From assembly GCA_963795085.1 (NCBI GenBank), contig CAWCFX010000006.1, forward strand, positions 576,001-640,000: 64,000 nucleotides of DNA. The letters are read 5' to 3'. Both the position numbers and the translations under genes were made by a program. Source of the stretch: an uncultured Gemmatimonadales bacterium. Its GTDB lineage: Bacteria > Gemmatimonadota > Gemmatimonadetes > Gemmatimonadales > GWC2-71-9. Below the pieces are notes generated by a model. It worked only from the letters and a program-made list of their open reading frames with translations. It made no database searches and was not told the DNA's origin. This document shows, piece after piece, positions 1 to 64,000 of this stretch (its first letter is position 1; every line of letters starts with the position of its first letter).

Positions 1-1008
1 GGGCTGGCCGTCGCCGGCTTCCTGGGTTTCTCGCTCCTGCTCGTGGGCGGCCGGTCCTTCCGGATCAGCGTCGCCGCGCTGGCGGCAGGCGTTTTGCTCT
101 CAGTCCCGACGTTCTATCACCTCTTCACCCAGGGCGGCCAGGGCGCCTCGATCAACGCGCCGGGGCTGATCGGGCTGAAGCTGGTCAACATGGCGGTCAA
201 TTTCGTCGTCCTCCTCCCGCTGGCGCTGCTGGCGTTCCGGCGCCGCTTCGGCGCGTTGGGGGGCCCGATGCGGGCGATCGTCCTCACCGGTATCCTGCTG
301 ATCCTGGCGATGGTGACGGTGCACCTGGAAGAGGGCAACGAGCACAACCTCACCAACGCGGCGCAGGTGATCCTGGCGGCGCCGGCCGTGGCGGCCATGC
401 TGGTGCGGAGAGATGGAACCTTCCAGGACCGTCCCGGCCGAAGGCTGGCCCTGCTGGCCCTGGTCTTCCTCCCGGTTGCCGCGGGCACCTGGGTGGCGTT
501 CGATGGCCGGCCGCCCCTGCCCTTCCGGGCCGCCCACGGCGTCCTGGTCCGGACCCCGGAGACCGACCCGCTGCCGATGCTCTACACCTGGCTCAAGGAG
601 AACACCGCCGAGAATGCGATCATTGTCGTGGATCCCGAAACCCCGGTGAAAATGTCCGGCAACGTCTCCGAGCTGCCGGCGTTCACCGCCCGCACGCTGT
701 TCGTGGATCATCCCAGCTACCTCACCACCCCCTACCCGGACCGGGACCGCCGCGTCGCGATTGCGCGGAGCCTGATCGCGGGAGCGGTGCCGGGCAGCGA
801 AGACCAGGCCTACCTCTGGCGGGTCCGCCGGAGCGGGAACCCCGGCGGGGGACGCCCCCGCCCGCTCTACCTGGTGAGCCATGCGGCGGACCGGCCCGGG
901 GTGCTGGCCCGGCTCACCGCGGCCAACGGGACACCGCTGTTTCACCGGGAGTTCGTGGCTGTCTTCCAGGTACCGGAGCGCTCCGTCCTTCCGGCGAGGG
1001 CCCCATGA
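1..1008 (+). CDS. Multi-TM membrane protein with C-terminal periplasmic domain, probable GT-C-type glycosyltransferase (5'-truncated by window)
   Basis: Frame is open from base 1 (GLAVAGFLGFSLLL...). Several hydrophobic helices precede a soluble tail (LYTWLKENTAENAIIVVDP...PAFTARTLF) of the kind found on GT-C proteins. ATGA overlap with ubiA. Confidence 0.55.
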   Translation, partial: GLAVAGFLGFSLLLVGGRSFRISVAALAAGVLLSVPTFYHLFTQGGQGASINAPGLIGLKLVNMAVNFVVLLPLALLAFRRRFGALGGPMRAIVLTGILLILAMVTVHLEEGNEHNLTNAAQVILAAPAVAAMLVRRDGTFQDRPGRRLALLALVFLPVAAGTWVAFDGRPPLPFRAAHGVLVRTPETDPLPMLYTWLKENTAENAIIVVDPETPVKMSGNVSELPAFTARTLFVDHPSYLTTPYPDRDRRVAIARSLIAGAVPGSEDQAYLWRVRRSGNPGGGRPRPLYLVSHAADRPGVLARLTAANGTPLFHREFVAVFQVPERSVLPARAP

Positions 1009-1883
1009 CCATCGTTCGCGCCTGGATCCGGGAGATCCGCCCGCACCAGTGGGCCAAGAACCTGCTCATTTTCGTGCCGGCCATGGCGGCCCACCTGGAA
1101 TGGAACCGGGGCCAGGTCATCAGCCTGCTCGCCGGGTTCGCCGCATTCTCCCTGCTCGCCTCGTCGGTCTACGTAGTGAACGACCTGGTGGATATCGCCA
1201 ACGACCGGCAGCATGCCACCAAGAAGAACCGGCCCATCGCGGCCGGCGCCATCAGCCCGGCGGCGGCGGTCGCCGGCGCCGCGCTGCTGGTGATCCTCGC
1301 GGCCTTGATTACCTGGCGGCTTCCCCGCGAGTTCCAGTTCACGCTCGCGACCTACCTGGTCATCACCACCGCCTATTCGTTCCTGCTCAAGCGGCGGGTG
1401 CTGCTGGACGTGATCTGCCTCGCCAGCCTGTACACCATTCGGGTGGTCGCCGGCTCCACGCTGGTGGAGGCGCCCCTCTCCCAATGGTTCCTGGCCTTCT
1501 CGATCTTTTTCTTCTTCTCCCTGGCCCTGGTCAAGCGGGTCGCCGAGTTGCGGCCGCTGGTGGCGAAGGAAGAAAAGGCGGTCGCGGGACGCGGCTACCT
1601 GGCGCCCGACCTGCCGGCTCTCACCTCGCTCGGCACCGCCGCCTCAATGGCGAGTTCGCTGGTGTTCTGCCTGTACATTACCAGCGACGAAGTGACCCGG
1701 CTCTACTCCCACCCGACCCTGCTCTGGGTGGGCCTCCCGCTCTTCCTCTACTGGCAGGCACGGGTGTGGCTGCTGACCTCCCGCGGCCGGATGAACGAAG
1801 ACCCGGTAGTCTTCGCGCTCAAGGACCAGATGAGCTATCTCATCGCCCTCGGCTTCCTGGTGACCATCTGGCTGGCGACATGA
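1005..1883 (+). CDS. ubiA: UbiA-family decaprenyl-phosphate phosphoribosyltransferase (DPPR synthase-like)
   Basis: RPHQWAKNLLIF, YVVNDLVDIANDRQHATKKNRPIAAG, LALVKRVAEL and EDPVVFALKD motifs. Lies directly before dprE1/dprE2-like genes. Confidence 0.9.
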   Translation: MTIVRAWIREIRPHQWAKNLLIFVPAMAAHLEWNRGQVISLLAGFAAFSLLASSVYVVNDLVDIANDRQHATKKNRPIAAGAISPAAAVAGAALLVILAALITWRLPREFQFTLATYLVITTAYSFLLKRRVLLDVICLASLYTIRVVAGSTLVEAPLSQWFLAFSIFFFFSLALVKRVAELRPLVAKEEKAVAGRGYLAPDLPALTSLGTAASMASSLVFCLYITSDEVTRLYSHPTLLWVGLPLFLYWQARVWLLTSRGRMNEDPVVFALKDQMSYLIALGFLVTIWLAT

Positions 1884-3244
1884 CCGGGAACCTCCCCGCG
1901 GCGACGCTCTCCGGGTGGGGGCGGTTTCCGTCGGCCGACACCCGCCTGGCCCGGCCGGAGCAGATGCAGGGGCTGGGGGAGGAGATCCGGTCCCATGCCC
2001 AGATGATTCCCCGCGGGCTGGGCCGCAGCTACGGCGATGCCGCGGTCAGCCCCGGCGGCGTCACCCTGCTGGTGGAGCGGCTCAACCGCTTCCTCGGGTT
2101 CGACCCGGCCAGCGGCGAGCTCCGCTGCGAAGCGGGCGTGACCATCGAAGACCTCCTGGTCCACCTGCTTCCGCAGGGATTTTTTCCCCCGGTGACACCG
2201 GGGACCAGGTACGTCACCCTGGGCGGGGCGCTGGCCGCCGACGTGCACGGCAAGAGCCACCACAAGGACGGCGCCTTCTCCCGGCACGTGAACTGGTTCA
2301 ACCTGGTGACCGCGGACGGCGAAACCCGCCGCTGCAGCCGGGACGAGCAGCCGGACCTGTTCTGGGCCACCCTGGGCGGGATGGGACTCACCGGCGTCAT
2401 CACCGATGTGAGCTTCCGGATGAAACGGGTGGAAAGCGCCTACCTGTCCGTGGACTACGAGAAAGCCCGGAACATCGACGCCGCCCTGGAGTTGTTCGAA
2501 ACCACCGACCAGCGCTACACCGACTCCGTCGCCTGGATCGACTGTCTCACCCGCGGCCCGGCGCTGGGACGGAGCGTGTTGATGCGGGGCAACTGGGCGC
2601 CGGCGAGCGCCCTGCCGCCCCGCCTCGCCGAAGCGCCCCTGCTCGTGAAGTCCGCCGGCCGGAAATCGATTCCCTTCGATGCGCCCGGTTTCGCGCTCAA
2701 TCCGCTCAGCGTCAAGCTCTTCAACGCGGTGTTCTATCACCGCCACCCGATCGGCCGGAATATCCTGGTCCCCTACGAGCCATTCTTCTATCCGCTCGAC
2801 CGGATCCGGCACTGGAACCGGCTCTATGGCAAGCGAGGTTTCCTGCAGTACCAGTGCGTGCTCCCCTTCGCGGGGGGGCGGGAGGGGTTGATCCGGATAC
2901 TGGAACTGCTCTCGTCCGAGGGGCACGCCTCTTTTCTTGCCGTTCTCAAGCGGTTCGGCGAAAACGAGCCAGGCCAACTGCTGTCCTTTCCCCGCCCCGG
3001 GTACACCCTGGCGGTGGACCTGCCCCGGGATGGGGAGCGCCAGGACCGCCTGCTGGCGGACCTGGACCGGGTGGTCCTGGAACGGGGCGGCCGGGTCTAC
3101 CTCGCCAAGGACGCGCGGCTCAGCGCCGAGACGTTCCTGGCCATGTACCCGGAGACCGGCCGCTGGCTCGAGATCAAGCGGCGGATCGATCCGGAGCGCC
3201 GCTTCTCTTCCTCGCTCTCCCGCCGGCTGGGGCTGGACGGATGA
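1880..3244 (+). CDS. dprE1: FAD-binding oxidoreductase, decaprenylphosphoryl-beta-D-ribose oxidase (DprE1-like)
   Basis: LSGWGR, PRGLGRSYGDAA, TPGTRYVTLGGALAADVHGKSHH, GFLQYQ, SFLAVLKRFG and GGRVYLAKD motifs. ATG at 1880 overlaps the ubiA stop (ATGA). Confidence 0.9.
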   Translation: MTGNLPAATLSGWGRFPSADTRLARPEQMQGLGEEIRSHAQMIPRGLGRSYGDAAVSPGGVTLLVERLNRFLGFDPASGELRCEAGVTIEDLLVHLLPQGFFPPVTPGTRYVTLGGALAADVHGKSHHKDGAFSRHVNWFNLVTADGETRRCSRDEQPDLFWATLGGMGLTGVITDVSFRMKRVESAYLSVDYEKARNIDAALELFETTDQRYTDSVAWIDCLTRGPALGRSVLMRGNWAPASALPPRLAEAPLLVKSAGRKSIPFDAPGFALNPLSVKLFNAVFYHRHPIGRNILVPYEPFFYPLDRIRHWNRLYGKRGFLQYQCVLPFAGGREGLIRILELLSSEGHASFLAVLKRFGENEPGQLLSFPRPGYTLAVDLPRDGERQDRLLADLDRVVLERGGRVYLAKDARLSAETFLAMYPETGRWLEIKRRIDPERRFSSSLSRRLGLDG

Positions 3245-4005
3245 TCGTGCTACCCAGGAGCCACCGGGGCACCGTCCTGGTGCTGGGCGCCACCTCCACC
3301 ATCACCCGGCACGCCGCGGCGGCCTTCGCCCGCCGTGGCTACGACCTGTGCCTCGCCGCGCGCCAGGCCGACGAAGTGGGGCGCATCGCCAGCGATCTGC
3401 GCCTGCGCTACGGCATCAACGTCGAACCAGTGACCTTCGACGCGGCCGACAGCGCCTCGGCGGAACGAATGCTGACCCTGGTGATGGACGAATCCTTCGG
3501 GGATCTCTCCGGCGTGGTGCTGGGCTTCGGCATCCTGGGCGAACAGGCCAACGCCCAGGACGACCCCGCGGCGGCCCACCGGATCATCGCGGTCAACTTC
3601 AGCGCCGCGGTGAGCCTGCTGACGCCGCTGGCCAACTTCTTCGAGGAGCGGGGCCGCGGGTTCATCGGGGTGATCGGATCGGTGGCGGGCGACCGGGGGC
3701 GGCAGAGCAACTACGTCTATGGGTCCGCCAAAGGCGGGCTGGCGATCTATCTCCAGGGCCTGCGCCAGCGGCTGGCCAAGGGCGGGGTCTCGGTCACCAC
3801 CATCAAGCCCGGGTTCGTGGATACCAGGATGACCTACGGGCTGCCCGGGATGTTCCTGGTCGCCGATCCGGCCGACGTCGGCGAGGCGATCGCCCGGGCG
3901 ATCGAGAAAAAGAAGGCGGTCGCCTATATCCCGTGGTTCTGGCGCTGGATCATGCTGATCATCAAGCTGATCCCGGAGCCGGTGTTCGTGCGGATGAAAA
4001 TCTAG
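3241..4005 (+). CDS. dprE2: SDR oxidoreductase, DprE2-like reductase
   Basis: VLVLGATSTI, SVAGDRGRQSNYVYGSAKGG (YxxxK) and IKPGFVDTRMT motifs. ATGA-coupled to dprE1. Confidence 0.85.
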   Translation: MIVLPRSHRGTVLVLGATSTITRHAAAAFARRGYDLCLAARQADEVGRIASDLRLRYGINVEPVTFDAADSASAERMLTLVMDESFGDLSGVVLGFGILGEQANAQDDPAAAHRIIAVNFSAAVSLLTPLANFFEERGRGFIGVIGSVAGDRGRQSNYVYGSAKGGLAIYLQGLRQRLAKGGVSVTTIKPGFVDTRMTYGLPGMFLVADPADVGEAIARAIEKKKAVAYIPWFWRWIMLIIKLIPEPVFVRMKI

Positions 4006-4025
4006 CGCGCCAGGGAACAGCCGAT

Positions 4026-4086
4026 ACGACAAAACACGAAAACCGAGAAATTTACAATACCACTGTCTTGGTTTCGTATTTTTGGT
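4026..4086. repeat. Degenerate AT-rich inverted repeat between convergent genes (REP-like relic or terminator)
   Basis: ACGACAAAACACGAAAACCGAGA ... TCTTGGTTTCGTATTTTTGGT, an imperfect complement in an AT-rich spacer. Confidence 0.4.
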
Positions 4087-4138
4087 ACTTGTTCTCTTGT
4101 AGTACCGGCAGTGTCGAGTGTGCTCACGTCTCTTCAGG

Positions 4139-4870
4139 TCAGGAACCCCGCCGGTACCGGGCAAAGGTCCGGGTCCCGATAAACCAGTCTTTCATGCCGA
4201 TCTTCTTCCCCTCTGCCTTGGTGCGGGGGAAATACTTGATGGGCACCTCCCGGATGACGCAGCCCCGCGCGAGGACCCGCGCCGTAATCTCGTGATCCAG
4301 CTCGAAGCCCGAGGTCTCCAGCGGCAGCGACTGGATCAGCGCCGTGCGAAACAGCTTGAGGGCGGTCACCGTGTCCGAGATGTACGAACCGGTACACAGG
4401 AGGGCCACGAAGCTCAGGCTCTGCCCGCCGGCATAGGCCAGCAACCCCTGGTTGGGGTGCTTGCCGGTCAGCAGGTTCTTGAGCCGGCTCCCGTCAGGAT
4501 ACTTCATGTAGCGGCTGCCGTACACCGCGTCCACCCCCGGCTCCATGAGCTTTCGGAACATCGGGATGTAGTCCGCCGGGTCGTACTCCAGGTCGGCGTC
4601 CTGGATGATCAGGTAGGCGCCGGTCGCCAGCCCGATCCCCGCCCGCACCGCCGCACCTTTGCCCGCGTTTGCCGGCTGGTTGTGCAGACGAACCCCTGCA
4701 AACCCGGCGACGATCTCCGCCGTGCGGTCTCGGGAGCAGTCGTTGACGACGATAATTTCCTTCTCCAGCCCCAGGGATGACAGGTCGAGGGCAAGAATCC
4801 GTTCCAGCAGGGTGCCGATGAACCGCTCCTCGTTATAGGCAGGAATCACGATGGATAACGTTTCACTCAT
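4139..4870 (-). CDS. GT2 glycosyltransferase, DPM1/polyprenol-phosphate sugar synthase-like
   Basis: LSIVIPAYNEE, IIVVNDCSRDRT, NAGKGAAVRAG, IIQDADLEYDP, DAVYGSR and EGKKIG motifs. ATG at 4870 overlaps the upstream stop. Confidence 0.9.
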   Translation of the reverse strand: MSETLSIVIPAYNEERFIGTLLERILALDLSSLGLEKEIIVVNDCSRDRTAEIVAGFAGVRLHNQPANAGKGAAVRAGIGLATGAYLIIQDADLEYDPADYIPMFRKLMEPGVDAVYGSRYMKYPDGSRLKNLLTGKHPNQGLLAYAGGQSLSFVALLCTGSYISDTVTALKLFRTALIQSLPLETSGFELDHEITARVLARGCVIREVPIKYFPRTKAEGKKIGMKDWFIGTRTFARYRRGS

Positions 4871-5613
4871 GGATTTCCGCCCAGGTGCGAGGCCACGCGG
4901 GCCAGTTCGTCCGGAGTGTTGATACCGACCGCCTCCATCGCCCCGGTTGCCGGCACGGTGCAGACCCGGCCCTGGCGCGCCAGCCATGGAATGAAGGGCA
5001 GGAAATTCCGTTCGCCGGTGGCCCGGCCCCGCGGGGCAACGGCGGCGTAGGCGGGCAGGCCGGTCAGGTATATCTCCCGGGTGAGCGCGAACAGCCCGAT
5101 ATCCCCTTCCCCCTCGGGGGGCATGCGATCGCCCTCCCGCCGGTGCAGCACGCCATTGATGGACCCGGCGCCGTCCCGGGAAAAATGGATATAGGGTTCC
5201 GCACCGACGAGGGTCGGAAAGGCCAGCCCGGGACGGGGGTCCGCCTCCATGGCGGCCGCGAGGCGAGCCGCCGTCTCTTCCGCTACGGCGACCTGGTCGC
5301 ACCAGGTGATCCAGACCTCGTCCGGCATGATCTCTCCCACTCGAAGCCGGGGAATCAGGACCGCGTCCAGCATGCCGGTGGGCGACTCCTGGACCAGCAA
5401 CTCGATCCGCTCGGGCCGCCCGGCGCAATGCCGCCCGGCGAGGGGAGCGCCGGCCGGGCTTACCACGACCAGGAAACGGTCCACCCGGTCCCGGTACCGT
5501 GCGAACAGCCAGTCAATCATCGGCCGGCCATGCACCGGCACCAGCAGCTTGGGCAGCTCAGATCCCAGGCGGGACCCCCGGCCGGCAGCCGGAACGATCA
5601 GCACGCGGCTCAC
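4867..5613 (-). CDS. Sugar-phosphate nucleotidyltransferase (GlmU N-terminal/MobA-like NTP transferase)
   Basis: VPAAGRGSRLGSELPKLLVPVHGRPMI, VQESPTG, TWCDQ and GINTPDEL motifs. Confidence 0.85.
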   Translation of the reverse strand: MSRVLIVPAAGRGSRLGSELPKLLVPVHGRPMIDWLFARYRDRVDRFLVVVSPAGAPLAGRHCAGRPERIELLVQESPTGMLDAVLIPRLRVGEIMPDEVWITWCDQVAVAEETAARLAAAMEADPRPGLAFPTLVGAEPYIHFSRDGAGSINGVLHRREGDRMPPEGEGDIGLFALTREIYLTGLPAYAAVAPRGRATGERNFLPFIPWLARQGRVCTVPATGAMEAVGINTPDELARVASHLGGNP

Positions 5614-6266
5614 GCCACCGGCTCCAGGATGACGGGAACCAGCTCGGCCAGGTCTGGAAAACTCCCCAGGAAACGAACGTGGGCCAGGGCCTCTCCGGAC
5701 CGTACCGAGGCGACCCAGGCGCCGGCGGCGATGCCGGCCAGGATCCCGGCCCGGCTGTCTTCCACGACCAGGGTCGCGGAGGGATCGCCGCCCGCCAGCC
5801 GGATAGCGGCGGCGAAGGTATCCGGTGCCGGCTTGCCTTCACGGACATCCTCCGCGGTCACCACCACGGGGAAGAACTGGTCCAGCCCGGCCCGCTCCAG
5901 CAGCATCCGGGTCGTGGCCCGGGAGGCGCCGGTGCCCAGGGCCAGGGACAGTCCGGCCTGCGCCAGCCGGGACACGGCGGGTCGCGCGTCGGCGAATCCG
6001 CCGGTAGCGCCAAGGTACTCCCGGGCCCGCTCCTGCTTGAAGGTCACCCACCGCCGGATATCCGCCTCCGCCGGGGCCGCGGGACCCGTAACCTCCCGCA
6101 CCACGCTTTCGGTGGTGCGGCCGGCGATGGCGGGATAGGGCGGCGGGGCCGTCACCCCCACGCGGGCCCAGAGATCGGCAAAGGCGCGCGCATGGCAGGC
6201 GCTGCTGTCGGTGAGCACGCCATCCATGTCGAAGACGATCAGTTCAAACCGGGGGGGCGGGCTCAC
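5610..6266 (-). CDS. HAD-superfamily phosphatase/beta-phosphoglucomutase-like
   Basis: IVFDMDGVLTDS (motif I), GKPAPD and VVEDSRAGI motifs. GTG at 6266 overlaps the upstream stop (GTGA). Confidence 0.85.
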   Translation of the reverse strand: MSPPPRFELIVFDMDGVLTDSSACHARAFADLWARVGVTAPPPYPAIAGRTTESVVREVTGPAAPAEADIRRWVTFKQERAREYLGATGGFADARPAVSRLAQAGLSLALGTGASRATTRMLLERAGLDQFFPVVVTAEDVREGKPAPDTFAAAIRLAGGDPSATLVVEDSRAGILAGIAAGAWVASVRSGEALAHVRFLGSFPDLAELVPVILEPVA

Positions 6267-8326
6267 TTGGAGAGCGAGGCGGTTTCCGGGAAGAGGTTCT
6301 CCACTGGCGTCTCTTCGACCATGACGTCGACCGAGGACGGCGTGGGCGAGGGCGCCACCGGCCGCCAGCGGCCCCGGAGTATGCTGGCCAGGGAGCCCAG
6401 CCCTTCCGCCACGGTGGTCCGCCGAATCTTCTCGGGTGAGAGCGGAAAGTAGTACACCGGGGTCTCGAACAACTCGGCCCGGCGTCTGAGCAGGCGACCC
6501 AGCACCACCTGATTGAAGTCGCGGCGCTGGTAATCCAGCGGCCCCTCCCGGAGAAACGTGGACCGCACCACGCGGACCCCCGAGAGCGTGTCCGAGATGT
6601 ACCGGCCGTACAGGAGCAGGTAGCTCGCGCTGAGCAGGTGGCTGCCGATATAGCTGATGGCCGCCTTGACGCTCCGGTGCCGGTACACCAGCCGGTATGC
6701 CGCGCTGATATCGTTCACCGACAGGCGGCGGCTTCCCCACACCGCGTCCAGCCTGCCGCCGGCGAGGTGCATCGCCAGGCTGACCATGTCCTCCCCCCGG
6801 TACATCCCGCTCGATTCGAACAGCATGACGTAGTCGAAGGAGGTATCCGCGGCGATCTGCGAGAAGGCCGCCGCGCTGCTGGCGCCCCGGGTCGCGAGGT
6901 TCCGCACCGGGAACGGCAGCGACTCGAGAAATTCCGGCGCGAGGTTCTCGTGGCATTCGTAGAAGACGGTGGCCGTGACGGGCAGGTCGCCGATGCCGGA
7001 CCGGACCATCTCCACGATCGACTCGGCGATCTTGTTGAGCGACTCGGCCTGGACCAGGAGGATGGCCACCCGCTGCCGCTCGCCCCGGCGAAGCAGCGAC
7101 CGGATGAAGGGCGTCAGCACCTTGGAGGCATCGTGGCGGCCGCTCACCCCTTCCTCGTAGTTGCCGATCCGCACCAGCCGGGGATCCTCCAGGCTCTCCA
7201 GGTGGCCGAGCGGAACGTAGGCGCCCGATTCCCGCCGGCCGGGCTCGTTCAGCAGGTAGTGGGTGATCAGCGCCGGGGTCGGCACCGCCAGCTGGTTCTT
7301 CCCCCGCAGGTAGAACAGCGCCTTGTTGATGAGGTCCACCGCGCTGTTGCCGAAGATCTCCGCGTCCTCGTGCAGGTTGGTGATCAGCACCTTGACCGCC
7401 GTGAGGTTCCGCGCGATGGCCCAGCCGATCCCGGGCGTCAGGTAGGACGGGAACAGGCTGGAATGCTGGGTACCCGGCGCATAGACGATGAGGTCGGCGG
7501 CGGCGATCTTTTCGAGCAGGCGCGGGTTGGGCTCCGGGATGACGCTCCGCTCGGCGAGGTACCGCTCCAGCGCGCCGGGGCCGGCATCCGCCAGCCGGGC
7601 CGCTTCCTCCTCCGTGGGCACCCGGTCCAGCAGGTAGATATCCCGCAGGTGCTGTGCGGTGTCCGAGGTGACGATGGCCTCCTCGGTCGCCAGCAGCCGG
7701 CCGTGCTGGTCCACCGCGACCAGGCAGGCATTGCGCCCATCGGTCACGTTCTCCACCAGGCCGGGCTCGAGGTTGAGCAGGGCGCAGTAGTCGTCCACCG
7801 CCGCATTGAAGTTCCGGGCCCGGTGGAGGAAACACCCGGCGAACACCAGGTTGCCGATGCTGCAGTCGCCGAAGCTGAACGGCCGGGACCGGGCCTCCAA
7901 CTCGAACCGGTCCAGCCGGGACGCCACCGCCTCCCGCACCGCGGGGTCCAGGCCCGCGGCGAGGCCGGCCATCGTGGCCTGGAAATCGTCGGACGGGGGC
8001 AGCGGCACCCGCAGCAGCTGGAAGCAGGCAATGGCCTCGGCGAGGCGGTAGCCGGATGGAAACCGGAGGTCGAGGATGGCGACCAGCCCGGGCGCGCAGG
8101 TCCTGAGCTTGACGGCGAGGCGGGAGGCGTTCTTCCGGAAGTCCGACGGACCCAGGGCGTCGCCCAGGAAACGGCGGACCTCCCCCGTGGACAGTCCGTC
8201 GTCGTAGCCGTTGATGGCCAGGGTCAGCGCTATTCGCGGGCTCTTGATCAGCTCGGAGGAGAGGACGCTGGATCCCCGCCCCCCGGTAAAGAGCACCACG
8301 CGAACCATGTCGTCGGCGGCAGTCAC
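6263..8326 (-). CDS. YvcK/CofD (UPF0052)-family domain fused to a C-terminal degenerate DPM-like GT2 domain
   Basis: N-terminal VVLFTGGRGSS, INGYDDGLSTGEVRR, GPSDFRKN, CSIGNL and ADLIVYAPGTQHSSLFP motifs. C-terminal DAVWGSRR...YISDTLSG...ETPVYYFP. Start could be 8344, 8326 or 8308. Confidence 0.8.
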   Translation of the reverse strand: MTAADDMVRVVLFTGGRGSSVLSSELIKSPRIALTLAINGYDDGLSTGEVRRFLGDALGPSDFRKNASRLAVKLRTCAPGLVAILDLRFPSGYRLAEAIACFQLLRVPLPPSDDFQATMAGLAAGLDPAVREAVASRLDRFELEARSRPFSFGDCSIGNLVFAGCFLHRARNFNAAVDDYCALLNLEPGLVENVTDGRNACLVAVDQHGRLLATEEAIVTSDTAQHLRDIYLLDRVPTEEEAARLADAGPGALERYLAERSVIPEPNPRLLEKIAAADLIVYAPGTQHSSLFPSYLTPGIGWAIARNLTAVKVLITNLHEDAEIFGNSAVDLINKALFYLRGKNQLAVPTPALITHYLLNEPGRRESGAYVPLGHLESLEDPRLVRIGNYEEGVSGRHDASKVLTPFIRSLLRRGERQRVAILLVQAESLNKIAESIVEMVRSGIGDLPVTATVFYECHENLAPEFLESLPFPVRNLATRGASSAAAFSQIAADTSFDYVMLFESSGMYRGEDMVSLAMHLAGGRLDAVWGSRRLSVNDISAAYRLVYRHRSVKAAISYIGSHLLSASYLLLYGRYISDTLSGVRVVRSTFLREGPLDYQRRDFNQVVLGRLLRRRAELFETPVYYFPLSPEKIRRTTVAEGLGSLASILRGRWRPVAPSPTPSSVDVMVEETPVENLFPETASLSK

Positions 8327-8330
8327 GGGG

Positions 8331-9653
8331 TCAGGCCGGGGCACCGGCGATGACCGGCGCGGGTATCGAAACGGCCGTTTGTCCCGGCCGGCGGGCGACC
8401 AGTCCGAAGAAGGCGGACTCGTGGAACCAGAGAAAGAGGAGGAACGCCAGGAGCGGCCCCGCCTTGACGATGCTCACCGCCAGGAGGGCCGCCGTAGAGG
8501 TCACCGGGACCAGGTCCCGAAACAACAGCACCAGCACCAGGTTCTGCAACCCTGCCAGCACGAAGATGGTCATGAGGTGGAGCCGGGCGGCCCCCGAGAG
8601 CCGGGAGCTGCCGGAGAGCAGAAAGGCAAGAGGGATAAAGAGCACCGCGAGGTAGTGCTCCCAGACCACCTGGGAAATCAGCAGGCAGAACGCAATCGCC
8701 GCCAGGTAGATAAACAGGCGCCGGGCGGCGGGGGCCCAGGCTTCCGCCCGGCTGCGCCACAGCAACCGCCCGACGGTTCCCACCACCACCACCTTGATCG
8801 CCAGCCGCAGCGCATCCGGAAACCAGCCGCCCGCCCGGGGAACCGGGATGGAGTCGGTGATGGGGCGGAAGGCGTCGGCAATGATGTACAGGGAACTGTT
8901 GAACGGCCACGGTGACGGCTTCCGGCTGCCGCGGCGCAACAGGTCGAGGAACTGCAGATGCAGGTCCAGACCGAACAGCGCCAGCGACAGCAGGCCGGCA
9001 ACCCCGGCCAGGGCTACCAGCGACACGAGGTAGCGCCGCCCCGAGAACAGGGCGAGGAACGCCGGAACGAAAACAAAGGCCGGCTTGACCAGGACAGCCA
9101 GCACCATGCAGAGAGCGGCCAGGACCATTCGCTCCCGCACGTAGGCCATCAGGCCCAGCACCAGGAGCAGGAAGACCACCGGAGTGGTCTGGCCGCCCAC
9201 CCGGTAGATCGTCCAGAAGGGCTGATAGAGCAGCACCAGGCCGGCAAAGACCACCAGGAACCACGAGGTCTCCGCCGGTGACTTCGCCGGAGGCTTGAAT
9301 TCGCGGTACAGGAGCACCAGGGCCGCGGCGTAGGCGAGGGTCCCGGCCAGCTTGAGGACGATCAGGGCGATGCCCGGCGGGAAAAGCGCCAGGGGCGCAT
9401 AGAACAGGGCCGAAATGGGCGCACCCCAGAACGCCATCTTGCCTTGCGGGGCGCTGCCGGCGATCGGGGTGTCGGGATTGTAAATATCGAGCAACTGGCC
9501 GTGGGCCGCCCGCCGCCCGGTATCGTAGAAGTTGGCGAAATCCCAGCCATGCCCTGCAGGCACCAGAATGGCCGCGGTCGCCATGACGAGCGCCGCGGCC
9601 AGGATCAGTCGAAACAGGGTTTGCTGCTTGGGGGCAGAGTCTGACAATGTCAC
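8331..9653 (-). CDS. GT87/DUF2029-like polyprenol-dependent membrane glycosyltransferase
   Basis: WDFANFYDTG, GGQTT, LAVLVKP, NSSL and VVWEHY motifs in a multi-TM protein. Confidence 0.75.
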   Translation of the reverse strand: MTLSDSAPKQQTLFRLILAAALVMATAAILVPAGHGWDFANFYDTGRRAAHGQLLDIYNPDTPIAGSAPQGKMAFWGAPISALFYAPLALFPPGIALIVLKLAGTLAYAAALVLLYREFKPPAKSPAETSWFLVVFAGLVLLYQPFWTIYRVGGQTTPVVFLLLVLGLMAYVRERMVLAALCMVLAVLVKPAFVFVPAFLALFSGRRYLVSLVALAGVAGLLSLALFGLDLHLQFLDLLRRGSRKPSPWPFNSSLYIIADAFRPITDSIPVPRAGGWFPDALRLAIKVVVVGTVGRLLWRSRAEAWAPAARRLFIYLAAIAFCLLISQVVWEHYLAVLFIPLAFLLSGSSRLSGAARLHLMTIFVLAGLQNLVLVLLFRDLVPVTSTAALLAVSIVKAGPLLAFLLFLWFHESAFFGLVARRPGQTAVSIPAPVIAGAPA

Positions 9654-9683
9654 GTTGACGGCCCTTGATCAGCAGCCGGCGGG

Positions 9684-9851
9684 TCAGACTCCGTCAGCCG
9701 GCTTCCGCTTGAAAAGAGACCCGATCTTCCGGAAGAATCCCACGACGTGCCGCCAGAAAATGAGCAGCGCACCGCCGATCGCGCCGAGGATCGACGTCAG
9801 GGGGAGAATCTGGTCGGGACCAACGTACAGGAGATTGAGGAGGAGCAGCAT
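9684..9851 (-). CDS. 55-aa small membrane protein (YVGP motif, TM helix, basic tail)
   Basis: MLLLLNLLYVGPDQILPLTSILGAIGGALLIFWRHVVGFFRKIGSLFKRKPADGV, with GAAAGG RBS just upstream of ATG 9851. Confidence 0.7.
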   Translation of the reverse strand: MLLLLNLLYVGPDQILPLTSILGAIGGALLIFWRHVVGFFRKIGSLFKRKPADGV

Positions 9852-9988
9852 CGGTAACCTTTCTGGGCGAAATGCCTGACGGACGGCGGTCTTCCAGTGC
9901 CGGACGCGGCGGTGATACAATCCTGATTCGTGACCGGTATTCCGGATGAAGAACCCTGCGGCAAAGCTCGGGAGCCCGCATGGGGAGG

Positions 9989-10004
9989 AGCAACCGGTAT
10001 GCCA
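9989..10004 (-). promoter_or_regulatory. sigma-54 (-24/-12) promoter of the small-protein/GT87/YvcK operon
   Basis: TGGCATACCGGTTGCT on the minus strand; GG-N10-GC spacing; intergenic. Confidence 0.8.
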
Positions 10005-10075
10005 CCAATAACATAGCGGGAGGAGCAGCCCTCCCATCGACTGTTGCGATGATCCTACAGTTTCTGGGCTGACCC

Positions 10076-11488
10076 CTACACTGTCAGGGTGGGGGGACCG
10101 CCGCGCCGGAAGCGGATCCCCCCCGCCAGGGTCAGCAGACCAAGATACACCAGTCCTCCCACGGCCACTCCGGTCCAGAGACCGGTGAACCCCGATACGT
10201 AGAGTACCACCGCCATACCCGATCCCGCCAGCAAGGTCCGCCAGAGCCGGGAGAAGTGCGGGAACCCGAAGCCCTCAGCGCGGGCAAAGGCCAGCGCCAG
10301 GAGGGTCCGGAAGGACTCGGTTCCGAGGGTCGCCAGGGCCGCGCCCACCATACCGTAGCGGGGGATGACGAGGATATTGAGCAGGAGGTTGAGCATCGCG
10401 GACACGAAGGTGATCCGGAGCACCCGGTCCTGGCGGCCCGCCGCGATCAGGGCCATCTGCGGGACGTTGCGGTAAAAGGCGACCGGGACCGTCCAGATGA
10501 GAACCTGCAGCGCGGTGGTGGATGGATCATATCCCGGGCCGAAGACAAACCGGATGATGCCAGGGGCCAGGAGAAAGCCGCCTGCGGCGACCGGGAACGC
10601 CGCGGCGAAGACCTGGGCCATCGAGGTCTGGTACAGGGCCTTCTGCCGGACCGGCTCCGGGGCCAGCCGGGTCAGGGTAGGCAGCAGGCTCTGGCTGTAG
10701 GCAATGCCGAGGTTGAGCAGGAAGCTGATGAGGGTGTATGCTGCGACGTACTGTCCGACGTCGGCCGGGGTCCAGAACGCCCGCAGAAAGATCAGGTCGG
10801 AATTGTAGATCATCAGGCCCAGCAGCGCATGCAGGACCAGTGGAAAGGCCCGGCGCAGGACCGGCCCGGCGGCCGCCCGGTCCCAGCGGAGCGGAAGCGG
10901 AATGCCCCGCTGCCGGAGCCAGAAGGCCAGCAGCAGGACCATCAGCATGTCGCCGGTGAACTGGGCCAGCGGCACCCGGGCCAGGTCGCCGGCCGACCGG
11001 ACCATGAGGATGACCAGCAGCACCATGGTCGACTCGCCGGCGATGCGGGCCATGGCGACCCGGGGCGCGTCCTCGAGGCCGAGGTGGATCCACCGCGTGT
11101 TGGCGCCGACCCCGAGCAGCGTGAGGCCGTACACGGCCAGGACGGCGCCGTCGGGCTGGGGCAGGAACAGCAGGCCGGCGCCCGCGAGGAGCAGGACCAG
11201 CGCGGCGGCCACGCCGAGCCGCAGCGCCAGCACCGCGGGCGCGACGGTGCCGGCCCGGGTGTGGTCGGCGGCAATCTCCCGGACCCCCAGGGTCTCGATG
11301 CCGCAGTCGGCCATGTAGGTGAAGTAGAGCAGGACGGCGGTGGCCAGGCCGATAATCCCGTAGGCGCCCGGCCCCAGCGTCCGGGCCAGGTACACGGTGG
11401 CCGCGAACGCGATCAGCCGGGCGATGGCCTCGCCGGCGCCCAGCGCAAAGAAGTTCCGTTGAACAGTTTGTTCGTGACGATCGGTCAC
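10076..11488 (-). CDS. Wzx-type oligosaccharide flippase
   Basis: RNFFALGAGE, YLARTLGPGAYG, VGQYVAAY and NILVIPRYGMVGAALAT motifs; many TM segments. Confidence 0.9.
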   Translation of the reverse strand: MTDRHEQTVQRNFFALGAGEAIARLIAFAATVYLARTLGPGAYGIIGLATAVLLYFTYMADCGIETLGVREIAADHTRAGTVAPAVLALRLGVAAALVLLLAGAGLLFLPQPDGAVLAVYGLTLLGVGANTRWIHLGLEDAPRVAMARIAGESTMVLLVILMVRSAGDLARVPLAQFTGDMLMVLLLAFWLRQRGIPLPLRWDRAAAGPVLRRAFPLVLHALLGLMIYNSDLIFLRAFWTPADVGQYVAAYTLISFLLNLGIAYSQSLLPTLTRLAPEPVRQKALYQTSMAQVFAAAFPVAAGGFLLAPGIIRFVFGPGYDPSTTALQVLIWTVPVAFYRNVPQMALIAAGRQDRVLRITFVSAMLNLLLNILVIPRYGMVGAALATLGTESFRTLLALAFARAEGFGFPHFSRLWRTLLAGSGMAVVLYVSGFTGLWTGVAVGGLVYLGLLTLAGGIRFRRGGPPTLTV

Positions 11489-11524
11489 GCGTCAGGATTC
11501 CGGTGGGGTCGGGGAAAGAATAAC

Positions 11525-12838
11525 ATGCCCAGGACAATCTTCCGAACTCTGTGGCTCGCCGCCACGGCCGGATGTTCGGCCGCCGGTCCGGCTGTCATCG
11601 CCGTGGACTCGGCCGTCACCTACCAGACGATCTCGGGTTGGGAGGCCTCCGAGTCGTTTGGGTGGACCCTGCCACCCGCGGCCATGGATTCGCTGATGGA
11701 CATGGCCGTGACCGACCTGGGGATCAACCGGCTCCGCCTGAGCATCCCGGGCAACATGATCGAATCGCTCGACTCGCTGACGGTGCCCGAAGAAACCAGC
11801 ATCGGCAGCAACGACAACGATGACCCCGCCGTGCTCAACCCGGACGGCTTCCGCTGGACCCTGTTCGACTACCTGGTACGGACCTTTGCCCTTCCCCTGC
11901 GGCAACGGGTGGAGGCCCGGGGAGAACCGTTCACCCTGGTCGCCTGCTACGTCGGGTTCCGCCCTACCTCTGAGTACCAGCAGCGGGACCCCCGCGAATA
12001 CGTAGAGCTGATGCTGGCGGTGCTCAACCACCTGCGGGACGAGTTCGGGCTGGTGCCCGATGTGTGGGAAGTGCGGCTGGAGCCGGACCATGGACGGACC
12101 CGGCTTACCGGCCGGGAGCAGGGAGAACTGCTGATCGCCGCGGCCACCGCGGCCCGGGCAGCGGGATATGACAGCCTGATGTTCCTGGTCCCGTCCACGG
12201 TGGTGCCCCACCGCGCGGTGCAATACCTCGACGGTATTCTCTCGGTGCCGGGGACCGCGCCGCTCATCCGGGAGGTGACGTACCACCGCTACTCGGATCC
12301 GCCCCGGGAGGTGCTCAACCAGATTCGCGACCGGGCCGCCGCGCTCGGCGCGCCCACTGCGATGCTGGAGTTCCTGCGCGGCACCGAGCATGATCTGTTC
12401 GAAGACCTCACCGAGGCCGACGTCACCGCATGGTCCCGGTTCTCGCTGGCGGGACCGTTCGGCGGCCCCGACCGCGGCGGCCAGTATTTCTTCGCGGATA
12501 CCGCGGCGGGGACTTTCCGCTACCGGTCCACTACCTGGCCCCTGCGGCAGTTTTTCCATTACATCAGGCCCGGCGCGGTGCGGCTGGGCGCGCGGGCCGG
12601 GAGGCGGGGAATCGAGCCGGTCGCATTTCGACGCCCCGATGGACGGATGGTCGTCGTCGCCAACCTGGACCGGGGGGGCCCGCTCCGGGTAACCGGCCTC
12701 CGACCCGATCGCTACCGGCTGAGCTACTCGACCGCCGGCGAGCCCGGGGCGCGGGGGGCCCTGGTCGCCGTAGCCGCGGGAGGAGTCGCGGACATCGCGC
12801 TCCCGGCCGCCGGTACGCTGACTCTCTCGCCGGAGTGA
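11525..12838 (+). CDS. Putative lipoprotein, GH30-like glycoside hydrolase
   Basis: Signal ending LAATAG-C. VTYQTISGW, LGINRLRL, LEPD, MLEF, RQFFHYIRPGAVR and VAFRRPDGRMVVVAN are typical of GH30 TIM-barrel/beta-sandwich proteins. Confidence 0.65.
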   Translation: MPRTIFRTLWLAATAGCSAAGPAVIAVDSAVTYQTISGWEASESFGWTLPPAAMDSLMDMAVTDLGINRLRLSIPGNMIESLDSLTVPEETSIGSNDNDDPAVLNPDGFRWTLFDYLVRTFALPLRQRVEARGEPFTLVACYVGFRPTSEYQQRDPREYVELMLAVLNHLRDEFGLVPDVWEVRLEPDHGRTRLTGREQGELLIAAATAARAAGYDSLMFLVPSTVVPHRAVQYLDGILSVPGTAPLIREVTYHRYSDPPREVLNQIRDRAAALGAPTAMLEFLRGTEHDLFEDLTEADVTAWSRFSLAGPFGGPDRGGQYFFADTAAGTFRYRSTTWPLRQFFHYIRPGAVRLGARAGRRGIEPVAFRRPDGRMVVVANLDRGGPLRVTGLRPDRYRLSYSTAGEPGARGALVAVAAGGVADIALPAAGTLTLSPE

Positions 12839-13944
12839 ACCACCGGGAGCGGCGAGGCCGCGAGGATCCCGGCGATCAGCTCGGCCACCCGGGCATTGGC
12901 CGCTTCGGTGATGTGGGAATCCCGGTCCACGAAAACGGTCTGGGTATCGCTGTCAAACAGGTCATAGGCCCTGAAGTAGGTGGCGCCCTCGTGGTGGGTC
13001 ATGACCGAGTCAATCGCGACGTAGCAGCGTCCGAAAATCTCCCCCTTCCCCAGCGTTTGTTCCCAGGGGGTGAGCCGCTTCCGGGTCGCGGCGTGGTGCG
13101 GCTGAAGCAGCCGGACGATTCGAACCCCGAAGGCCGCGCCCATTCCCTCCACCGCCTGGTGGGTGCGCCGGTAGTACTGCGCGATCGCGTCGCAGGCGGC
13201 GGCATCGTCACGGGCGGCTGGCTCCCGCGGGCGGGACGGGAGCAGCCGCTGCACCAGCTTCGAGTGCCGCCCCAGCCCGGCCAACTCACCCCAGAAGCCA
13301 CGTTTCCCCAGATCCAGCCGTCGCTGGGCAATCTCCTCCGCAAACGTATGGCCGGGCTCCCGGAAGCGAAGACCGGTGGCAATGTCGTTGTACCCGTCCA
13401 GGAAAACCGCCACATGAGGCACATTGCCATGGGCCAGCTCGACCAGGAGCCCGGTGGCCCCCTGTGTGGCGTTGTGTCCCGCCTGGGCGAGGTTGACGAC
13501 CTCGACATTCTGAATGCCGCGTTGCGCCAGTTGGCTGGCCAGCAGCGACGGGATCGTGAACGAGTCGCGCGCCGCGAAGCCCCACATGCTGCTGCCGCCC
13601 AGCATGAAGACCCGGAGCGCGGTGGCCCGGTCTTGCACAGTCGAAATCGTCAACCGGCGTCCGGCGGAGTCGATGTTGACGTAGGGGGATGTCAGCGGGG
13701 CCGGCCAGTGGCCGCGGTAACTGTCGAGGCGATAATCCACCCGCGCGACCCGGGCATCCAGTTCCGGGAACCACCGAAACCCGGCATATGGGTGCTGGGT
13801 GCTATCCCGTTCGGCGGCCGGCGACGGGCCGCCGCGGATGCCGGCCTGCAGCCGGTAGATTCCCTCCAGGGCGAGGAACAGCAGAATGGTGATCCCCACC
13901 ATCAACCATCCATCGCGGAAACCGTGGGCCACCTTGCGAAGCAT
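12724..13944 (-). CDS. Membrane-anchored SGNH/GDSL hydrolase-family protein
   Basis: N-terminal TM (ILLFLALEG), FMLGGSSMWG, VVNLAQAG, FLDGYND and DRDSHITEAAN motifs. Confidence 0.8.
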   Translation of the reverse strand: MLRKVAHGFRDGWLMVGITILLFLALEGIYRLQAGIRGGPSPAAERDSTQHPYAGFRWFPELDARVARVDYRLDSYRGHWPAPLTSPYVNIDSAGRRLTISTVQDRATALRVFMLGGSSMWGFAARDSFTIPSLLASQLAQRGIQNVEVVNLAQAGHNATQGATGLLVELAHGNVPHVAVFLDGYNDIATGLRFREPGHTFAEEIAQRRLDLGKRGFWGELAGLGRHSKLVQRLLPSRPREPAARDDAAACDAIAQYYRRTHQAVEGMGAAFGVRIVRLLQPHHAATRKRLTPWEQTLGKGEIFGRCYVAIDSVMTHHEGATYFRAYDLFDSDTQTVFVDRDSHITEAANARVAELIAGILAASPLPVVHSGERVSVPAAGSAMSATPPAATATRAPRAPGSPAVE

Positions 13945-14030
13945 TCTTCCCCCAGGTCTTGGCCGCCCTAAAGGGCAGCCAGAAGGCGATTCCCGCAAGG
14001 GTCCTCCGTAAGTGGGAGAGAGGTCGGGAA

Positions 14031-14046
14031 CGGCCTGACCCTTGCA
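14031..14046 (+). promoter_or_regulatory. sigma-54 promoter candidate for the carbamoyltransferase operon
   Basis: CGGCCTGACCCTTGCA; GG-N10-GC spacing with TTGCA. Confidence 0.6.
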
Positions 14047-14169
14047 ATAATTCCGCCGTCTGGACACACCCGATCGAACAAGCTATTGCCGTCACATAAC
14101 TTACCCCTGGGTTGAAATGCAACCGTGGGGTGCGTGCCACACCCGACCAACCGGGCGGGAAAGGAACCA

Positions 14170-15999
14170 TTGGCTGCCGACTCGCATTACCTGGGGATTT
14201 CGGCGTTCTACCACGACAGCGCCGCATGTCTCCTGACCAACGGCCGGATCGTGGCCGCGGCCCAGGAAGAACGGTTTACCCGCATCAAGGGTGATTCCGC
14301 CTTCCCGGCGCGGGCCGTCGAGTATTGCCTGGGCCAGGCCGGGATCGGCACCGCCGACCTGGCCTGCGTCGGATTCTACGACAAACCGCTGCTCAAGTTT
14401 GAGCGGATCCTGGAGACCTACCTGGGCGTCGCACCGCGCGGATTCGCATCCTTCCTCAAGGCGGGGCCGCTCTGGATGAAGGACAAGCTGTACATCGAGC
14501 GGCAGCTGCGCGACGCTCTGGACTACGAGGGCCTCCTGCTCTACGCCGAGCACCACGAGTCCCACGCCGCCAGCGCCTTCTTCCCGTCGCCCTTCCAGGA
14601 GGCGGCGATCCTCACCCTCGACGGGGTGGGCGAATGGGCGACCACCTCGCTCTGCCACGGCCGGGATCACGACATCGAAGTGCTCAAGGAGATTCACTGG
14701 CCCGACTCGCTGGGACTGCTCTACTCGGCATTCACCTATTACACCGGCTTCAAGGTGAACTCGGGGGAATACAAGGTCATGGGCCTGGCGCCGTACGGCG
14801 AGCCCCGCTACGTGGACCTGATCTTCCGGGAGCTGGTGGACCTCCGCGAGGACGGCTCCTTCGCGCTCAACCAGAAGTACTTCAACTACCTGAGCGGCCT
14901 CACCATGACCAACAGTGCGTTCGACGAACTGTTCGGCGGGCCGCCCCGGGAACCGGAGACCAATCTCACCCAGAAAGAGATGGACCTGGCCCGGTCGGTC
15001 CAGGCGGTGTGCGAGGAGATCATGCTGCGCCTGGCCCGTACCGCCCACCGGGAGACCGGGTCCGACAATCTCTGCCTGGCGGGCGGGGTGGCGCTCAACT
15101 GCGTGGGCAACGGCCGGATCCTGCGGGAGGGTCCGTTCAAGCGGATCTGGATCCAGCCGGCCGCCGGGGATGCCGGCGGCGCCCTGGGCGTGGCCCAGCT
15201 CGCCTGGCACCGCCATGCGGGCAAACCCCGCCTGCCCCACCCGGGCCGGGACGGCATGCAGGGCGCCTACCTCGGCCCCGCGTTCACGCCCGAGCAGATC
15301 CAGCGCTTCCTCGACTCCATCGGCGCCGGCTACCGCCGGCTGGACCGGCCCGCCCTCCTCCAGGAAACCGCGGCCCTGCTGGCCGACGAGAAGATCGTCG
15401 GCTGGTTCGACGGCCGCATGGAGTTCGGGCCCCGGGCCCTGGGCAGCCGCAGCATCCTGGGCGACCCGCGAAGCCCGCGGATGCAGGCCCAGATGAACAT
15501 CAAGATCAAGTTCCGCGAGGGCTTCCGGCCCTTCGCGCCCAGCGTCCTGGAAGACCGGGTGGGCGAGTACTTCGATCTCCACGCCGAGTCGCCGTACATG
15601 CTGCTGGTGGCCCCCATCTGCCGGGAGCGCCAGATTCCCATGACCGACCAGCACCGCAATCTCTGGGGCATCGAACAGCTCAACGTGGTCCGCTCCGACA
15701 TCCCCGCGGTGACCCATATCGATTATTCGGCCCGGGTCCAGACGGTGAGCCGGGAAACCAACCCCAATTACTACGACCTGATCGCCGAGTTCGACCGGCT
15801 GACCGGGTGCCCGGTGGTGGTGAACACCTCGTTTAACGTTCGCGGCGAACCGATCGTGTGTACCCCCGCCGACGCGTACCGCTGCTTCATGCGGACCCAT
15901 ATCGACAGCCTGGTGCTGTACCCGTTCCTGCTCGAAAAGAGCGCCCAACCCGAGTGGAAGGAGAGTGAGGATTGGCGCAGCCAGTTCCAGCTCGATTGA
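14170..15999 (+). CDS. O-carbamoyltransferase (NodU/CmcH/SxtI family)
   Basis: LGISAFYHDSAA, EEERFTR-type motif, HHESHAASAF, EYKVMGLAPYG, GGVALNCVGNG, EFGPRALGSRSI and NTSFNVRGEPIV motifs. TTG start follows AAGGA. Confidence 0.95.
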   Translation: MAADSHYLGISAFYHDSAACLLTNGRIVAAAQEERFTRIKGDSAFPARAVEYCLGQAGIGTADLACVGFYDKPLLKFERILETYLGVAPRGFASFLKAGPLWMKDKLYIERQLRDALDYEGLLLYAEHHESHAASAFFPSPFQEAAILTLDGVGEWATTSLCHGRDHDIEVLKEIHWPDSLGLLYSAFTYYTGFKVNSGEYKVMGLAPYGEPRYVDLIFRELVDLREDGSFALNQKYFNYLSGLTMTNSAFDELFGGPPREPETNLTQKEMDLARSVQAVCEEIMLRLARTAHRETGSDNLCLAGGVALNCVGNGRILREGPFKRIWIQPAAGDAGGALGVAQLAWHRHAGKPRLPHPGRDGMQGAYLGPAFTPEQIQRFLDSIGAGYRRLDRPALLQETAALLADEKIVGWFDGRMEFGPRALGSRSILGDPRSPRMQAQMNIKIKFREGFRPFAPSVLEDRVGEYFDLHAESPYMLLVAPICRERQIPMTDQHRNLWGIEQLNVVRSDIPAVTHIDYSARVQTVSRETNPNYYDLIAEFDRLTGCPVVVNTSFNVRGEPIVCTPADAYRCFMRTHIDSLVLYPFLLEKSAQPEWKESEDWRSQFQLD

Positions 16000-16376
16000 C
16001 CGCGGCGGAGCTGCGGAAGTTCGGCCTCCTGGTCGGCGGGGTCTTTGTCGCGCTCGGCGGCCTGTTCTGGTGGCGGGACTCGGGCCGCGCGGCCGCCATC
16101 CTCTGGGGGGTCGGGGGGCCGCTGATGGCGCTGGGACTGGCGGCACCGGCCCTGCTCCGCCCCGTGTACCGGGCCTGGATGGGGCTGGCGCTCCTGATCT
16201 CCAGGGTAACCACGCCGGTGATCATGGCCGTGCTCTACTTCGTGGTGATGACGCCGGTGGGCTTGCTGGCCCGGGCCTTCGGACACCGCCCGCTGGAGCG
16301 GGGCGGGAAGGACCGGGAACTATGGCTGGTGCGCCAGCCGGCCGACCGGAAGAGCGACATGGAACGGCAGTTCTGA
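15972..16376 (+). CDS. SxtJ-family membrane protein
   Basis: ELRKFGL, LRPVYRAWMGLA, VLYFVVMTPVGL and C-terminal MERQF; typical position after a carbamoyltransferase. Confidence 0.85.
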   Translation: MAQPVPARLTAAELRKFGLLVGGVFVALGGLFWWRDSGRAAAILWGVGGPLMALGLAAPALLRPVYRAWMGLALLISRVTTPVIMAVLYFVVMTPVGLLARAFGHRPLERGGKDRELWLVRQPADRKSDMERQF

Positions 16377-16448
16377 CACTTGCAGCCGGGGACCTTAAAC
16401 TCTCAGCAGGGGCGGGACCGAAGGCTTCCGATAATCCGGAGTGATCAC

Positions 16449-16610
16449 ATGACCAGGCGAACGGGACTGCTCGGGGAACTATGGCTGTTCCTCAAGGTGC
16501 GCAAGAAGTGGTGGCTGGTACCCCTGATCCTTCTCATGGTGATGATCGGCGGGTTGCTGGTCTTCGCCCAGGGGTCGGTCCTGGCGCCGTTCATCTATAC
16601 CATCTTCTAG
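16449..16610 (+). CDS. DUF5989/SxtK-like small membrane protein
   Basis: ELWLFLKVRKKWWLVP...GSVLAPFIYTIF signature; GGAG RBS upstream. Confidence 0.85.
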   Translation: MTRRTGLLGELWLFLKVRKKWWLVPLILLMVMIGGLLVFAQGSVLAPFIYTIF

Positions 16611-16835
16611 TGGACGGTCTCACATGTTTCGAAAGACGCTGTCGGAACAGCTCACCACGGAGCCACGAAGCAGACGGAGGTAGCACGGAGCACCCACCGT
16701 AGCGGGCTCAAGAGCCGCAATCCCAATACCTTGGCGGCAGCATGAAGGTTCTTCGTGCTGCCTTCGTGGACTTCGTGGCTCCGTGGTGAATCAGTCCTTG
16801 CCCACCTGATCGGAACTTTGGATACAGTCCACTAG
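16607..16835. mobile_element. Non-autonomous MITE-like element with CTAG-bounded imperfect terminal inverted repeats and a perfect inner 19-bp inverted repeat
   Basis: Left CTAGTGGACGGTCTCACATGTTTCGA versus reverse complement of right CTAGTGGACTGTATCCAAAGTTCCGA (20/26 by eye). Inner TCACCACGGAGCCACGAAG (16652-16670) pairs with CTTCGTGGCTCCGTGGTGA (16771-16789). Confidence 0.65.
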
Positions 16836-16842
16836 GCACCCG

Positions 16843-18699
16843 TCATTCCGAGTCAGCCGGCCACTGGTCTTCCCCGGTGGCCCCGAGGAGGCTGTCCATG
16901 GTGGTCCGGAGTCCGGCCAGCCTGGACGCCGCAATCGGGTTCCCGGCCAGGTTGGTCAACTCCCCCGGGTCGGTTTGCAGGTCGTACAGCTCTTCGGCCC
17001 CATCCTCGTGCCGGATATAATGGGCGCTTCCCACCGTCAACGCACGAAGTTCTTCCACTTTGCCGGATGGCTTCCCGGAAGTGATCACCTCGGTGAGAAC
17101 CGGTTCCGCGGGCGTGGAATCGGCGGGGTCCCAGAACCGCCGCAGAGTGCGGCCGGGAAACAGGTCCGCCTCCTCGCTGCCGGTGAGGTCGAGCACCGTG
17201 CGGGCCAGGTCGCGCAGGTTGAGCGGTTCGGAGACTCGCATCCCTTCCGGCACTTCGCCGGGCAGCGCCATGATGAGGGGCACGTTGATGACCGGCTGGT
17301 AGAGACTGTTGCCGTGCACGAACATGCCGTGCTCGCCGAACTGCTCCCCATGGTCCGACGTCACCACGACGAGGGTGTTCCCCAGGACGCCCCGGCTCTC
17401 CAGCGAGTCGAGCAGCTTCCCGATCTCGTCGTCCAGGTAGGCCAGCGACGCCGCGTACGCCTCGTGCTCCCGCTGGATCTCGGCCCGGGTCATCCGCAGC
17501 TTGACCACCCGGCGCGCGCCCCGGATGCTCTGGTCGGTGAGATACGGCTTGCGCGGCGTGGCCGAGGCAAACCTCCGGTCGAATTCCTCCGGCGGCAGGT
17601 ACGGCTCGTGCGCATCGTAATAATTGACGAATGCGAAGAAGGGACGTGACGCGTCCCGTTCCCCCAGCCAGTCCAGCAGGTCGCCGTTCAGCTTCGCCGC
17701 GTTCTTGCGGCCCAGGATATCGTAGTACCCAACCATGCGCCGGACACCTGGCCGCACGGATAGATAGCGCCCCACCGAAGAATTGAGCAGCAGTTCGCCA
17801 AACGTGATGGCATAGTCCTCGTAGTGGGCAAAGCCCCGGTCGAGCCCGAAGTCCCGGCTGACATAGTGAAGGTTGGCGACGAAGCCGGCGGTGTGGTATC
17901 CCTCCCGGCCCAGCGCCTCGGCCAGCGTCGGGTGGGTGGAGTCCAGGGGCGCCCGGAAACCGGTGCTCAGGCGGTGCGGAAGCTCCCCGGTGAACATGCT
18001 GGCGTGGGACGGCAAGGTCCAGCTGGAGGGTGCCTTGGCCTCCAGAAAGTTCACGCCCCGCCGGGCCAGGTCTTCCAGCTCAGGCGTGGTCGGCCGGGCA
18101 TACCCGTTGACGCTCATGCTGAGAGAGCGGGCGGTGTCGAGAATCAGCAGCAGGACGTTGGGCGCACCCGGCTTCGGCTGAGGCAGGGTGGCGAGGACCT
18201 TCCGCTCCGACCACCGGTCAAGCCCAAAGGCGATCCCGGCCCCCAGCGCGGTCAGGAGCAGCAGCACCGGCGTGGTCCATTGCACCATGCGGACGAACGA
18301 CCGGAGCCGGCGGCTCGCCAGCGCAGAGACCTGGACCGCCACGCCCAGCGCGATAAGCAGCAGGGCGTAGGTGTGCAGCTCGGTGATCGCCAGAAAGGCC
18401 ACCGCGATCGAAGCGGGCAGCGCGAGGCCGAAGAGCATGAACCGGGTCGCGCGGGGCGTCCGCCAGAAGGTGGCCAGAACGGCAAGGCCCAGCGCCGGGA
18501 TGAGCACCCAGAGCGCATCCATGACCGGCGCCAGCCACACGACATGGGGGCCCAGGGCGGTCGGCGTGCCGAAGACATACTTGCGAAGCGCCATCCCGGC
18601 GCCCTCGATCAGTCCGGCCAGCAGTCCGAACCAGAGGCCGGCGAGCAGGATAGTCCCGGGACGGACCCCGGCATCCGCGTCGTGGGAAGCTTTCGACAT
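16843..18699 (-). CDS. Membrane-anchored sulfatase-like hydrolase/transferase (alkaline phosphatase superfamily)
   Basis: About 5 N-terminal TMs. PNVLLLILDTAR, SWTLPSHASMFTG, YYDAHEPY, TSDHGEQFGEHG and ELYDLQTDPGE motifs. Confidence 0.9.
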   Translation of the reverse strand: MSKASHDADAGVRPGTILLAGLWFGLLAGLIEGAGMALRKYVFGTPTALGPHVVWLAPVMDALWVLIPALGLAVLATFWRTPRATRFMLFGLALPASIAVAFLAITELHTYALLLIALGVAVQVSALASRRLRSFVRMVQWTTPVLLLLTALGAGIAFGLDRWSERKVLATLPQPKPGAPNVLLLILDTARSLSMSVNGYARPTTPELEDLARRGVNFLEAKAPSSWTLPSHASMFTGELPHRLSTGFRAPLDSTHPTLAEALGREGYHTAGFVANLHYVSRDFGLDRGFAHYEDYAITFGELLLNSSVGRYLSVRPGVRRMVGYYDILGRKNAAKLNGDLLDWLGERDASRPFFAFVNYYDAHEPYLPPEEFDRRFASATPRKPYLTDQSIRGARRVVKLRMTRAEIQREHEAYAASLAYLDDEIGKLLDSLESRGVLGNTLVVVTSDHGEQFGEHGMFVHGNSLYQPVINVPLIMALPGEVPEGMRVSEPLNLRDLARTVLDLTGSEEADLFPGRTLRRFWDPADSTPAEPVLTEVITSGKPSGKVEELRALTVGSAHYIRHEDGAEELYDLQTDPGELTNLAGNPIAASRLAGLRTTMDSLLGATGEDQWPADSE

Positions 18700-18788
18700 C
18701 GAACGTCTCGTTGTGGAAGTGGGCCGAACAGGGCGGGCGGGAAAAGCACCCGCCCCAAAATGGAAGGCAATGGCCTAGCGCCGGGACG

Positions 18789-19109
18789 TCAGCGGCGCCC
18801 GCCCCAGCGAACCAGGGTGTTGTACACCGAGCCCACCAGCCGGCCCAGGGCATAGCCGAACACGAAGAAGTAGATGAAGCCGATCATGCTGCCGAGGAAG
18901 CTGACCTTGTAGCCGGGGAGAAAAACCCGGAGCAGGCTCAGGTGCTGCCCCACCCGGTCTCCTCCCTTCAGGACCAGCACGTTGGTCGCGATGAAGATCC
19001 CGAGGCCCAGCAGCAGGCCAAAGGCGATGCCCCAGGCGCGCCCGTTGAGCTGGAGCATGGTGGTGCGAAGTTCGGCTTCCTGCTCCCGGACCAGGGTGCG
19101 TTCAGACAT
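18789..19109 (-). CDS. Small membrane protein (paralogue of 19200-19577)
   Basis: RAWGIAFGLLLGLGIFIATNVLVLKGG...LLRVFLPGYKVSFLG; 2-3 TMs. Confidence 0.75.
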   Translation of the reverse strand: MSERTLVREQEAELRTTMLQLNGRAWGIAFGLLLGLGIFIATNVLVLKGGDRVGQHLSLLRVFLPGYKVSFLGSMIGFIYFFVFGYALGRLVGSVYNTLVRWGGRR

Positions 19110-19199
19110 GAATCGGCTTTCTCGAGTGAAGGACGGGGAGATGTCAGCTTTGCGGATTTGGGTTTCTCAGCCAGATTCAGCCATCCGCGTCGGCATCCG

Positions 19200-19577
19200 C
19201 TATATGTGATCCAGAAAATCTCTGGTCTGGTTCAGTTCTGACTTGGCACGAATGACAAAAATCGAAACCGCGATCACCAGGTTGCGGCAGAAGGCAAGAA
19301 ACCAGCCGCCGACAAACCCGGCTACGAAGCCCCAGAAAAGCCCGACGAAGGCCCCGCCCCAGGTGACCGTGTACCCTTTGAAGTATTGCGCCAGGAGCGC
19401 CAGGCCGACTCCCTGCCCCGGGCTGCGGAGCAGGAAGACGGCCGTGGCCAGGAAGATGGTCAGGCCGAACGCCAGACCGATGGCGATGCCAAACGCGCGC
19501 TTGTGCAGCGGGGCGAAGGCCAGCGCGACGGCGGGCGGCAGTTCTTCTTCCTGCTCGGGATGGACGGCAGCGGTCAT
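19200..19577 (-). CDS. Small membrane protein (paralogue of 18789-19109)
   Basis: RAFGIAIGLAFGLTIFLATAVFLL...LLAQYFKGYTVTWGG; AGGA RBS. Confidence 0.75.
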   Translation of the reverse strand: MTAAVHPEQEEELPPAVALAFAPLHKRAFGIAIGLAFGLTIFLATAVFLLRSPGQGVGLALLAQYFKGYTVTWGGAFVGLFWGFVAGFVGGWFLAFCRNLVIAVSIFVIRAKSELNQTRDFLDHI

Positions 19578-19651
19578 GTCGGGTCCTGCCCTTCGCTGTC
19601 AATAGAGAATCGGTGAAATATGGGACTCCGCCGCGACGGCGGCAATGCTTT

Positions 19652-20788
19652 TCAGCTCGTGCCGGCGGCCGGGCCGGCCGGCTGCTGCCACGGCCCCCGC
19701 GGAGTCTTGCTCGGCACCGGCGGCCAGGTCTCCACCCCGACTTCGGCAAAGGCCTGCACGTAGGCGGGCGGTTTGGGCTCACCAATGGTATGGTGCAGGA
19801 AGGTGCCCCAGAGCGCCGAGACCCCGTTCAGGAAGTAGTACAACAGGTGCACCGGCACCACCCGCGCCGCGAACCATCCGCCCCGGCAGCGGTTGAAGAA
19901 CCCGTACATCTTCCGGTTGCCGAACAACACGGGCAGGGTCAACGCCAGCGACACCGCGAGCCAGCGGGCGTCTCTCGTGACGGCGGCCAGCGCCAGGCCG
20001 GCGAGGGCCAGCCAGATCAGCGCCACGAAGATCTTCTCCCTCCGCGCGACGTTGAGCACGCTGGTGTTGCTGTTGCCGCCCTGTTCGACGATCAGCCGCA
20101 TCCAGGGAACGCCCCGGTCGTGCAGGTCGGTGGCGATCACGTTCCTGAGCGTCCACTCCTTCAGGTGGGTGCCCTGGATTTCGGGCCGCAGCAGGATGGG
20201 ATGGCCGTGAGCCCGGATCCGGTGGCCCAGTTCGATGTCCTCGATCTGGGGCCGCACATAGTGCCACTCGTCGTACATCCCGCACTCGATGAACACCGAA
20301 CTCCGCACCGCGCCGCACCCGGCCCAGAAGGTCTCCGCCGGACCCGCATTCTGGTGATGCACGTAGTGATGCATCAGGTTCCGGTACTGGGAAATGAAAC
20401 CGGGCGCCGGCGGCCGGTCGCAATAGGAGCCGAACACCGCCCCGAGGTCCGGGTCGTCGGCGAACAGCCAGGCGAAGCGTCGGAGCGTGTCGGGCCGGAC
20501 GCAGACGTCGGCGTCGATGAACACCGCCACCGCTCCCCGGGCCGCCTCGAATCCGCGGTTCCGTGCGTAGGCGGGCCCGTGGGGTTTGCCGGGGAGGCGG
20601 ACCACCGCGTCCGCATAGCGGGCGGCGATGGACGCGGTATCGTCGGAGCTGGCGTCGTCCACCACGACCAGTTCCCAGCACGCGCGGGGCAGGTCGCTCG
20701 CGGCCAGCGCGTCCAGCGCCCGGGGCAGCACCCGGTGGCCGTTGTACGCCGGGACGATCACCGAGAGAAACGGAAGCGGGGGGTTCAC
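19652..20788 (-). CDS. GT2 glycosyltransferase with C-terminal TM helices
   Basis: LSVIVPAYN, VVVDDASSDDT, GPAYARNRG, FIDADV and IEDIELG motifs. GTG 20788 overlaps the upstream stop. Confidence 0.9.
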   Translation of the reverse strand: MNPPLPFLSVIVPAYNGHRVLPRALDALAASDLPRACWELVVVDDASSDDTASIAARYADAVVRLPGKPHGPAYARNRGFEAARGAVAVFIDADVCVRPDTLRRFAWLFADDPDLGAVFGSYCDRPPAPGFISQYRNLMHHYVHHQNAGPAETFWAGCGAVRSSVFIECGMYDEWHYVRPQIEDIELGHRIRAHGHPILLRPEIQGTHLKEWTLRNVIATDLHDRGVPWMRLIVEQGGNSNTSVLNVARREKIFVALIWLALAGLALAAVTRDARWLAVSLALTLPVLFGNRKMYGFFNRCRGGWFAARVVPVHLLYYFLNGVSALWGTFLHHTIGEPKPPAYVQAFAEVGVETWPPVPSKTPRGPWQQPAGPAAGTS

Positions 20789-21537
20789 GGGCGACCCTTC
20801 CAGGCCGGGCGCACGGCCTGCCGCAGGCTCCGGGCGTGTGCCCGGAAGCGGAGTCTCCAGCGAAACGACGGTGTCCCCCATGCTTCTAACCTCCCTGGAC
20901 GCTGGAAATAGTACATGTCGAGCCGGGGCAGGAGCTGTAGCGGTTCGCCATTCTCCAGGATCCGCAACTCGGTCGTACAGGCCACCTGGTAATGGCGCCG
21001 GGCTACCCCGGCCGCGCGCTCGTCCACGGACCCGTAGGGATAGGCGAACGCCCCCGGCCGGACTCCGCACGTGGCCTCGATGTCCGCCGCCGAGCCGGCG
21101 ATCTCGTCCTCCAGCGCCGCGGGATCGAGGCCGGCCAGCGGGGGATGCGTCCGGGTGTGCCCCCCCAGCGTCACCCCCGACTCAGCCAGCCGGGCCAGGG
21201 CATCCCAGCCGAGCAGCGGCAGGGTGGGAATACCCGGCGCCTCGTATCCGCCCCAGGCGTTGGTTCCGCCGGCTTGTCCCGACACCACGAACAGGGTGAC
21301 CGGGAATCCCGCATCCAGGAGCCGGGGCGCTGCCTCAGTCCCGAAACTGGCGAACGCATCGTCGAAGGTCAGCGCCACCGCGTCCTTCGCCGGATCGCCC
21401 TGGAGCAGCGTGTCCAGTGGAACCACCGGCACCGTGCCCCGCGCCAGCCAGCGCAGGTGCGCCTGGAACGCGTCCCGGCCCACCGAGATCGGCGACCCGC
21501 TCTCGTCGATCGAGTGGTACATCAGGATCGCGCGCAC
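20785..21537 (-). CDS. Polysaccharide deacetylase (CE4/NodB)
   Basis: ILMYHSI, LTFDDAF, GGHTRTHPPL and FAYPYG motifs. Confidence 0.9.
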   Translation of the reverse strand: MRAILMYHSIDESGSPISVGRDAFQAHLRWLARGTVPVVPLDTLLQGDPAKDAVALTFDDAFASFGTEAAPRLLDAGFPVTLFVVSGQAGGTNAWGGYEAPGIPTLPLLGWDALARLAESGVTLGGHTRTHPPLAGLDPAALEDEIAGSAADIEATCGVRPGAFAYPYGSVDERAAGVARRHYQVACTTELRILENGEPLQLLPRLDMYYFQRPGRLEAWGTPSFRWRLRFRAHARSLRQAVRPAWKGRP

Positions 21538-21543
21538 GGCCGG

Positions 21544-22518
21544 TCAGCGAATCGCGAGCCGGGAGCGCTGTTCCGCCACGACGTCCGCCACGATCTGCTC
21601 CAGCGAGCGGCTGAACTTGTACCCGGTCACCCGTTCCAGCTTCCGGGTATCCGGAACCCGCCGCTCCAGGTCCTCGAAACCCGCCGCGTAGGCCTCGCTG
21701 TAGGGAATGTGCTCGATGGGCGACTGGCTGCCCGCGGCCTCCCGCACCATTTCGGCCAGCTGGTTGATGCTCACTTCCCGGTCGGTGCCGACGTTGAACA
21801 CCTGGCCCACGGTCTCCGGCGTGTCGATCAGCCGGAGCACGGCTTCCACCGCGTCGTACACGTGGCCGAAGCAGCGGCTCTGCTCGCCCGAGCCGAACAC
21901 CTTGATCGGTTCGCCGCTCAGGGCCTGGCTCACGAAGTTGGGCAGCACCATGCCGTAGCGGCCGGTCTGCCGGGGGCCCACGGTATTGAAGAACCGGGCC
22001 ACGATGACCGGCACCTTGCGCTCGTGCCAGTAGGCCAGCGCGAGCCATTCATCCAGCGCCTTGGAGCAGGCGTAGGCCCAGCGGGAATGGAGCGTCGGCC
22101 CCAGCTTGAGATCGTCGTCCTCCGAGAAGGGAATCTTGACGCCCTTGCCGTAAACCTCCGAGGTCGAGGCCAGCACCACCAGCTTCTGCTTCCGGGCCGC
22201 CGCGCCGAGGACCACCTCGGTCCCCCGGACGTTGGTCTCGATGGTGTGGACCGGCTTCTCGACGATCAGCCGGACACCCACCGCGGCCGCCAGGTGGACG
22301 GTTACGTCACACCGGTCCACCAGCTCCCCCACCAGCGCCGGGTCGATCGCCGAGCCGACCCGGTGCTCGAAGCCGGGGCGCCCCACCAGGTGGGCAATGT
22401 TATCCATCTGCCCGGTTGACAGGTCATCCAGGATGATGACCTTGTCGCCCCGCTCCAGGAGCTTGTCGGACAGGTGGGAACCGATGAACCCGGCACCGCC
22501 GGTGATGAAGACTTTCAT
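21544..22518 (-). CDS. NAD-dependent nucleotide-sugar epimerase/dehydratase
   Basis: ITGGAGFIGSHL, HLAAAVGV, STSEVYGK, YACSK and RFFNTVGPRQ motifs. Confidence 0.92.
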   Translation of the reverse strand: MKVFITGGAGFIGSHLSDKLLERGDKVIILDDLSTGQMDNIAHLVGRPGFEHRVGSAIDPALVGELVDRCDVTVHLAAAVGVRLIVEKPVHTIETNVRGTEVVLGAAARKQKLVVLASTSEVYGKGVKIPFSEDDDLKLGPTLHSRWAYACSKALDEWLALAYWHERKVPVIVARFFNTVGPRQTGRYGMVLPNFVSQALSGEPIKVFGSGEQSRCFGHVYDAVEAVLRLIDTPETVGQVFNVGTDREVSINQLAEMVREAAGSQSPIEHIPYSEAYAAGFEDLERRVPDTRKLERVTGYKFSRSLEQIVADVVAEQRSRLAIR

Positions 22519-22591
22519 GGATTTCTGCGCTCCGTGTGATGTCGGACGGGCGGACCGCCGGATGGTCGACCCAGGAACCCTCTTTCCCTGC

Positions 22592-23924
22592 TTACACCCT
22601 TTCGAGCGGATCACCGGGAGCCGGAACCCCCATCCCGCGGTCCGCCCTTCCCACCGTCCCACCGTCCGCCCGCCACCCCAGCTTCTCGGTCAGCCCGGCC
22701 CGGCCGGTGCGCGCCGCGGCCCGCTCCGCGATGTCCAGGTATCGGGGCACCACCGCGGTCTCGGTGTAGTGCCGGGCGTAGGCCTCGTACCCCGCCGCCG
22801 CCAGCTTCTGCCGGTACCCGGGATCGGACTGCAGCCGCCGCATGGCGGCCACCAGTTCCTCGCCGGTGGTGAACAGTTCCCCGCCTCCGGCCCCCTCGAC
22901 GATCTCGGGGAAAGGCCCGATTCGCCGCGCAATGACCGGCGTCGATTGCTTGAACGACTCGATCAGGATGATCCCGAAGGTCTCGTAGCAGACCGACGGC
23001 ACGATCAGGGCCACCGCGTGCTGGTAATAGCGCCGCAATTCATCGGGGGGCACCCGCCCGAGGAAGTGCACGTTGTCGATCCCCCCGGCCAGTTCCCGGA
23101 GCGGCCCCGCGTACTCCCCGTCGCCCGCGATCAGGAGATCGGCGTCGGGGTACTCCCGGAACCGGGGGATCACGTCGTCCAGGCCCTTGATCTTCTCCAG
23201 CCGCCCGACGAAGAGGAAATAGGGGCGGGCCCGGGGCCGTTCGCCGCCGACCGCAGCCCCCCCGGCTTCCGGATCGGGCAGGAAGTAGGGCAGCACCTCC
23301 ATCGGCTTCTTCAGTCCGAACTCGGCATGCTTCCGCCGGCTGAATTCGCTCATCGCGATCACGGCGTCCACATGGCGGAGCTCCCGCGCCAGGTAGCCGG
23401 TCCAGCGCCAGAGCTGGGGCGGCCGCCGGTAGCTCAGGGTGCAGCGGAAACATTCCCGGCCGGTGCACAGCTCCCGGCCGTGGCGCCACAGCACGTGCAT
23501 GGGGCAGACCAGCCAATGCTCGTGCGCCATGTACAGCTTGAGCGCGTCGCCGTACTTGAAGATCCCCGGCCCGCCCACCAGGGAGACGTTGTGATAGTTA
23601 ATCACGTCGTACCCCCCCCGGGCCAGCAGGCGGCGGATCTTGCCGCCGTTCGCCACCGGCCGCCCGAACTGCTGGGTCAGGAGCGGCGAGACGGCACCGC
23701 AGCCCGCTTCGGAGCGACACCACCTCGACGCCGGGCACTTCGGGGGCCGGCGCCGGCTCGGCGCCCTGGCGCAGGGTGTTGTAGGCGTCCACGTCATGCA
23801 CCACGGTCACGTGGTGGCCGAACCGGGCCAGGCCACGCGCCAGCCGCTGAATACCGATGCCGTCGCCCCCGAAGTTGTACGGGGGATAGAACGTCGTGAT
23901 GAAACAGAAGCGGAGCCCGCTCAC
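22592..23924 (-). pseudogene. GT4 glycosyltransferase interrupted by a single-base frameshift near 23700 (pseudogene or sequencing error)
   Basis: N-terminus (VSGLRFCFITTFYPPYNFGGDG...VSLRSGL) is in one frame. The remainder (GAVSPLLTQQ...FVGRLEKIKG...ETFGIILIES) is in another. GTG 23924 is coupled to the upstream stop. Confidence 0.8.
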
Positions 23925-25096
23925 GCCGCCGCCTCGGCCAGGGCGTCCAGCGCGGCCCGGGCGGTCACCGGCCAGGCCAGCGCAGTCGCCCGGGCCAGCG
24001 CGGTGCGCGCCATCCTGGCCCGCGCCGGTTCGTCGTGGAGCATGGTCCCCATGGCGCGCTCCAGGCCCGCCGCGTCCCCCGGGTTCACGAAGAGGCCGCC
24101 GCCCGCGAGCAGCTCGGGCAGCGGGCTTTCGGTGGTCGCCACCACCGGCGTGCCGCAGGCCGCCGCCTCGACCGCCGGCAACCCGAACCCCTCGCAGGAG
24201 GACGGAAGCACCAGCGCCACCGCGCCGGCGTGCAGGTGTCGCAGGTCCTCGTCGGCCACGAACCCGGTCCACTTCACCAGGGACTCGGTGCCCGCCTCGG
24301 CGATGGCCCGCCGGATCTGGGCCTGGCTTCCGTGGAACACGTCGCTGTCGATGCTCCCCACCAGCAGCAGGTAGGGCGGGCGTTGGGCCTGTTTCGCGAG
24401 GCGGCCATGGGCCCGGACAATGTCCTCCACCCGCTTGTGCGGGTTGAACCCGCCCACATAGATGAACCAGCGGGCATCCCGGGGCAGGCCCAGCCGGCCG
24501 GTCACCTCGTCCAGCCGGGCCGCGTCATGGCCCGGAACAAAGGCGGGTGCCGGGGCCTCCACCGCCACCCGGATCCGGCCCGGCGCGATGCCGAGAAACC
24601 GGGTCAGGTCCCGGGACGAAAACTCGGAGACAGTGAGCACCAGCCGGGCCTGCCGGACCGCGAGGCCGACTTTGAGCTTCCAGAGCAACCGGGCCCGCCG
24701 GGAAGGCAGCGTCAGCTCGGGAAACCGTTCCGCGATCGCGTCGTGGACCGTCACCACCGCCCGAAGCAACGGCGGCAGCGGGAAGTAGGTGTACACCGAC
24801 GGCGAAAAGAACACGTCGAGGCCGTCGCGCCAGACTGCCCGGGTAAGCCGCAGCATGTCGGCTGGCGACCGGTTGCCGTTGGCGGCCGCCGCCTCGGTGG
24901 GCGATCGCGACTGGCTGACGACCACCGGCCGCACGTTGGGTCCGGCCAGGTCGAACGACTCCGCCGCCTTCCGGTCCAGGTAGCAGAAGAACTCGTGCTC
25001 CGGCGCCAGCTCCACCATGGCGGGCAGCAGGTGGCGGGTGTACCGCCCGTAGCCCCGCCCGTTGGCCCAGCAGGTGGCATCAACGCCGATTCTCAC
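23921..25096 (-). CDS. GT4 glycosyltransferase
   Basis: RIGVDA, TVHDAI, VGGFNPHKR and EGFGLPAVEAAACGTPVV motifs. Confidence 0.92.
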   Translation of the reverse strand: MRIGVDATCWANGRGYGRYTRHLLPAMVELAPEHEFFCYLDRKAAESFDLAGPNVRPVVVSQSRSPTEAAAANGNRSPADMLRLTRAVWRDGLDVFFSPSVYTYFPLPPLLRAVVTVHDAIAERFPELTLPSRRARLLWKLKVGLAVRQARLVLTVSEFSSRDLTRFLGIAPGRIRVAVEAPAPAFVPGHDAARLDEVTGRLGLPRDARWFIYVGGFNPHKRVEDIVRAHGRLAKQAQRPPYLLLVGSIDSDVFHGSQAQIRRAIAEAGTESLVKWTGFVADEDLRHLHAGAVALVLPSSCEGFGLPAVEAAACGTPVVATTESPLPELLAGGGLFVNPGDAAGLERAMGTMLHDEPARARMARTALARATALAWPVTARAALDALAEAAA

Positions 25097-25124
25097 GGGG
25101 CGGGCGGGCGGACCTTGAATGATT

Positions 25125-26621
25125 TCACTTGACGCCCACCGGCGTCGCGCTGCTCGCCGTCTCTTCCAGCTTCTGCTCTTCGTGGTACTCGAAATCCGTA
25201 TTCACGGCCCACAGGTCGTGGGAGGCACCCTGCATGTTCCACAGCGCCATCATCGCCGTGAGCATCGAGTGGTCCTGGTTGTTGTACTTGTGCATGCCGT
25301 TGCGGCCGACGGTATGCAGGTTGGAGATCGTGTCGATGTATTCGCGCACCACGTCCAGGTGGCCGCGGTACTGCGAATCGTAGATCGGGTAGGCCTTGGG
25401 CATCCGGATCACGGCGCCATCCTTCACCAGCGACGCGCTCGCCAGGCCCAGGCTCTCCAGCTCGCGGGCGGCCTGGGCGATCAGGTCCGCGTCCTTCGAT
25501 TCCCAGAGGCCGTCGCCCTTGAAGCAGAAGTACTCCATCCCGATGCAGGTCATCCCCGGCACCGGCACCATGGCCTGGCTCCAGTTGTTGAAGTTCTGGA
25601 TCCGCCCCACCTGCACGCCCGGCGTGTGGATGTAGATCCAGTTGTCGGGGAAGAGATCCTGTTTGTCGAGCATCAGCGCCACCACCAGGAAGTCCCGGTA
25701 CTTGAGCCCCTCGGCGGCCTGCCGCACCGGCTCCGGCACCGCGGGCGAGAGGGAGCGCACCAGGTTCCGCACCGGCATGGTATTGATGACGTGCTCGGCG
25801 GGGAAATGCTTCTCCCCTTCCGGTGTGCTGGCCCAGACCCCGGTCACCTTGCCGTTTTCCAGGTCGATCCGGGTGGCGTAGTGCTGCATGTGCACGTCGT
25901 TGCCCATCTCGATGATCCGGTCGCGGCACATCTCCCACATCTGGCCGGGGCCGAGCCGGGGATACTGGAACTCGTTGATCAGGGTCTTGATCTTGGTGGA
26001 GCGCTTGTTGAGCTGCGCCGCCGAAAGAATCGCCTTGGCCAGGGACAGCCCCTGGATCCGCTGGGCCGCCCACTCGGCCCGGATCTCGGTGCAGGGAATG
26101 CCCCAGACTTTTTCCGTGTAGGTCTTGAAGAAGATCCGGTAGAGGCGGGTGCCGAACCGGTTGGAGACCCACTGCTCGAAGTTCTCCTCCACCTTGCTGG
26201 GGCGGAGCCGGGCCTTGAAATAGCTGAGGACGATGAGAATGGCGTTCCAGATGCCCAGGCCGGACAGCGCGTTGGCGGCCTTGAGCGGATAGTCGAAGTA
26301 CTTCCCGCCGTAGTGGATGCGCGACATCCGGGGCACCGAGATGAACTCTTTCCCCAGGATCTCGTGCCAGAGCGCTTCGACCGGCGCGATCTTGGTGAAG
26401 AACCGGTGCCCGCCGATGTCGAAGCGGAACCCCTTGTACTGCGCCGTCCGGGAAATCCCGCCCACGATGTCGTCGCCCTCGAGCACGGTCACCGCATGGC
26501 CCTGCTTGGAGAGCAGGTACGCCGCGGTCAGCCCCGCCGGTCCGGCGCCGATCACCACGGTGCGATCGCCGGGAGCCAACTGGTCCACCGTCCTGCCACC
26601 CGGTATTTCCGAAGACGTCAT
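25125..26621 (-). CDS. NAD(P)/FAD-dependent oxidoreductase (UDP-galactopyranose mutase/HemY-like, glycan-cluster type)
   Basis: IGAGPAGLTAA, FDIGGHRFFTK, YTEKVWG, FPDNWIYIH and GRNGMHKYNNQDHSM motifs. Confidence 0.85.
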   Translation of the reverse strand: MTSSEIPGGRTVDQLAPGDRTVVIGAGPAGLTAAYLLSKQGHAVTVLEGDDIVGGISRTAQYKGFRFDIGGHRFFTKIAPVEALWHEILGKEFISVPRMSRIHYGGKYFDYPLKAANALSGLGIWNAILIVLSYFKARLRPSKVEENFEQWVSNRFGTRLYRIFFKTYTEKVWGIPCTEIRAEWAAQRIQGLSLAKAILSAAQLNKRSTKIKTLINEFQYPRLGPGQMWEMCRDRIIEMGNDVHMQHYATRIDLENGKVTGVWASTPEGEKHFPAEHVINTMPVRNLVRSLSPAVPEPVRQAAEGLKYRDFLVVALMLDKQDLFPDNWIYIHTPGVQVGRIQNFNNWSQAMVPVPGMTCIGMEYFCFKGDGLWESKDADLIAQAARELESLGLASASLVKDGAVIRMPKAYPIYDSQYRGHLDVVREYIDTISNLHTVGRNGMHKYNNQDHSMLTAMMALWNMQGASHDLWAVNTDFEYHEEQKLEETASSATPVGVK

Positions 26622-26708
26622 TACAGAACTCCAGTAAAGAGAACTGACCGCCGGAATGGATGGAACCTGCTACCCTGTCAGCATCCTCCGCCTCTTACTT
26701 CTCACCCG

Positions 26709-27605
26709 TCACGTCACCCGGCTCAGCGCATCGCCCGGCCCGAACCAGGCACCGACGGCCTCGCCGGCGGCCCACCCGGTCACGAACAGGGCCAGCAGGG
26801 GGAGCGACCGCACCAGTTCGGCGCGATGGGTCCCCTTTTTCCAGATCCGGCTCACCGTGCGGTAAAACAGCACCGGCGGCAGCGCGCAGGCGGCCAGGCC
26901 ATAGGCGAGCCGGCGAGACAGCGGGGCATCCGCCACCCGGGCCCCGGCGTAGGAGCGGGAATAGAGATAGCGCTGGGAAAAGTATTCCCAGATGGTATAG
27001 TGCTTCTTGTGGCCGACCTTGATGCCCGGCCGGCAGAACAGGGTCACCCCGTCCTCCCGGAGCCGGTCGTGCAGGTGATTCTCCCAACGGCCCTGTTCGG
27101 TCACCGCCCGGTACCGCTCCAGCAGGGACCGGCGATACACGGTGTTGTTCCCGGTGAGCCACTCCGACGGCCCCTCGGGCAGGGGGGGCAGCAGGTGGCT
27201 GTATTCGCAGAGAAACGCGGCCCAGTCCACCGTCCGCTGGGTGGCGGCATTCTCGACCGATCCACCCACCACCTCTTCGCCCCGCTCCTGGGCTTCCAGC
27301 AACTGGCGGGCCCAACCGGGGGGAACCAGGACGTGGTCTTCGATCACGGCCACCGAGCGGCCGGTGGCGACGCCAAACGCCAGGGCGCGGAGATCCGGAA
27401 TCGTAGTACCGGCGGGGGCCTCCAGCAGGCGGGTATCGGGGAAGCGGTTTCTCACCTGGTCCCGGACCGCCTCGCCCACCCGGTCCGCCACCAGGATTTC
27501 CAGGACCGCGTCGGCCCGCTGGTGCTCCAGTGCCGCCAGGCACCCCTCCAGATCACTCCAACCGTTAACCGACGGAACGACGACGGAAAGATCTATGGCC
27601 GTCAT
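26709..27605 (-). CDS. GT2 glycosyltransferase
   Basis: LSVVVPS, VAVIEDH and LTGNNTVY motifs; C-terminal TMs; ATGA coupling. Confidence 0.8.
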   Translation of the reverse strand: MTAIDLSVVVPSVNGWSDLEGCLAALEHQRADAVLEILVADRVGEAVRDQVRNRFPDTRLLEAPAGTTIPDLRALAFGVATGRSVAVIEDHVLVPPGWARQLLEAQERGEEVVGGSVENAATQRTVDWAAFLCEYSHLLPPLPEGPSEWLTGNNTVYRRSLLERYRAVTEQGRWENHLHDRLREDGVTLFCRPGIKVGHKKHYTIWEYFSQRYLYSRSYAGARVADAPLSRRLAYGLAACALPPVLFYRTVSRIWKKGTHRAELVRSLPLLALFVTGWAAGEAVGAWFGPGDALSRVT

Positions 27606-28093
27606 GATGGGGTGGTCGGATCGGGCCGGGGGATCCCCATTGCTGCCAGCCGGTCCCGCCACTCCAGGGGATCGCCGTTCCGGCTGATTCCGGGACCGGG
27701 CCGCAGAATGCCGCCCCGATGCGCCAGTACCTCGGCCCAATCCTGCCCCACCGCCTGCTCATCGTCGGTCAGCGCCACCACGTGGCCCGAGGCTTCACTC
27801 ATGCCAAGCGCAAATAGATCTGCAATCGCAGCCCCCGGAGCAGCCATGACGAACCGGACCCCGCTGAAGGTCCGGGCCAGGTCCGACAACTGTGAAGGTG
27901 TATCCGACCGGGCGACCAGGACCTCGGCTCCAGCGCTCTGCGCCGGGCCCACCATGGCGCGAAGCGCGGCCTCCAGCGCCGCTCGCCCTCCCTTGGAGGC
28001 CACCAGGACCGAGAGCGACGGCGCCGAAACCTTCCGCAGACTGCGGCCGGAAAAGGGGGTCTCGTTGGCCATCGGAACAAATATGACGCTCAT
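27602..28093 (-). CDS. Short GT2-like protein (N-terminal half only)
   Basis: SLSVLVAS...GHVVALTDDE resembles the N-half of the downstream GT2. GGGGGAG RBS before ATG 28093. Confidence 0.6.
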   Translation of the reverse strand: MSVIFVPMANETPFSGRSLRKVSAPSLSVLVASKGGRAALEAALRAMVGPAQSAGAEVLVARSDTPSQLSDLARTFSGVRFVMAAPGAAIADLFALGMSEASGHVVALTDDEQAVGQDWAEVLAHRGGILRPGPGISRNGDPLEWRDRLAAMGIPRPDPTTPS

Positions 28094-28142
28094 CAGGGGC
28101 TCCCCCAAGAATCCAGCCGGAAGTTGCTGGGACACCGTGAAT

Positions 28143-28158
28143 TGCAAGGCAGGTGCCA
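28143..28158 (-). promoter_or_regulatory. sigma-54 promoter
   Basis: TGGCACCTGCCTTGCA, near-consensus, 50 bp upstream of ATG 28093. Confidence 0.85.
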
Positions 28159-28251
28159 GTAACCCATCGGTCAGTGTCCCGATGGTGGCGGCCTACCCCA
28201 ATGGCCTGCCGGTGGTGTGGCGTGGATACCACAGTAGGAAGGATCCGGATG

Positions 28252-29889
28252 CTACAGTGAGGCGTCGTTCTGGCGCTCCGCCTCCTCCTGGGCCAGGCTC
28301 TTCTGGATGTTTGTAAGGTTCTGGCAGGCGTTGTGGGCGATTCCCTCGGGCCGGGCGTGGATGCGGAGCAGGATGGTGCGATAACCAAAATCTTTCACTA
28401 ATTCGAGCCTCGAACACGCGGGCAGCAGGGGCCGGACGATCTCCGCGCCGCCCACGAAGGGAGTCACCAGGATGTACTCGATGCCCTGCCCCTGCACGAA
28501 GCCCAGGACGTCGTCCTTGCCCTTCTGCATGGCCAGGTCCGGATGGAGGACCCGGTGGCCGGTGTAGTAGTAGAAGGTCGCTTCCTTGATCGTCAGAACC
28601 GCTGCCGAGGCGGGGAGCGTGGCCTTGGCGAACCGGGTCGCTTCGAAGAAAGCCAGTCGGTCTTCCTTGAAGCACGCCTTGCTGACCAGGGCCTGGGTCC
28701 GGTCGCATTCCCGCAGTGCGCCGGCAAACTCCCATGCACGGGGAGCGGCGTTCACCGCCAAAGTAAGGGACAGAGCCACGGTCAGAGCCAGCGCCACCCG
28801 GCGTCCCCAGCGAAGGAACATTACCACAAGGCCGAGCATGACGGCCAGGAGCAGCAGCGGCTCCACCGGCATGATGAACCGGGTCATTTTGTACGGGTAC
28901 AGCAGCAGCAGGCCACAATAGGAAAGGAAATAGAACGGCAGGGCGGGCCCTCGACGGCGCAGGGCCCAGAACCCTATGCCTCCGAAAACGAGAAACAGCC
29001 CGAGCCAGAAGGCGTTGTCGACCACGGTGGTATCGATGGTAGGCACCTGGAGCCCGGCCGCAAACGACTTGCCCAGGTACACCTTGACGAAGTTGATGGC
29101 GCGGGTCAGCAGCAACCCGGCTGGCCCCGAGAAGTGCTGCGCGGTGCTGGTGGCGACCGCGGCATAGGACCGCTCCGTGAACTGAAACGGCGCCACCGTG
29201 GTCCAGTAGAGCCACCCCCCGACCGTCAGCGCCGAGACCCCGGCCAGCAGCATGGCCGGCTTGAACCTCCTCTGAAATAGCCAGAGCAGCAGGACTCCTC
29301 CGAGCAACGCGACACCGACGCTCCGAGTGAGCGCGGCGATGATGGCCAGCCCCCCGGCCAGGACGTATTGCCGGGTTCCCGGTGAGAGGCAGGTCAGCAC
29401 CCAGATCGTCGCGATGGAGAAGAACATGTAGGGCGGCTCGGTGGAAATCCGCCCGGCATAGATGAGGAGCGACCGGTTGAGCACGAGCGGCAACAGGACC
29501 AGCACCCCGATCACCGGGCCGGCGAAGCGCCGGGCCAGGTCGAACACCAGCAGCAGTGCCAGCGTCGAGAACAGGATGGTCAGCCCCTGGGCCACATTGA
29601 GGCTGGGGCCCATGACCGCGGCCCCGAGTGCCAGCGCCGCCGGATAGGCCGGCGGGTATTGGGCATGCACCGGGGATCCGATGACATGGAGGTCGAGGTA
29701 CCGGAGGGAGCCCAGCGAACGGGCCAGCAGGAGATACAGGGCATCGTCGTTGGCGGCGGGCGTCACGGCGGGAAGCCGTCCCAGCCAGGCCAGCAGGGCG
29801 TGGGTCAGGAGCAACATGGCGGCGATGACCCAGCAGAGCCGCCGGATCAGCGCATCGGATTCAACCATTACCGGCTCGGATGGAGCCAT
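28252..29889 (-). CDS. ArnT/PMT (GT39/GT83-like) GT-C membrane glycosyltransferase
   Basis: NDDALYLLLARSL, YPPAYP, STEPPY, LTRSVG and RFIMPV motifs; multi-TM. Start moved to 29889 because the ATG at 29970 lies in the promoter pair. Confidence 0.75.
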   Translation of the reverse strand: MAPSEPVMVESDALIRRLCWVIAAMLLLTHALLAWLGRLPAVTPAANDDALYLLLARSLGSLRYLDLHVIGSPVHAQYPPAYPAALALGAAVMGPSLNVAQGLTILFSTLALLLVFDLARRFAGPVIGVLVLLPLVLNRSLLIYAGRISTEPPYMFFSIATIWVLTCLSPGTRQYVLAGGLAIIAALTRSVGVALLGGVLLLWLFQRRFKPAMLLAGVSALTVGGWLYWTTVAPFQFTERSYAAVATSTAQHFSGPAGLLLTRAINFVKVYLGKSFAAGLQVPTIDTTVVDNAFWLGLFLVFGGIGFWALRRRGPALPFYFLSYCGLLLLYPYKMTRFIMPVEPLLLLAVMLGLVVMFLRWGRRVALALTVALSLTLAVNAAPRAWEFAGALRECDRTQALVSKACFKEDRLAFFEATRFAKATLPASAAVLTIKEATFYYYTGHRVLHPDLAMQKGKDDVLGFVQGQGIEYILVTPFVGGAEIVRPLLPACSRLELVKDFGYRTILLRIHARPEGIAHNACQNLTNIQKSLAQEEAERQNDASL

Positions 29890-29953
29890 GGTGCCCCCGT
29901 GGAGGTATGCCCGGCGCTCAAAACGCTGTGGAGGAGACGAACCTGCATCGATA

Positions 29954-29969
29954 TGCAACAGCCGCGCCA
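29954..29969 (-). promoter_or_regulatory. sigma-54 promoter (leftward member of a back-to-back pair)
   Basis: TGGCGCGGCTGTTGCA on the minus strand; GG-N10-GC. Confidence 0.7.
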
Positions 29970-29985
29970 TGGCCCCCGTCTTGCG
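29970..29985 (+). promoter_or_regulatory. sigma-54 promoter (rightward member of a back-to-back pair)
   Basis: TGGCCCCCGTCTTGCG; GG-N10-GC. Confidence 0.65.
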
Positions 29986-30047
29986 ACTAGTCCGCTGCGG
30001 GGAAACCTTCTACACTCGCCCTCCCCCGGCCCTCGAACCCTGGCGGC

Positions 30048-31790
30048 ATGACGACCCAGATCCTACCCCCGGCGCGCCACCTGCTCACGATCGGCCTGGA
30101 AGACTACTACCAGGTCGGGGCCTTCGACGCGCTGATCCATCCGGAGCAGTGGTACCGCTTCGAGGACCGGCTGGAGCGGAGCACCCGCCGGACGCTGGAT
30201 CTGCTGGACGAGTTCGGCCTGAGGGCCACCTTCTTCGTGCTGGGCTGGACCGCTGAGAAGCTTCCGGATCTGGTGCGGGAGGTGGCCGAGCGGGGCCACG
30301 AGATCGCCTGCCGGGGGTACTACCATCGCGGTATACGAACCATGGCGCCGGCCGAGTTCCGGGAGGACGTGCTGCGCGCCCGGGATACGCTGGAGCGGGC
30401 TGCCGGAACGCGTGTGCTGGGATACCGGGTCGCGAACGGCTGGTTCGACCGATCCGATCTCTGGGCCCTCGACGTGCTGGCCAGCGAGGGGTTCGAGTAC
30501 GATTCCAGCCTGGCGCCGTTCGGGCGCCAGTACGCCGCCGAGCCGTGGCGCCGCTTCGTGCACTCCCATCATTTTGGAGACCGGGTATTGTGGGAGTTCC
30601 CCATCTCCACCGCCCAGCTGCTGGGACAGATGATCCCGGTGGCCGGAGGCAATTACCTCCGCCAGCTGCCCCACTGGTTCGTGGCCGGGGCCATCGCCCG
30701 GTGGGACCGGCAGTTCACGGCCCCCCTCGTCTTCTACTTCCACACCTGGGAACTGGATCCCGGCCAGCCCCGGATCAGCGCGGCACCCTGGCTGGCCCGG
30801 CTGCGCCACTACCGCCATCTCGACCGGATGGAGCAGCTGCTTCGGTACTACTTCGCCCGCTACCGGATGACCGGGGTGGCCGAGCACCTGGGGTTGAGCA
30901 CTGCCCTGGCCCGCACCCCCAGCGTGTCGGATCCCGCGGCGCGGAAGCCGGCGGTTCCGGCGCCCATCCTCGTGCCGGAGGACCGGCAGCGCATCCCGGT
31001 CACCGTGGTCATTCCCTGCTACAACGAGGAGCTGGTCCTCCCCTACCTCGCCAACACCCTGGCACGGGTGCAGGGCGTGCTCGGGGACCGCTACGAGTTG
31101 CGATTCACGTTCGTGGACGACCGGAGCACCGATACCACCTGGCCGGCCCTGCACCAGGTCTTCGGGGACGCGGCCAACGTCACCATCCTCCGCCACGAGC
31201 GGAACCAGGGCGTCGCCGCCGCCATCATGACCGGCCTCGACCATGCCACCACCGAAATCGTCTGTTCGATGGACTGCGACTGCACCTACGATCCGCACCT
31301 GCTGGGAGAGATGATTCCGCTGCTGGACGAGGCGGAACTGGTGACCGCCTCCCCGTATCATCCCCAGGGAGCCGTGCGTAACGTCCCCGAATGGCGGCTG
31401 CTGTTGTCCCGCCAACTCTCCCGTCTGTACCGGCTGGTCCTGGGGCGGAAGCTTCATACCTGGACCAGTTGTTTCCGGGTGTACCGCCGGAGTTCCGCCG
31501 TTGGCCTCCGGCTCACCCGGAGCGGTTTTCTGGGCGTGGCCGAAACGATGGCCATCCTGGTGCTGCGCGGTTCCCGGGTGGTGGAGTATCCCGCCACGCT
31601 CGACGTGCGCATCCTGGGACGCTCCAAGATGAAGATCTTCCGCACCGTGCTGGGACACCTCCGGCTGCTCGCCGGCCTGGCGGTGCGGCGTCTCGCCGGG
31701 CGGACCGGGGTCGTTGCTGCGGCGCCGGGAGTCCGGCCCGCACCGGACCGGCAGGAGACGCCGGCGCCATATACCGACACCCTCCGTTAG
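30048..31790 (+). CDS. Fusion of an XrtA-type polysaccharide deacetylase (DUF3473-containing) and a DPM-like GT2
   Basis: N-half LEDYYQVGAF, ATFFVLGW, AGGNYLR, FYFHTWELDPGQPR. C-half VVIPCYNEE, VDDRSTD, MDCDCTYDP, ASPYHP. Confidence 0.85.
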   Translation: MTTQILPPARHLLTIGLEDYYQVGAFDALIHPEQWYRFEDRLERSTRRTLDLLDEFGLRATFFVLGWTAEKLPDLVREVAERGHEIACRGYYHRGIRTMAPAEFREDVLRARDTLERAAGTRVLGYRVANGWFDRSDLWALDVLASEGFEYDSSLAPFGRQYAAEPWRRFVHSHHFGDRVLWEFPISTAQLLGQMIPVAGGNYLRQLPHWFVAGAIARWDRQFTAPLVFYFHTWELDPGQPRISAAPWLARLRHYRHLDRMEQLLRYYFARYRMTGVAEHLGLSTALARTPSVSDPAARKPAVPAPILVPEDRQRIPVTVVIPCYNEELVLPYLANTLARVQGVLGDRYELRFTFVDDRSTDTTWPALHQVFGDAANVTILRHERNQGVAAAIMTGLDHATTEIVCSMDCDCTYDPHLLGEMIPLLDEAELVTASPYHPQGAVRNVPEWRLLLSRQLSRLYRLVLGRKLHTWTSCFRVYRRSSAVGLRLTRSGFLGVAETMAILVLRGSRVVEYPATLDVRILGRSKMKIFRTVLGHLRLLAGLAVRRLAGRTGVVAAAPGVRPAPDRQETPAPYTDTLR

Positions 31791-31793
31791 CCG

Positions 31794-33131
31794 ATGGGCA
31801 CCATCGGGATCGTCGGCGGCGGAATGCTGGGCATGGCCCTGGCCCTCCGGCTTACCCGCCAGGGCCGCCAGGTCACCATCCTCGAGGCCGGCAATGCCCC
31901 GGGCGGTTTGGCCGCTCCGGCCCGCATCGGTGCATTCACCTGGGACCGCTTCTACCATGTGACCCTGCTCTCGGACCACGCGCTCCGGGAGTTGCTGCGC
32001 GAGATCGGCCTGGAGACTCAGCTGCGGTGGGGTGTGACCCGCACCGGGGTGTATGGCGAGGGGCGGTTGCATTCGGTGTCCACCTCGCTCGAGTTTCTGC
32101 GTTTTCCACTCCTCTCGCCGATCGACAAGCTCCGGCTGGCCGGTACCATCCTGTACGCCTCGCGGATCCGGGACGGGCGGCCCCTGGAAGCCGTCCTGGC
32201 CACCGAATGGCTGGAACGGCTCTCCGGGCGCCGCACCTTCGAACGGCTCTGGCTGCCGCTGCTCAAGAGCAAGCTGGGAGACAACTACCGGATCGCGAGC
32301 GCCTCCTTCATCTGGGCCATCATTGCCCGCATGTACGGCGCCCGGCGCTCCGGGCTCAAACGCGAGATGTTCGGCTACGTCGAAGGAGGATACGATGCCG
32401 TGCTCACCCGGCTGGTGTCCCATCTCGAGTCCCTGGGCGTGGGCTTCCGGCTGGGCGTGCGGGCCGGCGCCGTACACAGCACCGGCGCCGGCGCGGCGGT
32501 CACGGCCGCGGACGGCACGGTCCACGAGTTCGACGATGTCATCCTCACGGTGCCCTGTTCCCGGATTCCCGCCATGGTGCCGGACCTCACCCCCGCGGAG
32601 CGGGACCGGCTGGCCCGGGTCCGCTACCAGGGTGTGCTCTCCGCTTCGCTCCTGCTGCGCCGGCCCCTGGGCGGCTGCTACGTCACCAACATCACCGACC
32701 CTGGCTTCCCCTTTACCGCCATCATCGAGATGACCGCCCTGGTGGACCGCGCGCGGTTCGGCGGCAACACCCTGGTGTACCTCCCCCGCTACCTCGCCCA
32801 GGACGACGACTACTGGAACCGCCCCGATGCCGCGGTGCGGGAAGACTTCCTGCAGGCCCTGGAGCGGATGTACCCCGATCTCCGGCGGGACGATGTGCTG
32901 GCTTTTGAAGTCGCCCGGGTCCGCGAGGTGCTGGCCGTCCCCACGCTCAACTACTCCGCCGAGTCATTGCCCGCGACGACCACGTCGGTGGACCATGTCT
33001 TCGTGGTCAATGGAGCCCAGATCGTCAACGGGACTCTCAACGTGAACGAGACCGTCGGGCTGGCGGCTCGCCAGGCCCGCGACCTCGCGGCTTGCCTCCA
33101 CAGCGGGCAGTTGGCGCCGAGCCGGTCGTGA
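31794..33131 (+). CDS. NAD(P)/FAD-dependent oxidoreductase (HemY-like, glycan-cluster type)
   Basis: IVGGGMLG, WDRFYH, PLLKSKLG and GYVEGGY motifs. Confidence 0.85.
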   Translation: MGTIGIVGGGMLGMALALRLTRQGRQVTILEAGNAPGGLAAPARIGAFTWDRFYHVTLLSDHALRELLREIGLETQLRWGVTRTGVYGEGRLHSVSTSLEFLRFPLLSPIDKLRLAGTILYASRIRDGRPLEAVLATEWLERLSGRRTFERLWLPLLKSKLGDNYRIASASFIWAIIARMYGARRSGLKREMFGYVEGGYDAVLTRLVSHLESLGVGFRLGVRAGAVHSTGAGAAVTAADGTVHEFDDVILTVPCSRIPAMVPDLTPAERDRLARVRYQGVLSASLLLRRPLGGCYVTNITDPGFPFTAIIEMTALVDRARFGGNTLVYLPRYLAQDDDYWNRPDAAVREDFLQALERMYPDLRRDDVLAFEVARVREVLAVPTLNYSAESLPATTTSVDHVFVVNGAQIVNGTLNVNETVGLAARQARDLAACLHSGQLAPSRS

Positions 33132-34117
33132 GCGAGACCCGGCGGATGGCCAGCATCTCGCTCGACATGGACAACCTCTGGTCCTATCTCAAGACCCACG
33201 GCGATCCCGGGTGGGCAACCCGGCCCGGCTACCTCGAGCGGCTGGTGCCCCGCGCCCTCGCGGCCCTGGAGCGCTCGCGGGTTCGCTGCACCTTCTTCAT
33301 CGTGGGGGTGGATGCCCGGCGGCACGCCGCCGACGGCCTGCTCAGAACCCTGGTGCAGGCGGGCCACTCCGTGGGCAACCACTCGCACGAACACGAGCCC
33401 TGGCTGCATCGTTACGACCGCGGGCAGCTGGAATTCGAAATCGTGGAGGCCGAGGAGGCCATCGAGGCCGCCACTGGTGTCCGGCCCACCGGATTCCGCG
33501 GCCCCGGGTACAGCTGGAGCCCCGACCTGCTGGAACTGCTGGCGTCCCGCGGCTACCGCTATGACAGCTCGACCCTGCCCACCTTTCTCGGGCCGGCTGC
33601 CCGGGCCTACTATTTCTGGACCGCGCGGCTGAGCCGTGAAGAGCGGGCGCAGCGGAAAGCTCTTTTTGGCACCTTCCGGGACGGCCTCCGTCCCAATCGT
33701 CCCTATCACTGGCAGTTCGCCGGGGACGCCACGCTCCTGGAGATCCCGGTGACGGTGTTTCCGGTGGCCCGGGCTCCGTTTCACCTGAGCTATCTGTTGT
33801 ACCTGAGCCGGTGGAGCGAGGCCCTGATGGAGACGTATTTCCGGGCCGCCCTCCGGGCCTGCCGGCTGGCCCGGATCGAGCCGACCTTCCTGCTCCACCC
33901 GCTGGACCTCCTGGGCGGCGACGAAGTACCCGAACTGGGCTTTTTCCCAGGCATGGAGATCACCTCGGAGCGGAAAACCCAACTGTTCGAGCGGGCCCTG
34001 GCCATTCTGGGCGAGCACTTCACGGTGGTGGACCTGGCCAGCCACGCGGAGGCCATTCTGCAGGCCCGCGGGGTCGGGCGCCGGGAGTGCCGGGTCCGGT
34101 TCGCGACCAGCGACTAG
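33128..34117 (+). CDS. Polysaccharide deacetylase
   Basis: SLDMDN, TFFIVG, GNHSHEH, GFRGPGY, YDSS and LLHPLD motifs; GTGA coupling. Confidence 0.85.
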   Translation: MSETRRMASISLDMDNLWSYLKTHGDPGWATRPGYLERLVPRALAALERSRVRCTFFIVGVDARRHAADGLLRTLVQAGHSVGNHSHEHEPWLHRYDRGQLEFEIVEAEEAIEAATGVRPTGFRGPGYSWSPDLLELLASRGYRYDSSTLPTFLGPAARAYYFWTARLSREERAQRKALFGTFRDGLRPNRPYHWQFAGDATLLEIPVTVFPVARAPFHLSYLLYLSRWSEALMETYFRAALRACRLARIEPTFLLHPLDLLGGDEVPELGFFPGMEITSERKTQLFERALAILGEHFTVVDLASHAEAILQARGVGRRECRVRFATSD

Positions 34118-34152
34118 CCATGTCAGTCATGTACCACTAGCCCTCAGCCACC

Positions 34153-36057
34153 ATGTGCGGCATTACCGGCATCATTCACTTCGACGGCCAGCCTGCAGAC
34201 GCGGACCAGCTCCGCGCCATGGGCGCGGTCATGCGCCACCGTGGTCCGGACGATGAGGGCATCCAGCTCATGGGTTCGGTGGGGTTTCACCATCGCCGGC
34301 TTTCGATCATCGACCTGGCGACCGGGCAGCAGCCGATGACCTCGGGCCCCGCCACGATCATCTACAACGGCGAGGTCTACAACTACGTTGAGCTGCGGAA
34401 GGAACTGGAGGGGCTGGGACGCCGGTTCGCGACCGCCTCCGATACCGAGGTCATCCTCCAGTCCTATCTCGAGTGGGGGCCGGAGTGCGTCCGCCGCTTC
34501 AACGGCATGTTCGCCTTCCTGATCCACGACCGGGCCCAGCGGCGGGTGGTGGCCGCGCGAGACCACTTCGGGATCAAGCCGCTTTACCTTCACCGCTCCC
34601 CCCACACCCTGCTGGTGGCCTCCGAGATCAAGGCCCTGCTCCAGCATCCGGCCGTCGCCCGCGGCCTGGACCCCGAGGCGCTCCGGGACTACCTCACGTT
34701 CCAGTTCGTGCTGGGCGAGCAGACGCTCTTCACCGGGATCCACAAACTGGCCCCGGCCCACTACATGGTCATCCAGCTCGACAGTGGTGAGAGCACCACG
34801 GTCCGCTACTGGGAACCCTCCTTCGAGGTGGACCGGGGGCGCACCCGGGAAGGGTTCGCCGACGAGTTGCGCTGGCTGCTGGAGGACAGCATTCGCCTGC
34901 AGATGCGAAGTGACGTCCCGGTGGGTGGGTATCTCAGCGGCGGGATGGACTCCAGCCTGGTGACGGTCCTCGCCAGCCGGATCGCGCCGGACGGCTACCG
35001 GAGTTACACCGGGGCCTTCCGGGAGGGCGCCGAGTTCGACGAAACCCGGTGGGCGCGCGAGGTGGCCCGGGTCAGCGGGTCAGAATTGCACGAGGTGTAT
35101 CCCACCGCGGACGAGTTCATGGCCCTCATACCCCGGCTCATCTATTACATGGATGAACCGGTTGCCGGACCGGGGCTCTTTCCCCAGTACATGGTCACGG
35201 CCCGGGGCGCCCGCGAGGTCAAGGTGCTGCTGGGCGGCCAGGGCGGTGACGAGGTTTTCGGCGGCTATGCCCGGTACGTGGTGGCCTACCTCGAGCAGGC
35301 GCTCAAGGGCGCCATCTTCGAGAACAACGAAGAGGGGGAGCATATCGTCTCGCTGCAGTCTATCCTGCCCAACCTGCCATACCTCCAGGCCTACGTCCCC
35401 ATGATGGAGCAGTTCTGGCGGCAGGGCCTGTTCGCGCCCATGGACCAGCGATATTTCCGCCTGATCGACCGGCTGGGAGGCGCCATCGGCCTCTTCACCG
35501 GGGAGTTCCGGGACTCGTTCGACCAGGACGGCATTTTTCAGCGGTTCCAGCAGGTATTCAACCGTCCCGGGACGCTGTCCTATTACAACCGGATGACCAA
35601 TTTTGACCTGGAGACCAGCCTGCCGGCGCTGCTCCATGTCGAGGACCGGGTCAGCATGGCCAACTCGGTCGAATCGCGGGTGCCCCTCCTCGACCGCCGC
35701 ATCGTGGACCTGGTCGCCTCCGTTCCGCCCGGGCTCAAGTTCCAGGGCGGCGAGATGAAATACATCCTGAAACAGTCGGTCCGGGACCTGCTGCCGGCGA
35801 GCGTGATGGAACGGAAAGACAAGATGGGATTTCCGGTCCCCCTGCACCTCTGGGCCAGGGGTCCCTGCCGCGACTTCTTCCGCGATCACCTGCTGGACCG
35901 GCGGGCCCGGGAACGGGGCATCTTCGATCCGGCCGAAGTGGAGAAGCTGATGACCTACGAGCGCCCGTTCAGCCGCCAGCTCTGGGGCATGCTCTGCCTC
36001 GAGCTGTGGCACCGGGAGTTCCTGGACAGCCCCCAGCCACCGGCCATCCGCCATTAG
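34153..36057 (+). CDS. asnB: Asparagine synthase (glutamine-hydrolysing)-like amidotransferase
   Basis: MCGITG, HRGPDD, RRLSIID, NGEVYN, RDHFGIKPLY, LSGGMDSS and GQGGDEVFGGY motifs. Confidence 0.95.
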   Translation: MCGITGIIHFDGQPADADQLRAMGAVMRHRGPDDEGIQLMGSVGFHHRRLSIIDLATGQQPMTSGPATIIYNGEVYNYVELRKELEGLGRRFATASDTEVILQSYLEWGPECVRRFNGMFAFLIHDRAQRRVVAARDHFGIKPLYLHRSPHTLLVASEIKALLQHPAVARGLDPEALRDYLTFQFVLGEQTLFTGIHKLAPAHYMVIQLDSGESTTVRYWEPSFEVDRGRTREGFADELRWLLEDSIRLQMRSDVPVGGYLSGGMDSSLVTVLASRIAPDGYRSYTGAFREGAEFDETRWAREVARVSGSELHEVYPTADEFMALIPRLIYYMDEPVAGPGLFPQYMVTARGAREVKVLLGGQGGDEVFGGYARYVVAYLEQALKGAIFENNEEGEHIVSLQSILPNLPYLQAYVPMMEQFWRQGLFAPMDQRYFRLIDRLGGAIGLFTGEFRDSFDQDGIFQRFQQVFNRPGTLSYYNRMTNFDLETSLPALLHVEDRVSMANSVESRVPLLDRRIVDLVASVPPGLKFQGGEMKYILKQSVRDLLPASVMERKDKMGFPVPLHLWARGPCRDFFRDHLLDRRARERGIFDPAEVEKLMTYERPFSRQLWGMLCLELWHREFLDSPQPPAIRH

Positions 36058-36143
36058 CCATGGGCCATGGGCCCCTCGCCACTGGGTCGAGGGCCATCGA
36101 TCCAGATCGCAATCATCAATCATCAACGACTGGCCGCCATTCC

Positions 36144-37826
36144 ATGCCCCAGCCCCTTCGCAAGATCGGCGTCATCGGCCCGGGAATCGTGGGCATGCCG
36201 ATGGCGGCACTGCTGGCCGATGCCGGCATCACGGGCGGCGACGGCCCGCCCGCCCGGGTGCTGGTGGTTCAGCGGAACTCGGCCACCTCGGGCTGGAAGG
36301 TCGAGGCCATCAACCAGGGCCGCTCGCCGATCGGCGGGGTGGAACCTGACCTCGACCGAATCGTGGCGCAGGCGCATGCCGCCGGCCGTCTCTCCGCCAG
36401 TCATGACATGGCCGATTTGCGTGACGCCGACGTGGTGCTGGTCTCGGTCCAGACCGACAAGGCGGGCATCCAGCCGGACTACGGCCCCCTGTTCGAGGCC
36501 CTCGATGGCCTGGTCCGCGCCTTTCAGGACCGCCCCGCCGGCCAGGTACCCCTCGTCATCTTCGAGTCCACGCTGGCCCCGTCCTCCATGGCCACGCTGG
36601 TGCGCGACCACTTTGCCCGGCACGGACTGGTGGACGGCCGGGACGTCCTGCTGGGGAACAGCCCCAACCGGGTCATGCCCGGCCGACTGGTGGAACGGGT
36701 CGCCGAGTCGGATAAAGTGGTGGCGGGGCTCCGGCCGGAAACCGCCGAGCGGATCCGGCAACTCTATTCCCGGATCGTCACCCGGGGCACCCTGCACGTC
36801 ACCAATTCTCTGACGGCCGAGGTCGTGAAGACGCTGGAGAACGCCTACCGGGACGTGCGGATCGCCTACTCCAGTGAAGTGGCGCGCTGGTGCGATGAAC
36901 GCGACATCGATTTCTACGAGGTGCGCCAGCGGGTCAACGAGCGGCTGGCCCAGACCGATGCCGCCACCCGGGACCCCAACGCGGTGCCCAGCGGCGGCCT
37001 GCTCATCCCCACCATCGGCGTGGGCGGCCATTGCCTGCCCAAGGACGGCATCCTGCTCTGGTGGCGGCTGCTGGAGAGTGGCGAGGACACCACCCGAAGC
37101 CTGATCCTGGAGGCACGCCGCATCAACGACGAAAGCCCCCGGGCGACCCTGGCTCTCGCCGAGCGAAAGTTCGGCCCTTTGAAAGGACGCCGCATCGCGC
37201 TCCTCGGCACCGCCTACCGCTTCAACAGCGAAGACACCAGGAACTCCCCCACGCTGCCCCTGGCACAACTGCTCCAGGAGCGCGGGGCGCTGGTCACCCT
37301 GCACGATCCCTTTGTTTACGAACGGGACCAGAATCTCCACCGCGCCGGCCTGGCAGAGCACTTCACGCGCGACCTGGGCCGAGCACTCGACGGGGCGGAG
37401 CTGGTCTTCTTCTGCACCGCCCACCGGGCCTACCTGGAGGCCCGGCTGAGGATCCTGGCCACGCCATCGCTGGCGGGGCTGGTGGACGGCTGCAATCTGC
37501 TCCAGCCGGAGCAACTGGACGGCATGGCCGGCCGGGCGACCGGGATCGGGAGGGGAAAGGCCGCACCCCCGGAGGCGGTACTTGGGGATGTCGAGCGGGG
37601 ATTTCGGATCGTGGAGACCGGCGTGGCCAACGAGGTCGCATCGGTGATCGGCTATCTCAACGAACACTATGCCGCCGACGACTACAACCGGGTCCGCTTC
37701 GCCGAGGTGCAGCGCATCGCCGCGACCTGCGTGACCGGCTGCCATATCGCGGCGCCAGGCCCGGTTGCCCCGGCCGCGTTCCAGACCGGCTTTACCTCCC
37801 GGCTGGTTGCGCGGGCAGGTTCCTGA
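36144..37826 (+). CDS. Nucleotide-sugar dehydrogenase (UDP-Glc/GDP-Man/UDP-ManNAc DH family)
   Basis: IGPGIVGMP, FEST, PNRVMPG, KTLENAYRDV, GVGGHCLPKD and DTRNSP motifs. Confidence 0.9.
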   Translation: MPQPLRKIGVIGPGIVGMPMAALLADAGITGGDGPPARVLVVQRNSATSGWKVEAINQGRSPIGGVEPDLDRIVAQAHAAGRLSASHDMADLRDADVVLVSVQTDKAGIQPDYGPLFEALDGLVRAFQDRPAGQVPLVIFESTLAPSSMATLVRDHFARHGLVDGRDVLLGNSPNRVMPGRLVERVAESDKVVAGLRPETAERIRQLYSRIVTRGTLHVTNSLTAEVVKTLENAYRDVRIAYSSEVARWCDERDIDFYEVRQRVNERLAQTDAATRDPNAVPSGGLLIPTIGVGGHCLPKDGILLWWRLLESGEDTTRSLILEARRINDESPRATLALAERKFGPLKGRRIALLGTAYRFNSEDTRNSPTLPLAQLLQERGALVTLHDPFVYERDQNLHRAGLAEHFTRDLGRALDGAELVFFCTAHRAYLEARLRILATPSLAGLVDGCNLLQPEQLDGMAGRATGIGRGKAAPPEAVLGDVERGFRIVETGVANEVASVIGYLNEHYAADDYNRVRFAEVQRIAATCVTGCHIAAPGPVAPAAFQTGFTSRLVARAGS

Positions 37827-39597
37827 CCGCCGCCCGCCCGTACACCGTCGCCACGTAGCTGGCGTGTCCCTGCCGGTCATAACGGGTGACGTACCACGCC
37901 ACCGGTGTCATCCCCCGCCGCCGCGCCTCCGCCAGGATCCGCTGCTGCTCCAGGTCCCAGGGCGGCTTCCCCGGCGGCGCCACCACGACCGCCAGCGCAG
38001 GATTGAAGCGTTCCCACCCATCGAGATTGAGATAGGAACCGGGGCCCGGCCGGTACCGGATACTGAAGGCCTGCACCCGGCTCTCGAGCGCCAGGCCATC
38101 GGCCGACGTGCCGACCACCACCCGGTCGGCCAGGGGCAGCGACCGGGTGAAATCCCTGAACTGCTCGATCGCTGTCGCGGCGGCAAACTGGGGCTGCCGG
38201 AGATAGTCCGCGAACCGGAGCGGATCGCTGATCAGAAACAGGGCGATGAACGGCCACGCCGGGAGTACCATGGGCCGGAGGGGAAATCGCTGCGCGGCCA
38301 GCCTCGCCGCCAGGGCGCCCGCGATGATCGCCAGCGCGACCAGCAGTGCCGCTGCCGCGGACCGACGGGCCGGATCCCCGGGCATCACCCCCCACCGCGG
38401 GAGAAAGACCAGGGCCTGGAGGTAGAGCCCCGTCACCAGTCCGGCCAGGGCCCCCAGCGTGAGCGCCCGCCACCGGCCGCCCCGGGCCAGCAGCGCGGAC
38501 CGGGCCGGCAGCCGAAGGCCGGTGACTTGGACGGCGGCGCTCGCCAGGAATGCCAGCGGCGGCAGCAGCAGCAGGAAACGCCGCTCCGGCTGGTACCGCT
38601 GGCTGGCCAGAAAGAGGAGACCGGCCCCCAGCCAGATCCAGCAGAACAGTTCTTCCACATCCATACGCTGCCGCACCGCCCGCCCCAGCCGCGCCACGGC
38701 GAAGAGCACGGCCGGCAGCAGCAGGGTGGCACACTGGACGAAGAATCCGTCCACCACGAATCCGAAGGCGTCCCATCCCAGGAGCGGGACCCGGCGCGCC
38801 GCGGCATGGGCTTCGGCGCCGTACACGTTGAGCAGGCTGATGCCCATCTGCTGGCTGATGGCATCCCAGTTGGGCAGGATGACCAGCAATCCCAGCACCG
38901 CCCCGGCAACCAGGACCACAGCGCCAAACCAGAGCGGTTGCCGCCACGCGAACGCCGGGCCCGGCCAGCCGCGGCGGCTCCGGAGCCAGTGCGTCAGCCA
39001 GAAGATCGCGAGAACGAGGCCCATCACCGCGGCCGACGGCTTGGCCAGCAGGGCCAGCACGAAGCAGAGCCCCGCCACCGGCCAGAGAACGGGGCGCCGG
39101 AAGGCGTGGAACAGGCACGCCACCATGCCGGTGACGCAGAGGAGCTGGAGCGATTCGGTAAGGCCCACCCGGTTGTGGGTGAGCAGCAGGTAGCTCACCG
39201 CCAGCACCAGCGCCGGGGGAAGCGCCCGGCCGATGGGCAGCCGGGCGCGAAGGCCGGCGTAGAACACCACGCAGGTCAGCACCCCGGCCAGCGCGCTCAG
39301 CATGCGGGTCTCGGCGAGTCCCAGCCCCACCAACCGGTACCATCCCTCCAGGGCCACGGTGTAGAGCGGGGCGGCGAAGAGACCCGGATTGGCCTCGTCC
39401 AGCACCCACCGGCCGAAGAGAAAATGCTGCCGGGCGTTGTGGGCCCAGGCGCCCTCGTCGGCCAGCCACCCATAGGCAAAGTCCTGTGGCGGGTCGGCCG
39501 CGAGGAACAGCAGCCGGGGCAGCACCGCCACGGCGACGATGAGCAGCGTCGCGGCCAGGTCCTGCCGCCAGGAGCCGGGCCGGCGGAACTCGGTCAT
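37792..39597 (-). CDS. ArnT/PMT-like GT-C membrane glycosyltransferase
   Basis: LPRLLFL, ADEGAWAHNAR, APLY, RMLSAL, GLTES, LAKP and ERRFLLLLP motifs. Confidence 0.75.
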   Translation of the reverse strand: MTEFRRPGSWRQDLAATLLIVAVAVLPRLLFLAADPPQDFAYGWLADEGAWAHNARQHFLFGRWVLDEANPGLFAAPLYTVALEGWYRLVGLGLAETRMLSALAGVLTCVVFYAGLRARLPIGRALPPALVLAVSYLLLTHNRVGLTESLQLLCVTGMVACLFHAFRRPVLWPVAGLCFVLALLAKPSAAVMGLVLAIFWLTHWLRSRRGWPGPAFAWRQPLWFGAVVLVAGAVLGLLVILPNWDAISQQMGISLLNVYGAEAHAAARRVPLLGWDAFGFVVDGFFVQCATLLLPAVLFAVARLGRAVRQRMDVEELFCWIWLGAGLLFLASQRYQPERRFLLLLPPLAFLASAAVQVTGLRLPARSALLARGGRWRALTLGALAGLVTGLYLQALVFLPRWGVMPGDPARRSAAAALLVALAIIAGALAARLAAQRFPLRPMVLPAWPFIALFLISDPLRFADYLRQPQFAAATAIEQFRDFTRSLPLADRVVVGTSADGLALESRVQAFSIRYRPGPGSYLNLDGWERFNPALAVVVAPPGKPPWDLEQQRILAEARRRGMTPVAWYVTRYDRQGHASYVATVYGRAAVRNLPAQPAGR

Positions 39598-40628
39598 GCG
39601 GACACCGGGGTGCGCGCCACCCCCAGCCGGTCCAGGGTCGCCTCGATCTCGGAGAACTCGGTGGCATCCACCCGAACCCGGTTCGCGGCGTCAAAGGATG
39701 CGATCGGCCGATCCGGTCCCGGCAGGCCGAGCATGGCGCCCGCCGCCATTCGGACGGTTTCCTCCGGATTCCGGCAGAATTGTTCGTAGGACACTACCCG
39801 GAAGCGGGAACCCAGCGTCTCCTGCTGACGCCGCATCAGGCCGCGATGAAATGCCACCTGGCGGCAGACCGATTCGATGGGTGATCCGGCGGAGGGGCCG
39901 GGATCGTGGAAGCCATAGGGTGTCGCCTCGTCGCCGTGGATTTCGCGGCGGGCCCGGAGCAGCGACTGGGCGAGAAAGCCGGGATCCCGGTCCAGGCAGA
40001 GGAACGAAGCCGTGGGCAGCGCCTCCGCCACCAGGTGGGCCACCGCGTTCAGGTTGTTGTTCTTCGCGACCAGGGGACGCCCGGTGAGCGATTCCAGCGC
40101 CCCGAAGAATTGGACCATTTCGCCACGCCGACCGGGTTGCAGGGCGGCGGGAATGCGGGAACGGTCGATTCCCAGCCAGCGATCCCAGAGGTAGAGGGCG
40201 TCGTTCGACCCGGCGAGCCTGCGGCTGCGGCCGTAGTAGCTGTGAAAATCGGCGGGGGGCCTCTTGATGCGGCGGCCCAGCACGGCGTTGGCGGTGAGCG
40301 GTGCCCGGGGAAACAACGATGTCAGGTTGTTGAAGTACGCCACCGGAAGGTGGCTGATGAGGACCTGGGAGACCAGCGTGGTGCCAGAGCGCGGCGGGCC
40401 GCAGACGAACAGCAGAGGGCGGATCGGCGGACCGGCCCGCCGAGTGCGCCGCCGCTCGGCGAGCGAGAGCACCAGGTCGAACGGGGTGAGCGCGAGACCG
40501 GCCAGCGCCGAGCCCATGGCAAACCGCGCGGCCGGATCCCCGGTTCGGAGCAGGCGAAACGCCAATCCGAAGGGATCGTGGAAGTGGGCCGGAACGAATT
40601 TGTGCAGGGTGGCGCGGAGGAACTGCAT
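39594..40628 (-). CDS. PAPS-dependent sulfotransferase
   Basis: FVCGPPRSGTTL (5'-PSB loop), LDRDP...QSLL and VSYEQFCRNP motifs. Confidence 0.85.
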   Translation of the reverse strand: MQFLRATLHKFVPAHFHDPFGLAFRLLRTGDPAARFAMGSALAGLALTPFDLVLSLAERRRTRRAGPPIRPLLFVCGPPRSGTTLVSQVLISHLPVAYFNNLTSLFPRAPLTANAVLGRRIKRPPADFHSYYGRSRRLAGSNDALYLWDRWLGIDRSRIPAALQPGRRGEMVQFFGALESLTGRPLVAKNNNLNAVAHLVAEALPTASFLCLDRDPGFLAQSLLRARREIHGDEATPYGFHDPGPSAGSPIESVCRQVAFHRGLMRRQQETLGSRFRVVSYEQFCRNPEETVRMAAGAMLGLPGPDRPIASFDAANRVRVDATEFSEIEATLDRLGVARTPVSA

Positions 40629-40685
40629 GGAAGGAGTAAAGGGGGCAAGGGGGCCCAGGGGCAAGGGGCCCGGTGGGTGGAGAGC

Positions 40686-40788
40686 CAGTGGGACAGTGGG
40701 ACAGTGGGACAGTGGGACAGTGGGCAGTGGGACAGTGGGACAGTGGGACAGTGGGACAGTGGGACAGTGGGCCAGTGGGACAGTGGGC
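40686..40788. repeat. Octamer tandem repeat (CAGTGGGA) x ~13
   Basis: 13 units counted, one 7-bp unit and two CAGTGGGC variants. Preceded by degenerate AGGGGGCA/AGGGGCCC-type octamers. Confidence 0.95.
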
Positions 40789-40822
40789 GGGTCGGCACGG
40801 CCGGGAACCGCATAATGGTTGC

Positions 40823-42076
40823 TTACGCCAGGGCGAATGCCGGCGCGCGGTCCCCCGCCGTTCCCGCGAGGACTTGCTGGTGGCGCATGAGGGCATCGGC
40901 GAAGTACTTGGTGGCCCAGTTCAGGATTTCGAAACGGCCGTAGCCGCCGCTCAGGGGGTAGGAACCCTTGATGCCGCCCCGGAGGCCGTCGAGGTCGCTT
41001 CGCCGGTTCTGAGTCCGCTTGAGAAAGGCAAGGATCCGGGGGACCGGCTCCAGCCATTCCCGCCGCCCGGTGATCACGTAAAGCCGCATCCAGTTGTTGG
41101 CCATCTGGGCTTCGCCGGTGAGACAGCTCCAGGAGGCGGCACCGGTCCAGTCGGGATTGAACCGGCCGGCCATCCACCCCTCGGGAGAGACCCGGCCGAG
41201 GAGCGCTTGCGCGGCCCGGCTGCCGGACTCGAGCAGTTGTTCGTCCTCCAGCACCCGGCCGCCTTCGAGCAGGCCGCGGATGGTGTAGGCCAGCGTGTGG
41301 AGCAGCGGATGGGCCGGGTCGGTGAGACAACAGTTGGGGAACCAGCCGTTGGCGGCCTGCTCCCGGCGGACGGCATGGAGGTTCCGGGCGGCGGCGTCCT
41401 TGAACGCCGGGACCTGGAGCCGGACACCGGCCTCGGCCAGGGCCCAGGCCACCCGTGCGTTGTACAGCGTCGTCTCGGCCCTGGCGAACTGGGAGTTCCC
41501 CTTGCGCCAGTGGCCGTCCGGCTGCATGACCTCGACCAGGTACTCGCCGGCGCGGCGGGCGGCCGCCTCGAAGGCCGGATCGCCGGTCCATTCGAAGGCC
41601 GCCAGCCAGCCCAGCATCACCTGGCCGGTATTGAAGACGGCGGGGGTGCGGCCCTGCCCGATGACCCCCCCCTGCACCGCTCCGCTGTCCATCTGGATTT
41701 CGCACTCCCACCGGGCAGCCCGCACGGCCCGGTCGGCCAGGTCGGGCCGGCCGAGGTGGTGGGACGCTTCCAGCAGGGTGGGGATGATATAGCCGGTGGT
41801 TTCCGGGTAGTCGGCCTGCCAGCCGGCCCCGCCGAAGTAGGCGTTGTAGGCGACCGAGAAACCTCTCGCGATCCCGCCCCCGGGGGAGGCATCCTGCGCA
41901 GCTTGGAGCCATTCGATTGCCGCGACAAGGTGGGGTCGATGGGTCGCGTCGACCTCGTGTCCCCGGGCTTCGGCCAGCAGCTCAAGACAGGCCGTCGGGT
42001 TCAGCGCGGGCACTGCGCGGATACTACGGCACCGTCCGTCAATTGCACGGAACAGATGAGAGAAAAATTCGGCCAT
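40823..42076 (-). CDS. Alpha/alpha-barrel (prenyltransferase/squalene-oxidase-repeat-like) protein of glycan clusters
   Basis: AIEWLQAAQD, YPETTGYIIPT, FNTGQVMLG, Q..DG.W repeats, HTLAY and NWATKYFADAL motifs. Confidence 0.7.
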   Translation of the reverse strand: MAEFFSHLFRAIDGRCRSIRAVPALNPTACLELLAEARGHEVDATHRPHLVAAIEWLQAAQDASPGGGIARGFSVAYNAYFGGAGWQADYPETTGYIIPTLLEASHHLGRPDLADRAVRAARWECEIQMDSGAVQGGVIGQGRTPAVFNTGQVMLGWLAAFEWTGDPAFEAAARRAGEYLVEVMQPDGHWRKGNSQFARAETTLYNARVAWALAEAGVRLQVPAFKDAAARNLHAVRREQAANGWFPNCCLTDPAHPLLHTLAYTIRGLLEGGRVLEDEQLLESGSRAAQALLGRVSPEGWMAGRFNPDWTGAASWSCLTGEAQMANNWMRLYVITGRREWLEPVPRILAFLKRTQNRRSDLDGLRGGIKGSYPLSGGYGRFEILNWATKYFADALMRHQQVLAGTAGDRAPAFALA

Positions 42077-42230
42077 GCGAGCAGAATGGGGCACCGGCAA
42101 CACCCGTGGCAGGATTAAGGGCCAGGAGAACCGCCACCAACCTAATCTGGAAAGGGCGGTAGAACGAGTATTCGTCTATAATTAGGCCGAGAGATTTCCG
42201 CCCAACGCCCAGAGGGAGGTAGCGGCAGAC

Positions 42231-43169
42231 ATGGCACCGCTTTTTTTTATCGTTGGATTTCAGCGAAGCGGTACGACGCTCCTCCGGATGATGCTCGACA
42301 GCCATCCCGAAATCGCCATCCCGCTGGATGTCGTCGGCCTTTGGGCCCGTTACGAAGAGCAGCTTCCGCAATATAACTTTCTCACGGACGCAGCTGATAT
42401 CCGGCGGATGGTCCAGGATATTCTCCGGGAGGACCGGATCAGGCTTTGGCAGGTTCCTCTCGACACGGACCAGATTCTTGAGTTGAGGTCATCCCCCGGG
42501 CTTGCCGGAATCGTGGATGCCTTTGGGACGGCATACGCCCGGGCCAAGGGCAAGCGATTCTGGGGGGACAAGGATCCCGGGAACATGGTCCGCATCGATC
42601 AGCTCAACCGGTGGTTTCCATCGAGCCGCATCATCCACATAATCCGAGACGGTCGTGACGCCTGCCTTTCACATTTGGAGCAGGATTTTGGCCATAAGGA
42701 CGTACTGGCCTGCGCCAGCGCCTGGCGCGAGGAGATCGAATGGGTCCGGCGAATCGGCCGCCTGCTCGGTAATGCCCGTTATTTTGAGCTTCGATACGAA
42801 GACTTGCTGGCCGACCCCGAGACGGTTCTGGCCAGGGTGACAACCTTTATTGGGGTTCCTTACTCGGCCCGAATGCTGGAATACCACACCAGGGTAGACC
42901 AGGGGATTCCGCGCGAGAAGCGCCACATTTGGAAGCACATTGGCGAACCGCCCCGGCTGGATAATGCAGCAAAGTGGAAGCGGGAGATGCGCCGCCCCCT
43001 GCGAATCTGCTTCGAGAAGCGCGCAGGAATGGCTCTCCGTGACCTGGGGTACGAGGTGCTTTCCCATCCCGGAGGGGCGTACGTGGAGGAAATGAGGCAG
43101 TTGGCTGGGAGGGCATGGACGGCACTCCGAGAGCGGATGCGGTCGGGACGCACGGCGCGCCCGGTGTGA
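42231..43169 (+). CDS. PAPS-dependent sulfotransferase
   Basis: FIVGFQRSGTTLLRMMLDSHP, WGDKDP, IIRDGRDACLS and RYEDLLADP motifs; GGGAGG RBS. Confidence 0.92.
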   Translation: MAPLFFIVGFQRSGTTLLRMMLDSHPEIAIPLDVVGLWARYEEQLPQYNFLTDAADIRRMVQDILREDRIRLWQVPLDTDQILELRSSPGLAGIVDAFGTAYARAKGKRFWGDKDPGNMVRIDQLNRWFPSSRIIHIIRDGRDACLSHLEQDFGHKDVLACASAWREEIEWVRRIGRLLGNARYFELRYEDLLADPETVLARVTTFIGVPYSARMLEYHTRVDQGIPREKRHIWKHIGEPPRLDNAAKWKREMRRPLRICFEKRAGMALRDLGYEVLSHPGGAYVEEMRQLAGRAWTALRERMRSGRTARPV

Positions 43170-44662
43170 CTCTGACCGACCCCAAGGAAGTTCCCGCCAG
43201 CGCAGCCGCGACGCAGCGGGGGCTGGACGATTCCCTCATGAGAGGCCTGGCGTGGACCGGGGCCATCAAGTGGGCCACGCAGTTGTTCAGCTGGGGGTCG
43301 ATGCTGGTCATCGCCCGTATCCTGACACCGGCTGATTTCGGACTGGTTGGGATGGCGACCATCTACCTCGGCCTTGTCCAGTTGATCAACGAATTCGGTC
43401 TCGGGGCCGCTATTATCCGGCAACGGAACCTCACCGAAGATCAGATCGCGGAACTGGGAGGGCTTTCAGCCGCGTTCGGTGTATTCCTCTGGGGTGTTTC
43501 GATCCTCGTATCGGGGTTTATTGCGACCTTCTTCGGCGAGCCGGCAGTCCGCTGGATCGTGATTGCGCTAGGTTCGACATTCGTCCTTTCCGCCCTCCGC
43601 GTCCTCCCGAAATCTCTGCTCGCCCGGGAACTACGGTTCAAGCGGGCCAGTGCGCTGAACGGTATCGAAGGCCTGGTGGCGCCTGCCGTCACCCTGGGGT
43701 TGGCCATCCTCGGGTACCGCTACTGGTCTATCGTGTTTGGCAGTATCGCGGGGAGCTTCGTCGCGACCGGCTTCGGCCTGTATTGGCGTCATCACCGATT
43801 GGCATTTCCCCGCGGTCTCGCGAAGATTGCCGAGCCGCTGAAGTTCGGATGGCATATAGTGGGAGCCCGCGTGGCCTGGTATCTGTACAGCACGGCGGAC
43901 TTTACCATCGTCGGCCGCATGTTCAACAAGAATGTGCTGGGCGGATACAACTTTGCGTGGACGCTCGCCAGCCTGCCAGTCACCCGGATCGGCGACCTGG
44001 TGGCGCAGGTGACACCCGCGATTTTTTCGGCCGTCCAGGATGACCAGGCCGCATTGCGGCGCTATCTCCTCCGGCTCACCGAAGGGCTCGCTCTGGTCAC
44101 CTTTCCCTTCTCCGTCGGCCTGGCGCTGGTCGCCGAGGATTTCATTCATGTCATGCTCGGTTCCCAATGGAGCGTCGCGGTGGTGCCCCTCCGCCTGCTG
44201 GCCTTTTATGCGGGGTTTCGCTGCATCACCCTGCTCTTCCCGCAGGTCCTCGCGGCGGTCGGCCGTTCCCGCAGTCAGATGATGCTGAGCATCCTTGGCC
44301 TGATCGTAATGCCTCCGCTCTTTTTCATCGGAGGAAGGCTGGGGGACGTCGCGGGGGTGGCCTGGGCCTGGATCGTCGGCTACCCGATTGTCATGTTCCC
44401 AGCGTTCTGGCAGGTGTTCGCGATTACCGGGATCCGCACGAGGGAATATATTGCGACCCTGTGGCCCGCGATCCTGGGAACCGCCCTGATGGCGGCCGTC
44501 GTCCTGGCCCTCCAGCAATTCGTCAGCCCGGACCTGCCGCGGCTGACCAGCCTTCTTCTCCAGTCCTCTGCGGGCGCACTCGCGTATGGGTTCTTCTTGC
44601 TGGTCAGCCAAAAACACCGGCTCCGTACCCTCCGGAGGATGATGGGAGAGCTCCGCCGTTGA
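43166..44662 (+). CDS. WzxC-like flippase (lipopolysaccharide biosynthesis protein)
   Basis: GLAW, ARILTPADFGLVGMA, LLARELRFK, DFTIVGR and LGSQW motifs; GTGA coupling. Confidence 0.9.
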   Translation: MTLTDPKEVPASAAATQRGLDDSLMRGLAWTGAIKWATQLFSWGSMLVIARILTPADFGLVGMATIYLGLVQLINEFGLGAAIIRQRNLTEDQIAELGGLSAAFGVFLWGVSILVSGFIATFFGEPAVRWIVIALGSTFVLSALRVLPKSLLARELRFKRASALNGIEGLVAPAVTLGLAILGYRYWSIVFGSIAGSFVATGFGLYWRHHRLAFPRGLAKIAEPLKFGWHIVGARVAWYLYSTADFTIVGRMFNKNVLGGYNFAWTLASLPVTRIGDLVAQVTPAIFSAVQDDQAALRRYLLRLTEGLALVTFPFSVGLALVAEDFIHVMLGSQWSVAVVPLRLLAFYAGFRCITLLFPQVLAAVGRSRSQMMLSILGLIVMPPLFFIGGRLGDVAGVAWAWIVGYPIVMFPAFWQVFAITGIRTREYIATLWPAILGTALMAAVVLALQQFVSPDLPRLTSLLLQSSAGALAYGFFLLVSQKHRLRTLRRMMGELRR

Positions 44663-45984
44663 CGAGTCTGGAACGGCCACGTCGTCCCGTCGTCATCCTC
44701 GCCTACCACTATCCGCCCAGCCGCGAGGTGGGCGGGCTGCGGGCGGCAAAAGTGGCGCGGGCCCTTCGGGACGCGGGCCACCAGGTCACGGTAGTCACCG
44801 CCCGGCTGCCGGACGAGACCGCCATGCTCCGGGAGGAACAGCCGGGTCTGCGGGTCGTGGCGGTAGCGCCCCACCGAAATCCGCGGGAGCTCTACCTGGC
44901 TTGGAAACACCGCAGAAGGGCGTCCCCCGAATCGGGCATGGCGCCCGCCGCCGAAGATCCCGGTACACCGGCCGCGGGGCAGGTTCCGCTCTGGAAACGG
45001 CTGATTTTTTCCCTGCTCTGGCTGCCGGACGATACCCAGGGATTCATTGGCCCCGCCGTTCGGGCCGCGCGCGCCGCGGCCCCGGGGAACGATGTGTTGT
45101 ACTATACGACCGCGCCCCCCTTCACGGCTCACCTGGCCGGCTGGTGGCTCCGGCGGCGCACCGGGTCCCGATGGATCGCCGAGTTCCGGGACCCCTGGAC
45201 CGACAATCCATGGAAACCAGATCACGTCCGGACGGCAGCGTCCGATGCGATCGAACGGTGGCTGGAACGGCAGTGCCTCAGGGCCGCCGACCTCGTGGTC
45301 TGCGTGTCCGAAGGGATTGAGCGGCTGATGCGGAAGAAATTGCCCGCCCGGCCGGAGAGGGTCATCCTGGTCCGCAACGGGATTGACCACCTGGCGCCCG
45401 GGCCGGCTGAACTGCCGGCCTCGGGACCGTTCCGGATCGTGCATGTCGGGTCCTTTTATCACGGCCGGGACCCCCGCCCGTTTCTCCAAGGCCTCGCGCT
45501 GCTGCGGTCCACCCGGCCGCTGACAGCCGATGACATCCTGGTGGACCTCGTGGGCCAGTGCCGCTGGTTTGACGGGGTGTCCATTGAAGCGACGGCCCGG
45601 GACCTGGGAGTCGCGGACCTGGTAAGATTCGACGACTGGGTTCCCCATGCCCGGGCGCAGCACCTGGTCGGGTCAGCCGACCTGCTGCTCCTCCTGGCCC
45701 AGAACCAGCCCGACCAGGTCCCCAACAAGCTGTACGAGTACCTGGGAGTGCGGCGGCCGATTCTCGCGTTCGTGGACGAGGGGGGGGAGTCCGCGCGAAT
45801 GCTGCTGGAGGCACAGGGTCACTTTCCGTTGTTCGACGACGACCCCGCCGCTGCCGCCAGCGCCATCGCCACTGCCCTCTCCCGGCGGCACCGCCGCCTC
45901 GCCACTGGAGAAGACCTTCTGCAGACGTGGACCAGCGAACAGCAGCTGTCCCGGCTGATTCACGCAGTGGAGATAATGCCATGA
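44659..45984 (+). CDS. GT4 glycosyltransferase
   Basis: AYHYPP...GGLR, TAPPF, EFRDPW, HVGSFY and PNKLYEY motifs. Confidence 0.85.
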   Translation: MTSLERPRRPVVILAYHYPPSREVGGLRAAKVARALRDAGHQVTVVTARLPDETAMLREEQPGLRVVAVAPHRNPRELYLAWKHRRRASPESGMAPAAEDPGTPAAGQVPLWKRLIFSLLWLPDDTQGFIGPAVRAARAAAPGNDVLYYTTAPPFTAHLAGWWLRRRTGSRWIAEFRDPWTDNPWKPDHVRTAASDAIERWLERQCLRAADLVVCVSEGIERLMRKKLPARPERVILVRNGIDHLAPGPAELPASGPFRIVHVGSFYHGRDPRPFLQGLALLRSTRPLTADDILVDLVGQCRWFDGVSIEATARDLGVADLVRFDDWVPHARAQHLVGSADLLLLLAQNQPDQVPNKLYEYLGVRRPILAFVDEGGESARMLLEAQGHFPLFDDDPAAAASAIATALSRRHRRLATGEDLLQTWTSEQQLSRLIHAVEIMP

Positions 45985-46691
45985 GTTGGGATGATCTCAT
46001 GATGAAGGCCCGTCAGGGGCAGGGCATCATGCGGCACGCCAAGCCCGCCTGGAAGGCCCTGCAGGGCTTTCGCCTCCCCGTGATCCGGCCCGTGGTTGGC
46101 CTGATGTACGGCCTGGGCAATGTCTGGAACCGGGGCTGGCCCCTGGCGGCCAAGATCCTCTGGCGCGAGCCGCTGCTCCGCTACCGCTGCGCGGCCGTGG
46201 GCCGGCGGCTGCAGCTGGAGGGGGCGATTCCCGAAATCGAGGGCAACGGACGGATTGAACTCGGGGAGGATGTCCGCATAGGCGGACGGTGCACCTGGAT
46301 CGTGGGCTTCAAGGTTTCAGCGGGTGCTGAGCTCGTCATCGGCAACCGGGTGAGCGTGAACTACCAGAATCTCATCAGCGTGGCCAAGAGTGTTCGAATC
46401 GGTGACGACACCATGATCGCCGCGAACGTCCAGATATTCGATAATATCAGTCACCCGCTCTCGCCATCCCGCCGTCTGCGGCACGAGCCATTCACACTCG
46501 AGGAGGCCGCGCCGGTCGTCATCGGAACCAACTGCTGGATAGGCACCAATTCGATCATCATGCGGGGCGTGACCATCGGAGACAACTCGGTCGTAGCGGC
46601 CGGCTCAATCGTCACCAAGCCGGTCGCGCCGAATACCCTGGTGGGAGGCAACCCCGCCGCCGTGATCAAGCAGATCCCCGACGACCGGTAG
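45981..46691 (+). CDS. Hexapeptide-repeat O-acyltransferase
   Basis: IGDDTMIA, PVVIGTNCWIG, GVTIGDNSVVAAGSIVTK and GGNPA motifs. Confidence 0.9.
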   Translation: MSWDDLMMKARQGQGIMRHAKPAWKALQGFRLPVIRPVVGLMYGLGNVWNRGWPLAAKILWREPLLRYRCAAVGRRLQLEGAIPEIEGNGRIELGEDVRIGGRCTWIVGFKVSAGAELVIGNRVSVNYQNLISVAKSVRIGDDTMIAANVQIFDNISHPLSPSRRLRHEPFTLEEAAPVVIGTNCWIGTNSIIMRGVTIGDNSVVAAGSIVTKPVAPNTLVGGNPAAVIKQIPDDR

Positions 46692-47829
46692 CTCGCCCCA
46701 CCAGCTCGCCGTACAACTGGGCATAATCCGCAACCATGCGGTCGAGGCTGTACTGCTGCTCGATCCGTCGCCGGGCCAGGCGCGCATCGGCATCTCGCGC
46801 GGACCGGTCGGTGAGCGCCGAGCGCCAGGCCAGTGCGATGGCTTCGGGATCCTCGGATGGCACCAGGCGGTGCGCGAGTTCAGGGCCGAGGACATCGGGA
46901 TTGCCACCCACCCGGGTGACCACGGGGCAGACCTCCGAACTCATCGCCTCCATCAGGCTGACCGAAGTTCCCTCGCTCCGCGACGTGAGCGTGAAGAGGG
47001 TGGTGGCGGCCAGGAACTCGTGGATGTCGCTCCGCCAGCCCAGGACCCGGGCCTTTCCGGCCAGGCCGCGCTCCGTGATCAGGTCCTCGACCCGCGCCCG
47101 GTCGGGTCCGTCCCCCGCTATCAGGAGCGCCGTCTGGCCCGGCGGCTGCATCCGTTCCAGGATGGCAAACGCTTCGACCATTACGTCATATCCCTTGATG
47201 TGGTCCAGCCGGCCGAGGCTGCCGATGATGGCCGTGTGGGTGCCCAGTCCCCACTCCTTCCGGAGCAGTCCGTTATCCTGTCGGTGCCGATACGCGGACG
47301 TGTCAACGCCGTTGAGGATGACCCGCAACCGGTCGGGGGCGCTCATGACGGTTTTCGCCATCTGGCCCCCCAGGGTCTCGGAGACAGCGACCGTGCAGTC
47401 CGTTCGCCGGGAGGCGAGACGGTCCACCAGCCGGTCCGTCCAGGGGTCGGGGTGCTGGCGCCCGTGGTCGGTGTGGACGACCACCGGCACCCCCGCCCGC
47501 CGGGCGGCGAGTGAGGCCTTGTACCATACCCCGCTATGGGTGTGAACGACATCCGGTGCGATCGCCCGGATCTGGCGGATGAGCGGGCCCGGCCAGGCCA
47601 TGGACCAGGGAGGCAATTTGGCGCCTACGTGCAGGCCGGCATGGGGCGACAACCCGTCGGCGTACCGTCCCAGAAACCGCAGCGCCAGGACGTGGGACTC
47701 AATGGCGGCGGGGTCGAACCGGCGCACCAGGTCCGCCACGAGCCGCTCCAGCCCACCGGCCTCGAGGTCGAGCACCACCTGGAGGACTCGGATGCGGCCG
47801 GGTAGAGGCGACGACGGCCTGTTGTTCAG
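46666..47829 (-). CDS. GT4 sugar transferase (PEP-CTERM/EpsH-associated type)
   Basis: RVLQVVLDLEAGGLE, HTDHG, ILNGVDT, GRLDHIKG and SEGTSVSLMEAM motifs. Start codon uncertain. Confidence 0.85.
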   Translation of the reverse strand: MNNRPSSPLPGRIRVLQVVLDLEAGGLERLVADLVRRFDPAAIESHVLALRFLGRYADGLSPHAGLHVGAKLPPWSMAWPGPLIRQIRAIAPDVVHTHSGVWYKASLAARRAGVPVVVHTDHGRQHPDPWTDRLVDRLASRRTDCTVAVSETLGGQMAKTVMSAPDRLRVILNGVDTSAYRHRQDNGLLRKEWGLGTHTAIIGSLGRLDHIKGYDVMVEAFAILERMQPPGQTALLIAGDGPDRARVEDLITERGLAGKARVLGWRSDIHEFLAATTLFTLTSRSEGTSVSLMEAMSSEVCPVVTRVGGNPDVLGPELAHRLVPSEDPEAIALAWRSALTDRSARDADARLARRRIEQQYSLDRMVADYAQLYGELVGRATGRRGSA

Positions 47830-49304
47830 CGGCCCGGGGGTGGCTGAGGCGGCATGGCCGGACCGGACGGCGGCGGAAGGGGACCGCGGGCCTGAGGAAC
47901 ATGCGTCCGCCGCCCCCGCCGGGGGTGGGCGGGAGCGGCCGGGCGCCCGGCCGGGGACAGTCTCTGATCGATACAGACAATCAGGCCCGCGGTCAGGGCG
48001 CCGAGGACATAGACCAGGTCCATGTAGGCGAAAGAGACAAAGGCTCCGGCGGCGGCAAAGGCAATAAAGGCGACCGGGAAGTACACCGTAGAGAAATAGA
48101 GAAATCGCTCTTCGGCGTCTCCCCGTCGCCACTCCTTGGGCAGGCGGCGGCGCAGCCTGATCGTCCCGACGATTCCGCCCACCACCAGCGTGCTGAACAG
48201 CAGCAACCCCGGTACGCCCATCTCGGCGCCGGCCTGCAGGAACGAGTTGTGGGGCGCGGACCACTTGATGCCCGCAAGGTTGGGGTCCGCCGCTTGCGCG
48301 ACGGCGCGGTCAGAGAGGGTGCCTTCCGCCCGGGGGAAATTGTCTACTCCGATTCCCGAGAATGGATTCAACATCATATAGCCGACACCACGCAGAAATA
48401 CGGCCTTCCGGCCGGTGGGCGACGTATAGTTATAGTCCTGCGACGGGTTGAGAATCGTCGCCATCTGCTCCCAGTAGCCAGCCGGAGCGGCAACCAATAG
48501 TCCCAGCCCGAGGACGACGACGAATCCGACCCGCTTCACCACGTCCACGTGTTTGAGCATGATCAGGAGAGCCACCGCCACCGCCGCCATCCCGATGAAT
48601 CCCCCGCGTGACCCGGTCTTGGCGATGGTCACACCAACACCAAAGAGCAGGCCAATGCAGATCAGCTTACCTTTGCTGCTTGCGGTCTGAATCAGGAGCA
48701 GCGTCAACACCAACCCGACGAGCACCACCAGCCCGATATCGTTGGAATCGTAGCTGTACCCGTTCTGAATCCGAAGCAGGCCGTCGTCGGTGGCACGGCG
48801 CATCCGGAAAACGAAAATTGACAGGTAAGACAGGCACCCCGTGCTGACCACGAAGGCCCACACCATGGTGTATAAATCCCGGGTATTGCGGATGCCGGCA
48901 ATCAGCAATACTGCAAACAGCAGGGTCTTGCTAAATTCCTGAATGATGAAAGAGGCGGAGCCGCCGATGGAGATGCTCAGTGGCACCGACAGGCAGGCGG
49001 TCAGGCCGAGGCCCATGATCACCCGCGAGGGCCAAGTGGTGAACAGCCCCCCGATCTTCAGGTACTTCGGGTTCAGGTACGCATAGGCGGCCGCCAGAAT
49101 GGTCAGCGTCAGGGCGGGACGCACCGGCCTCAGAAAGCCGAAGTTCTGGTGAATCCGGCTCAGAGTGATCACCATCAGGACGAACAACAGGATGCGGTAC
49201 GGGTCCTTCTGAAGGGCCAGGGTGGCCGGACGCCGGATGACTCGGCCGCCATAGCGAGGCGAAACCGGGATGGCCTGCGGATTGGATATGGGATGTCCGG
49301 TCAT
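47826..49304 (-). CDS. O-antigen ligase/polymerase-family membrane protein
   Basis: YDSND, TGSRGGFIG, NPFSGIG and PHNSFLQAGAEMG motifs; multi-TM. Confidence 0.88.
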   Translation of the reverse strand: MTGHPISNPQAIPVSPRYGGRVIRRPATLALQKDPYRILLFVLMVITLSRIHQNFGFLRPVRPALTLTILAAAYAYLNPKYLKIGGLFTTWPSRVIMGLGLTACLSVPLSISIGGSASFIIQEFSKTLLFAVLLIAGIRNTRDLYTMVWAFVVSTGCLSYLSIFVFRMRRATDDGLLRIQNGYSYDSNDIGLVVLVGLVLTLLLIQTASSKGKLICIGLLFGVGVTIAKTGSRGGFIGMAAVAVALLIMLKHVDVVKRVGFVVVLGLGLLVAAPAGYWEQMATILNPSQDYNYTSPTGRKAVFLRGVGYMMLNPFSGIGVDNFPRAEGTLSDRAVAQAADPNLAGIKWSAPHNSFLQAGAEMGVPGLLLFSTLVVGGIVGTIRLRRRLPKEWRRGDAEERFLYFSTVYFPVAFIAFAAAGAFVSFAYMDLVYVLGALTAGLIVCIDQRLSPAGRPAAPAHPRRGRRTHVPQARGPLPPPSGPAMPPQPPPGR

Positions 49305-49357
49305 GGTTTCGCCACCGTCGCAAGCATAGATTCTCCCGCCTTCCATGCGCCCGGCAG

Positions 49358-49373
49358 CGCAAGAAGGACGCCA
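49358..49373 (-). promoter_or_regulatory. sigma-54 promoter
   Basis: TGGCGTCCTTCTTGCG on the minus strand, about 55 bp upstream of ATG 49304. Confidence 0.65.
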
Positions 49374-49447
49374 TGCAAGATAGACCAATTGCGCCCGGCT
49401 GGCCACGGCGTGTCGTGCCGGCGCCACACCCCCCAAACCCCGATATC

Positions 49448-50668
49448 GTGACTCGACCACTCCTGTTCCTGTCCCACCGGCTTCCGTTTCCACCTCACAA
49501 TGGCGCGTCGATCCGAACCTACAACATCCTGAAACAACTGGCCCGCGAGTACGAGGTCACTGCGCTCTGCTTCGACCGGACGGACCCCGCGCTGGGAGAC
49601 CTGCCGCTGGAGGGACGGGTCGAGGCTCTGCGCCCGTTCGCGCGAGTGGAAGTCTTCCCCATTCCCCAGGAATCCAGCCGGTACCGGCTGGTGCGCGATC
49701 ACCTGTTCAGCGTCCTCACCGGAAATCCTTATACCTACTACGTACACGACCTGACCGCCTACGGGGCCCGGCTGTCCGCGCTGCTCCACGAACGGACGTG
49801 GGCCGCCGTGCACCTCGACAGCATGGATCTCCTGCGTTACGTCCCTATGCTGGCGGGAACCCCGATGGTCTGCACCCACCACAATGTCGAGTCGGCGCTC
49901 CTGCGGCGCCGCGCGGGCGCCGAGACTTCCGTCCTGCTGCGGCGCTATATGCGCCACCAGGCGGCGCTCCTGGAGCGGGCTGAACGCCGGCTGCTCGGTA
50001 GGTTTGCGCTCAACGTGGCCGTTTCCGGGGACGATGCCCGGTCCTTCGCAGCTTTGGCGCCGGAGGCCAGGATCAGCGTCGTACCGAACGGCGTTGACAC
50101 CGAATCGTTCCGGCCCGCCGAAGGCCCCACCCGGGGCTGCGTTTTCGTTGGGGGAACCAGCTGGTTCCCCAACCGGGATGGGCTGGCCTGGTTTGTCCAG
50201 GCCATTCTGCCCGCCCTCGAACGCCGGCACTGGGGCAGCGAAGTAGTCTGGGTGGGACGGGCGACACCCGAAGAACTCATCCGTCACCAGGGCACCAGGG
50301 GTCTCAGATTGACCGGTTACGTCGAGGATATCCGGCCCTACGTGAATGAGGCCCGCTGCTTTATTGCTCCGTTGCGGGTGGGCGGCGGCACCCGGCTGAA
50401 AATCCTGGATGCCTGGGCCCTGGGAAAGGCTGTGGTGTCCACCTCGATTGGAGCCGAGGGGTTGTTGACCCGGGACGGCGACAACATTCTCCTGGCCGAC
50501 ACCCCGGAGGCATTTGCCGCGGCCATGGTCCGGCTGCTGGGCGATGAGGCCCTGGCCGGGCGGCTGGGTGCGGCGGCCCGGCAAACGGTCGAAGAGCACT
50601 ACAGTTGGGACATCATCGGTCGTGACATGCTGGGTCGCTACCGGGAGGTGGAGGCACCGGCTTCCTAG
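49448..50668 (+). CDS. GT4 sugar transferase (PEP-CTERM/XrtA-associated type)
   Basis: LSHRLPFPPHNGASIR, HHNVES, VPNGVD, PNRDGL and GGGTRLKILDA motifs. Confidence 0.9.
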   Translation: MTRPLLFLSHRLPFPPHNGASIRTYNILKQLAREYEVTALCFDRTDPALGDLPLEGRVEALRPFARVEVFPIPQESSRYRLVRDHLFSVLTGNPYTYYVHDLTAYGARLSALLHERTWAAVHLDSMDLLRYVPMLAGTPMVCTHHNVESALLRRRAGAETSVLLRRYMRHQAALLERAERRLLGRFALNVAVSGDDARSFAALAPEARISVVPNGVDTESFRPAEGPTRGCVFVGGTSWFPNRDGLAWFVQAILPALERRHWGSEVVWVGRATPEELIRHQGTRGLRLTGYVEDIRPYVNEARCFIAPLRVGGGTRLKILDAWALGKAVVSTSIGAEGLLTRDGDNILLADTPEAFAAAMVRLLGDEALAGRLGAAARQTVEEHYSWDIIGRDMLGRYREVEAPAS

Positions 50669-51663
50669 GTGGTGCTGGAGGGGAGGAGCGGCGGCGTCCG
50701 CCCGCCTTCGAGCCGCCATCCGAAGAGCAGTTCCGCGAGGCCGGTCACTTTCAGTCCGAGTTTCCACGACGGCTCCCGGCGATTCATCCCGAACCGGGGC
50801 AGCGCGCCGCCGCTACGGTACCCGCCCCAGGTTCGCCCGGCCAGGGTGAGGCTGGCCAGCATCCCGGCATCCCGGCCCTGCCGTTCGGTTTGCGCGTCGT
50901 AGAGTCCAAAGGGAATCGCCAGCACAGGGGCCACCCTGGGCAAGGCCCTCTGCAGGACCTGGTGGGCCTCGCGAATCTCATCGACCGCCTCCGCGTCTCC
51001 GAGCAGGGGCAGTACCGGATGGGTCACGGTATGCACGCCGAATTCCACCTGCGACAGGGCGCCGATTCGCACCAGTTCTTCAAAGGTCATCGCCCGGTGC
51101 CTGGTCGCGAAACCGGTGTGGGTTTCGAGCTGGGCCAGGGACGATTCATGCCCCGGGGGCCACCGTCCCCCGTGGACCCGGAGTATCCATTGCCGCAGCG
51201 GCCGCAGTGGGCCAAACTCGCGGGGCTGTCCTCGGCGGTACGCCTCGTCGAGTCCGAGCCCGTGCTCGAACTGCCGCCACCGGGCAGGATCCACCCGGGG
51301 ATGAAGGTCCTCGATCCGGTCCCACCAGAATGACGCCCCCGTCCCGGATGCGCCGGTCGTGACAAAAACGGTTACCGGGATATTCTCGGTCCGGATCAGG
51401 TCGGCCGCTTCCAGCAGGGAGGCGTATCCGTCATCGAATGTGATTGCGGCAAGGCCCCGGGTCGAACGGCGCTGGCGATGCTGGTCCAGCATGGCGGTCA
51501 GCGGTACGATCTGGGCGACCCTCCGCACGGCTGCCACGAGCTGGGCAAACCGTTCCAGTGGGAGGTGCATGAGACTGGTGGCGGGCAGGTCGGCAGTGGT
51601 AAGGCTGTGGAAACAGAGCACCGACCCGCCGGACGAGGCGCTGAGGGGGGGACGCAAGGTCAT
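50665..51663 (-). CDS. Polysaccharide deacetylase
   Basis: LCFHS, ITFDDGY, FWWD, GVHTVTHPVL and AIPFG motifs; ATGA coupling. Confidence 0.85.
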   Translation of the reverse strand: MTLRPPLSASSGGSVLCFHSLTTADLPATSLMHLPLERFAQLVAAVRRVAQIVPLTAMLDQHRQRRSTRGLAAITFDDGYASLLEAADLIRTENIPVTVFVTTGASGTGASFWWDRIEDLHPRVDPARWRQFEHGLGLDEAYRRGQPREFGPLRPLRQWILRVHGGRWPPGHESSLAQLETHTGFATRHRAMTFEELVRIGALSQVEFGVHTVTHPVLPLLGDAEAVDEIREAHQVLQRALPRVAPVLAIPFGLYDAQTERQGRDAGMLASLTLAGRTWGGYRSGGALPRFGMNRREPSWKLGLKVTGLAELLFGWRLEGGRTPPLLPSSTT

Positions 51664-53021
51664 CGACCGCTGACGTACCAGTCGCTGATCCATTGGTACA
51701 TATCGAACGGCACCGGGTTCAGACCCCCGCCATACGTGGGATTCCAGGTTACTCCCCGAAAGGCTGGTTCCTGATCGGGAAAAAAATACTGCACGTTGGT
51801 TTCTTGGAGAACGCTTCGGCCGTCCACCCACATTCGCGCGATACCATTGCTCATCCCCCGGCCGTTGGCCTGGACCAGGTACTCCACCTTGTGCCATGAC
51901 CCCAGGTTCCGCAGCGTTGGAAAGGTACTTTGCATCTGCCGGTTCAGCGTGGCCCGGGAACTCTGCAGGTGGACCCCGAGCCGGTTGGTCAGGTTGAAAT
52001 AATGGTTGACATTGCGCTGGCCATCCTCATACGGGGTCAGGATAAAGGAAAATTTGACGTTGTTGTTCCCGTTGTTGGTGAAATTGTCGCTGAGCTTCAT
52101 CCAGAGGCACATGTAGAATGCCGTGACATGGCGGGGGAAATGGAAGTCCGCCCGGAACGGGCCCCGCCCTCCCGGCGCTCCCTGGGGGAACCGGCCCTCC
52201 AGCACCCGCTTGGAAGCTGTGGGGGCGCCGGCATCGGTCACGACCCGGAATCGCTCCCGGCGAGCCGTCACCATCCAGCCTTCACCGCCGCGCTCCCGGC
52301 CCGAGGGAGGCACCTCTTCCCAGGGCCGGCTGGAAAACGCATCGAACCCCGGTGGCTCATTGCCGCACGCCCCGAGTCGTCCGGCGGCAGCCGGCAAGGC
52401 AGGTGCCGGGGAAGTTGTGGCGGGGTCGTGGACCGGGGCAGGAGCTGGTTGACGGGGCGGGTGCCCACTGGGCGGCCCCCCCGCCACCGCCGGCGGGGAT
52501 CCCGGGGTGGGAAACTGGACCAGGAAACGCCCCGAATCGAGTGGATCCGTGGTAACGGCACCCTGGAGGGTCGGCGCGGGATACCGCCAAGTCAATAACA
52601 CCGGCCGGGACGGGACGTTATTGCGATAGCTGCGGAGGGTACTCGAGAAGTCGACCTGTAACGGGCCTGGGGTAAGGAGCAGGCTGAAGGTGTCCTCCGC
52701 AGACCGCAGGCGGCGCTCGAGAATCAGGGAACTTGGCCCCCGGTTCCGCTGCACCCGGACCATCAGCTCAAAACTGTCCGGCGTCCCACGCGGGTCAGCC
52801 CCGGTCCAGGTCAGCCGGAACCGTACGGTGGTATCGGACGCAGGCGGAGAAGCAGGCGCCGCGGGCACTGGTTGCACCGCCTGGGGGGTGGAACCCGCCG
52901 GCAGGCAGAGGGTAAGCAGCAGCCCGCCGACACTGGCTACCAGCACGGCCGCCATGAGTCTTCCCGAAACCGGGGAAACCGCCGTGCCCGGCCGAGAGGA
53001 AGCGGGCCGGGGCCGGCGCAT
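51660..53021 (-). CDS. Exported protein: small beta domain, Pro/Ala linker and WNPTYGGG lyase/lectin-like domain
   Basis: N-terminal hydrophobic segment. C-terminal ~215 aa are similar to those of 53023-55389 and 56493-57440. Confidence 0.75.
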   Translation of the reverse strand: MRRPRPASSRPGTAVSPVSGRLMAAVLVASVGGLLLTLCLPAGSTPQAVQPVPAAPASPPASDTTVRFRLTWTGADPRGTPDSFELMVRVQRNRGPSSLILERRLRSAEDTFSLLLTPGPLQVDFSSTLRSYRNNVPSRPVLLTWRYPAPTLQGAVTTDPLDSGRFLVQFPTPGSPPAVAGGPPSGHPPRQPAPAPVHDPATTSPAPALPAAAGRLGACGNEPPGFDAFSSRPWEEVPPSGRERGGEGWMVTARRERFRVVTDAGAPTASKRVLEGRFPQGAPGGRGPFRADFHFPRHVTAFYMCLWMKLSDNFTNNGNNNVKFSFILTPYEDGQRNVNHYFNLTNRLGVHLQSSRATLNRQMQSTFPTLRNLGSWHKVEYLVQANGRGMSNGIARMWVDGRSVLQETNVQYFFPDQEPAFRGVTWNPTYGGGLNPVPFDMYQWISDWYVSGR

Positions 53022-53022
53022 G

Positions 53023-55389
53023 TCAGCGTATGCTCAGGTACCAGTTGTCGATGAACTGGTACTGGGTGTAGGGAACCGGGTTCAGGCCTCCGCCGTAGGT
53101 GGGATTCCAGGTAATCCCATTGAACAGCGGAGGCTGGTTGGAAAAGAAGTACTCGACATTGGACACGCTGAGTACCTGGGACCCGTTAGCCCAGACTTTG
53201 GCCACGCCGTCCACGTTGCCCAGCGTGTTGCCAATGATCAGCCATTCGATCTTGACCCACTGGCCCCGGTGGCCGATCAGGCTGAAGCTGCTGAGCATGG
53301 TCCGGTTCAACTGGGTCGCCCCACTCTGCAGCTGGACCCCCACGTTGTTGGTCATGTTGAAATAGTGGTTCAGTCCGAAGGTCCCGCCGGTGTAGGGCGT
53401 GAGGAAGAACCCGAATTTGACGTTGTTGTTGCCGCCGTTGGTGAAAGCCGGATCCAGCATGGTGAAGACACACATGTAGATCATGTCCGTCTGCCGGAAT
53501 GTCCGGGTCAGCCCGAAGGGCGCGGTGCCGCCATTGTGGCCCTGGGGAAACGAGCCGGCCACGATGTTGCTCGGCGTCAGCGGGGCCGTGGCGTCCTGGA
53601 CGATACTGAGTTTGTTTGCCTCGTTCTGGTTGCGCACATTCCAGCCGTACTGGTCCTTGGTAGGCTGGATCGGGGGGATGGCATCCCAGGGGTGGTCGAA
53701 GACCGGGGTCATCCCGGACGGCTCGTTCGAGCACGCGGCACTGGTCGGAGGCAGGTTCGAGGCGGTGACCGTGGCCGAGTCTGACAGTGTCCCGCCCTGC
53801 TGGGTAGCGATGACCAGGCAGGTTGCGGGCGCGCCCGGCGCGGTATACTGGCCGCTGGTCGTCACCGACCCGCACGTCGCCGTCCAGTTCACGTTAACCG
53901 TTGTTGTTCCGCCATTACTCAAGTTGCCCACGGCCGTAAACTGCTGCAACCCGCCCGTCAGCAGGGCGGAGCTGGACGGCGAGACCGTGAGCCGGGTCAG
54001 CGTTGCCTGCGAGGTGACAGTCACGTCGGCGGTATCCGCTACCGACCCCACCTTGGCGATAACCCGGTAGGAACCTGGCTGCGCCGGCGCGGTATACGCG
54101 CCGGCGGCGGTGATCGTGCCACCGGTCACCTGGTAGGTCGGGATAATCGTGGCCTGGCTGCCATCGCTGTAGGTGCCGGTCGCCGAAAATTGCTGCCCGG
54201 AGCCCGCCAGGATGGAAACGGTGCGGGGACGGATCCGGACACTGGTGAGCACGACGTTGGGCTGATTGATCTGGACGGTCGACGTATCGGCGAACAGCCC
54301 GTTGGTAGTGGTCGCAAACACGTTATAGGCGCCAACGGTCTGGCCCGCGGTGTACAGGCCCCCCGCAGTTATGGTACCGCCGGTGGCGACGAAGGTCACC
54401 GCGACCGGGGCCGTCGAACTGTCGGAAAACTTTCCGAGGACGGTGAACTGCTGGGCGCTGCCAGTCGTTAGCGACGAGGTCGGTGGGGAGAGGATAACCC
54501 GTACCATGCTGCTTGCCGCAACGACCACGTCAGCCGTGTCTGCCTTTCCGCTCGCCAGGTGCCTGGCAATCACCCGGTAGCTGCCCGGGACCTGGGTGGC
54601 CGTGTACAGCCCCGACGAAGTGATCTGGCCGGCCGTCGTGGTATATACGGCAGCAGCTGGTGCGAACGTTCCGTCCGTATAGTTGGCAAAGGCAATGAAC
54701 TGTTGCCGGGTGCCCGGCCGGAGGGTGACGGTGTCGGGACTCAACACCACAGATTGGACCGTTGGTGCCTGGCTGGTGATGGTGACGCCCACCGTGTCCG
54801 CCACCGTCTGCGTGGTGCTGGTGGCAATAACCTGGAATGATCCCAGGTTCGGGCCCGCGGTAAAGTTGCCCACCTGGTCCACGGTTCCCCCCGTGGCGGT
54901 CCAGGTGACCGACGCCGCGGCAATGGAACTATCGCTGAAATGCGCTTCAGCCACGAACGGCCGCACCTCGCCCGGAGCGAGAATGGGACTGATGGGATTG
55001 ATCACGATGTCCGTCAGGACCACCGCCGGTGCAGTGACGGTGACCAGGGCGGTATCGGCCGGGTGAGGCGCGAAACGGGCCCGCGCAATCACCTGGTAGG
55101 TCCCCACCGATGCCGCGGAGAAGAATCCGCCGGTCGTCAGGGTCCCGCCGTCTGCTGTCCAGTCGAGGGGAACCTGGATACTGTCCCCCAGCGTGTTGAG
55201 CCCGTAGGTGTCGAACCGGAACACGTCGCCAGCGGAAATGGTGACATTCCCGGGGTTCAAGAAGACCTGAGCAACCGACAGGTTCGGATCAATCCCACCG
55301 TTGTCCTTCAAATCCGCACGGCAGGCCAGGAGGGTCAGGGCAAGGACAAGCAGTTGCGAAGGGAGGCGAAAGCGAGTGGACTCCGTCAT
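53023..55389 (-). CDS. Lipoprotein with six Ig-like (Big_2-type) repeats and a C-terminal WNPTYGGG lyase/lectin-like domain
   Basis: Lipobox LLA-C; six ~90-aa repeats (V.L.P....L..G...QF.A...ATGGTI...G.YTA....G.Y.VIA...ADT). Confidence 0.85.
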   Translation of the reverse strand: MTESTRFRLPSQLLVLALTLLACRADLKDNGGIDPNLSVAQVFLNPGNVTISAGDVFRFDTYGLNTLGDSIQVPLDWTADGGTLTTGGFFSAASVGTYQVIARARFAPHPADTALVTVTAPAVVLTDIVINPISPILAPGEVRPFVAEAHFSDSSIAAASVTWTATGGTVDQVGNFTAGPNLGSFQVIATSTTQTVADTVGVTITSQAPTVQSVVLSPDTVTLRPGTRQQFIAFANYTDGTFAPAAAVYTTTAGQITSSGLYTATQVPGSYRVIARHLASGKADTADVVVAASSMVRVILSPPTSSLTTGSAQQFTVLGKFSDSSTAPVAVTFVATGGTITAGGLYTAGQTVGAYNVFATTTNGLFADTSTVQINQPNVVLTSVRIRPRTVSILAGSGQQFSATGTYSDGSQATIIPTYQVTGGTITAAGAYTAPAQPGSYRVIAKVGSVADTADVTVTSQATLTRLTVSPSSSALLTGGLQQFTAVGNLSNGGTTTVNVNWTATCGSVTTSGQYTAPGAPATCLVIATQQGGTLSDSATVTASNLPPTSAACSNEPSGMTPVFDHPWDAIPPIQPTKDQYGWNVRNQNEANKLSIVQDATAPLTPSNIVAGSFPQGHNGGTAPFGLTRTFRQTDMIYMCVFTMLDPAFTNGGNNNVKFGFFLTPYTGGTFGLNHYFNMTNNVGVQLQSGATQLNRTMLSSFSLIGHRGQWVKIEWLIIGNTLGNVDGVAKVWANGSQVLSVSNVEYFFSNQPPLFNGITWNPTYGGGLNPVPYTQYQFIDNWYLSIR

Positions 55390-55495
55390 AGGACCTTCCG
55401 AATCTGAACGTGGCGCGCCCCAACCCGGCCAGCGGAGCGGGTTTGGCAGTCTCGGATAATAAGCAAGAAATGTACGGGGTTGTCAAAACGAATTT

Positions 55496-55507
55496 GTAAC
55501 ATGTTAC
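55496..55507. promoter_or_regulatory. Perfect 12-bp palindrome GTAACATGTTAC just upstream of a minus-strand TTGACA
   Basis: Read directly from sequence; lies in the AT-rich spacer upstream of 55389. Confidence 0.45.
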
Positions 55508-55567
55508 CTGGCAGCAAGTTAGCGAACGAGCCGACCCGGAGACCCACCGCTGGCGGCCCCCCCGGCT

Positions 55568-56383
55568 TCACCGCGAGGTGGATTCGGACTGAGTGACCAG
55601 CCAGGCGTGGCGGGTCCCGTGCAGATTACGCTGCAACTCCGCGTAGTTCTCGATGCGTTCCGCCAGTGATGTCGTGGCCTGCTTTCTGGTCCGGACCTGG
55701 AGATCCGCAGAGGGGTCCACCCCGAGGAACTCGAGGAGGCGCGTCATCGCCTCGGGGTTCCCCAGGTCTTCGTAAGCTGTCCACAGGACCGGCTGCTGCG
55801 GGTGGCGGGTAGCGAGGGCCACCATGCGATAGAAAACCTCCCGTTTGCGTATGAACCGCAGCAACTCGGGAGTGTCCACGTGGACTCGTGGCGGCGGACC
55901 CGCCGGCACCGGGACCGTTCCATCCCGGGGCATGCTGCTCCAGACGTTGGTGTGTTCGGCGAGCCGCTGGCTGACGAACTGCTCGAGCCATTGCCTCCGG
56001 CGCAGGATAATCTTGCGAACCCCCCGGTCGCGCAGCAGGGAGAGGAGCAGAGGAGTGTTCTGGCGGGAGAGCAGTTTGAAACCCACGGCTCGGGCACCGT
56101 CCGTATGACCGTACACCCGCGCCGCAAAGGCCCAGGGGTCCGCGTCGCGCTCGGACACCGAGCCAAAGCTGAGGCCGGTTCCCTTGTACCGAAGCGACCG
56201 GTGAATCTCTCCAGTATTGAAGAGTTCGTGATGACAAATAATCCCGGGATGGCTGTCCAGCATGGCTGCCAGAAGGTTGGAACCACTACGGGACAGCCCC
56301 ACGATCACGAACTGGGTGGCTTTTCCGGGAAGGTAGTCACCGCCCCAGGTGTACCGTGCAAACTGCAAGGCCCTACGCAGCAT
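55568..56383 (-). CDS. Stf0/NodH-like sulfotransferase
   Basis: FVIVGLSRSGSNLL..LDSHP, HELFN, GFKLL, FVS, YEDL and KQ...L.ERIENY motifs. Confidence 0.85.
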   Translation of the reverse strand: MLRRALQFARYTWGGDYLPGKATQFVIVGLSRSGSNLLAAMLDSHPGIICHHELFNTGEIHRSLRYKGTGLSFGSVSERDADPWAFAARVYGHTDGARAVGFKLLSRQNTPLLLSLLRDRGVRKIILRRRQWLEQFVSQRLAEHTNVWSSMPRDGTVPVPAGPPPRVHVDTPELLRFIRKREVFYRMVALATRHPQQPVLWTAYEDLGNPEAMTRLLEFLGVDPSADLQVRTRKQATTSLAERIENYAELQRNLHGTRHAWLVTQSESTSR

Positions 56384-56446
56384 CGGGTTCCCCCGGAAGA
56401 ATTTCGAGAGGGAAACTTACTCTCCTGCCGCGAAACCCCAAAGGAC

Positions 56447-56487
56447 AAAAACCGGTCTCCGGGCGCCTCAGCCCCCCCGGAGACCGG
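56447..56487 (-). terminator. Rho-independent terminator
   Basis: Stem CCGGTCTCCGGG/CCCGGAGACCGG followed by TTTTT on the minus strand, directly after stop 56493. Confidence 0.8.
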
Positions 56488-56492
56488 GTTCC

Positions 56493-57440
56493 TCAGCTGC
56501 CGCTGACGTACCAGTTGTCGACCCACTGGAACATGTCGAACGGCACGGGATTCGTCCCTCCGCCATAGGTCGGATTCCACGTGAGGCCGATGAACTTGGG
56601 GGTCTGGCCAGCGTGGAAGTATTGGACATCCGCCACGTTCAGCACCTGGTTGCCGTCCACCCAGATCCGGGCCACACCGTCCTGCTTGCCCTTCGTGTTC
56701 GCCAGGAAAAGAAACTCGAACTTGTGCCACTCGTCTCCGTAGTTCATCGTCTTCCACGTGCTCTTCATCTGCCGGTTGAGCTTGAGGTTGGAGCTCTGAA
56801 GATGGACGCCGAGTTCGGGGGTGAGATTGAAATAGTGATTGATACTGCTGGATCCCGACCAGTACGGAGACAGCAGGAACCCGAACTTGACGTTGGCATT
56901 CTTATTGTTTGTAAAATTGGAACTCAGCTTGTGCCACATGCATTGATAGACCCTGGTCACGTTCCGGCCGAACTTGAGCTCCAGGTTGAACGGGCCGGTG
57001 CCGCCCCTTACGCCCTTGGCGAACTTACCCTCCATGATCTTGCTCGGCGAACCTGGGGCGCCGGCATCGGTCCGGATGGTCAGCCGGGACTGGACCGAGG
57101 TAGAGTTGCGCCAGCCGTAAGGATCGAGCACCGGCGGAAGCGGAGGAATGGCATTCCAGGGTTGGTTCGTGAAGGTCGTATAGCCCGCGGGCTCATTGGT
57201 GCAGCCAGTCGCGTTCACGGTCGTCAGAGCAAAGGGCGTGAGAGCAGAAAGGCCATTGATTCCCGGATCGCCAAAATTCTCAACGCGGCCATCCTCTTGC
57301 CCCGCCCCACCACCCCCGAGTCGCGGGTCACTGGGTGATAAAAACCCACCCTGGTCAGAGCATCCAACAGTGAAAACGCCGGCGAGGACCAGCACATGGG
57401 CCTGCGCCAGGCGGCGGGAAAGTCGATAGGTGAATGCCAT
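56493..57440 (-). CDS. Lipoprotein with a stand-alone WNPTYGGG lyase/lectin-like domain
   Basis: Lipobox TVG-C; AGGAG RBS; CTNEPAG...NVKFGF...NHYFNLT...WNPTYGGG.NPVP. Confidence 0.85.
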   Translation of the reverse strand: MAFTYRLSRRLAQAHVLVLAGVFTVGCSDQGGFLSPSDPRLGGGGAGQEDGRVENFGDPGINGLSALTPFALTTVNATGCTNEPAGYTTFTNQPWNAIPPLPPVLDPYGWRNSTSVQSRLTIRTDAGAPGSPSKIMEGKFAKGVRGGTGPFNLELKFGRNVTRVYQCMWHKLSSNFTNNKNANVKFGFLLSPYWSGSSSINHYFNLTPELGVHLQSSNLKLNRQMKSTWKTMNYGDEWHKFEFLFLANTKGKQDGVARIWVDGNQVLNVADVQYFHAGQTPKFIGLTWNPTYGGGTNPVPFDMFQWVDNWYVSGS

Positions 57441-57763
57441 CAGAGTTCTCCTGGGTGTGCTCGCACCCCCGGGAGGCTGGGCATGGCCAGAACCCCGCCG
57501 GCAAAGGCGCGAGTAAACAGTTGTCGTGTGTGTTGGTAGAGAAACGCTGGGTGAGACGCGTCCTGAAGGACTGCAAATACCCCCGCTCCAGAATCAGGCC
57601 CGTTGGCCATCTGACCAAGGCCCGTGCTACAAGCTCAGTCTGTGTTGCCCCCCCTGTTCAAGTTCTTGTGCTCAGCACCGCGGTGCTTCGGTATCGGAGC
57701 GCACAAGCTAACACGTTGATTGACAAGGGGAAATACTGAGTTTTTCTACAGAAGTGATTCAAA

Positions 57764-58966
57764 TCACACAAATGTGTCGTTAAATTTTTCGATAGGAGCT
57801 GCCCTGAGTTGAACGGTCATCCAATTCACAATTCTTTCCCGGTCTACAGGCCCCAGCAGCCCATGCACGGGAACCGTGATCAGTGATGCCACCAGGCACT
57901 CGGCACCCGGAAACCGCTCTGCGGTATCGCTGCTCAGACTCAGTGCATTCAGGACTTTGGGGTAGCCCGGCATGATGCCGAGCGCGGCGCCCGAAGCGGC
58001 GGCCCGCGCCGGTGCATCTTCGCCCAGCGCGGGCAGCCGAAGGTAGCCGGACCGGCCGATCCCTCCCCCGGGAAACCGAATGGATTCGCCCAGCTGGCTC
58101 CGGAACCACTCTGCATTGGCCCGCCTCCGGTCCGCCTCCGCCCACACCAGGCCCGCCGTTGCCCTGAGAATCCCGGCCGCCGCGCTGGAGATCCCAGCTG
58201 GCGCCTCCGGCTCCCGGTAGACGGTCTCCCCCAGCCGCAGGAAGGGAAGCGAGGCCGGGATGCCGTAAAGCGCCGGGCGGGCCAGTGTACACTGAACCAT
58301 GGCGGCGGCCAGGGTCCGGACTTCCCCCGGGCCCGCTCCCAGCTGCGGCGAAAGCGCCAGGAGCGCTTCCTGCCCGGCGGGGGTATTGGGAAGCAACGCT
58401 CCGCCGCCTCCACCGGTGAGTCCCTTGCCCCGCCCGAACGAGAGCACGCCCAGGTCGCCCAGGGCGCCCAGCGGTCGCTCGTCAATGCTGCCCCCGATGC
58501 CCTGGGCCGCGTCCTCGATCAAGAGGATACCGGCGCCCTCGGCGAGCCGCCGGATAGGCCGCAGGTCCACGGGGATGCCGTACAAATGGACGATGACGAT
58601 TGCGCTTACCCCCGCCGCCACCGCTGCCTCGACGGAGGCCGGGTGGGGAGCCAGGGTGCGCGGGTCCAGGTCGTACCAGCGGACCGGGACGCCCGCCCCC
58701 TGGGCCGACGTCACCAAATCAAAACAGCCCCAGGCCGGCAGCGCCACTGGCAATCCGAGCCGGCGGTAGACGGCCAGGAGGGCCAGGGACAGCGCCGCGG
58801 TCCCGCTGGAGGTAAGCAGCGGCCGGCCGACGGCGAACTCCCGCTCGAGCCACTGGGAGAGGGCGCGGCGGGCAGCCGGTCCGCCGCCCAGGAGCGCGCG
58901 CACCCCGGTCCAGAGCGCCCCGGCCGGCAGCGGCGAATACACCGGGAGCTGGCGGCGAAGGCTCAC
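57764..58966 (-). CDS. DegT/DnrJ/EryC1/StrS-family PLP aminotransferase
   Basis: SSGTAAL, VHLYGIP, IEDAAQ and LSFGRGKGL (Schiff-base Lys) motifs; GTGA coupling. Confidence 0.88.
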   Translation of the reverse strand: MSLRRQLPVYSPLPAGALWTGVRALLGGGPAARRALSQWLEREFAVGRPLLTSSGTAALSLALLAVYRRLGLPVALPAWGCFDLVTSAQGAGVPVRWYDLDPRTLAPHPASVEAAVAAGVSAIVIVHLYGIPVDLRPIRRLAEGAGILLIEDAAQGIGGSIDERPLGALGDLGVLSFGRGKGLTGGGGGALLPNTPAGQEALLALSPQLGAGPGEVRTLAAAMVQCTLARPALYGIPASLPFLRLGETVYREPEAPAGISSAAAGILRATAGLVWAEADRRRANAEWFRSQLGESIRFPGGGIGRSGYLRLPALGEDAPARAAASGAALGIMPGYPKVLNALSLSSDTAERFPGAECLVASLITVPVHGLLGPVDRERIVNWMTVQLRAAPIEKFNDTFV

Positions 58967-59988
58967 GGGATATACCGGACGATCCTGGGGCCGAGCCGGG
59001 TGGCGAGGGGGAGGGGGAGGTGCTTCCAGAGGCGGGGTCCCCAACTGAAGGCGCCTTCGTCGGGAGACGGGGTGGCCGCCGGCTCGCCTTCCCGGGTGTG
59101 CTGGTACCAGTGCAACTGCTCGTCCCGGGATCCCCATTGCCGCTTGAACCGGTGGGTGCCGCCATCGGGCGTGCAGCGCCCGAAGTTGAAAATGGCGAGC
59201 CTCCGCTCGATCGCCCGCTCCATGAACGACCAGTACAGCAGCATGTTGGGGGCGATCCGGTTGAACTCGGCGAGCGAGGAGGCCCAGGTCATCTCGAATT
59301 CGCTCTCCCAGACAAACCCGGCCCCGCAGGCGACCGGCCGCCCATCGAGCCAGGCGCAGCCGAACCAGGCGTCCTCGGCGAACTCCCGGGAGATGGCCTG
59401 AAAGAACCGGAGCGGCAGGGTGGGAGTCCCCAGGTCGCGCATGTGGCGGGAGAAGACCGCGAAGAACGGCTCGACCTGGTCGGGCCCGAAGCGCACCGTC
59501 ACCCCCTCCTTCTGGGGCCGGCGTACCTGGCTGCGCACCTTGGCGGGAATCCGCTTGAAAAGCTCGTCGGCGGTGGCGGGGAGGTCCAGCACCACGGTGA
59601 CCTTCCGGTGGGAGACGGGAAGGTCCACCGGCAGCGGCACCCGGCTCCGGAGCTCCAGCAGCCGGGCCCCGCTGGACTGGGCCAGCCGCACGGCCGCAGC
59701 CGCGAGGAGGCCCACCGCGTCGGCGCCGCCGAGGGGGCCGCCGTAGTTGAGGAACGGCATGGACACGAGGAAGTGGCCGAAGATCGCGCTCTTCACCCGC
59801 ACCAGCGGCAGGACGCCAGCGAGCCGGCCAGACTCGTCCCGGGCCGCGAGATAGGGGCAGGAGTGGCCAAACACCTCGCGAATGACCGTGCGCCAGCCCA
59901 GCAGGTGAAAGTGGGTGAAGCCCGGCTGGGACCGGGCAAACTCGTCCCAGGCCGCAGCGGGGCCTTCGTAGGGCGCGACGGTCAGCAT
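58963..59988 (-). CDS. FemAB-related protein, PEP-CTERM/XrtA system-associated
   Basis: GVLPLV..KS.IFG.FLVSMPFLNYGG, MRDLGTP, PNMLLYW, FNFGR, FKRQWG and WKHLPL motifs. Alternative start at 60012. Confidence 0.92.
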   Translation of the reverse strand: MLTVAPYEGPAAAWDEFARSQPGFTHFHLLGWRTVIREVFGHSCPYLAARDESGRLAGVLPLVRVKSAIFGHFLVSMPFLNYGGPLGGADAVGLLAAAAVRLAQSSGARLLELRSRVPLPVDLPVSHRKVTVVLDLPATADELFKRIPAKVRSQVRRPQKEGVTVRFGPDQVEPFFAVFSRHMRDLGTPTLPLRFFQAISREFAEDAWFGCAWLDGRPVACGAGFVWESEFEMTWASSLAEFNRIAPNMLLYWSFMERAIERRLAIFNFGRCTPDGGTHRFKRQWGSRDEQLHWYQHTREGEPAATPSPDEGAFSWGPRLWKHLPLPLATRLGPRIVRYIP

Positions 59989-60869
59989 CCGGTCGTGAGC
60001 GCTTTCGACCATTGAAACGCCGGGGCCCCGGCGCCATCGGCGCCGAACCGGCGGGCCACCGAAGTGAATGAGAAATCGTCCAGGAGCTGCTCCAGACGGG
60101 ACAAGGTGCGATGCAGGCCGGAATAATGGCGCAACCGGGAAACCAGGCCCACCGGAAGGCGGGGCTGCCCGGGATCCACTTCCCAGGGGTGGATGTAAAA
60201 CATGCCGCTGGTGCCGGCCGCGGTGAGGCGGCGGAATGCGGAACGGATCACCGGGTACGGGAACTGGCGGAAGTAGCCGCCGCCCGCGGCGGGGAGCCGC
60301 AGCCCGCCGAGGGTGAACGTGGCGAGCGGCAGTTCCAGCAAATTCCCGGCTGGCCGGGTGATATAGTGCGGGCTCGTTCCGGCGCCGGGGTATCCATACC
60401 CGGGCCGCCGGATGGGGAAGAGACTGGAGTCGTAGCCATAGCCCTCTTCCAGGAGGGCATCGAATGCCCACTCCAAGCCCGGCACGATGGAAAAGCTGGG
60501 GGCCCGGAACCCGAAGACCGGTTGCCCGCTCACGTCCTCGAGGATCGCCCGGGAGGAGCGGAGATCCTCGCGAAACTCTGCCGGCGAGAGCTCGGTTACC
60601 CGGCGGTGCCACCACCCGTGTGAGGCGATCTCGTGGCCGGCCGCCGCGATCCGGCGGACCACCCCGGGGCGGCGGTCCGCGACCCATCCCAGGGTAAAGA
60701 AGGTGCCGGTGACGTTTCGCCGCTCCAGCAGTTCGAGGATGATATCCACGTTGCGCTCGACCCGGGTGGTATAGCCGTCCCAGGTGGACCGGGGCACCCG
60801 GCCTTCGAACGCGTTGACCTGGAAATAATCCTCCACGTCAACCGTGAAGAGATGGGAGGGTGCGGTCAT
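59982..60869 (-). CDS. XrtA/PEP-CTERM-system polysaccharide deacetylase
   Basis: TVDVEDYFQV.AF, TFFTLGWVA, HEIASHG, FRAPSFSI, AGGGYFR and YIHPWEVDPGQPR motifs. Confidence 0.92.
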   Translation of the reverse strand: MTAPSHLFTVDVEDYFQVNAFEGRVPRSTWDGYTTRVERNVDIILELLERRNVTGTFFTLGWVADRRPGVVRRIAAAGHEIASHGWWHRRVTELSPAEFREDLRSSRAILEDVSGQPVFGFRAPSFSIVPGLEWAFDALLEEGYGYDSSLFPIRRPGYGYPGAGTSPHYITRPAGNLLELPLATFTLGGLRLPAAGGGYFRQFPYPVIRSAFRRLTAAGTSGMFYIHPWEVDPGQPRLPVGLVSRLRHYSGLHRTLSRLEQLLDDFSFTSVARRFGADGAGAPAFQWSKALTTGC

Positions 60870-60881
60870 GCGGCGGCGTGA

Positions 60882-60897
60882 TGCAACAGGGATGCCC
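60882..60897 (-). promoter_or_regulatory. sigma-54 promoter candidate (near-leaderless transcript)
   Basis: GGGCATCCCTGTTGCA; GG-N10-GC; lies downstream of the PEP-CTERM gene terminator. Confidence 0.6.
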
Positions 60898-60955
60898 GGG
60901 CTCGAGTCAGGCGAAACTTAGGGGTGTGGGTCCGGGAGCCCAATACATGAACAGG

Positions 60956-60991
60956 AAAAAAGCCCCGGCCGCCAGTGGCGACCGGGGCTTT
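60956..60991 (-). terminator. Rho-independent terminator after the PEP-CTERM gene
   Basis: Minus strand AAAGCCCCGGTCGCC-ACT-GGCGGCCGGGGC-TTTTTT. Confidence 0.85.
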
Positions 60992-61014
60992 CCCGAGAGA
61001 GACTGCGGTGAAGC

Positions 61015-61779
61015 TTACGACAGCTGGTTCTTGTTCTTCCGGCGGCGCATGAAGCCAGCGCCACCCATCCCGGCCAGGCCGGTCGCCAGGAGCGTCATGG
61101 TGACGGGTTCCGGGGTCACGGTCACGCAGGTCGCGGGACGGCCGGACGGGCTGGTATCGGTCCAGCACTCGGTCACTTCGTTGGTCACGCCGTCGTAGGC
61201 CCGGAAGCTGATGGCCGACTGGGACGGATCCCAGGACCCGCCGGTGATCTGGAAGTTGAACGTCACCCAGTTCGCGCTGTTGCCGAAATTGGCGTTACAG
61301 GGATTCTGGTAGAGGTTCGGGGGCGTACCCGGAAGCTGGCCGGAGGTGGCGCAACCGCTCGAGATGCCGCCGTTGTTCCGGCTGGTCGCCGCCCGGTAGT
61401 CCACCGCGAACGCGACGCTGCCGAAGTTCTTGAGGTTCCAGCCGGTCGGGTTGTCGGTGCCGCGCACCGGGCCCGAAACGGAAAGGGAGTTGGTCACCAC
61501 CTGGACGCCGGCCGGGATGTTGAAGAACCCGATGCCGTTGACGATGGAGCCGGCGTTGCTGCCAGCGGCCTGGCCGTAGGTGCCGGCCAGGTTGCCGGAC
61601 AGGTTCCAAACCTTCATGGTGACATTGCTGCCCACCACGGTGATCTCGACCGCCGCGCAGGTCTTGAAGGTATCGCCGCCGCAGAAGCGGTACGACTGGA
61701 ACCCGTTGGCCCACGCCGGCGTGGCGCTGACGAGCGCCAGGGCGCCGACTGCACTAAGAACCGCTCCGAACTTTTTCAT
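61015..61779 (-). CDS. PEP-CTERM sorting-domain surface protein
   Basis: Signal peptide MKKFGAVL...AWA; GAGGGAG RBS; N/S/T/G-rich body; tail VTPEPVTMTLLATGLAGMGGAGFMRRRKNK. Confidence 0.95.
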   Translation of the reverse strand: MKKFGAVLSAVGALALVSATPAWANGFQSYRFCGGDTFKTCAAVEITVVGSNVTMKVWNLSGNLAGTYGQAAGSNAGSIVNGIGFFNIPAGVQVVTNSLSVSGPVRGTDNPTGWNLKNFGSVAFAVDYRAATSRNNGGISSGCATSGQLPGTPPNLYQNPCNANFGNSANWVTFNFQITGGSWDPSQSAISFRAYDGVTNEVTECWTDTSPSGRPATCVTVTPEPVTMTLLATGLAGMGGAGFMRRRKNKNQLS

Positions 61780-61814
61780 ATGAACTCCCTCTCGGGGTGA
61801 TTTAAGCCGTACTG

Positions 61815-62318
61815 TTAGGGACTTCTCAAACTCTTCAACGACACCACTGCGATCCAGGCCAACAACAGCGGGTAGGCCACCAGCTGAACGCTGGTCTTGC
61901 TGATCGCCCTGCGGATGCCCATCCGGGTGGTAGGATCGGTAACCGATCCGAGGGCCTCGCCTACCTGGGGCAGATACAGCGCGGCGCACACCAGCACCAG
62001 CACGATGACCAGGACCACTACCGCGAGCATCGTGCGAACCAGCCAGGTGCGGCCCCGCGCCAACCCCGACACCAGCAGCAGAATCAGGCCCAGCATCAGG
62101 ATCGGAAAACTATTGAGCGTGGCTGTGACAGTGCCGAACTTCCACTCCGCATTGCCAAAGTTTGGGGGGTACCAGGCCAGGAGAAGATCGAACCCTCCCA
62201 CCAGCACGAATACCAGCCCCAACCCGCCCAGCAGATACCAACCCAACTCCGGTGTCGGTTCGGCCCCCTTTTGCCGGGTCTTGGCCTCATCCCGAACCAG
62301 TATCCTCGGGGCGCTCAC
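61815..62318 (-). CDS. 4-TM membrane protein, HpsJ-like
   Basis: DLLLAWYPPNFGNAEWKFGTVTATLNSFPILMLGL; paralogue of 62530-63009. Confidence 0.65.
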   Translation of the reverse strand: MSAPRILVRDEAKTRQKGAEPTPELGWYLLGGLGLVFVLVGGFDLLLAWYPPNFGNAEWKFGTVTATLNSFPILMLGLILLLVSGLARGRTWLVRTMLAVVVLVIVLVLVCAALYLPQVGEALGSVTDPTTRMGIRRAISKTSVQLVAYPLLLAWIAVVSLKSLRSP

Positions 62319-62359
62319 TGCACCACCTCACCGTGTACTGCGGCCTCGCGCATCATCAT

Positions 62360-62375
62360 AGCACATCCCGGGCCA
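62360..62375 (-). promoter_or_regulatory. sigma-54 promoter with upstream AT-rich IHF-like site and TTTACA box
   Basis: TGGCCCGGGATGTGCT. Upstream on the minus strand are TATCAATTTCTTT (IHF-like) and TTTACA (62400-62405). Confidence 0.65.
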
Positions 62376-62529
62376 ATGGTTTGAAAGAAATTGATACAGT
62401 GTAAATCATTGTCAGTAAAAGATTTAAACGCCCTCAAAATCTGGTCATTTATCACAATCGGCTACTCCCTGTTGTGGCAACGCCGCAGCAGAACCCCTCG
62501 GAAACAACGCCAGGGCTCCCAGAGTGGGT

Positions 62530-63009
62530 TTAAGAGCGGCGGCCGGCCCCGGCGTTCTTGAGCATGAATACGCCGAACCAGAGAAAGGCGATCGGATAGA
62601 TGGCCGACTGGATGGCCCCCTTCACCACGGCCTTCTTCATCCCGGTCTGCATAGGGCTCCCCGGGTTCATGCGCAGGGCCTGGGGAAGATTGGTGGAATA
62701 GAGGAAGGCTCCCGCCAGCACGAAGAGCGCGAGCAGCACGAAGACAATCCCCAGCACCCGGGCCAGGACCGTCATGGACCGGGTGACGGCGTAGGCGCCG
62801 AGGAAGCCCAGCCCCATGAGAAAGAGTGGCATGCTGTCCATCACGCTGCTGTAGGTGCCGAACTCCCATTCCGGACTCCCCAGCGCCATGGGAAAAATCT
62901 GGGTGACCAGTTCGGCGCCGCCGATCACGGCGAACATGACACCGGTGAGCCCGACGATGGTAAAAGGGTCCAGCATCCGCGCCTTAACCGCAGCTGTCGC
63001 AGCCGTCAT
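62530..63009 (-). CDS. 4-TM membrane protein, HpsJ-like
   Basis: ELVTQIFPMALGSPEWEFGTYSSVMDSMPLFLMGL...GMKKAVVKGAIQ. Confidence 0.65.
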   Translation of the reverse strand: MTAATAAVKARMLDPFTIVGLTGVMFAVIGGAELVTQIFPMALGSPEWEFGTYSSVMDSMPLFLMGLGFLGAYAVTRSMTVLARVLGIVFVLLALFVLAGAFLYSTNLPQALRMNPGSPMQTGMKKAVVKGAIQSAIYPIAFLWFGVFMLKNAGAGRRS

Positions 63010-63072
63010 ACCGGGCGTACCTCGTTGAGGGGTGGGGCAACGATAACGCGCTGCCCCCAGGGTGGAAAGCGC

Positions 63073-63999
63073 TCAGGTGATCGTGACATCGGCCTGGTTC
63101 CGCGGCTTGAGGACCCAGGTACCGGAGCCGGTGGGGACCAGGATGCCCTTGGCCTGGACCGACTTCCCGGGGAGGAACAGGGCCCGCTGGAAGAAAGCGT
63201 CGCCATCGAGCACCATCAGCACCGGCCCGCTCCCATCGTCCACGGTGAACTGGAAGTTGGTTCCCACTGTCGCCGTGTCCGACTGGATGATCGCCCCGGT
63301 GACCTCCACCAGCGCGGCGTCCTGCGCGGTGGTATCGGCGATCCGGGCCTGCTGGGTGGTGATCGGGGTCGCGGGGGGTCCGCTGAACGCGAGCCGGTAC
63401 ACGGTGACGACCGCGTTGTCGAGGACCGGCTGTCCCGCCCGGGCCGCCACCGTTCCGAGCACCCTGACGCTGTCACCCGCCTGGGTCGCCGGCCCGCCGT
63501 GCGAGGCGTTGGTGAGCCGGATGGCGACCCCGTTCTCGAGCACGAACCCAGTGGTGTCGCCGAAGACATTGAGGGGAGAGAGGATCATTCCCCTGACGAA
63601 GACCCGTTTTCCGGCGGCCGCCGTGCGGGCCTGGGCCACGGTCAGCGAGGGATATCCGAGCCGGACCGTGACCAGCTGCTGTTGCGCATTGCCGCTGAGA
63701 CGCACGGTAGCCGAATCAATGGCCTGGATCTCCATGGAGTCGGCCACCGTGTTGCTGTCCACTACGAAACGGTAGCTCCCGAAGGGCACGTTGCTGAAGG
63801 TCACATTGCCCAGGTCGTCGGTGAGCATGCTGAACATGGTGTCGGTGGTGCCGGCGACGACCAGTCCCAGCCGCACGCCGCCGAAGGCGGTGTCAGCGCC
63901 GCCCTGGGTGGGAGTCAGGTCGCCGTTCCGGTCCAGGTAGATGAATGCCGCGACGGTCCCGCTGCCCAGCGGCGCAAACCCGAGGTCCTCACCGGCATT
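63073..63999 (-). CDS. Exported protein with SdrD-B/carboxypeptidase-regulatory-like and OB-fold-like domains (5'-truncated by window)
   Basis: Frame is open to the window end (…FIYLDRNGDL…). TDDLG.VTFSNVP.GSY, FTVDDGSG and LKPRNQADV motifs. Confidence 0.65.
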   Translation of the reverse strand, partial: NAGEDLGFAPLGSGTVAAFIYLDRNGDLTPTQGGADTAFGGVRLGLVVAGTTDTMFSMLTDDLGNVTFSNVPFGSYRFVVDSNTVADSMEIQAIDSATVRLSGNAQQQLVTVRLGYPSLTVAQARTAAAGKRVFVRGMILSPLNVFGDTTGFVLENGVAIRLTNASHGGPATQAGDSVRVLGTVAARAGQPVLDNAVVTVYRLAFSGPPATPITTQQARIADTTAQDAALVEVTGAIIQSDTATVGTNFQFTVDDGSGPVLMVLDGDAFFQRALFLPGKSVQAKGILVPTGSGTWVLKPRNQADVTIT

Positions 64000-64000
64000 G

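Follow-up and report, generated by a model that had tools for sequence, protein, structure and literature searches.

The window analysed here (the whole stretch of DNA, 64,000 nucleotides, from an uncultured Gemmatimonadales bacterium) carried six co-oriented genes on the minus strand between positions 4139 and 10004, as read from the ORFs, their frames and the junction sequences (Table 1). In order of transcription, they encode a small membrane peptide, a GT87 membrane glycosyltransferase, a fusion of a YvcK/CofD-like with a GT2-like domain (hereafter FUS), a HAD hydrolase, a nucleotidyltransferase (NT) and a separate glycosyltransferase (GT2). The FUS/HAD and HAD/NT junctions (GTGA), as well as the NT/GT2 junction (ATGA), were 4-nt stop/start overlaps. 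GT87 and FUS overlapped by 14 nt, or were 22 nt apart if the ATG at 8308 is taken as the FUS start, and a 30-nt gap lay between the small ORF and GT87. The six-gene cluster is a real operon, and the original prediction was upheld regarding co-orientation, mostly stop/start-overlapped genes, a near-consensus sigma-54 site upstream and the domain calls.

Table 1. Features of the operon and of its immediate surroundings (window positions)
Feature	Position	Strand	Remarks
MOP-family (Wzx/MurJ/MATE-like) flippase, candidate	10076..11488	-	Pfam Polysacc_synt, MurJ, MatE; directly upstream, same strand
Sigma-54-type promoter element TGGCAT-N5-TTGCT	9989..10004	-	Pattern TGGCAYN5TTGCW; 138 nt upstream of small-ORF ATG
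Small ORF, 55 aa, membrane peptide with one hydrophobic helix	9684..9851	-	ATG with GAAAGG upstream
GT87 polytopic membrane glycosyltransferase (GT-C type), 440 aa	8331..9653	-	Pfam PF09594
FUS, 693-aa fusion, YvcK/CofD-like domain + GT2-like domain	6263..8344	-	Alternative ATG start at 8308
FUS N-terminal domain, residues 16-344, YvcK/CofD (UPF0052) fold	7313..8299	-	Pfam CofD PF01933
FUS C-terminal domain, residues ~424-650, GT-A fold, paralogue of operon GT2	6395..7075	-	Fold search, BLASTP
HAD-IA hydrolase, beta-phosphoglucomutase type, 218 aa	5610..6266	-	Pfam Hydrolase/HAD_2
NT, GlmU-N-terminal-domain-like sugar-1-phosphate nucleotidyltransferase (predicted), 248 aa	4867..5613	-	Pfam NTP_transf_3
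GT2, DPMS/GtrB/ArnC-type polyprenyl-phosphate glycosyltransferase catalytic domain (predicted), 243 aa, no TM helices	4139..4870	-	PF00535, 105 bits
DprE2-like SDR	3271-4005		Convergent to operon; 134 nt from GT2
DprE1-like FAD oxidase	1880-3244		Convergent to operon
UbiA, 292 aa, without phosphatase domain	1005-1883		Convergent to operon

The sigma-54 element reads TGGCATACCGGTTGCT, its GG (-24) and GC (-12) dinucleotides being canonically spaced. Its pattern was matched twice in the window against 0.08 matches expected, and two matches were reached in 0 of 100 shuffles. No sigma-54 activator (enhancer-binding protein) was present among the window ORFs scanned, and sigma-54 dependence of the operon is predicted from the promoter sequence match only. 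A terminator-like hairpin (10017-10036) separates this site from the adjoining MOP-family gene, which is a separate transcription unit and encodes a candidate flippase for a lipid-linked donor. The surrounding locus consists of surface-polysaccharide genes; no GtrA-type flippase was found. The yvcK-like gene had been described as lying outside its usual rapZ/whiA or F420 context, and indeed no rapZ/yvcJ, whiA or F420 gene was encountered among the window ORFs scanned.

Domain identities were established for five of the six products, the small ORF being without any Pfam or NCBIfam match (searched as the enclosing 117-aa ORF). GT87 was recognised by Pfam (PF09594, E 2e-15, 57.6 bits for a cut-off of 25). 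Its residues W37, D38, F39, N41, F42, Y43 and D44 were invariant among 19 orthologues, D38 and D44 being located in the motif GWDFANFYDTG. In PimE, another GT87 enzyme, the catalytic aspartate is D58 of the first extracytoplasmic loop. The HAD protein had beta-phosphoglucomutases as best PDB matches (3e58, 6.6e-17; 1lvh, 6.9e-14) and scored 106 bits against TIGR02009, under the cut-off of 153; it is predicted to be a sugar-phosphate mutase or phosphatase. The NT model (pLDDT 96.2) resembled the GlmU uridyltransferase domain rather than CofC, Foldseek ranks 1-35 being all GlmU (TM 0.74-0.85 on the query), and neither CofC nor FbiD appeared among the 50 ranks listed. GT2 matched Pyrococcus furiosus DPMS (5mlz) over its full length (profile match, 6.6e-23). 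PAYNE, D91-A-D93-L-E95, R120, R216 and K222/K223 were invariant among 25 orthologues; D-A-D..E, R120 and R216/K222 map to the metal and Dol-P ligands of the archaeal enzyme. The separate GT2 would thus qualify as a polyprenyl-phosphate GT2 with its predicted catalytic residues intact.

The N-terminal domain of FUS matched PF01933 with 61.3 bits (cut-off 30) over residues 16-344. By sequence and by modelled fold it appeared nearer to YvcK than to CofD. Profile matches in the PDB were YvcK proteins only (e.g. 2hzb, 1.7e-10), and the FUS model aligned with the same structure in Foldseek (E 5.4e-10, TM 0.66 on the target), although this model is of moderate quality (mean pLDDT 70.9) and residues 355-405, while conserved, had pLDDT below 50. 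Neither a CofD nor an FbiA structure was among the 50 Foldseek ranks listed, and no CofD equivalog was found among the NCBIfam matches at E<=0.01. Of the NCBIfam models, 'GAK system CofD-like' came first, with 78 bits where its cut-off is 340; TIGR01826, which describes the YvcK subfamily, gave 53.3 bits and stayed below its cut-off of 196. Relatives of FUS are annotated as 'CofD family protein' in source records. To our knowledge, YvcK has no proven transferase role beyond the reported uridyltransferase activity. FUS retains GGRGS, NGYDDG (D48, D49) and N323, the three numbered residues being invariant or nearly so among 21 orthologues. Relatives amounted to at least 1919 sequences, and a search at E<=1e-30 gave a superfamily of 363 or more clusters (50% identity). 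The N-terminal domain was its best-conserved part: of the 93 representatives that reached a length of 600 aa, 88 kept YDDG and all 93 kept N323. By alignment only, D48, D49 and N323 correspond to D40, D41 and N198 of GlmR, reported as an accessory uridyltransferase in Listeria whose activity falls about 100-fold upon triple mutation of these residues (PMC10128056). For Y265 and R301, the UDP-GlcNAc-binding residues of YvcK, the surrounding region is not alignable with FUS, the Pfam match stopping at profile position 237 of 290.

The C-terminal domain of FUS had no match to PF00535, and its relationship to GT2 enzymes was established by fold search (ArnC 9bhc, E 3.3e-6; DPMS 9ep0, E 5.1e-5), by BLASTP against the GT2 of the operon (28% identity over 130 residues, E 1e-12) and by an Atlas feature search, where GT2 clusters made up 29 of 30 matches; a weak match to AglJ was also obtained (E 2.8e-4). 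The metal ligands D-A-D-L-E/Q are replaced by E510-S-S512-G-M514, of which S511 and M514 were invariant among 21 orthologues. With respect to the residue roles described for P. furiosus DPMS, i.e. metal ligands and the Dol-P-binding arginine R117 (PMC5526996), S512 and M514 occupy the positions of D91 and Q93, and R539, the equivalent of R117, is retained, as is D585. Metal ligands as expected for a Leloir GT2 are thus missing from this domain, so that the proposed lipid loading would fall to the separate GT2, which keeps them. Among the 93 long representatives, R539 and D585 were each kept in 90, Asp at the D91 position in 77 and Asp plus Glu in 70; the state of the window protein was shared by 12. 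Because 77 of 93 retain this Asp, a role of a dead domain as lipid holder would be limited to the clade of the window protein.

Conservation of the cassette was surveyed in genomes of 185,579 species, where 409 of 449 pattern matches encoded a FUS relative; the best 80 loci were retained, 57 of which were complete, each flank of FUS covering 3 kb or more. In these 57 complete loci, NT was found in all and GT2 in 56; of the 56 loci having both, 49 had the two genes in the same orientation as FUS. HAD was present in 21 and GT87 in 19, with GT87 immediately upstream of FUS in loci of this type. Ignoring phylogeny, HAD and GT87 occurred together in 18 loci, HAD without GT87 in three, GT87 without HAD in one and neither in 35. 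The conserved core is thus FUS, NT and GT2; GT87 and HAD mark one sub-type, all four partners accompanying FUS in 18 of the 57 loci. The small ORF (4 of the 80 best loci, 2 of the complete ones) is outside this core. Only close relatives had the MOP-family gene next to the cassette (8 of the 80 and 2 of the 57), and UbiA, DprE1 and DprE2 accompanied it in a single complete locus. FUS-type proteins occurred in Gemmatimonadota and Acidobacteriota, and the operon is conserved in soil bacteria. Recurrence of the cassette in other genomes supports the view of one functional unit; the whole set of six was not conserved.

Natural fusions bring the same components together. NT::CofD::GT2 was seen in five checked proteins (P0266, P0270, P0272, P0276 and P0295) and HAD::NT::CofD::GT2 in P0317, whose HAD domain matched that of the window (E 8e-21), whose NT domain was 36% identical to the window NT (E 2e-41) and whose GT2 domain was 44% identical to the separate GT2 (E 4e-63). 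The parts of the operon therefore belong to one pathway, as they are joined in single proteins elsewhere, and the original idea of a self-contained unit gains from the union of the four soluble activities. Fusions also extended to the membrane: P0051 and P0064 were GT87::FUS proteins, and P0121-P0123 carried FUS fused to another polytopic membrane protein, the membrane part of P0121 being Chlor_Arch_YYY-like and 49% identical to the free-standing protein TM694. Loci devoid of GT87 contained other large polytopic proteins, namely TM694 (28 loci), the PMT_2-like TM749 (13) and TM508 (14), and a flippase-like LPG_synthase_TM protein, TM327 (22).

Most probably, the operon makes a sugar on a lipid carrier that serves to decorate a surface glycan, and it includes a widespread YvcK/CofD-type enzyme domain with an as yet undescribed reaction. 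That it represents a periplasmic glycosylation module of the lipid-carrier (Gtr/Arn/Ppm) type, with an extra, uncharacterised nucleotide-dependent step, has in our opinion about an even chance of being correct. Together with the GlmU-like NT, the beta-phosphoglucomutase-like HAD, acting either as a mutase or as a phosphatase, would provide a dedicated NDP-sugar, and the free-standing DPMS-like GT2, judging from its family and intact residues, would move the sugar onto polyprenyl phosphate at the cytoplasmic face. In the least certain step, the GT2-like domain of FUS, devoid of an NDP/metal site and keeping the Arg that binds polyprenyl phosphate in DPMS, might hold the lipid-linked intermediate while the YvcK/CofD-like domain performs a nucleotide-dependent phospho- or nucleotidyl-transfer on it. 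By analogy with CofD, a hydroxyl would receive an NDP-activated phospho-group while NMP is set free, and we infer that the outcome could be a head group bearing a phosphodiester. The intermediate would then be flipped, possibly by the adjacent MOP-family protein, and GT87 would pass its head group to a periplasmic acceptor, probably the exopolysaccharide of the surrounding locus. A broader proposal, to be considered as tentative, is that the CofD/YvcK::GT2 superfamily (at least 363 clusters) is a new class of enzymes modifying lipid-linked sugars: NT would make the NDP donor, the YvcK/CofD domain would add a phosphate or sugar-phosphate to a polyprenyl-phosphate-sugar with release of NMP, and GT-C enzymes could install phosphodiester-bridged decorations outside the cytoplasm. 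If true, this would also show which catalytic chemistry was ancestral in the YvcK/GlmR family, still an enigmatic one.

FUS may also involve no new chemistry, its N-terminal domain binding a UDP-sugar or, in the manner of GlmR, helping to make it, and its GT2-like domain letting the protein serve the catalytic GT2 as a subunit for regulation, scaffolding or channelling, so that an ordinary polyprenyl-phosphate-sugar is delivered to GT87; this is a possible explanation, although we would not favor it. GtrB and ArnC act as tetramers. Both are deposited as multi-chain entries, and the C-terminal domain of FUS is a paralogue of GT2, which is in line with a subunit role. On paper, HAD, NT and GT2 are already enough for a polyprenyl-phosphate-sugar, which speaks against an extra step in FUS, and NT is GlmU-like. 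The match of the N-terminal domain to YvcK structures and to the YvcK subfamily model, not to CofD equivalogs, points the same way, along with the reported binding of UDP-Glc and UDP-GlcNAc by YvcK (PMC5482804) and the reported uridyltransferase activity of GlmR (PMC10128056). However, the conservation of this domain above all others over 363 clusters, GlmR catalytic residues included, is more in keeping with an enzyme than with a sensor. Furthermore, Y265 and R301 of YvcK fall in the region not alignable with FUS, and P0317, which already has NT in the same chain, would have no need of a second nucleotidyltransferase.

CofD of F420 biosynthesis releases NMP. Such chemistry would also suit a new phosphoglycosyl transferase, in which FUS transfers sugar-1-phosphate from an NDP-sugar to polyprenyl phosphate held on its GT2-like domain, yielding polyprenyl-PP-sugar and NMP for glycan priming. 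The retained Dol-P-binding Arg without an NDP/metal site would agree with this, as would the absence of Bac_transf or MraY/WecA-type priming enzymes among the window ORFs scanned (a scan that was not exhaustive). Nevertheless, this appears quite unlikely, since the constant partners (GT-C-like proteins and a DPMS-like GT2) suggest donors linked through a monophosphate, and since the GT2 domain is apparently active in most superfamily members. It is very unlikely that the cluster is a mosaic, with HAD as the 5-phosphoribose phosphatase of the convergent UbiA/DprE1/DprE2 pentofuranose pathway and GT87 using that donor instead of the GT2 product. These three genes do end 134 nt from GT2, the UbiA of the window (292 aa) lacks a phosphatase domain, and three-component pentofuranose systems are reported to combine a flippase and a GT-C enzyme with a phosphatase domain of HAD type (PMC11127046). 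On the other hand, they accompanied the cassette in 1 of 57 complete loci, against 21 for HAD and 19 for GT87, and the HAD, of beta-phosphoglucomutase type, is translationally coupled to FUS and NT and is joined to NT::CofD::GT2 in P0317. As for a true CofD of F420-type cofactor biosynthesis, suggested by the Pfam domain name and the source annotations, its probability is close to nil: the equivalog matches were lacking (78 bits against 340 for the best NCBIfam model), F420 genes were absent among the scanned ORFs, and FUS is always joined to a GT2-like domain and adjoins glycan genes. Such a role is effectively refuted by gene context.

Returning to the lipid-carrier module with an extra step, several known systems can be compared with it. 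Three-component lipid-carrier systems include GtrA/GtrB/GtrC, ArnC/ArnEF/ArnT, the mycobacterial Ppm1 with GT87 enzymes such as PimE, PpgS/Rv3779, and AglD/AglR/AglS of Haloferax. Like these, the operon has a DPMS/GtrB/ArnC-type GT2 with intact predicted catalytic residues, a GT-C-type GT87, an adjoining candidate flippase and a surface-polysaccharide setting. Unlike the described systems, it adds a conserved YvcK/CofD::GT2-like fusion, a dedicated GlmU-like NT and, in one sub-type, a beta-phosphoglucomutase-like HAD, and no GtrA-type flippase was found. The PPPRS/MATE/GT136 pentofuranose systems are likewise reported as three-component lipid-carrier glycosylation (PMC11127046). With P. furiosus DPMS (5mlz), the separate GT2 shares the whole catalytic domain, with equivalents of DXD, Q/E, R117 and the A-loop, but it lacks TM helices (243 aa) and has in FUS a paralogue with S and M for metal ligands. 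As in CofC/CofD (FbiD/FbiA), a nucleotidyltransferase gene lies beside a CofD-superfamily gene and an NDP-activated phospho-transfer to a hydroxyl is conceivable. In contrast to that pair, NT is GlmU-like, CofD equivalog models did not match, an F420 context is missing and the GT2-like fusion is present. As NT resembles a sugar-1-phosphate uridylyltransferase and not CofC, the analogy is weakened and comes down to the CofD-like fold.

YvcK/GlmR plays a role in cell-envelope homeostasis and virulence of Gram-positive bacteria, and its biochemical function is debated, with proposals as UDP-GlcNAc sensor, GlmS activator or accessory uridyltransferase. In fold and sequence, the FUS N-terminal domain is nearest to YvcK structures, the DD and N residues are kept, and a link to UDP-sugars exists through the GlmU-like neighbour. 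FUS differs by scoring under the TIGR01826 cut-off, by the lack of a yvcJ/whiA context, by about 350 extra residues including the GT2-like domain and by its occurrence in Gemmatimonadota and Acidobacteriota instead of Firmicutes and Actinobacteria. Gene order and fusions place the YvcK/GlmR fold here in a clear enzymatic context, with NT, HAD, a polyprenyl-phosphate GT2 and GT-C proteins, and thereby offer a direct and assayable hypothesis for its function. They point to an undescribed step of lipid-carrier glycosylation. This step would be widespread in two phyla abundant in soil, Acidobacteriota and Gemmatimonadota, whose surface glycans are almost unstudied. Targeted literature searches found no published description of such a pathway, in agreement with the original statement that no described pathway is known to have this set of genes.

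The six co-oriented genes of the cassette lie on the minus strand between positions 10004 and 4139 of the window, which has a G+C content of 67% and whose nearest relatives are Gemmatimonadota metagenome-assembled genomes (MAGs). Overlaps of 4 nt were found between FUS (the protein joining a YvcK/CofD-like N-domain to a GT2-like C-domain) and HAD (GTGA), between HAD and the nucleotidyltransferase NT (GTGA), and between NT and GT2 (ATGA). GT87 shares 14 nt with FUS, unless FUS starts at the ATG at 8308, in which case 22 nt lie between the two genes. A candidate sigma-54-type site (TGGCATACCGGTTGCT, 10004-9989) matches TGGCAY-N5-TTGCW, a pattern with two matches in the window against 0.08 expected, and none of 100 shuffles reached two. 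ORFs, junction sequences and pattern match confirm the original prediction of six co-oriented, mostly stop/start-overlapped genes behind such a site. The second exact match (TGGCACCTGCCTTGCA, 28143-28158, minus strand), which overlaps the listed start (28147) of a minus-strand ORF without family match (27602-28147), would place two sigma-54-type sites within one polysaccharide locus. A terminator-like hairpin (10036-10017) lies between the first site and the upstream gene of a MOP-family flippase (10076-11488); intrinsic terminators are not significantly enriched in the window (5 against 3.8 expected), and it is the position alone of this hairpin, not the terminator count, that is suggestive.

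Genes of the cassette and of the surrounding locus, with the number of loci giving a tblastn match (E<=1e-5) to the window's protein among the best 80 of 409 loci
Feature	Position	Strand	Loci (of 80)	Remarks
Small ORF (small peptide)	9851-9684	minus	4	55 aa, one hydrophobic stretch
GT87 protein	9653-8331	minus	30	440 aa
FUS	8344-6263	minus		693 aa
HAD hydrolase	6266-5610	minus	30	218 aa
Nucleotidyltransferase NT	5613-4867	minus	71	248 aa
GT2	4870-4139	minus	74	243 aa
DUF2298/Chlor_Arch_YYY-like polytopic membrane protein	1-1008	plus		C-terminal part
UbiA-family prenyltransferase	1005-1883	plus	2	without phosphatase domain
DprE1-like FAD oxidase	1880-3244	plus	1	
DprE2-like SDR reductase	3271-4005	plus	1	NF053786 181 bits (cut-off 250); PRK07102 282 vs 267
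Carbamoyltransferase (NodU/CmcH type), then overlapping SxtJ-like small protein	14125-16376	plus		Pfam E 1.7e-92 (carbamoyltransferase)
Sulfatase-family and sulfotransferase-family proteins	16843-18699 and 55568-56383	minus, minus		
Polysaccharide deacetylases with DUF3473, AsnB-like amidotransferase	30048-31790, 59982-60869, 34153-36057	plus, minus, plus		one deacetylase GT2-fused

A word-indexed search returned at least 1919 FUS relatives among 8000 scored candidates, and the best 120 (659-1172 aa) all contained PF01933 (120/120). Pattern matching in a set of species-representative genomes gave 449 matches, of which 409 encoded a FUS relative. Neighbourhoods were counted at the best 80 of these 409 loci, all from MAGs and, by record title, chiefly from Gemmatimonadota and from Acidobacteriota (Vicinamibacterales, Blastocatellia and others); Eisenbacteria, Calditrichaceae, Nitrospirales and various Proteobacteria account for single loci. 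Four of the 74 GT2 matches (22-25% identity) were the FUS C-domain itself. A stricter count (identity >=30%, coverage >=50%) was performed on the 57 of the 80 loci flanked by 3 kb or more on each side. The six-gene set of the original prediction was upheld as far as a conserved pathway unit is concerned, but the neighbourhood counts reduce its core to three genes, FUS, NT and GT2: NT was found at 57/57 and GT2 at 56/57 loci, whereas GT87+HAD+NT+GT2 occurred at only 18 of the 57 and the small peptide at 4 of the 80. The other gene sets were NT+GT2 (34 loci), HAD+NT+GT2 (3), GT87+NT+GT2 (1) and NT alone (1). HAD and GT87 co-occur (18/3/1/35, Fisher 7.5e-11, a value that is no independent-sample probability since the loci are related). 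The closest locus (L002) was syntenic for 14 of 14 genes tested.

At loci without GT87, other polytopic proteins and partners are found instead: TM694, a protein of 694 aa whose tail is Chlor_Arch_YYY/DUF6798-like (28 loci), a protein of 749 aa resembling PMT_2 (13), a 508-aa polytopic protein beside a further GT2 (14), a flippase-like LPG_synthase_TM protein (22) and a radical-SAM protein (25). Vicinamibacterales-type cassettes (L015-L080; e.g. L070 3735-5819, L019 6353-7336, L069 5739-6896) are devoid of HAD and GT87; the 694-aa Chlor_Arch_YYY-like protein, the LPG_synthase_TM protein and the radical-SAM enzyme adjoin FUS-NT-GT2, and in some of these cassettes the 508-aa membrane protein and the extra GT2 lie immediately upstream of FUS.

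GT87 matches PF09594 with 57.6 bits (cut-off 25) and its GWDFANFYDTG motif is invariant among 19 orthologues. HAD is of beta-phosphoglucomutase (beta-PGM) type, its top solved relatives being beta-PGMs (3e58, 6.6e-17; L. lactis 1lvh, 6.9e-14, full length). A foldseek search with the NT model (pLDDT 96.2) gave the GlmU uridyltransferase domain at ranks 1-35 (TM 0.74-0.85 on the query), then IspD, UDP-glucose pyrophosphorylases and RmlA; CofC/FbiD was absent from the 50 ranks listed, and a CofC-like NT was rejected on the fold of the top 35. GT2 is devoid of transmembrane helices and aligns full-length with the dolichyl-phosphate mannose synthase of P. furiosus (PfDPMS) in its catalytic domain (profile E 6.6e-23); PAYNE, D91-A-D93-L-E95, R120, R216 and K222/K223 are kept in 25 orthologues. 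According to the excerpt of PMC5526996, the equivalent PfDPMS positions bind metal-diphosphate and dolichyl phosphate.

The FUS N-terminal 350 residues match Pfam CofD with 61.3 bits. Among NCBIfam models, 'GAK system CofD-like' (78 bits, cut-off 340) and YvcK (53 bits, cut-off 196) were matched below cut-off and the CofD equivalog gave no match. Five solved relatives were found by profile search, all UPF0052/YvcK, and a fold search with the FUS model (mean pLDDT 70.9, pTM 0.61) ranked UPF0052/YvcK structures first (2hzb, E 5.4e-10). Judged from sequence and predicted structure, the N-domain is nearer to YvcK than to CofD at this finer level. GGRGS, NGYDDG and the invariant N323 are kept, and D48 and D49 (of NGYDDG) and N323 correspond, in an HMM alignment to YvcK, to D40, D41 and N198 of Listeria GlmR, whose triple mutation cuts uridyltransferase activity about 100-fold according to the excerpt of PMC10128056. 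The proposed CofC/CofD analogy proved weak, NT having a GlmU-like fold and FUS no CofD equivalog match. Model cut-offs and gene context ruled out FUS as a true CofD or a true YvcK, and gene context, with no F420 genes among the ORFs scanned, excluded a role in F420 synthesis.

The FUS C-terminal 250 residues gave no match to Pfam GT2. Their fold resembles ArnC, DPMS and GtrB (fold search, E 3e-6 to 3e-4), BLASTP aligns them with the operon's own GT2 (28% identity over 130 residues, E 1e-12), and 29 of 30 matches of an Atlas feature search group them with GT2 clusters; by these comparisons and the model, the domain is GT2-like. D-A-D-L-E of GT2 aligns to E-S-S-G-M, so that neither metal ligand of the DPMS site (PfDPMS D91, Q93) is kept in FUS. 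The lipid-phosphate-binding arginine is kept by alignment (PfDPMS R117 = GT2 R120 = FUS R539), as is the SDT aspartate D585. A normal GT2 transferase was discarded for this domain on its metal ligands; of the lipid-linked donor assembly line originally predicted, the real, conserved and apparently undescribed unit stands, but not a fused domain working as a normal transferase. A complex prediction for FUS residues 405-665 with GT2 (score 0.00, mark 0.32) is evidence neither way. Between both domains, residues 355-405 (about 7130-7282) form one of the most conserved segments of the family, with P357, L359-H362, Y376, P378, D387-L390 and H404 among its invariant residues and a pLDDT below 50; this segment may be a lid or bind a partner. 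Over the full length of FUS, column identity averages 63% in the window's clade.

When 1.84 billion cluster representatives were searched exhaustively, 1529 proteins matched with E<=0.001 and 363 with E<=1e-30; many of these matches are full-length, with 25-33% identity. Among variants differing in length, Pfam scans revealed CofD::GT2 in which the GT2 domain is genuine (P0267, P0283), NT::CofD::GT2 (P0266, P0270, P0272, P0276, P0295; 925-962 aa), NT::CofD (P0319) and HAD::NT::CofD::GT2 (P0317, 1148 aa). The window's HAD (28% identity, E 8e-21), NT (36%, E 2e-41) and free-standing GT2 (44%, E 4e-63) each have a counterpart among the domains of P0317, GT2 being the closest match to the fused GT2 domain of that protein. 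Closer relatives include GT87::FUS (P0051, P0064), and P0121-P0123 fuse FUS to TM694, the 694-aa membrane protein of loci without GT87 (P0121 tail 49% identical to free TM694, E 9e-155). The 485 short FUS matches, mostly partial-marked or on short contigs but with a few on long contigs (e.g. P0131, P0194; longest contig 217,658 bases), could be either true splits or frameshifts.

In an alignment of the 93 listed representatives with 600 aa or more, 12 share the window's state, having Ser at the D91 position and lacking Glu/Gln; Asp is kept at this position in 77, together with Glu in 70, five of the Asp-keeping representatives have canonical D-x-D-L-E, and four are unclear. YDDG is present in 88/93, the N323 equivalent in 93/93, and R539 and D585 in 90/93 each. 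These metal-ligand states and conserved residues indicate that the ancestral form was probably CofD fused to an active GT2; in the window's clade, the donor site of the fused domain would have been lost and the separate GT2 would perform the Leloir step. Most of the distant CofD::GT2 proteins (P0266-P0379) read F-P-S-D-G-E-Y or L-T-G-D-G-E-Y against canonical Q-D-A-D-L-E-Y, the first DXD Asp being gone and the metal ligands retained, which may mark a different donor sugar.

The cassette is set in a very large polysaccharide locus. DUF3473 deacetylases and AsnB-like amidotransferases mark EPS loci of the exosortase/PEP-CTERM type, and such loci are frequently under sigma-54 control. The carbamoyltransferase/SxtJ-like pair suggests O-carbamoylation of the glycan, and the sulfatase and sulfotransferase may point to sulfation of the polysaccharide. 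Besides GT4 and GT2 genes, the locus contains a second Wzx-like gene and a Wzy_C protein. Convergent to the cassette is a plus-strand operon with overlapping stops and starts (1-4005), which by analogy appears to be a donor pathway leading from polyprenyl-phospho-ribose to arabinofuranose, with a GT-C of its own, and resembles the three-component pentofuranose systems in the excerpt of PMC11127046. HAD is unlikely to be the phosphoribose phosphatase of this UbiA/DprE system, given its beta-PGM type, the locus counts and the HAD domain in P0317.

We consider it likely that the cassette is a lipid-carrier glycosylation module. NT would provide a dedicated NDP-sugar, with HAD acting as mutase or phosphatase, GT2 would load the sugar onto polyprenyl phosphate, and a GT-C enzyme, here GT87, would use the lipid-linked sugar outside the cytoplasm. 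That the cassette is instead a mosaic with the adjoining pentofuranose genes, whose UbiA, DprE1 and DprE2 matched at one or two of the 80 loci, is improbable.

Regarding FUS, a catalytic action on a lipid-linked intermediate is tentatively favoured: with the polyprenyl-phosphate head group bound to its GT2-like domain, FUS would use its YvcK/CofD-like domain for a CofD-type phospho-transfer that depends on a nucleotide, which may yield the phosphodiester proposed in the original prediction. This action is favoured because no element of the superfamily is more conserved than the N-domain, which retains the residues needed for GlmR catalysis and is in every case joined to a lipid-phosphate GT2 domain, and because the GT2-like domain, its donor site lost, is still strongly constrained in the window's clade. 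However, an ordinary donor could be made by HAD, NT and GT2 alone, and NT does not resemble CofC. The main competing reading, about equally probable, is a GlmR-like role in which FUS would bind, supply or regulate a UDP-sugar; a phosphoglycosyl-transferase-like role ranks below it as improbable.

No description of a CofD/YvcK-GT2 fusion or of this gene set was found in the full-text literature, subscription journals lying outside the search, and the original claim that no described pathway holds these genes stands within that scope. By curated models or gene context, FUS qualifies neither as CofD proper nor as YvcK/GlmR, and the cassette sets the YvcK/GlmR fold in an assayable enzymatic context. 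The cassette would work like the Gtr, Arn and Ppm/PimE systems. It would also work like the PPPRS/MATE/GT136 systems in the excerpt of PMC11127046, and is apparently an undescribed pathway unit of a known kind of system.
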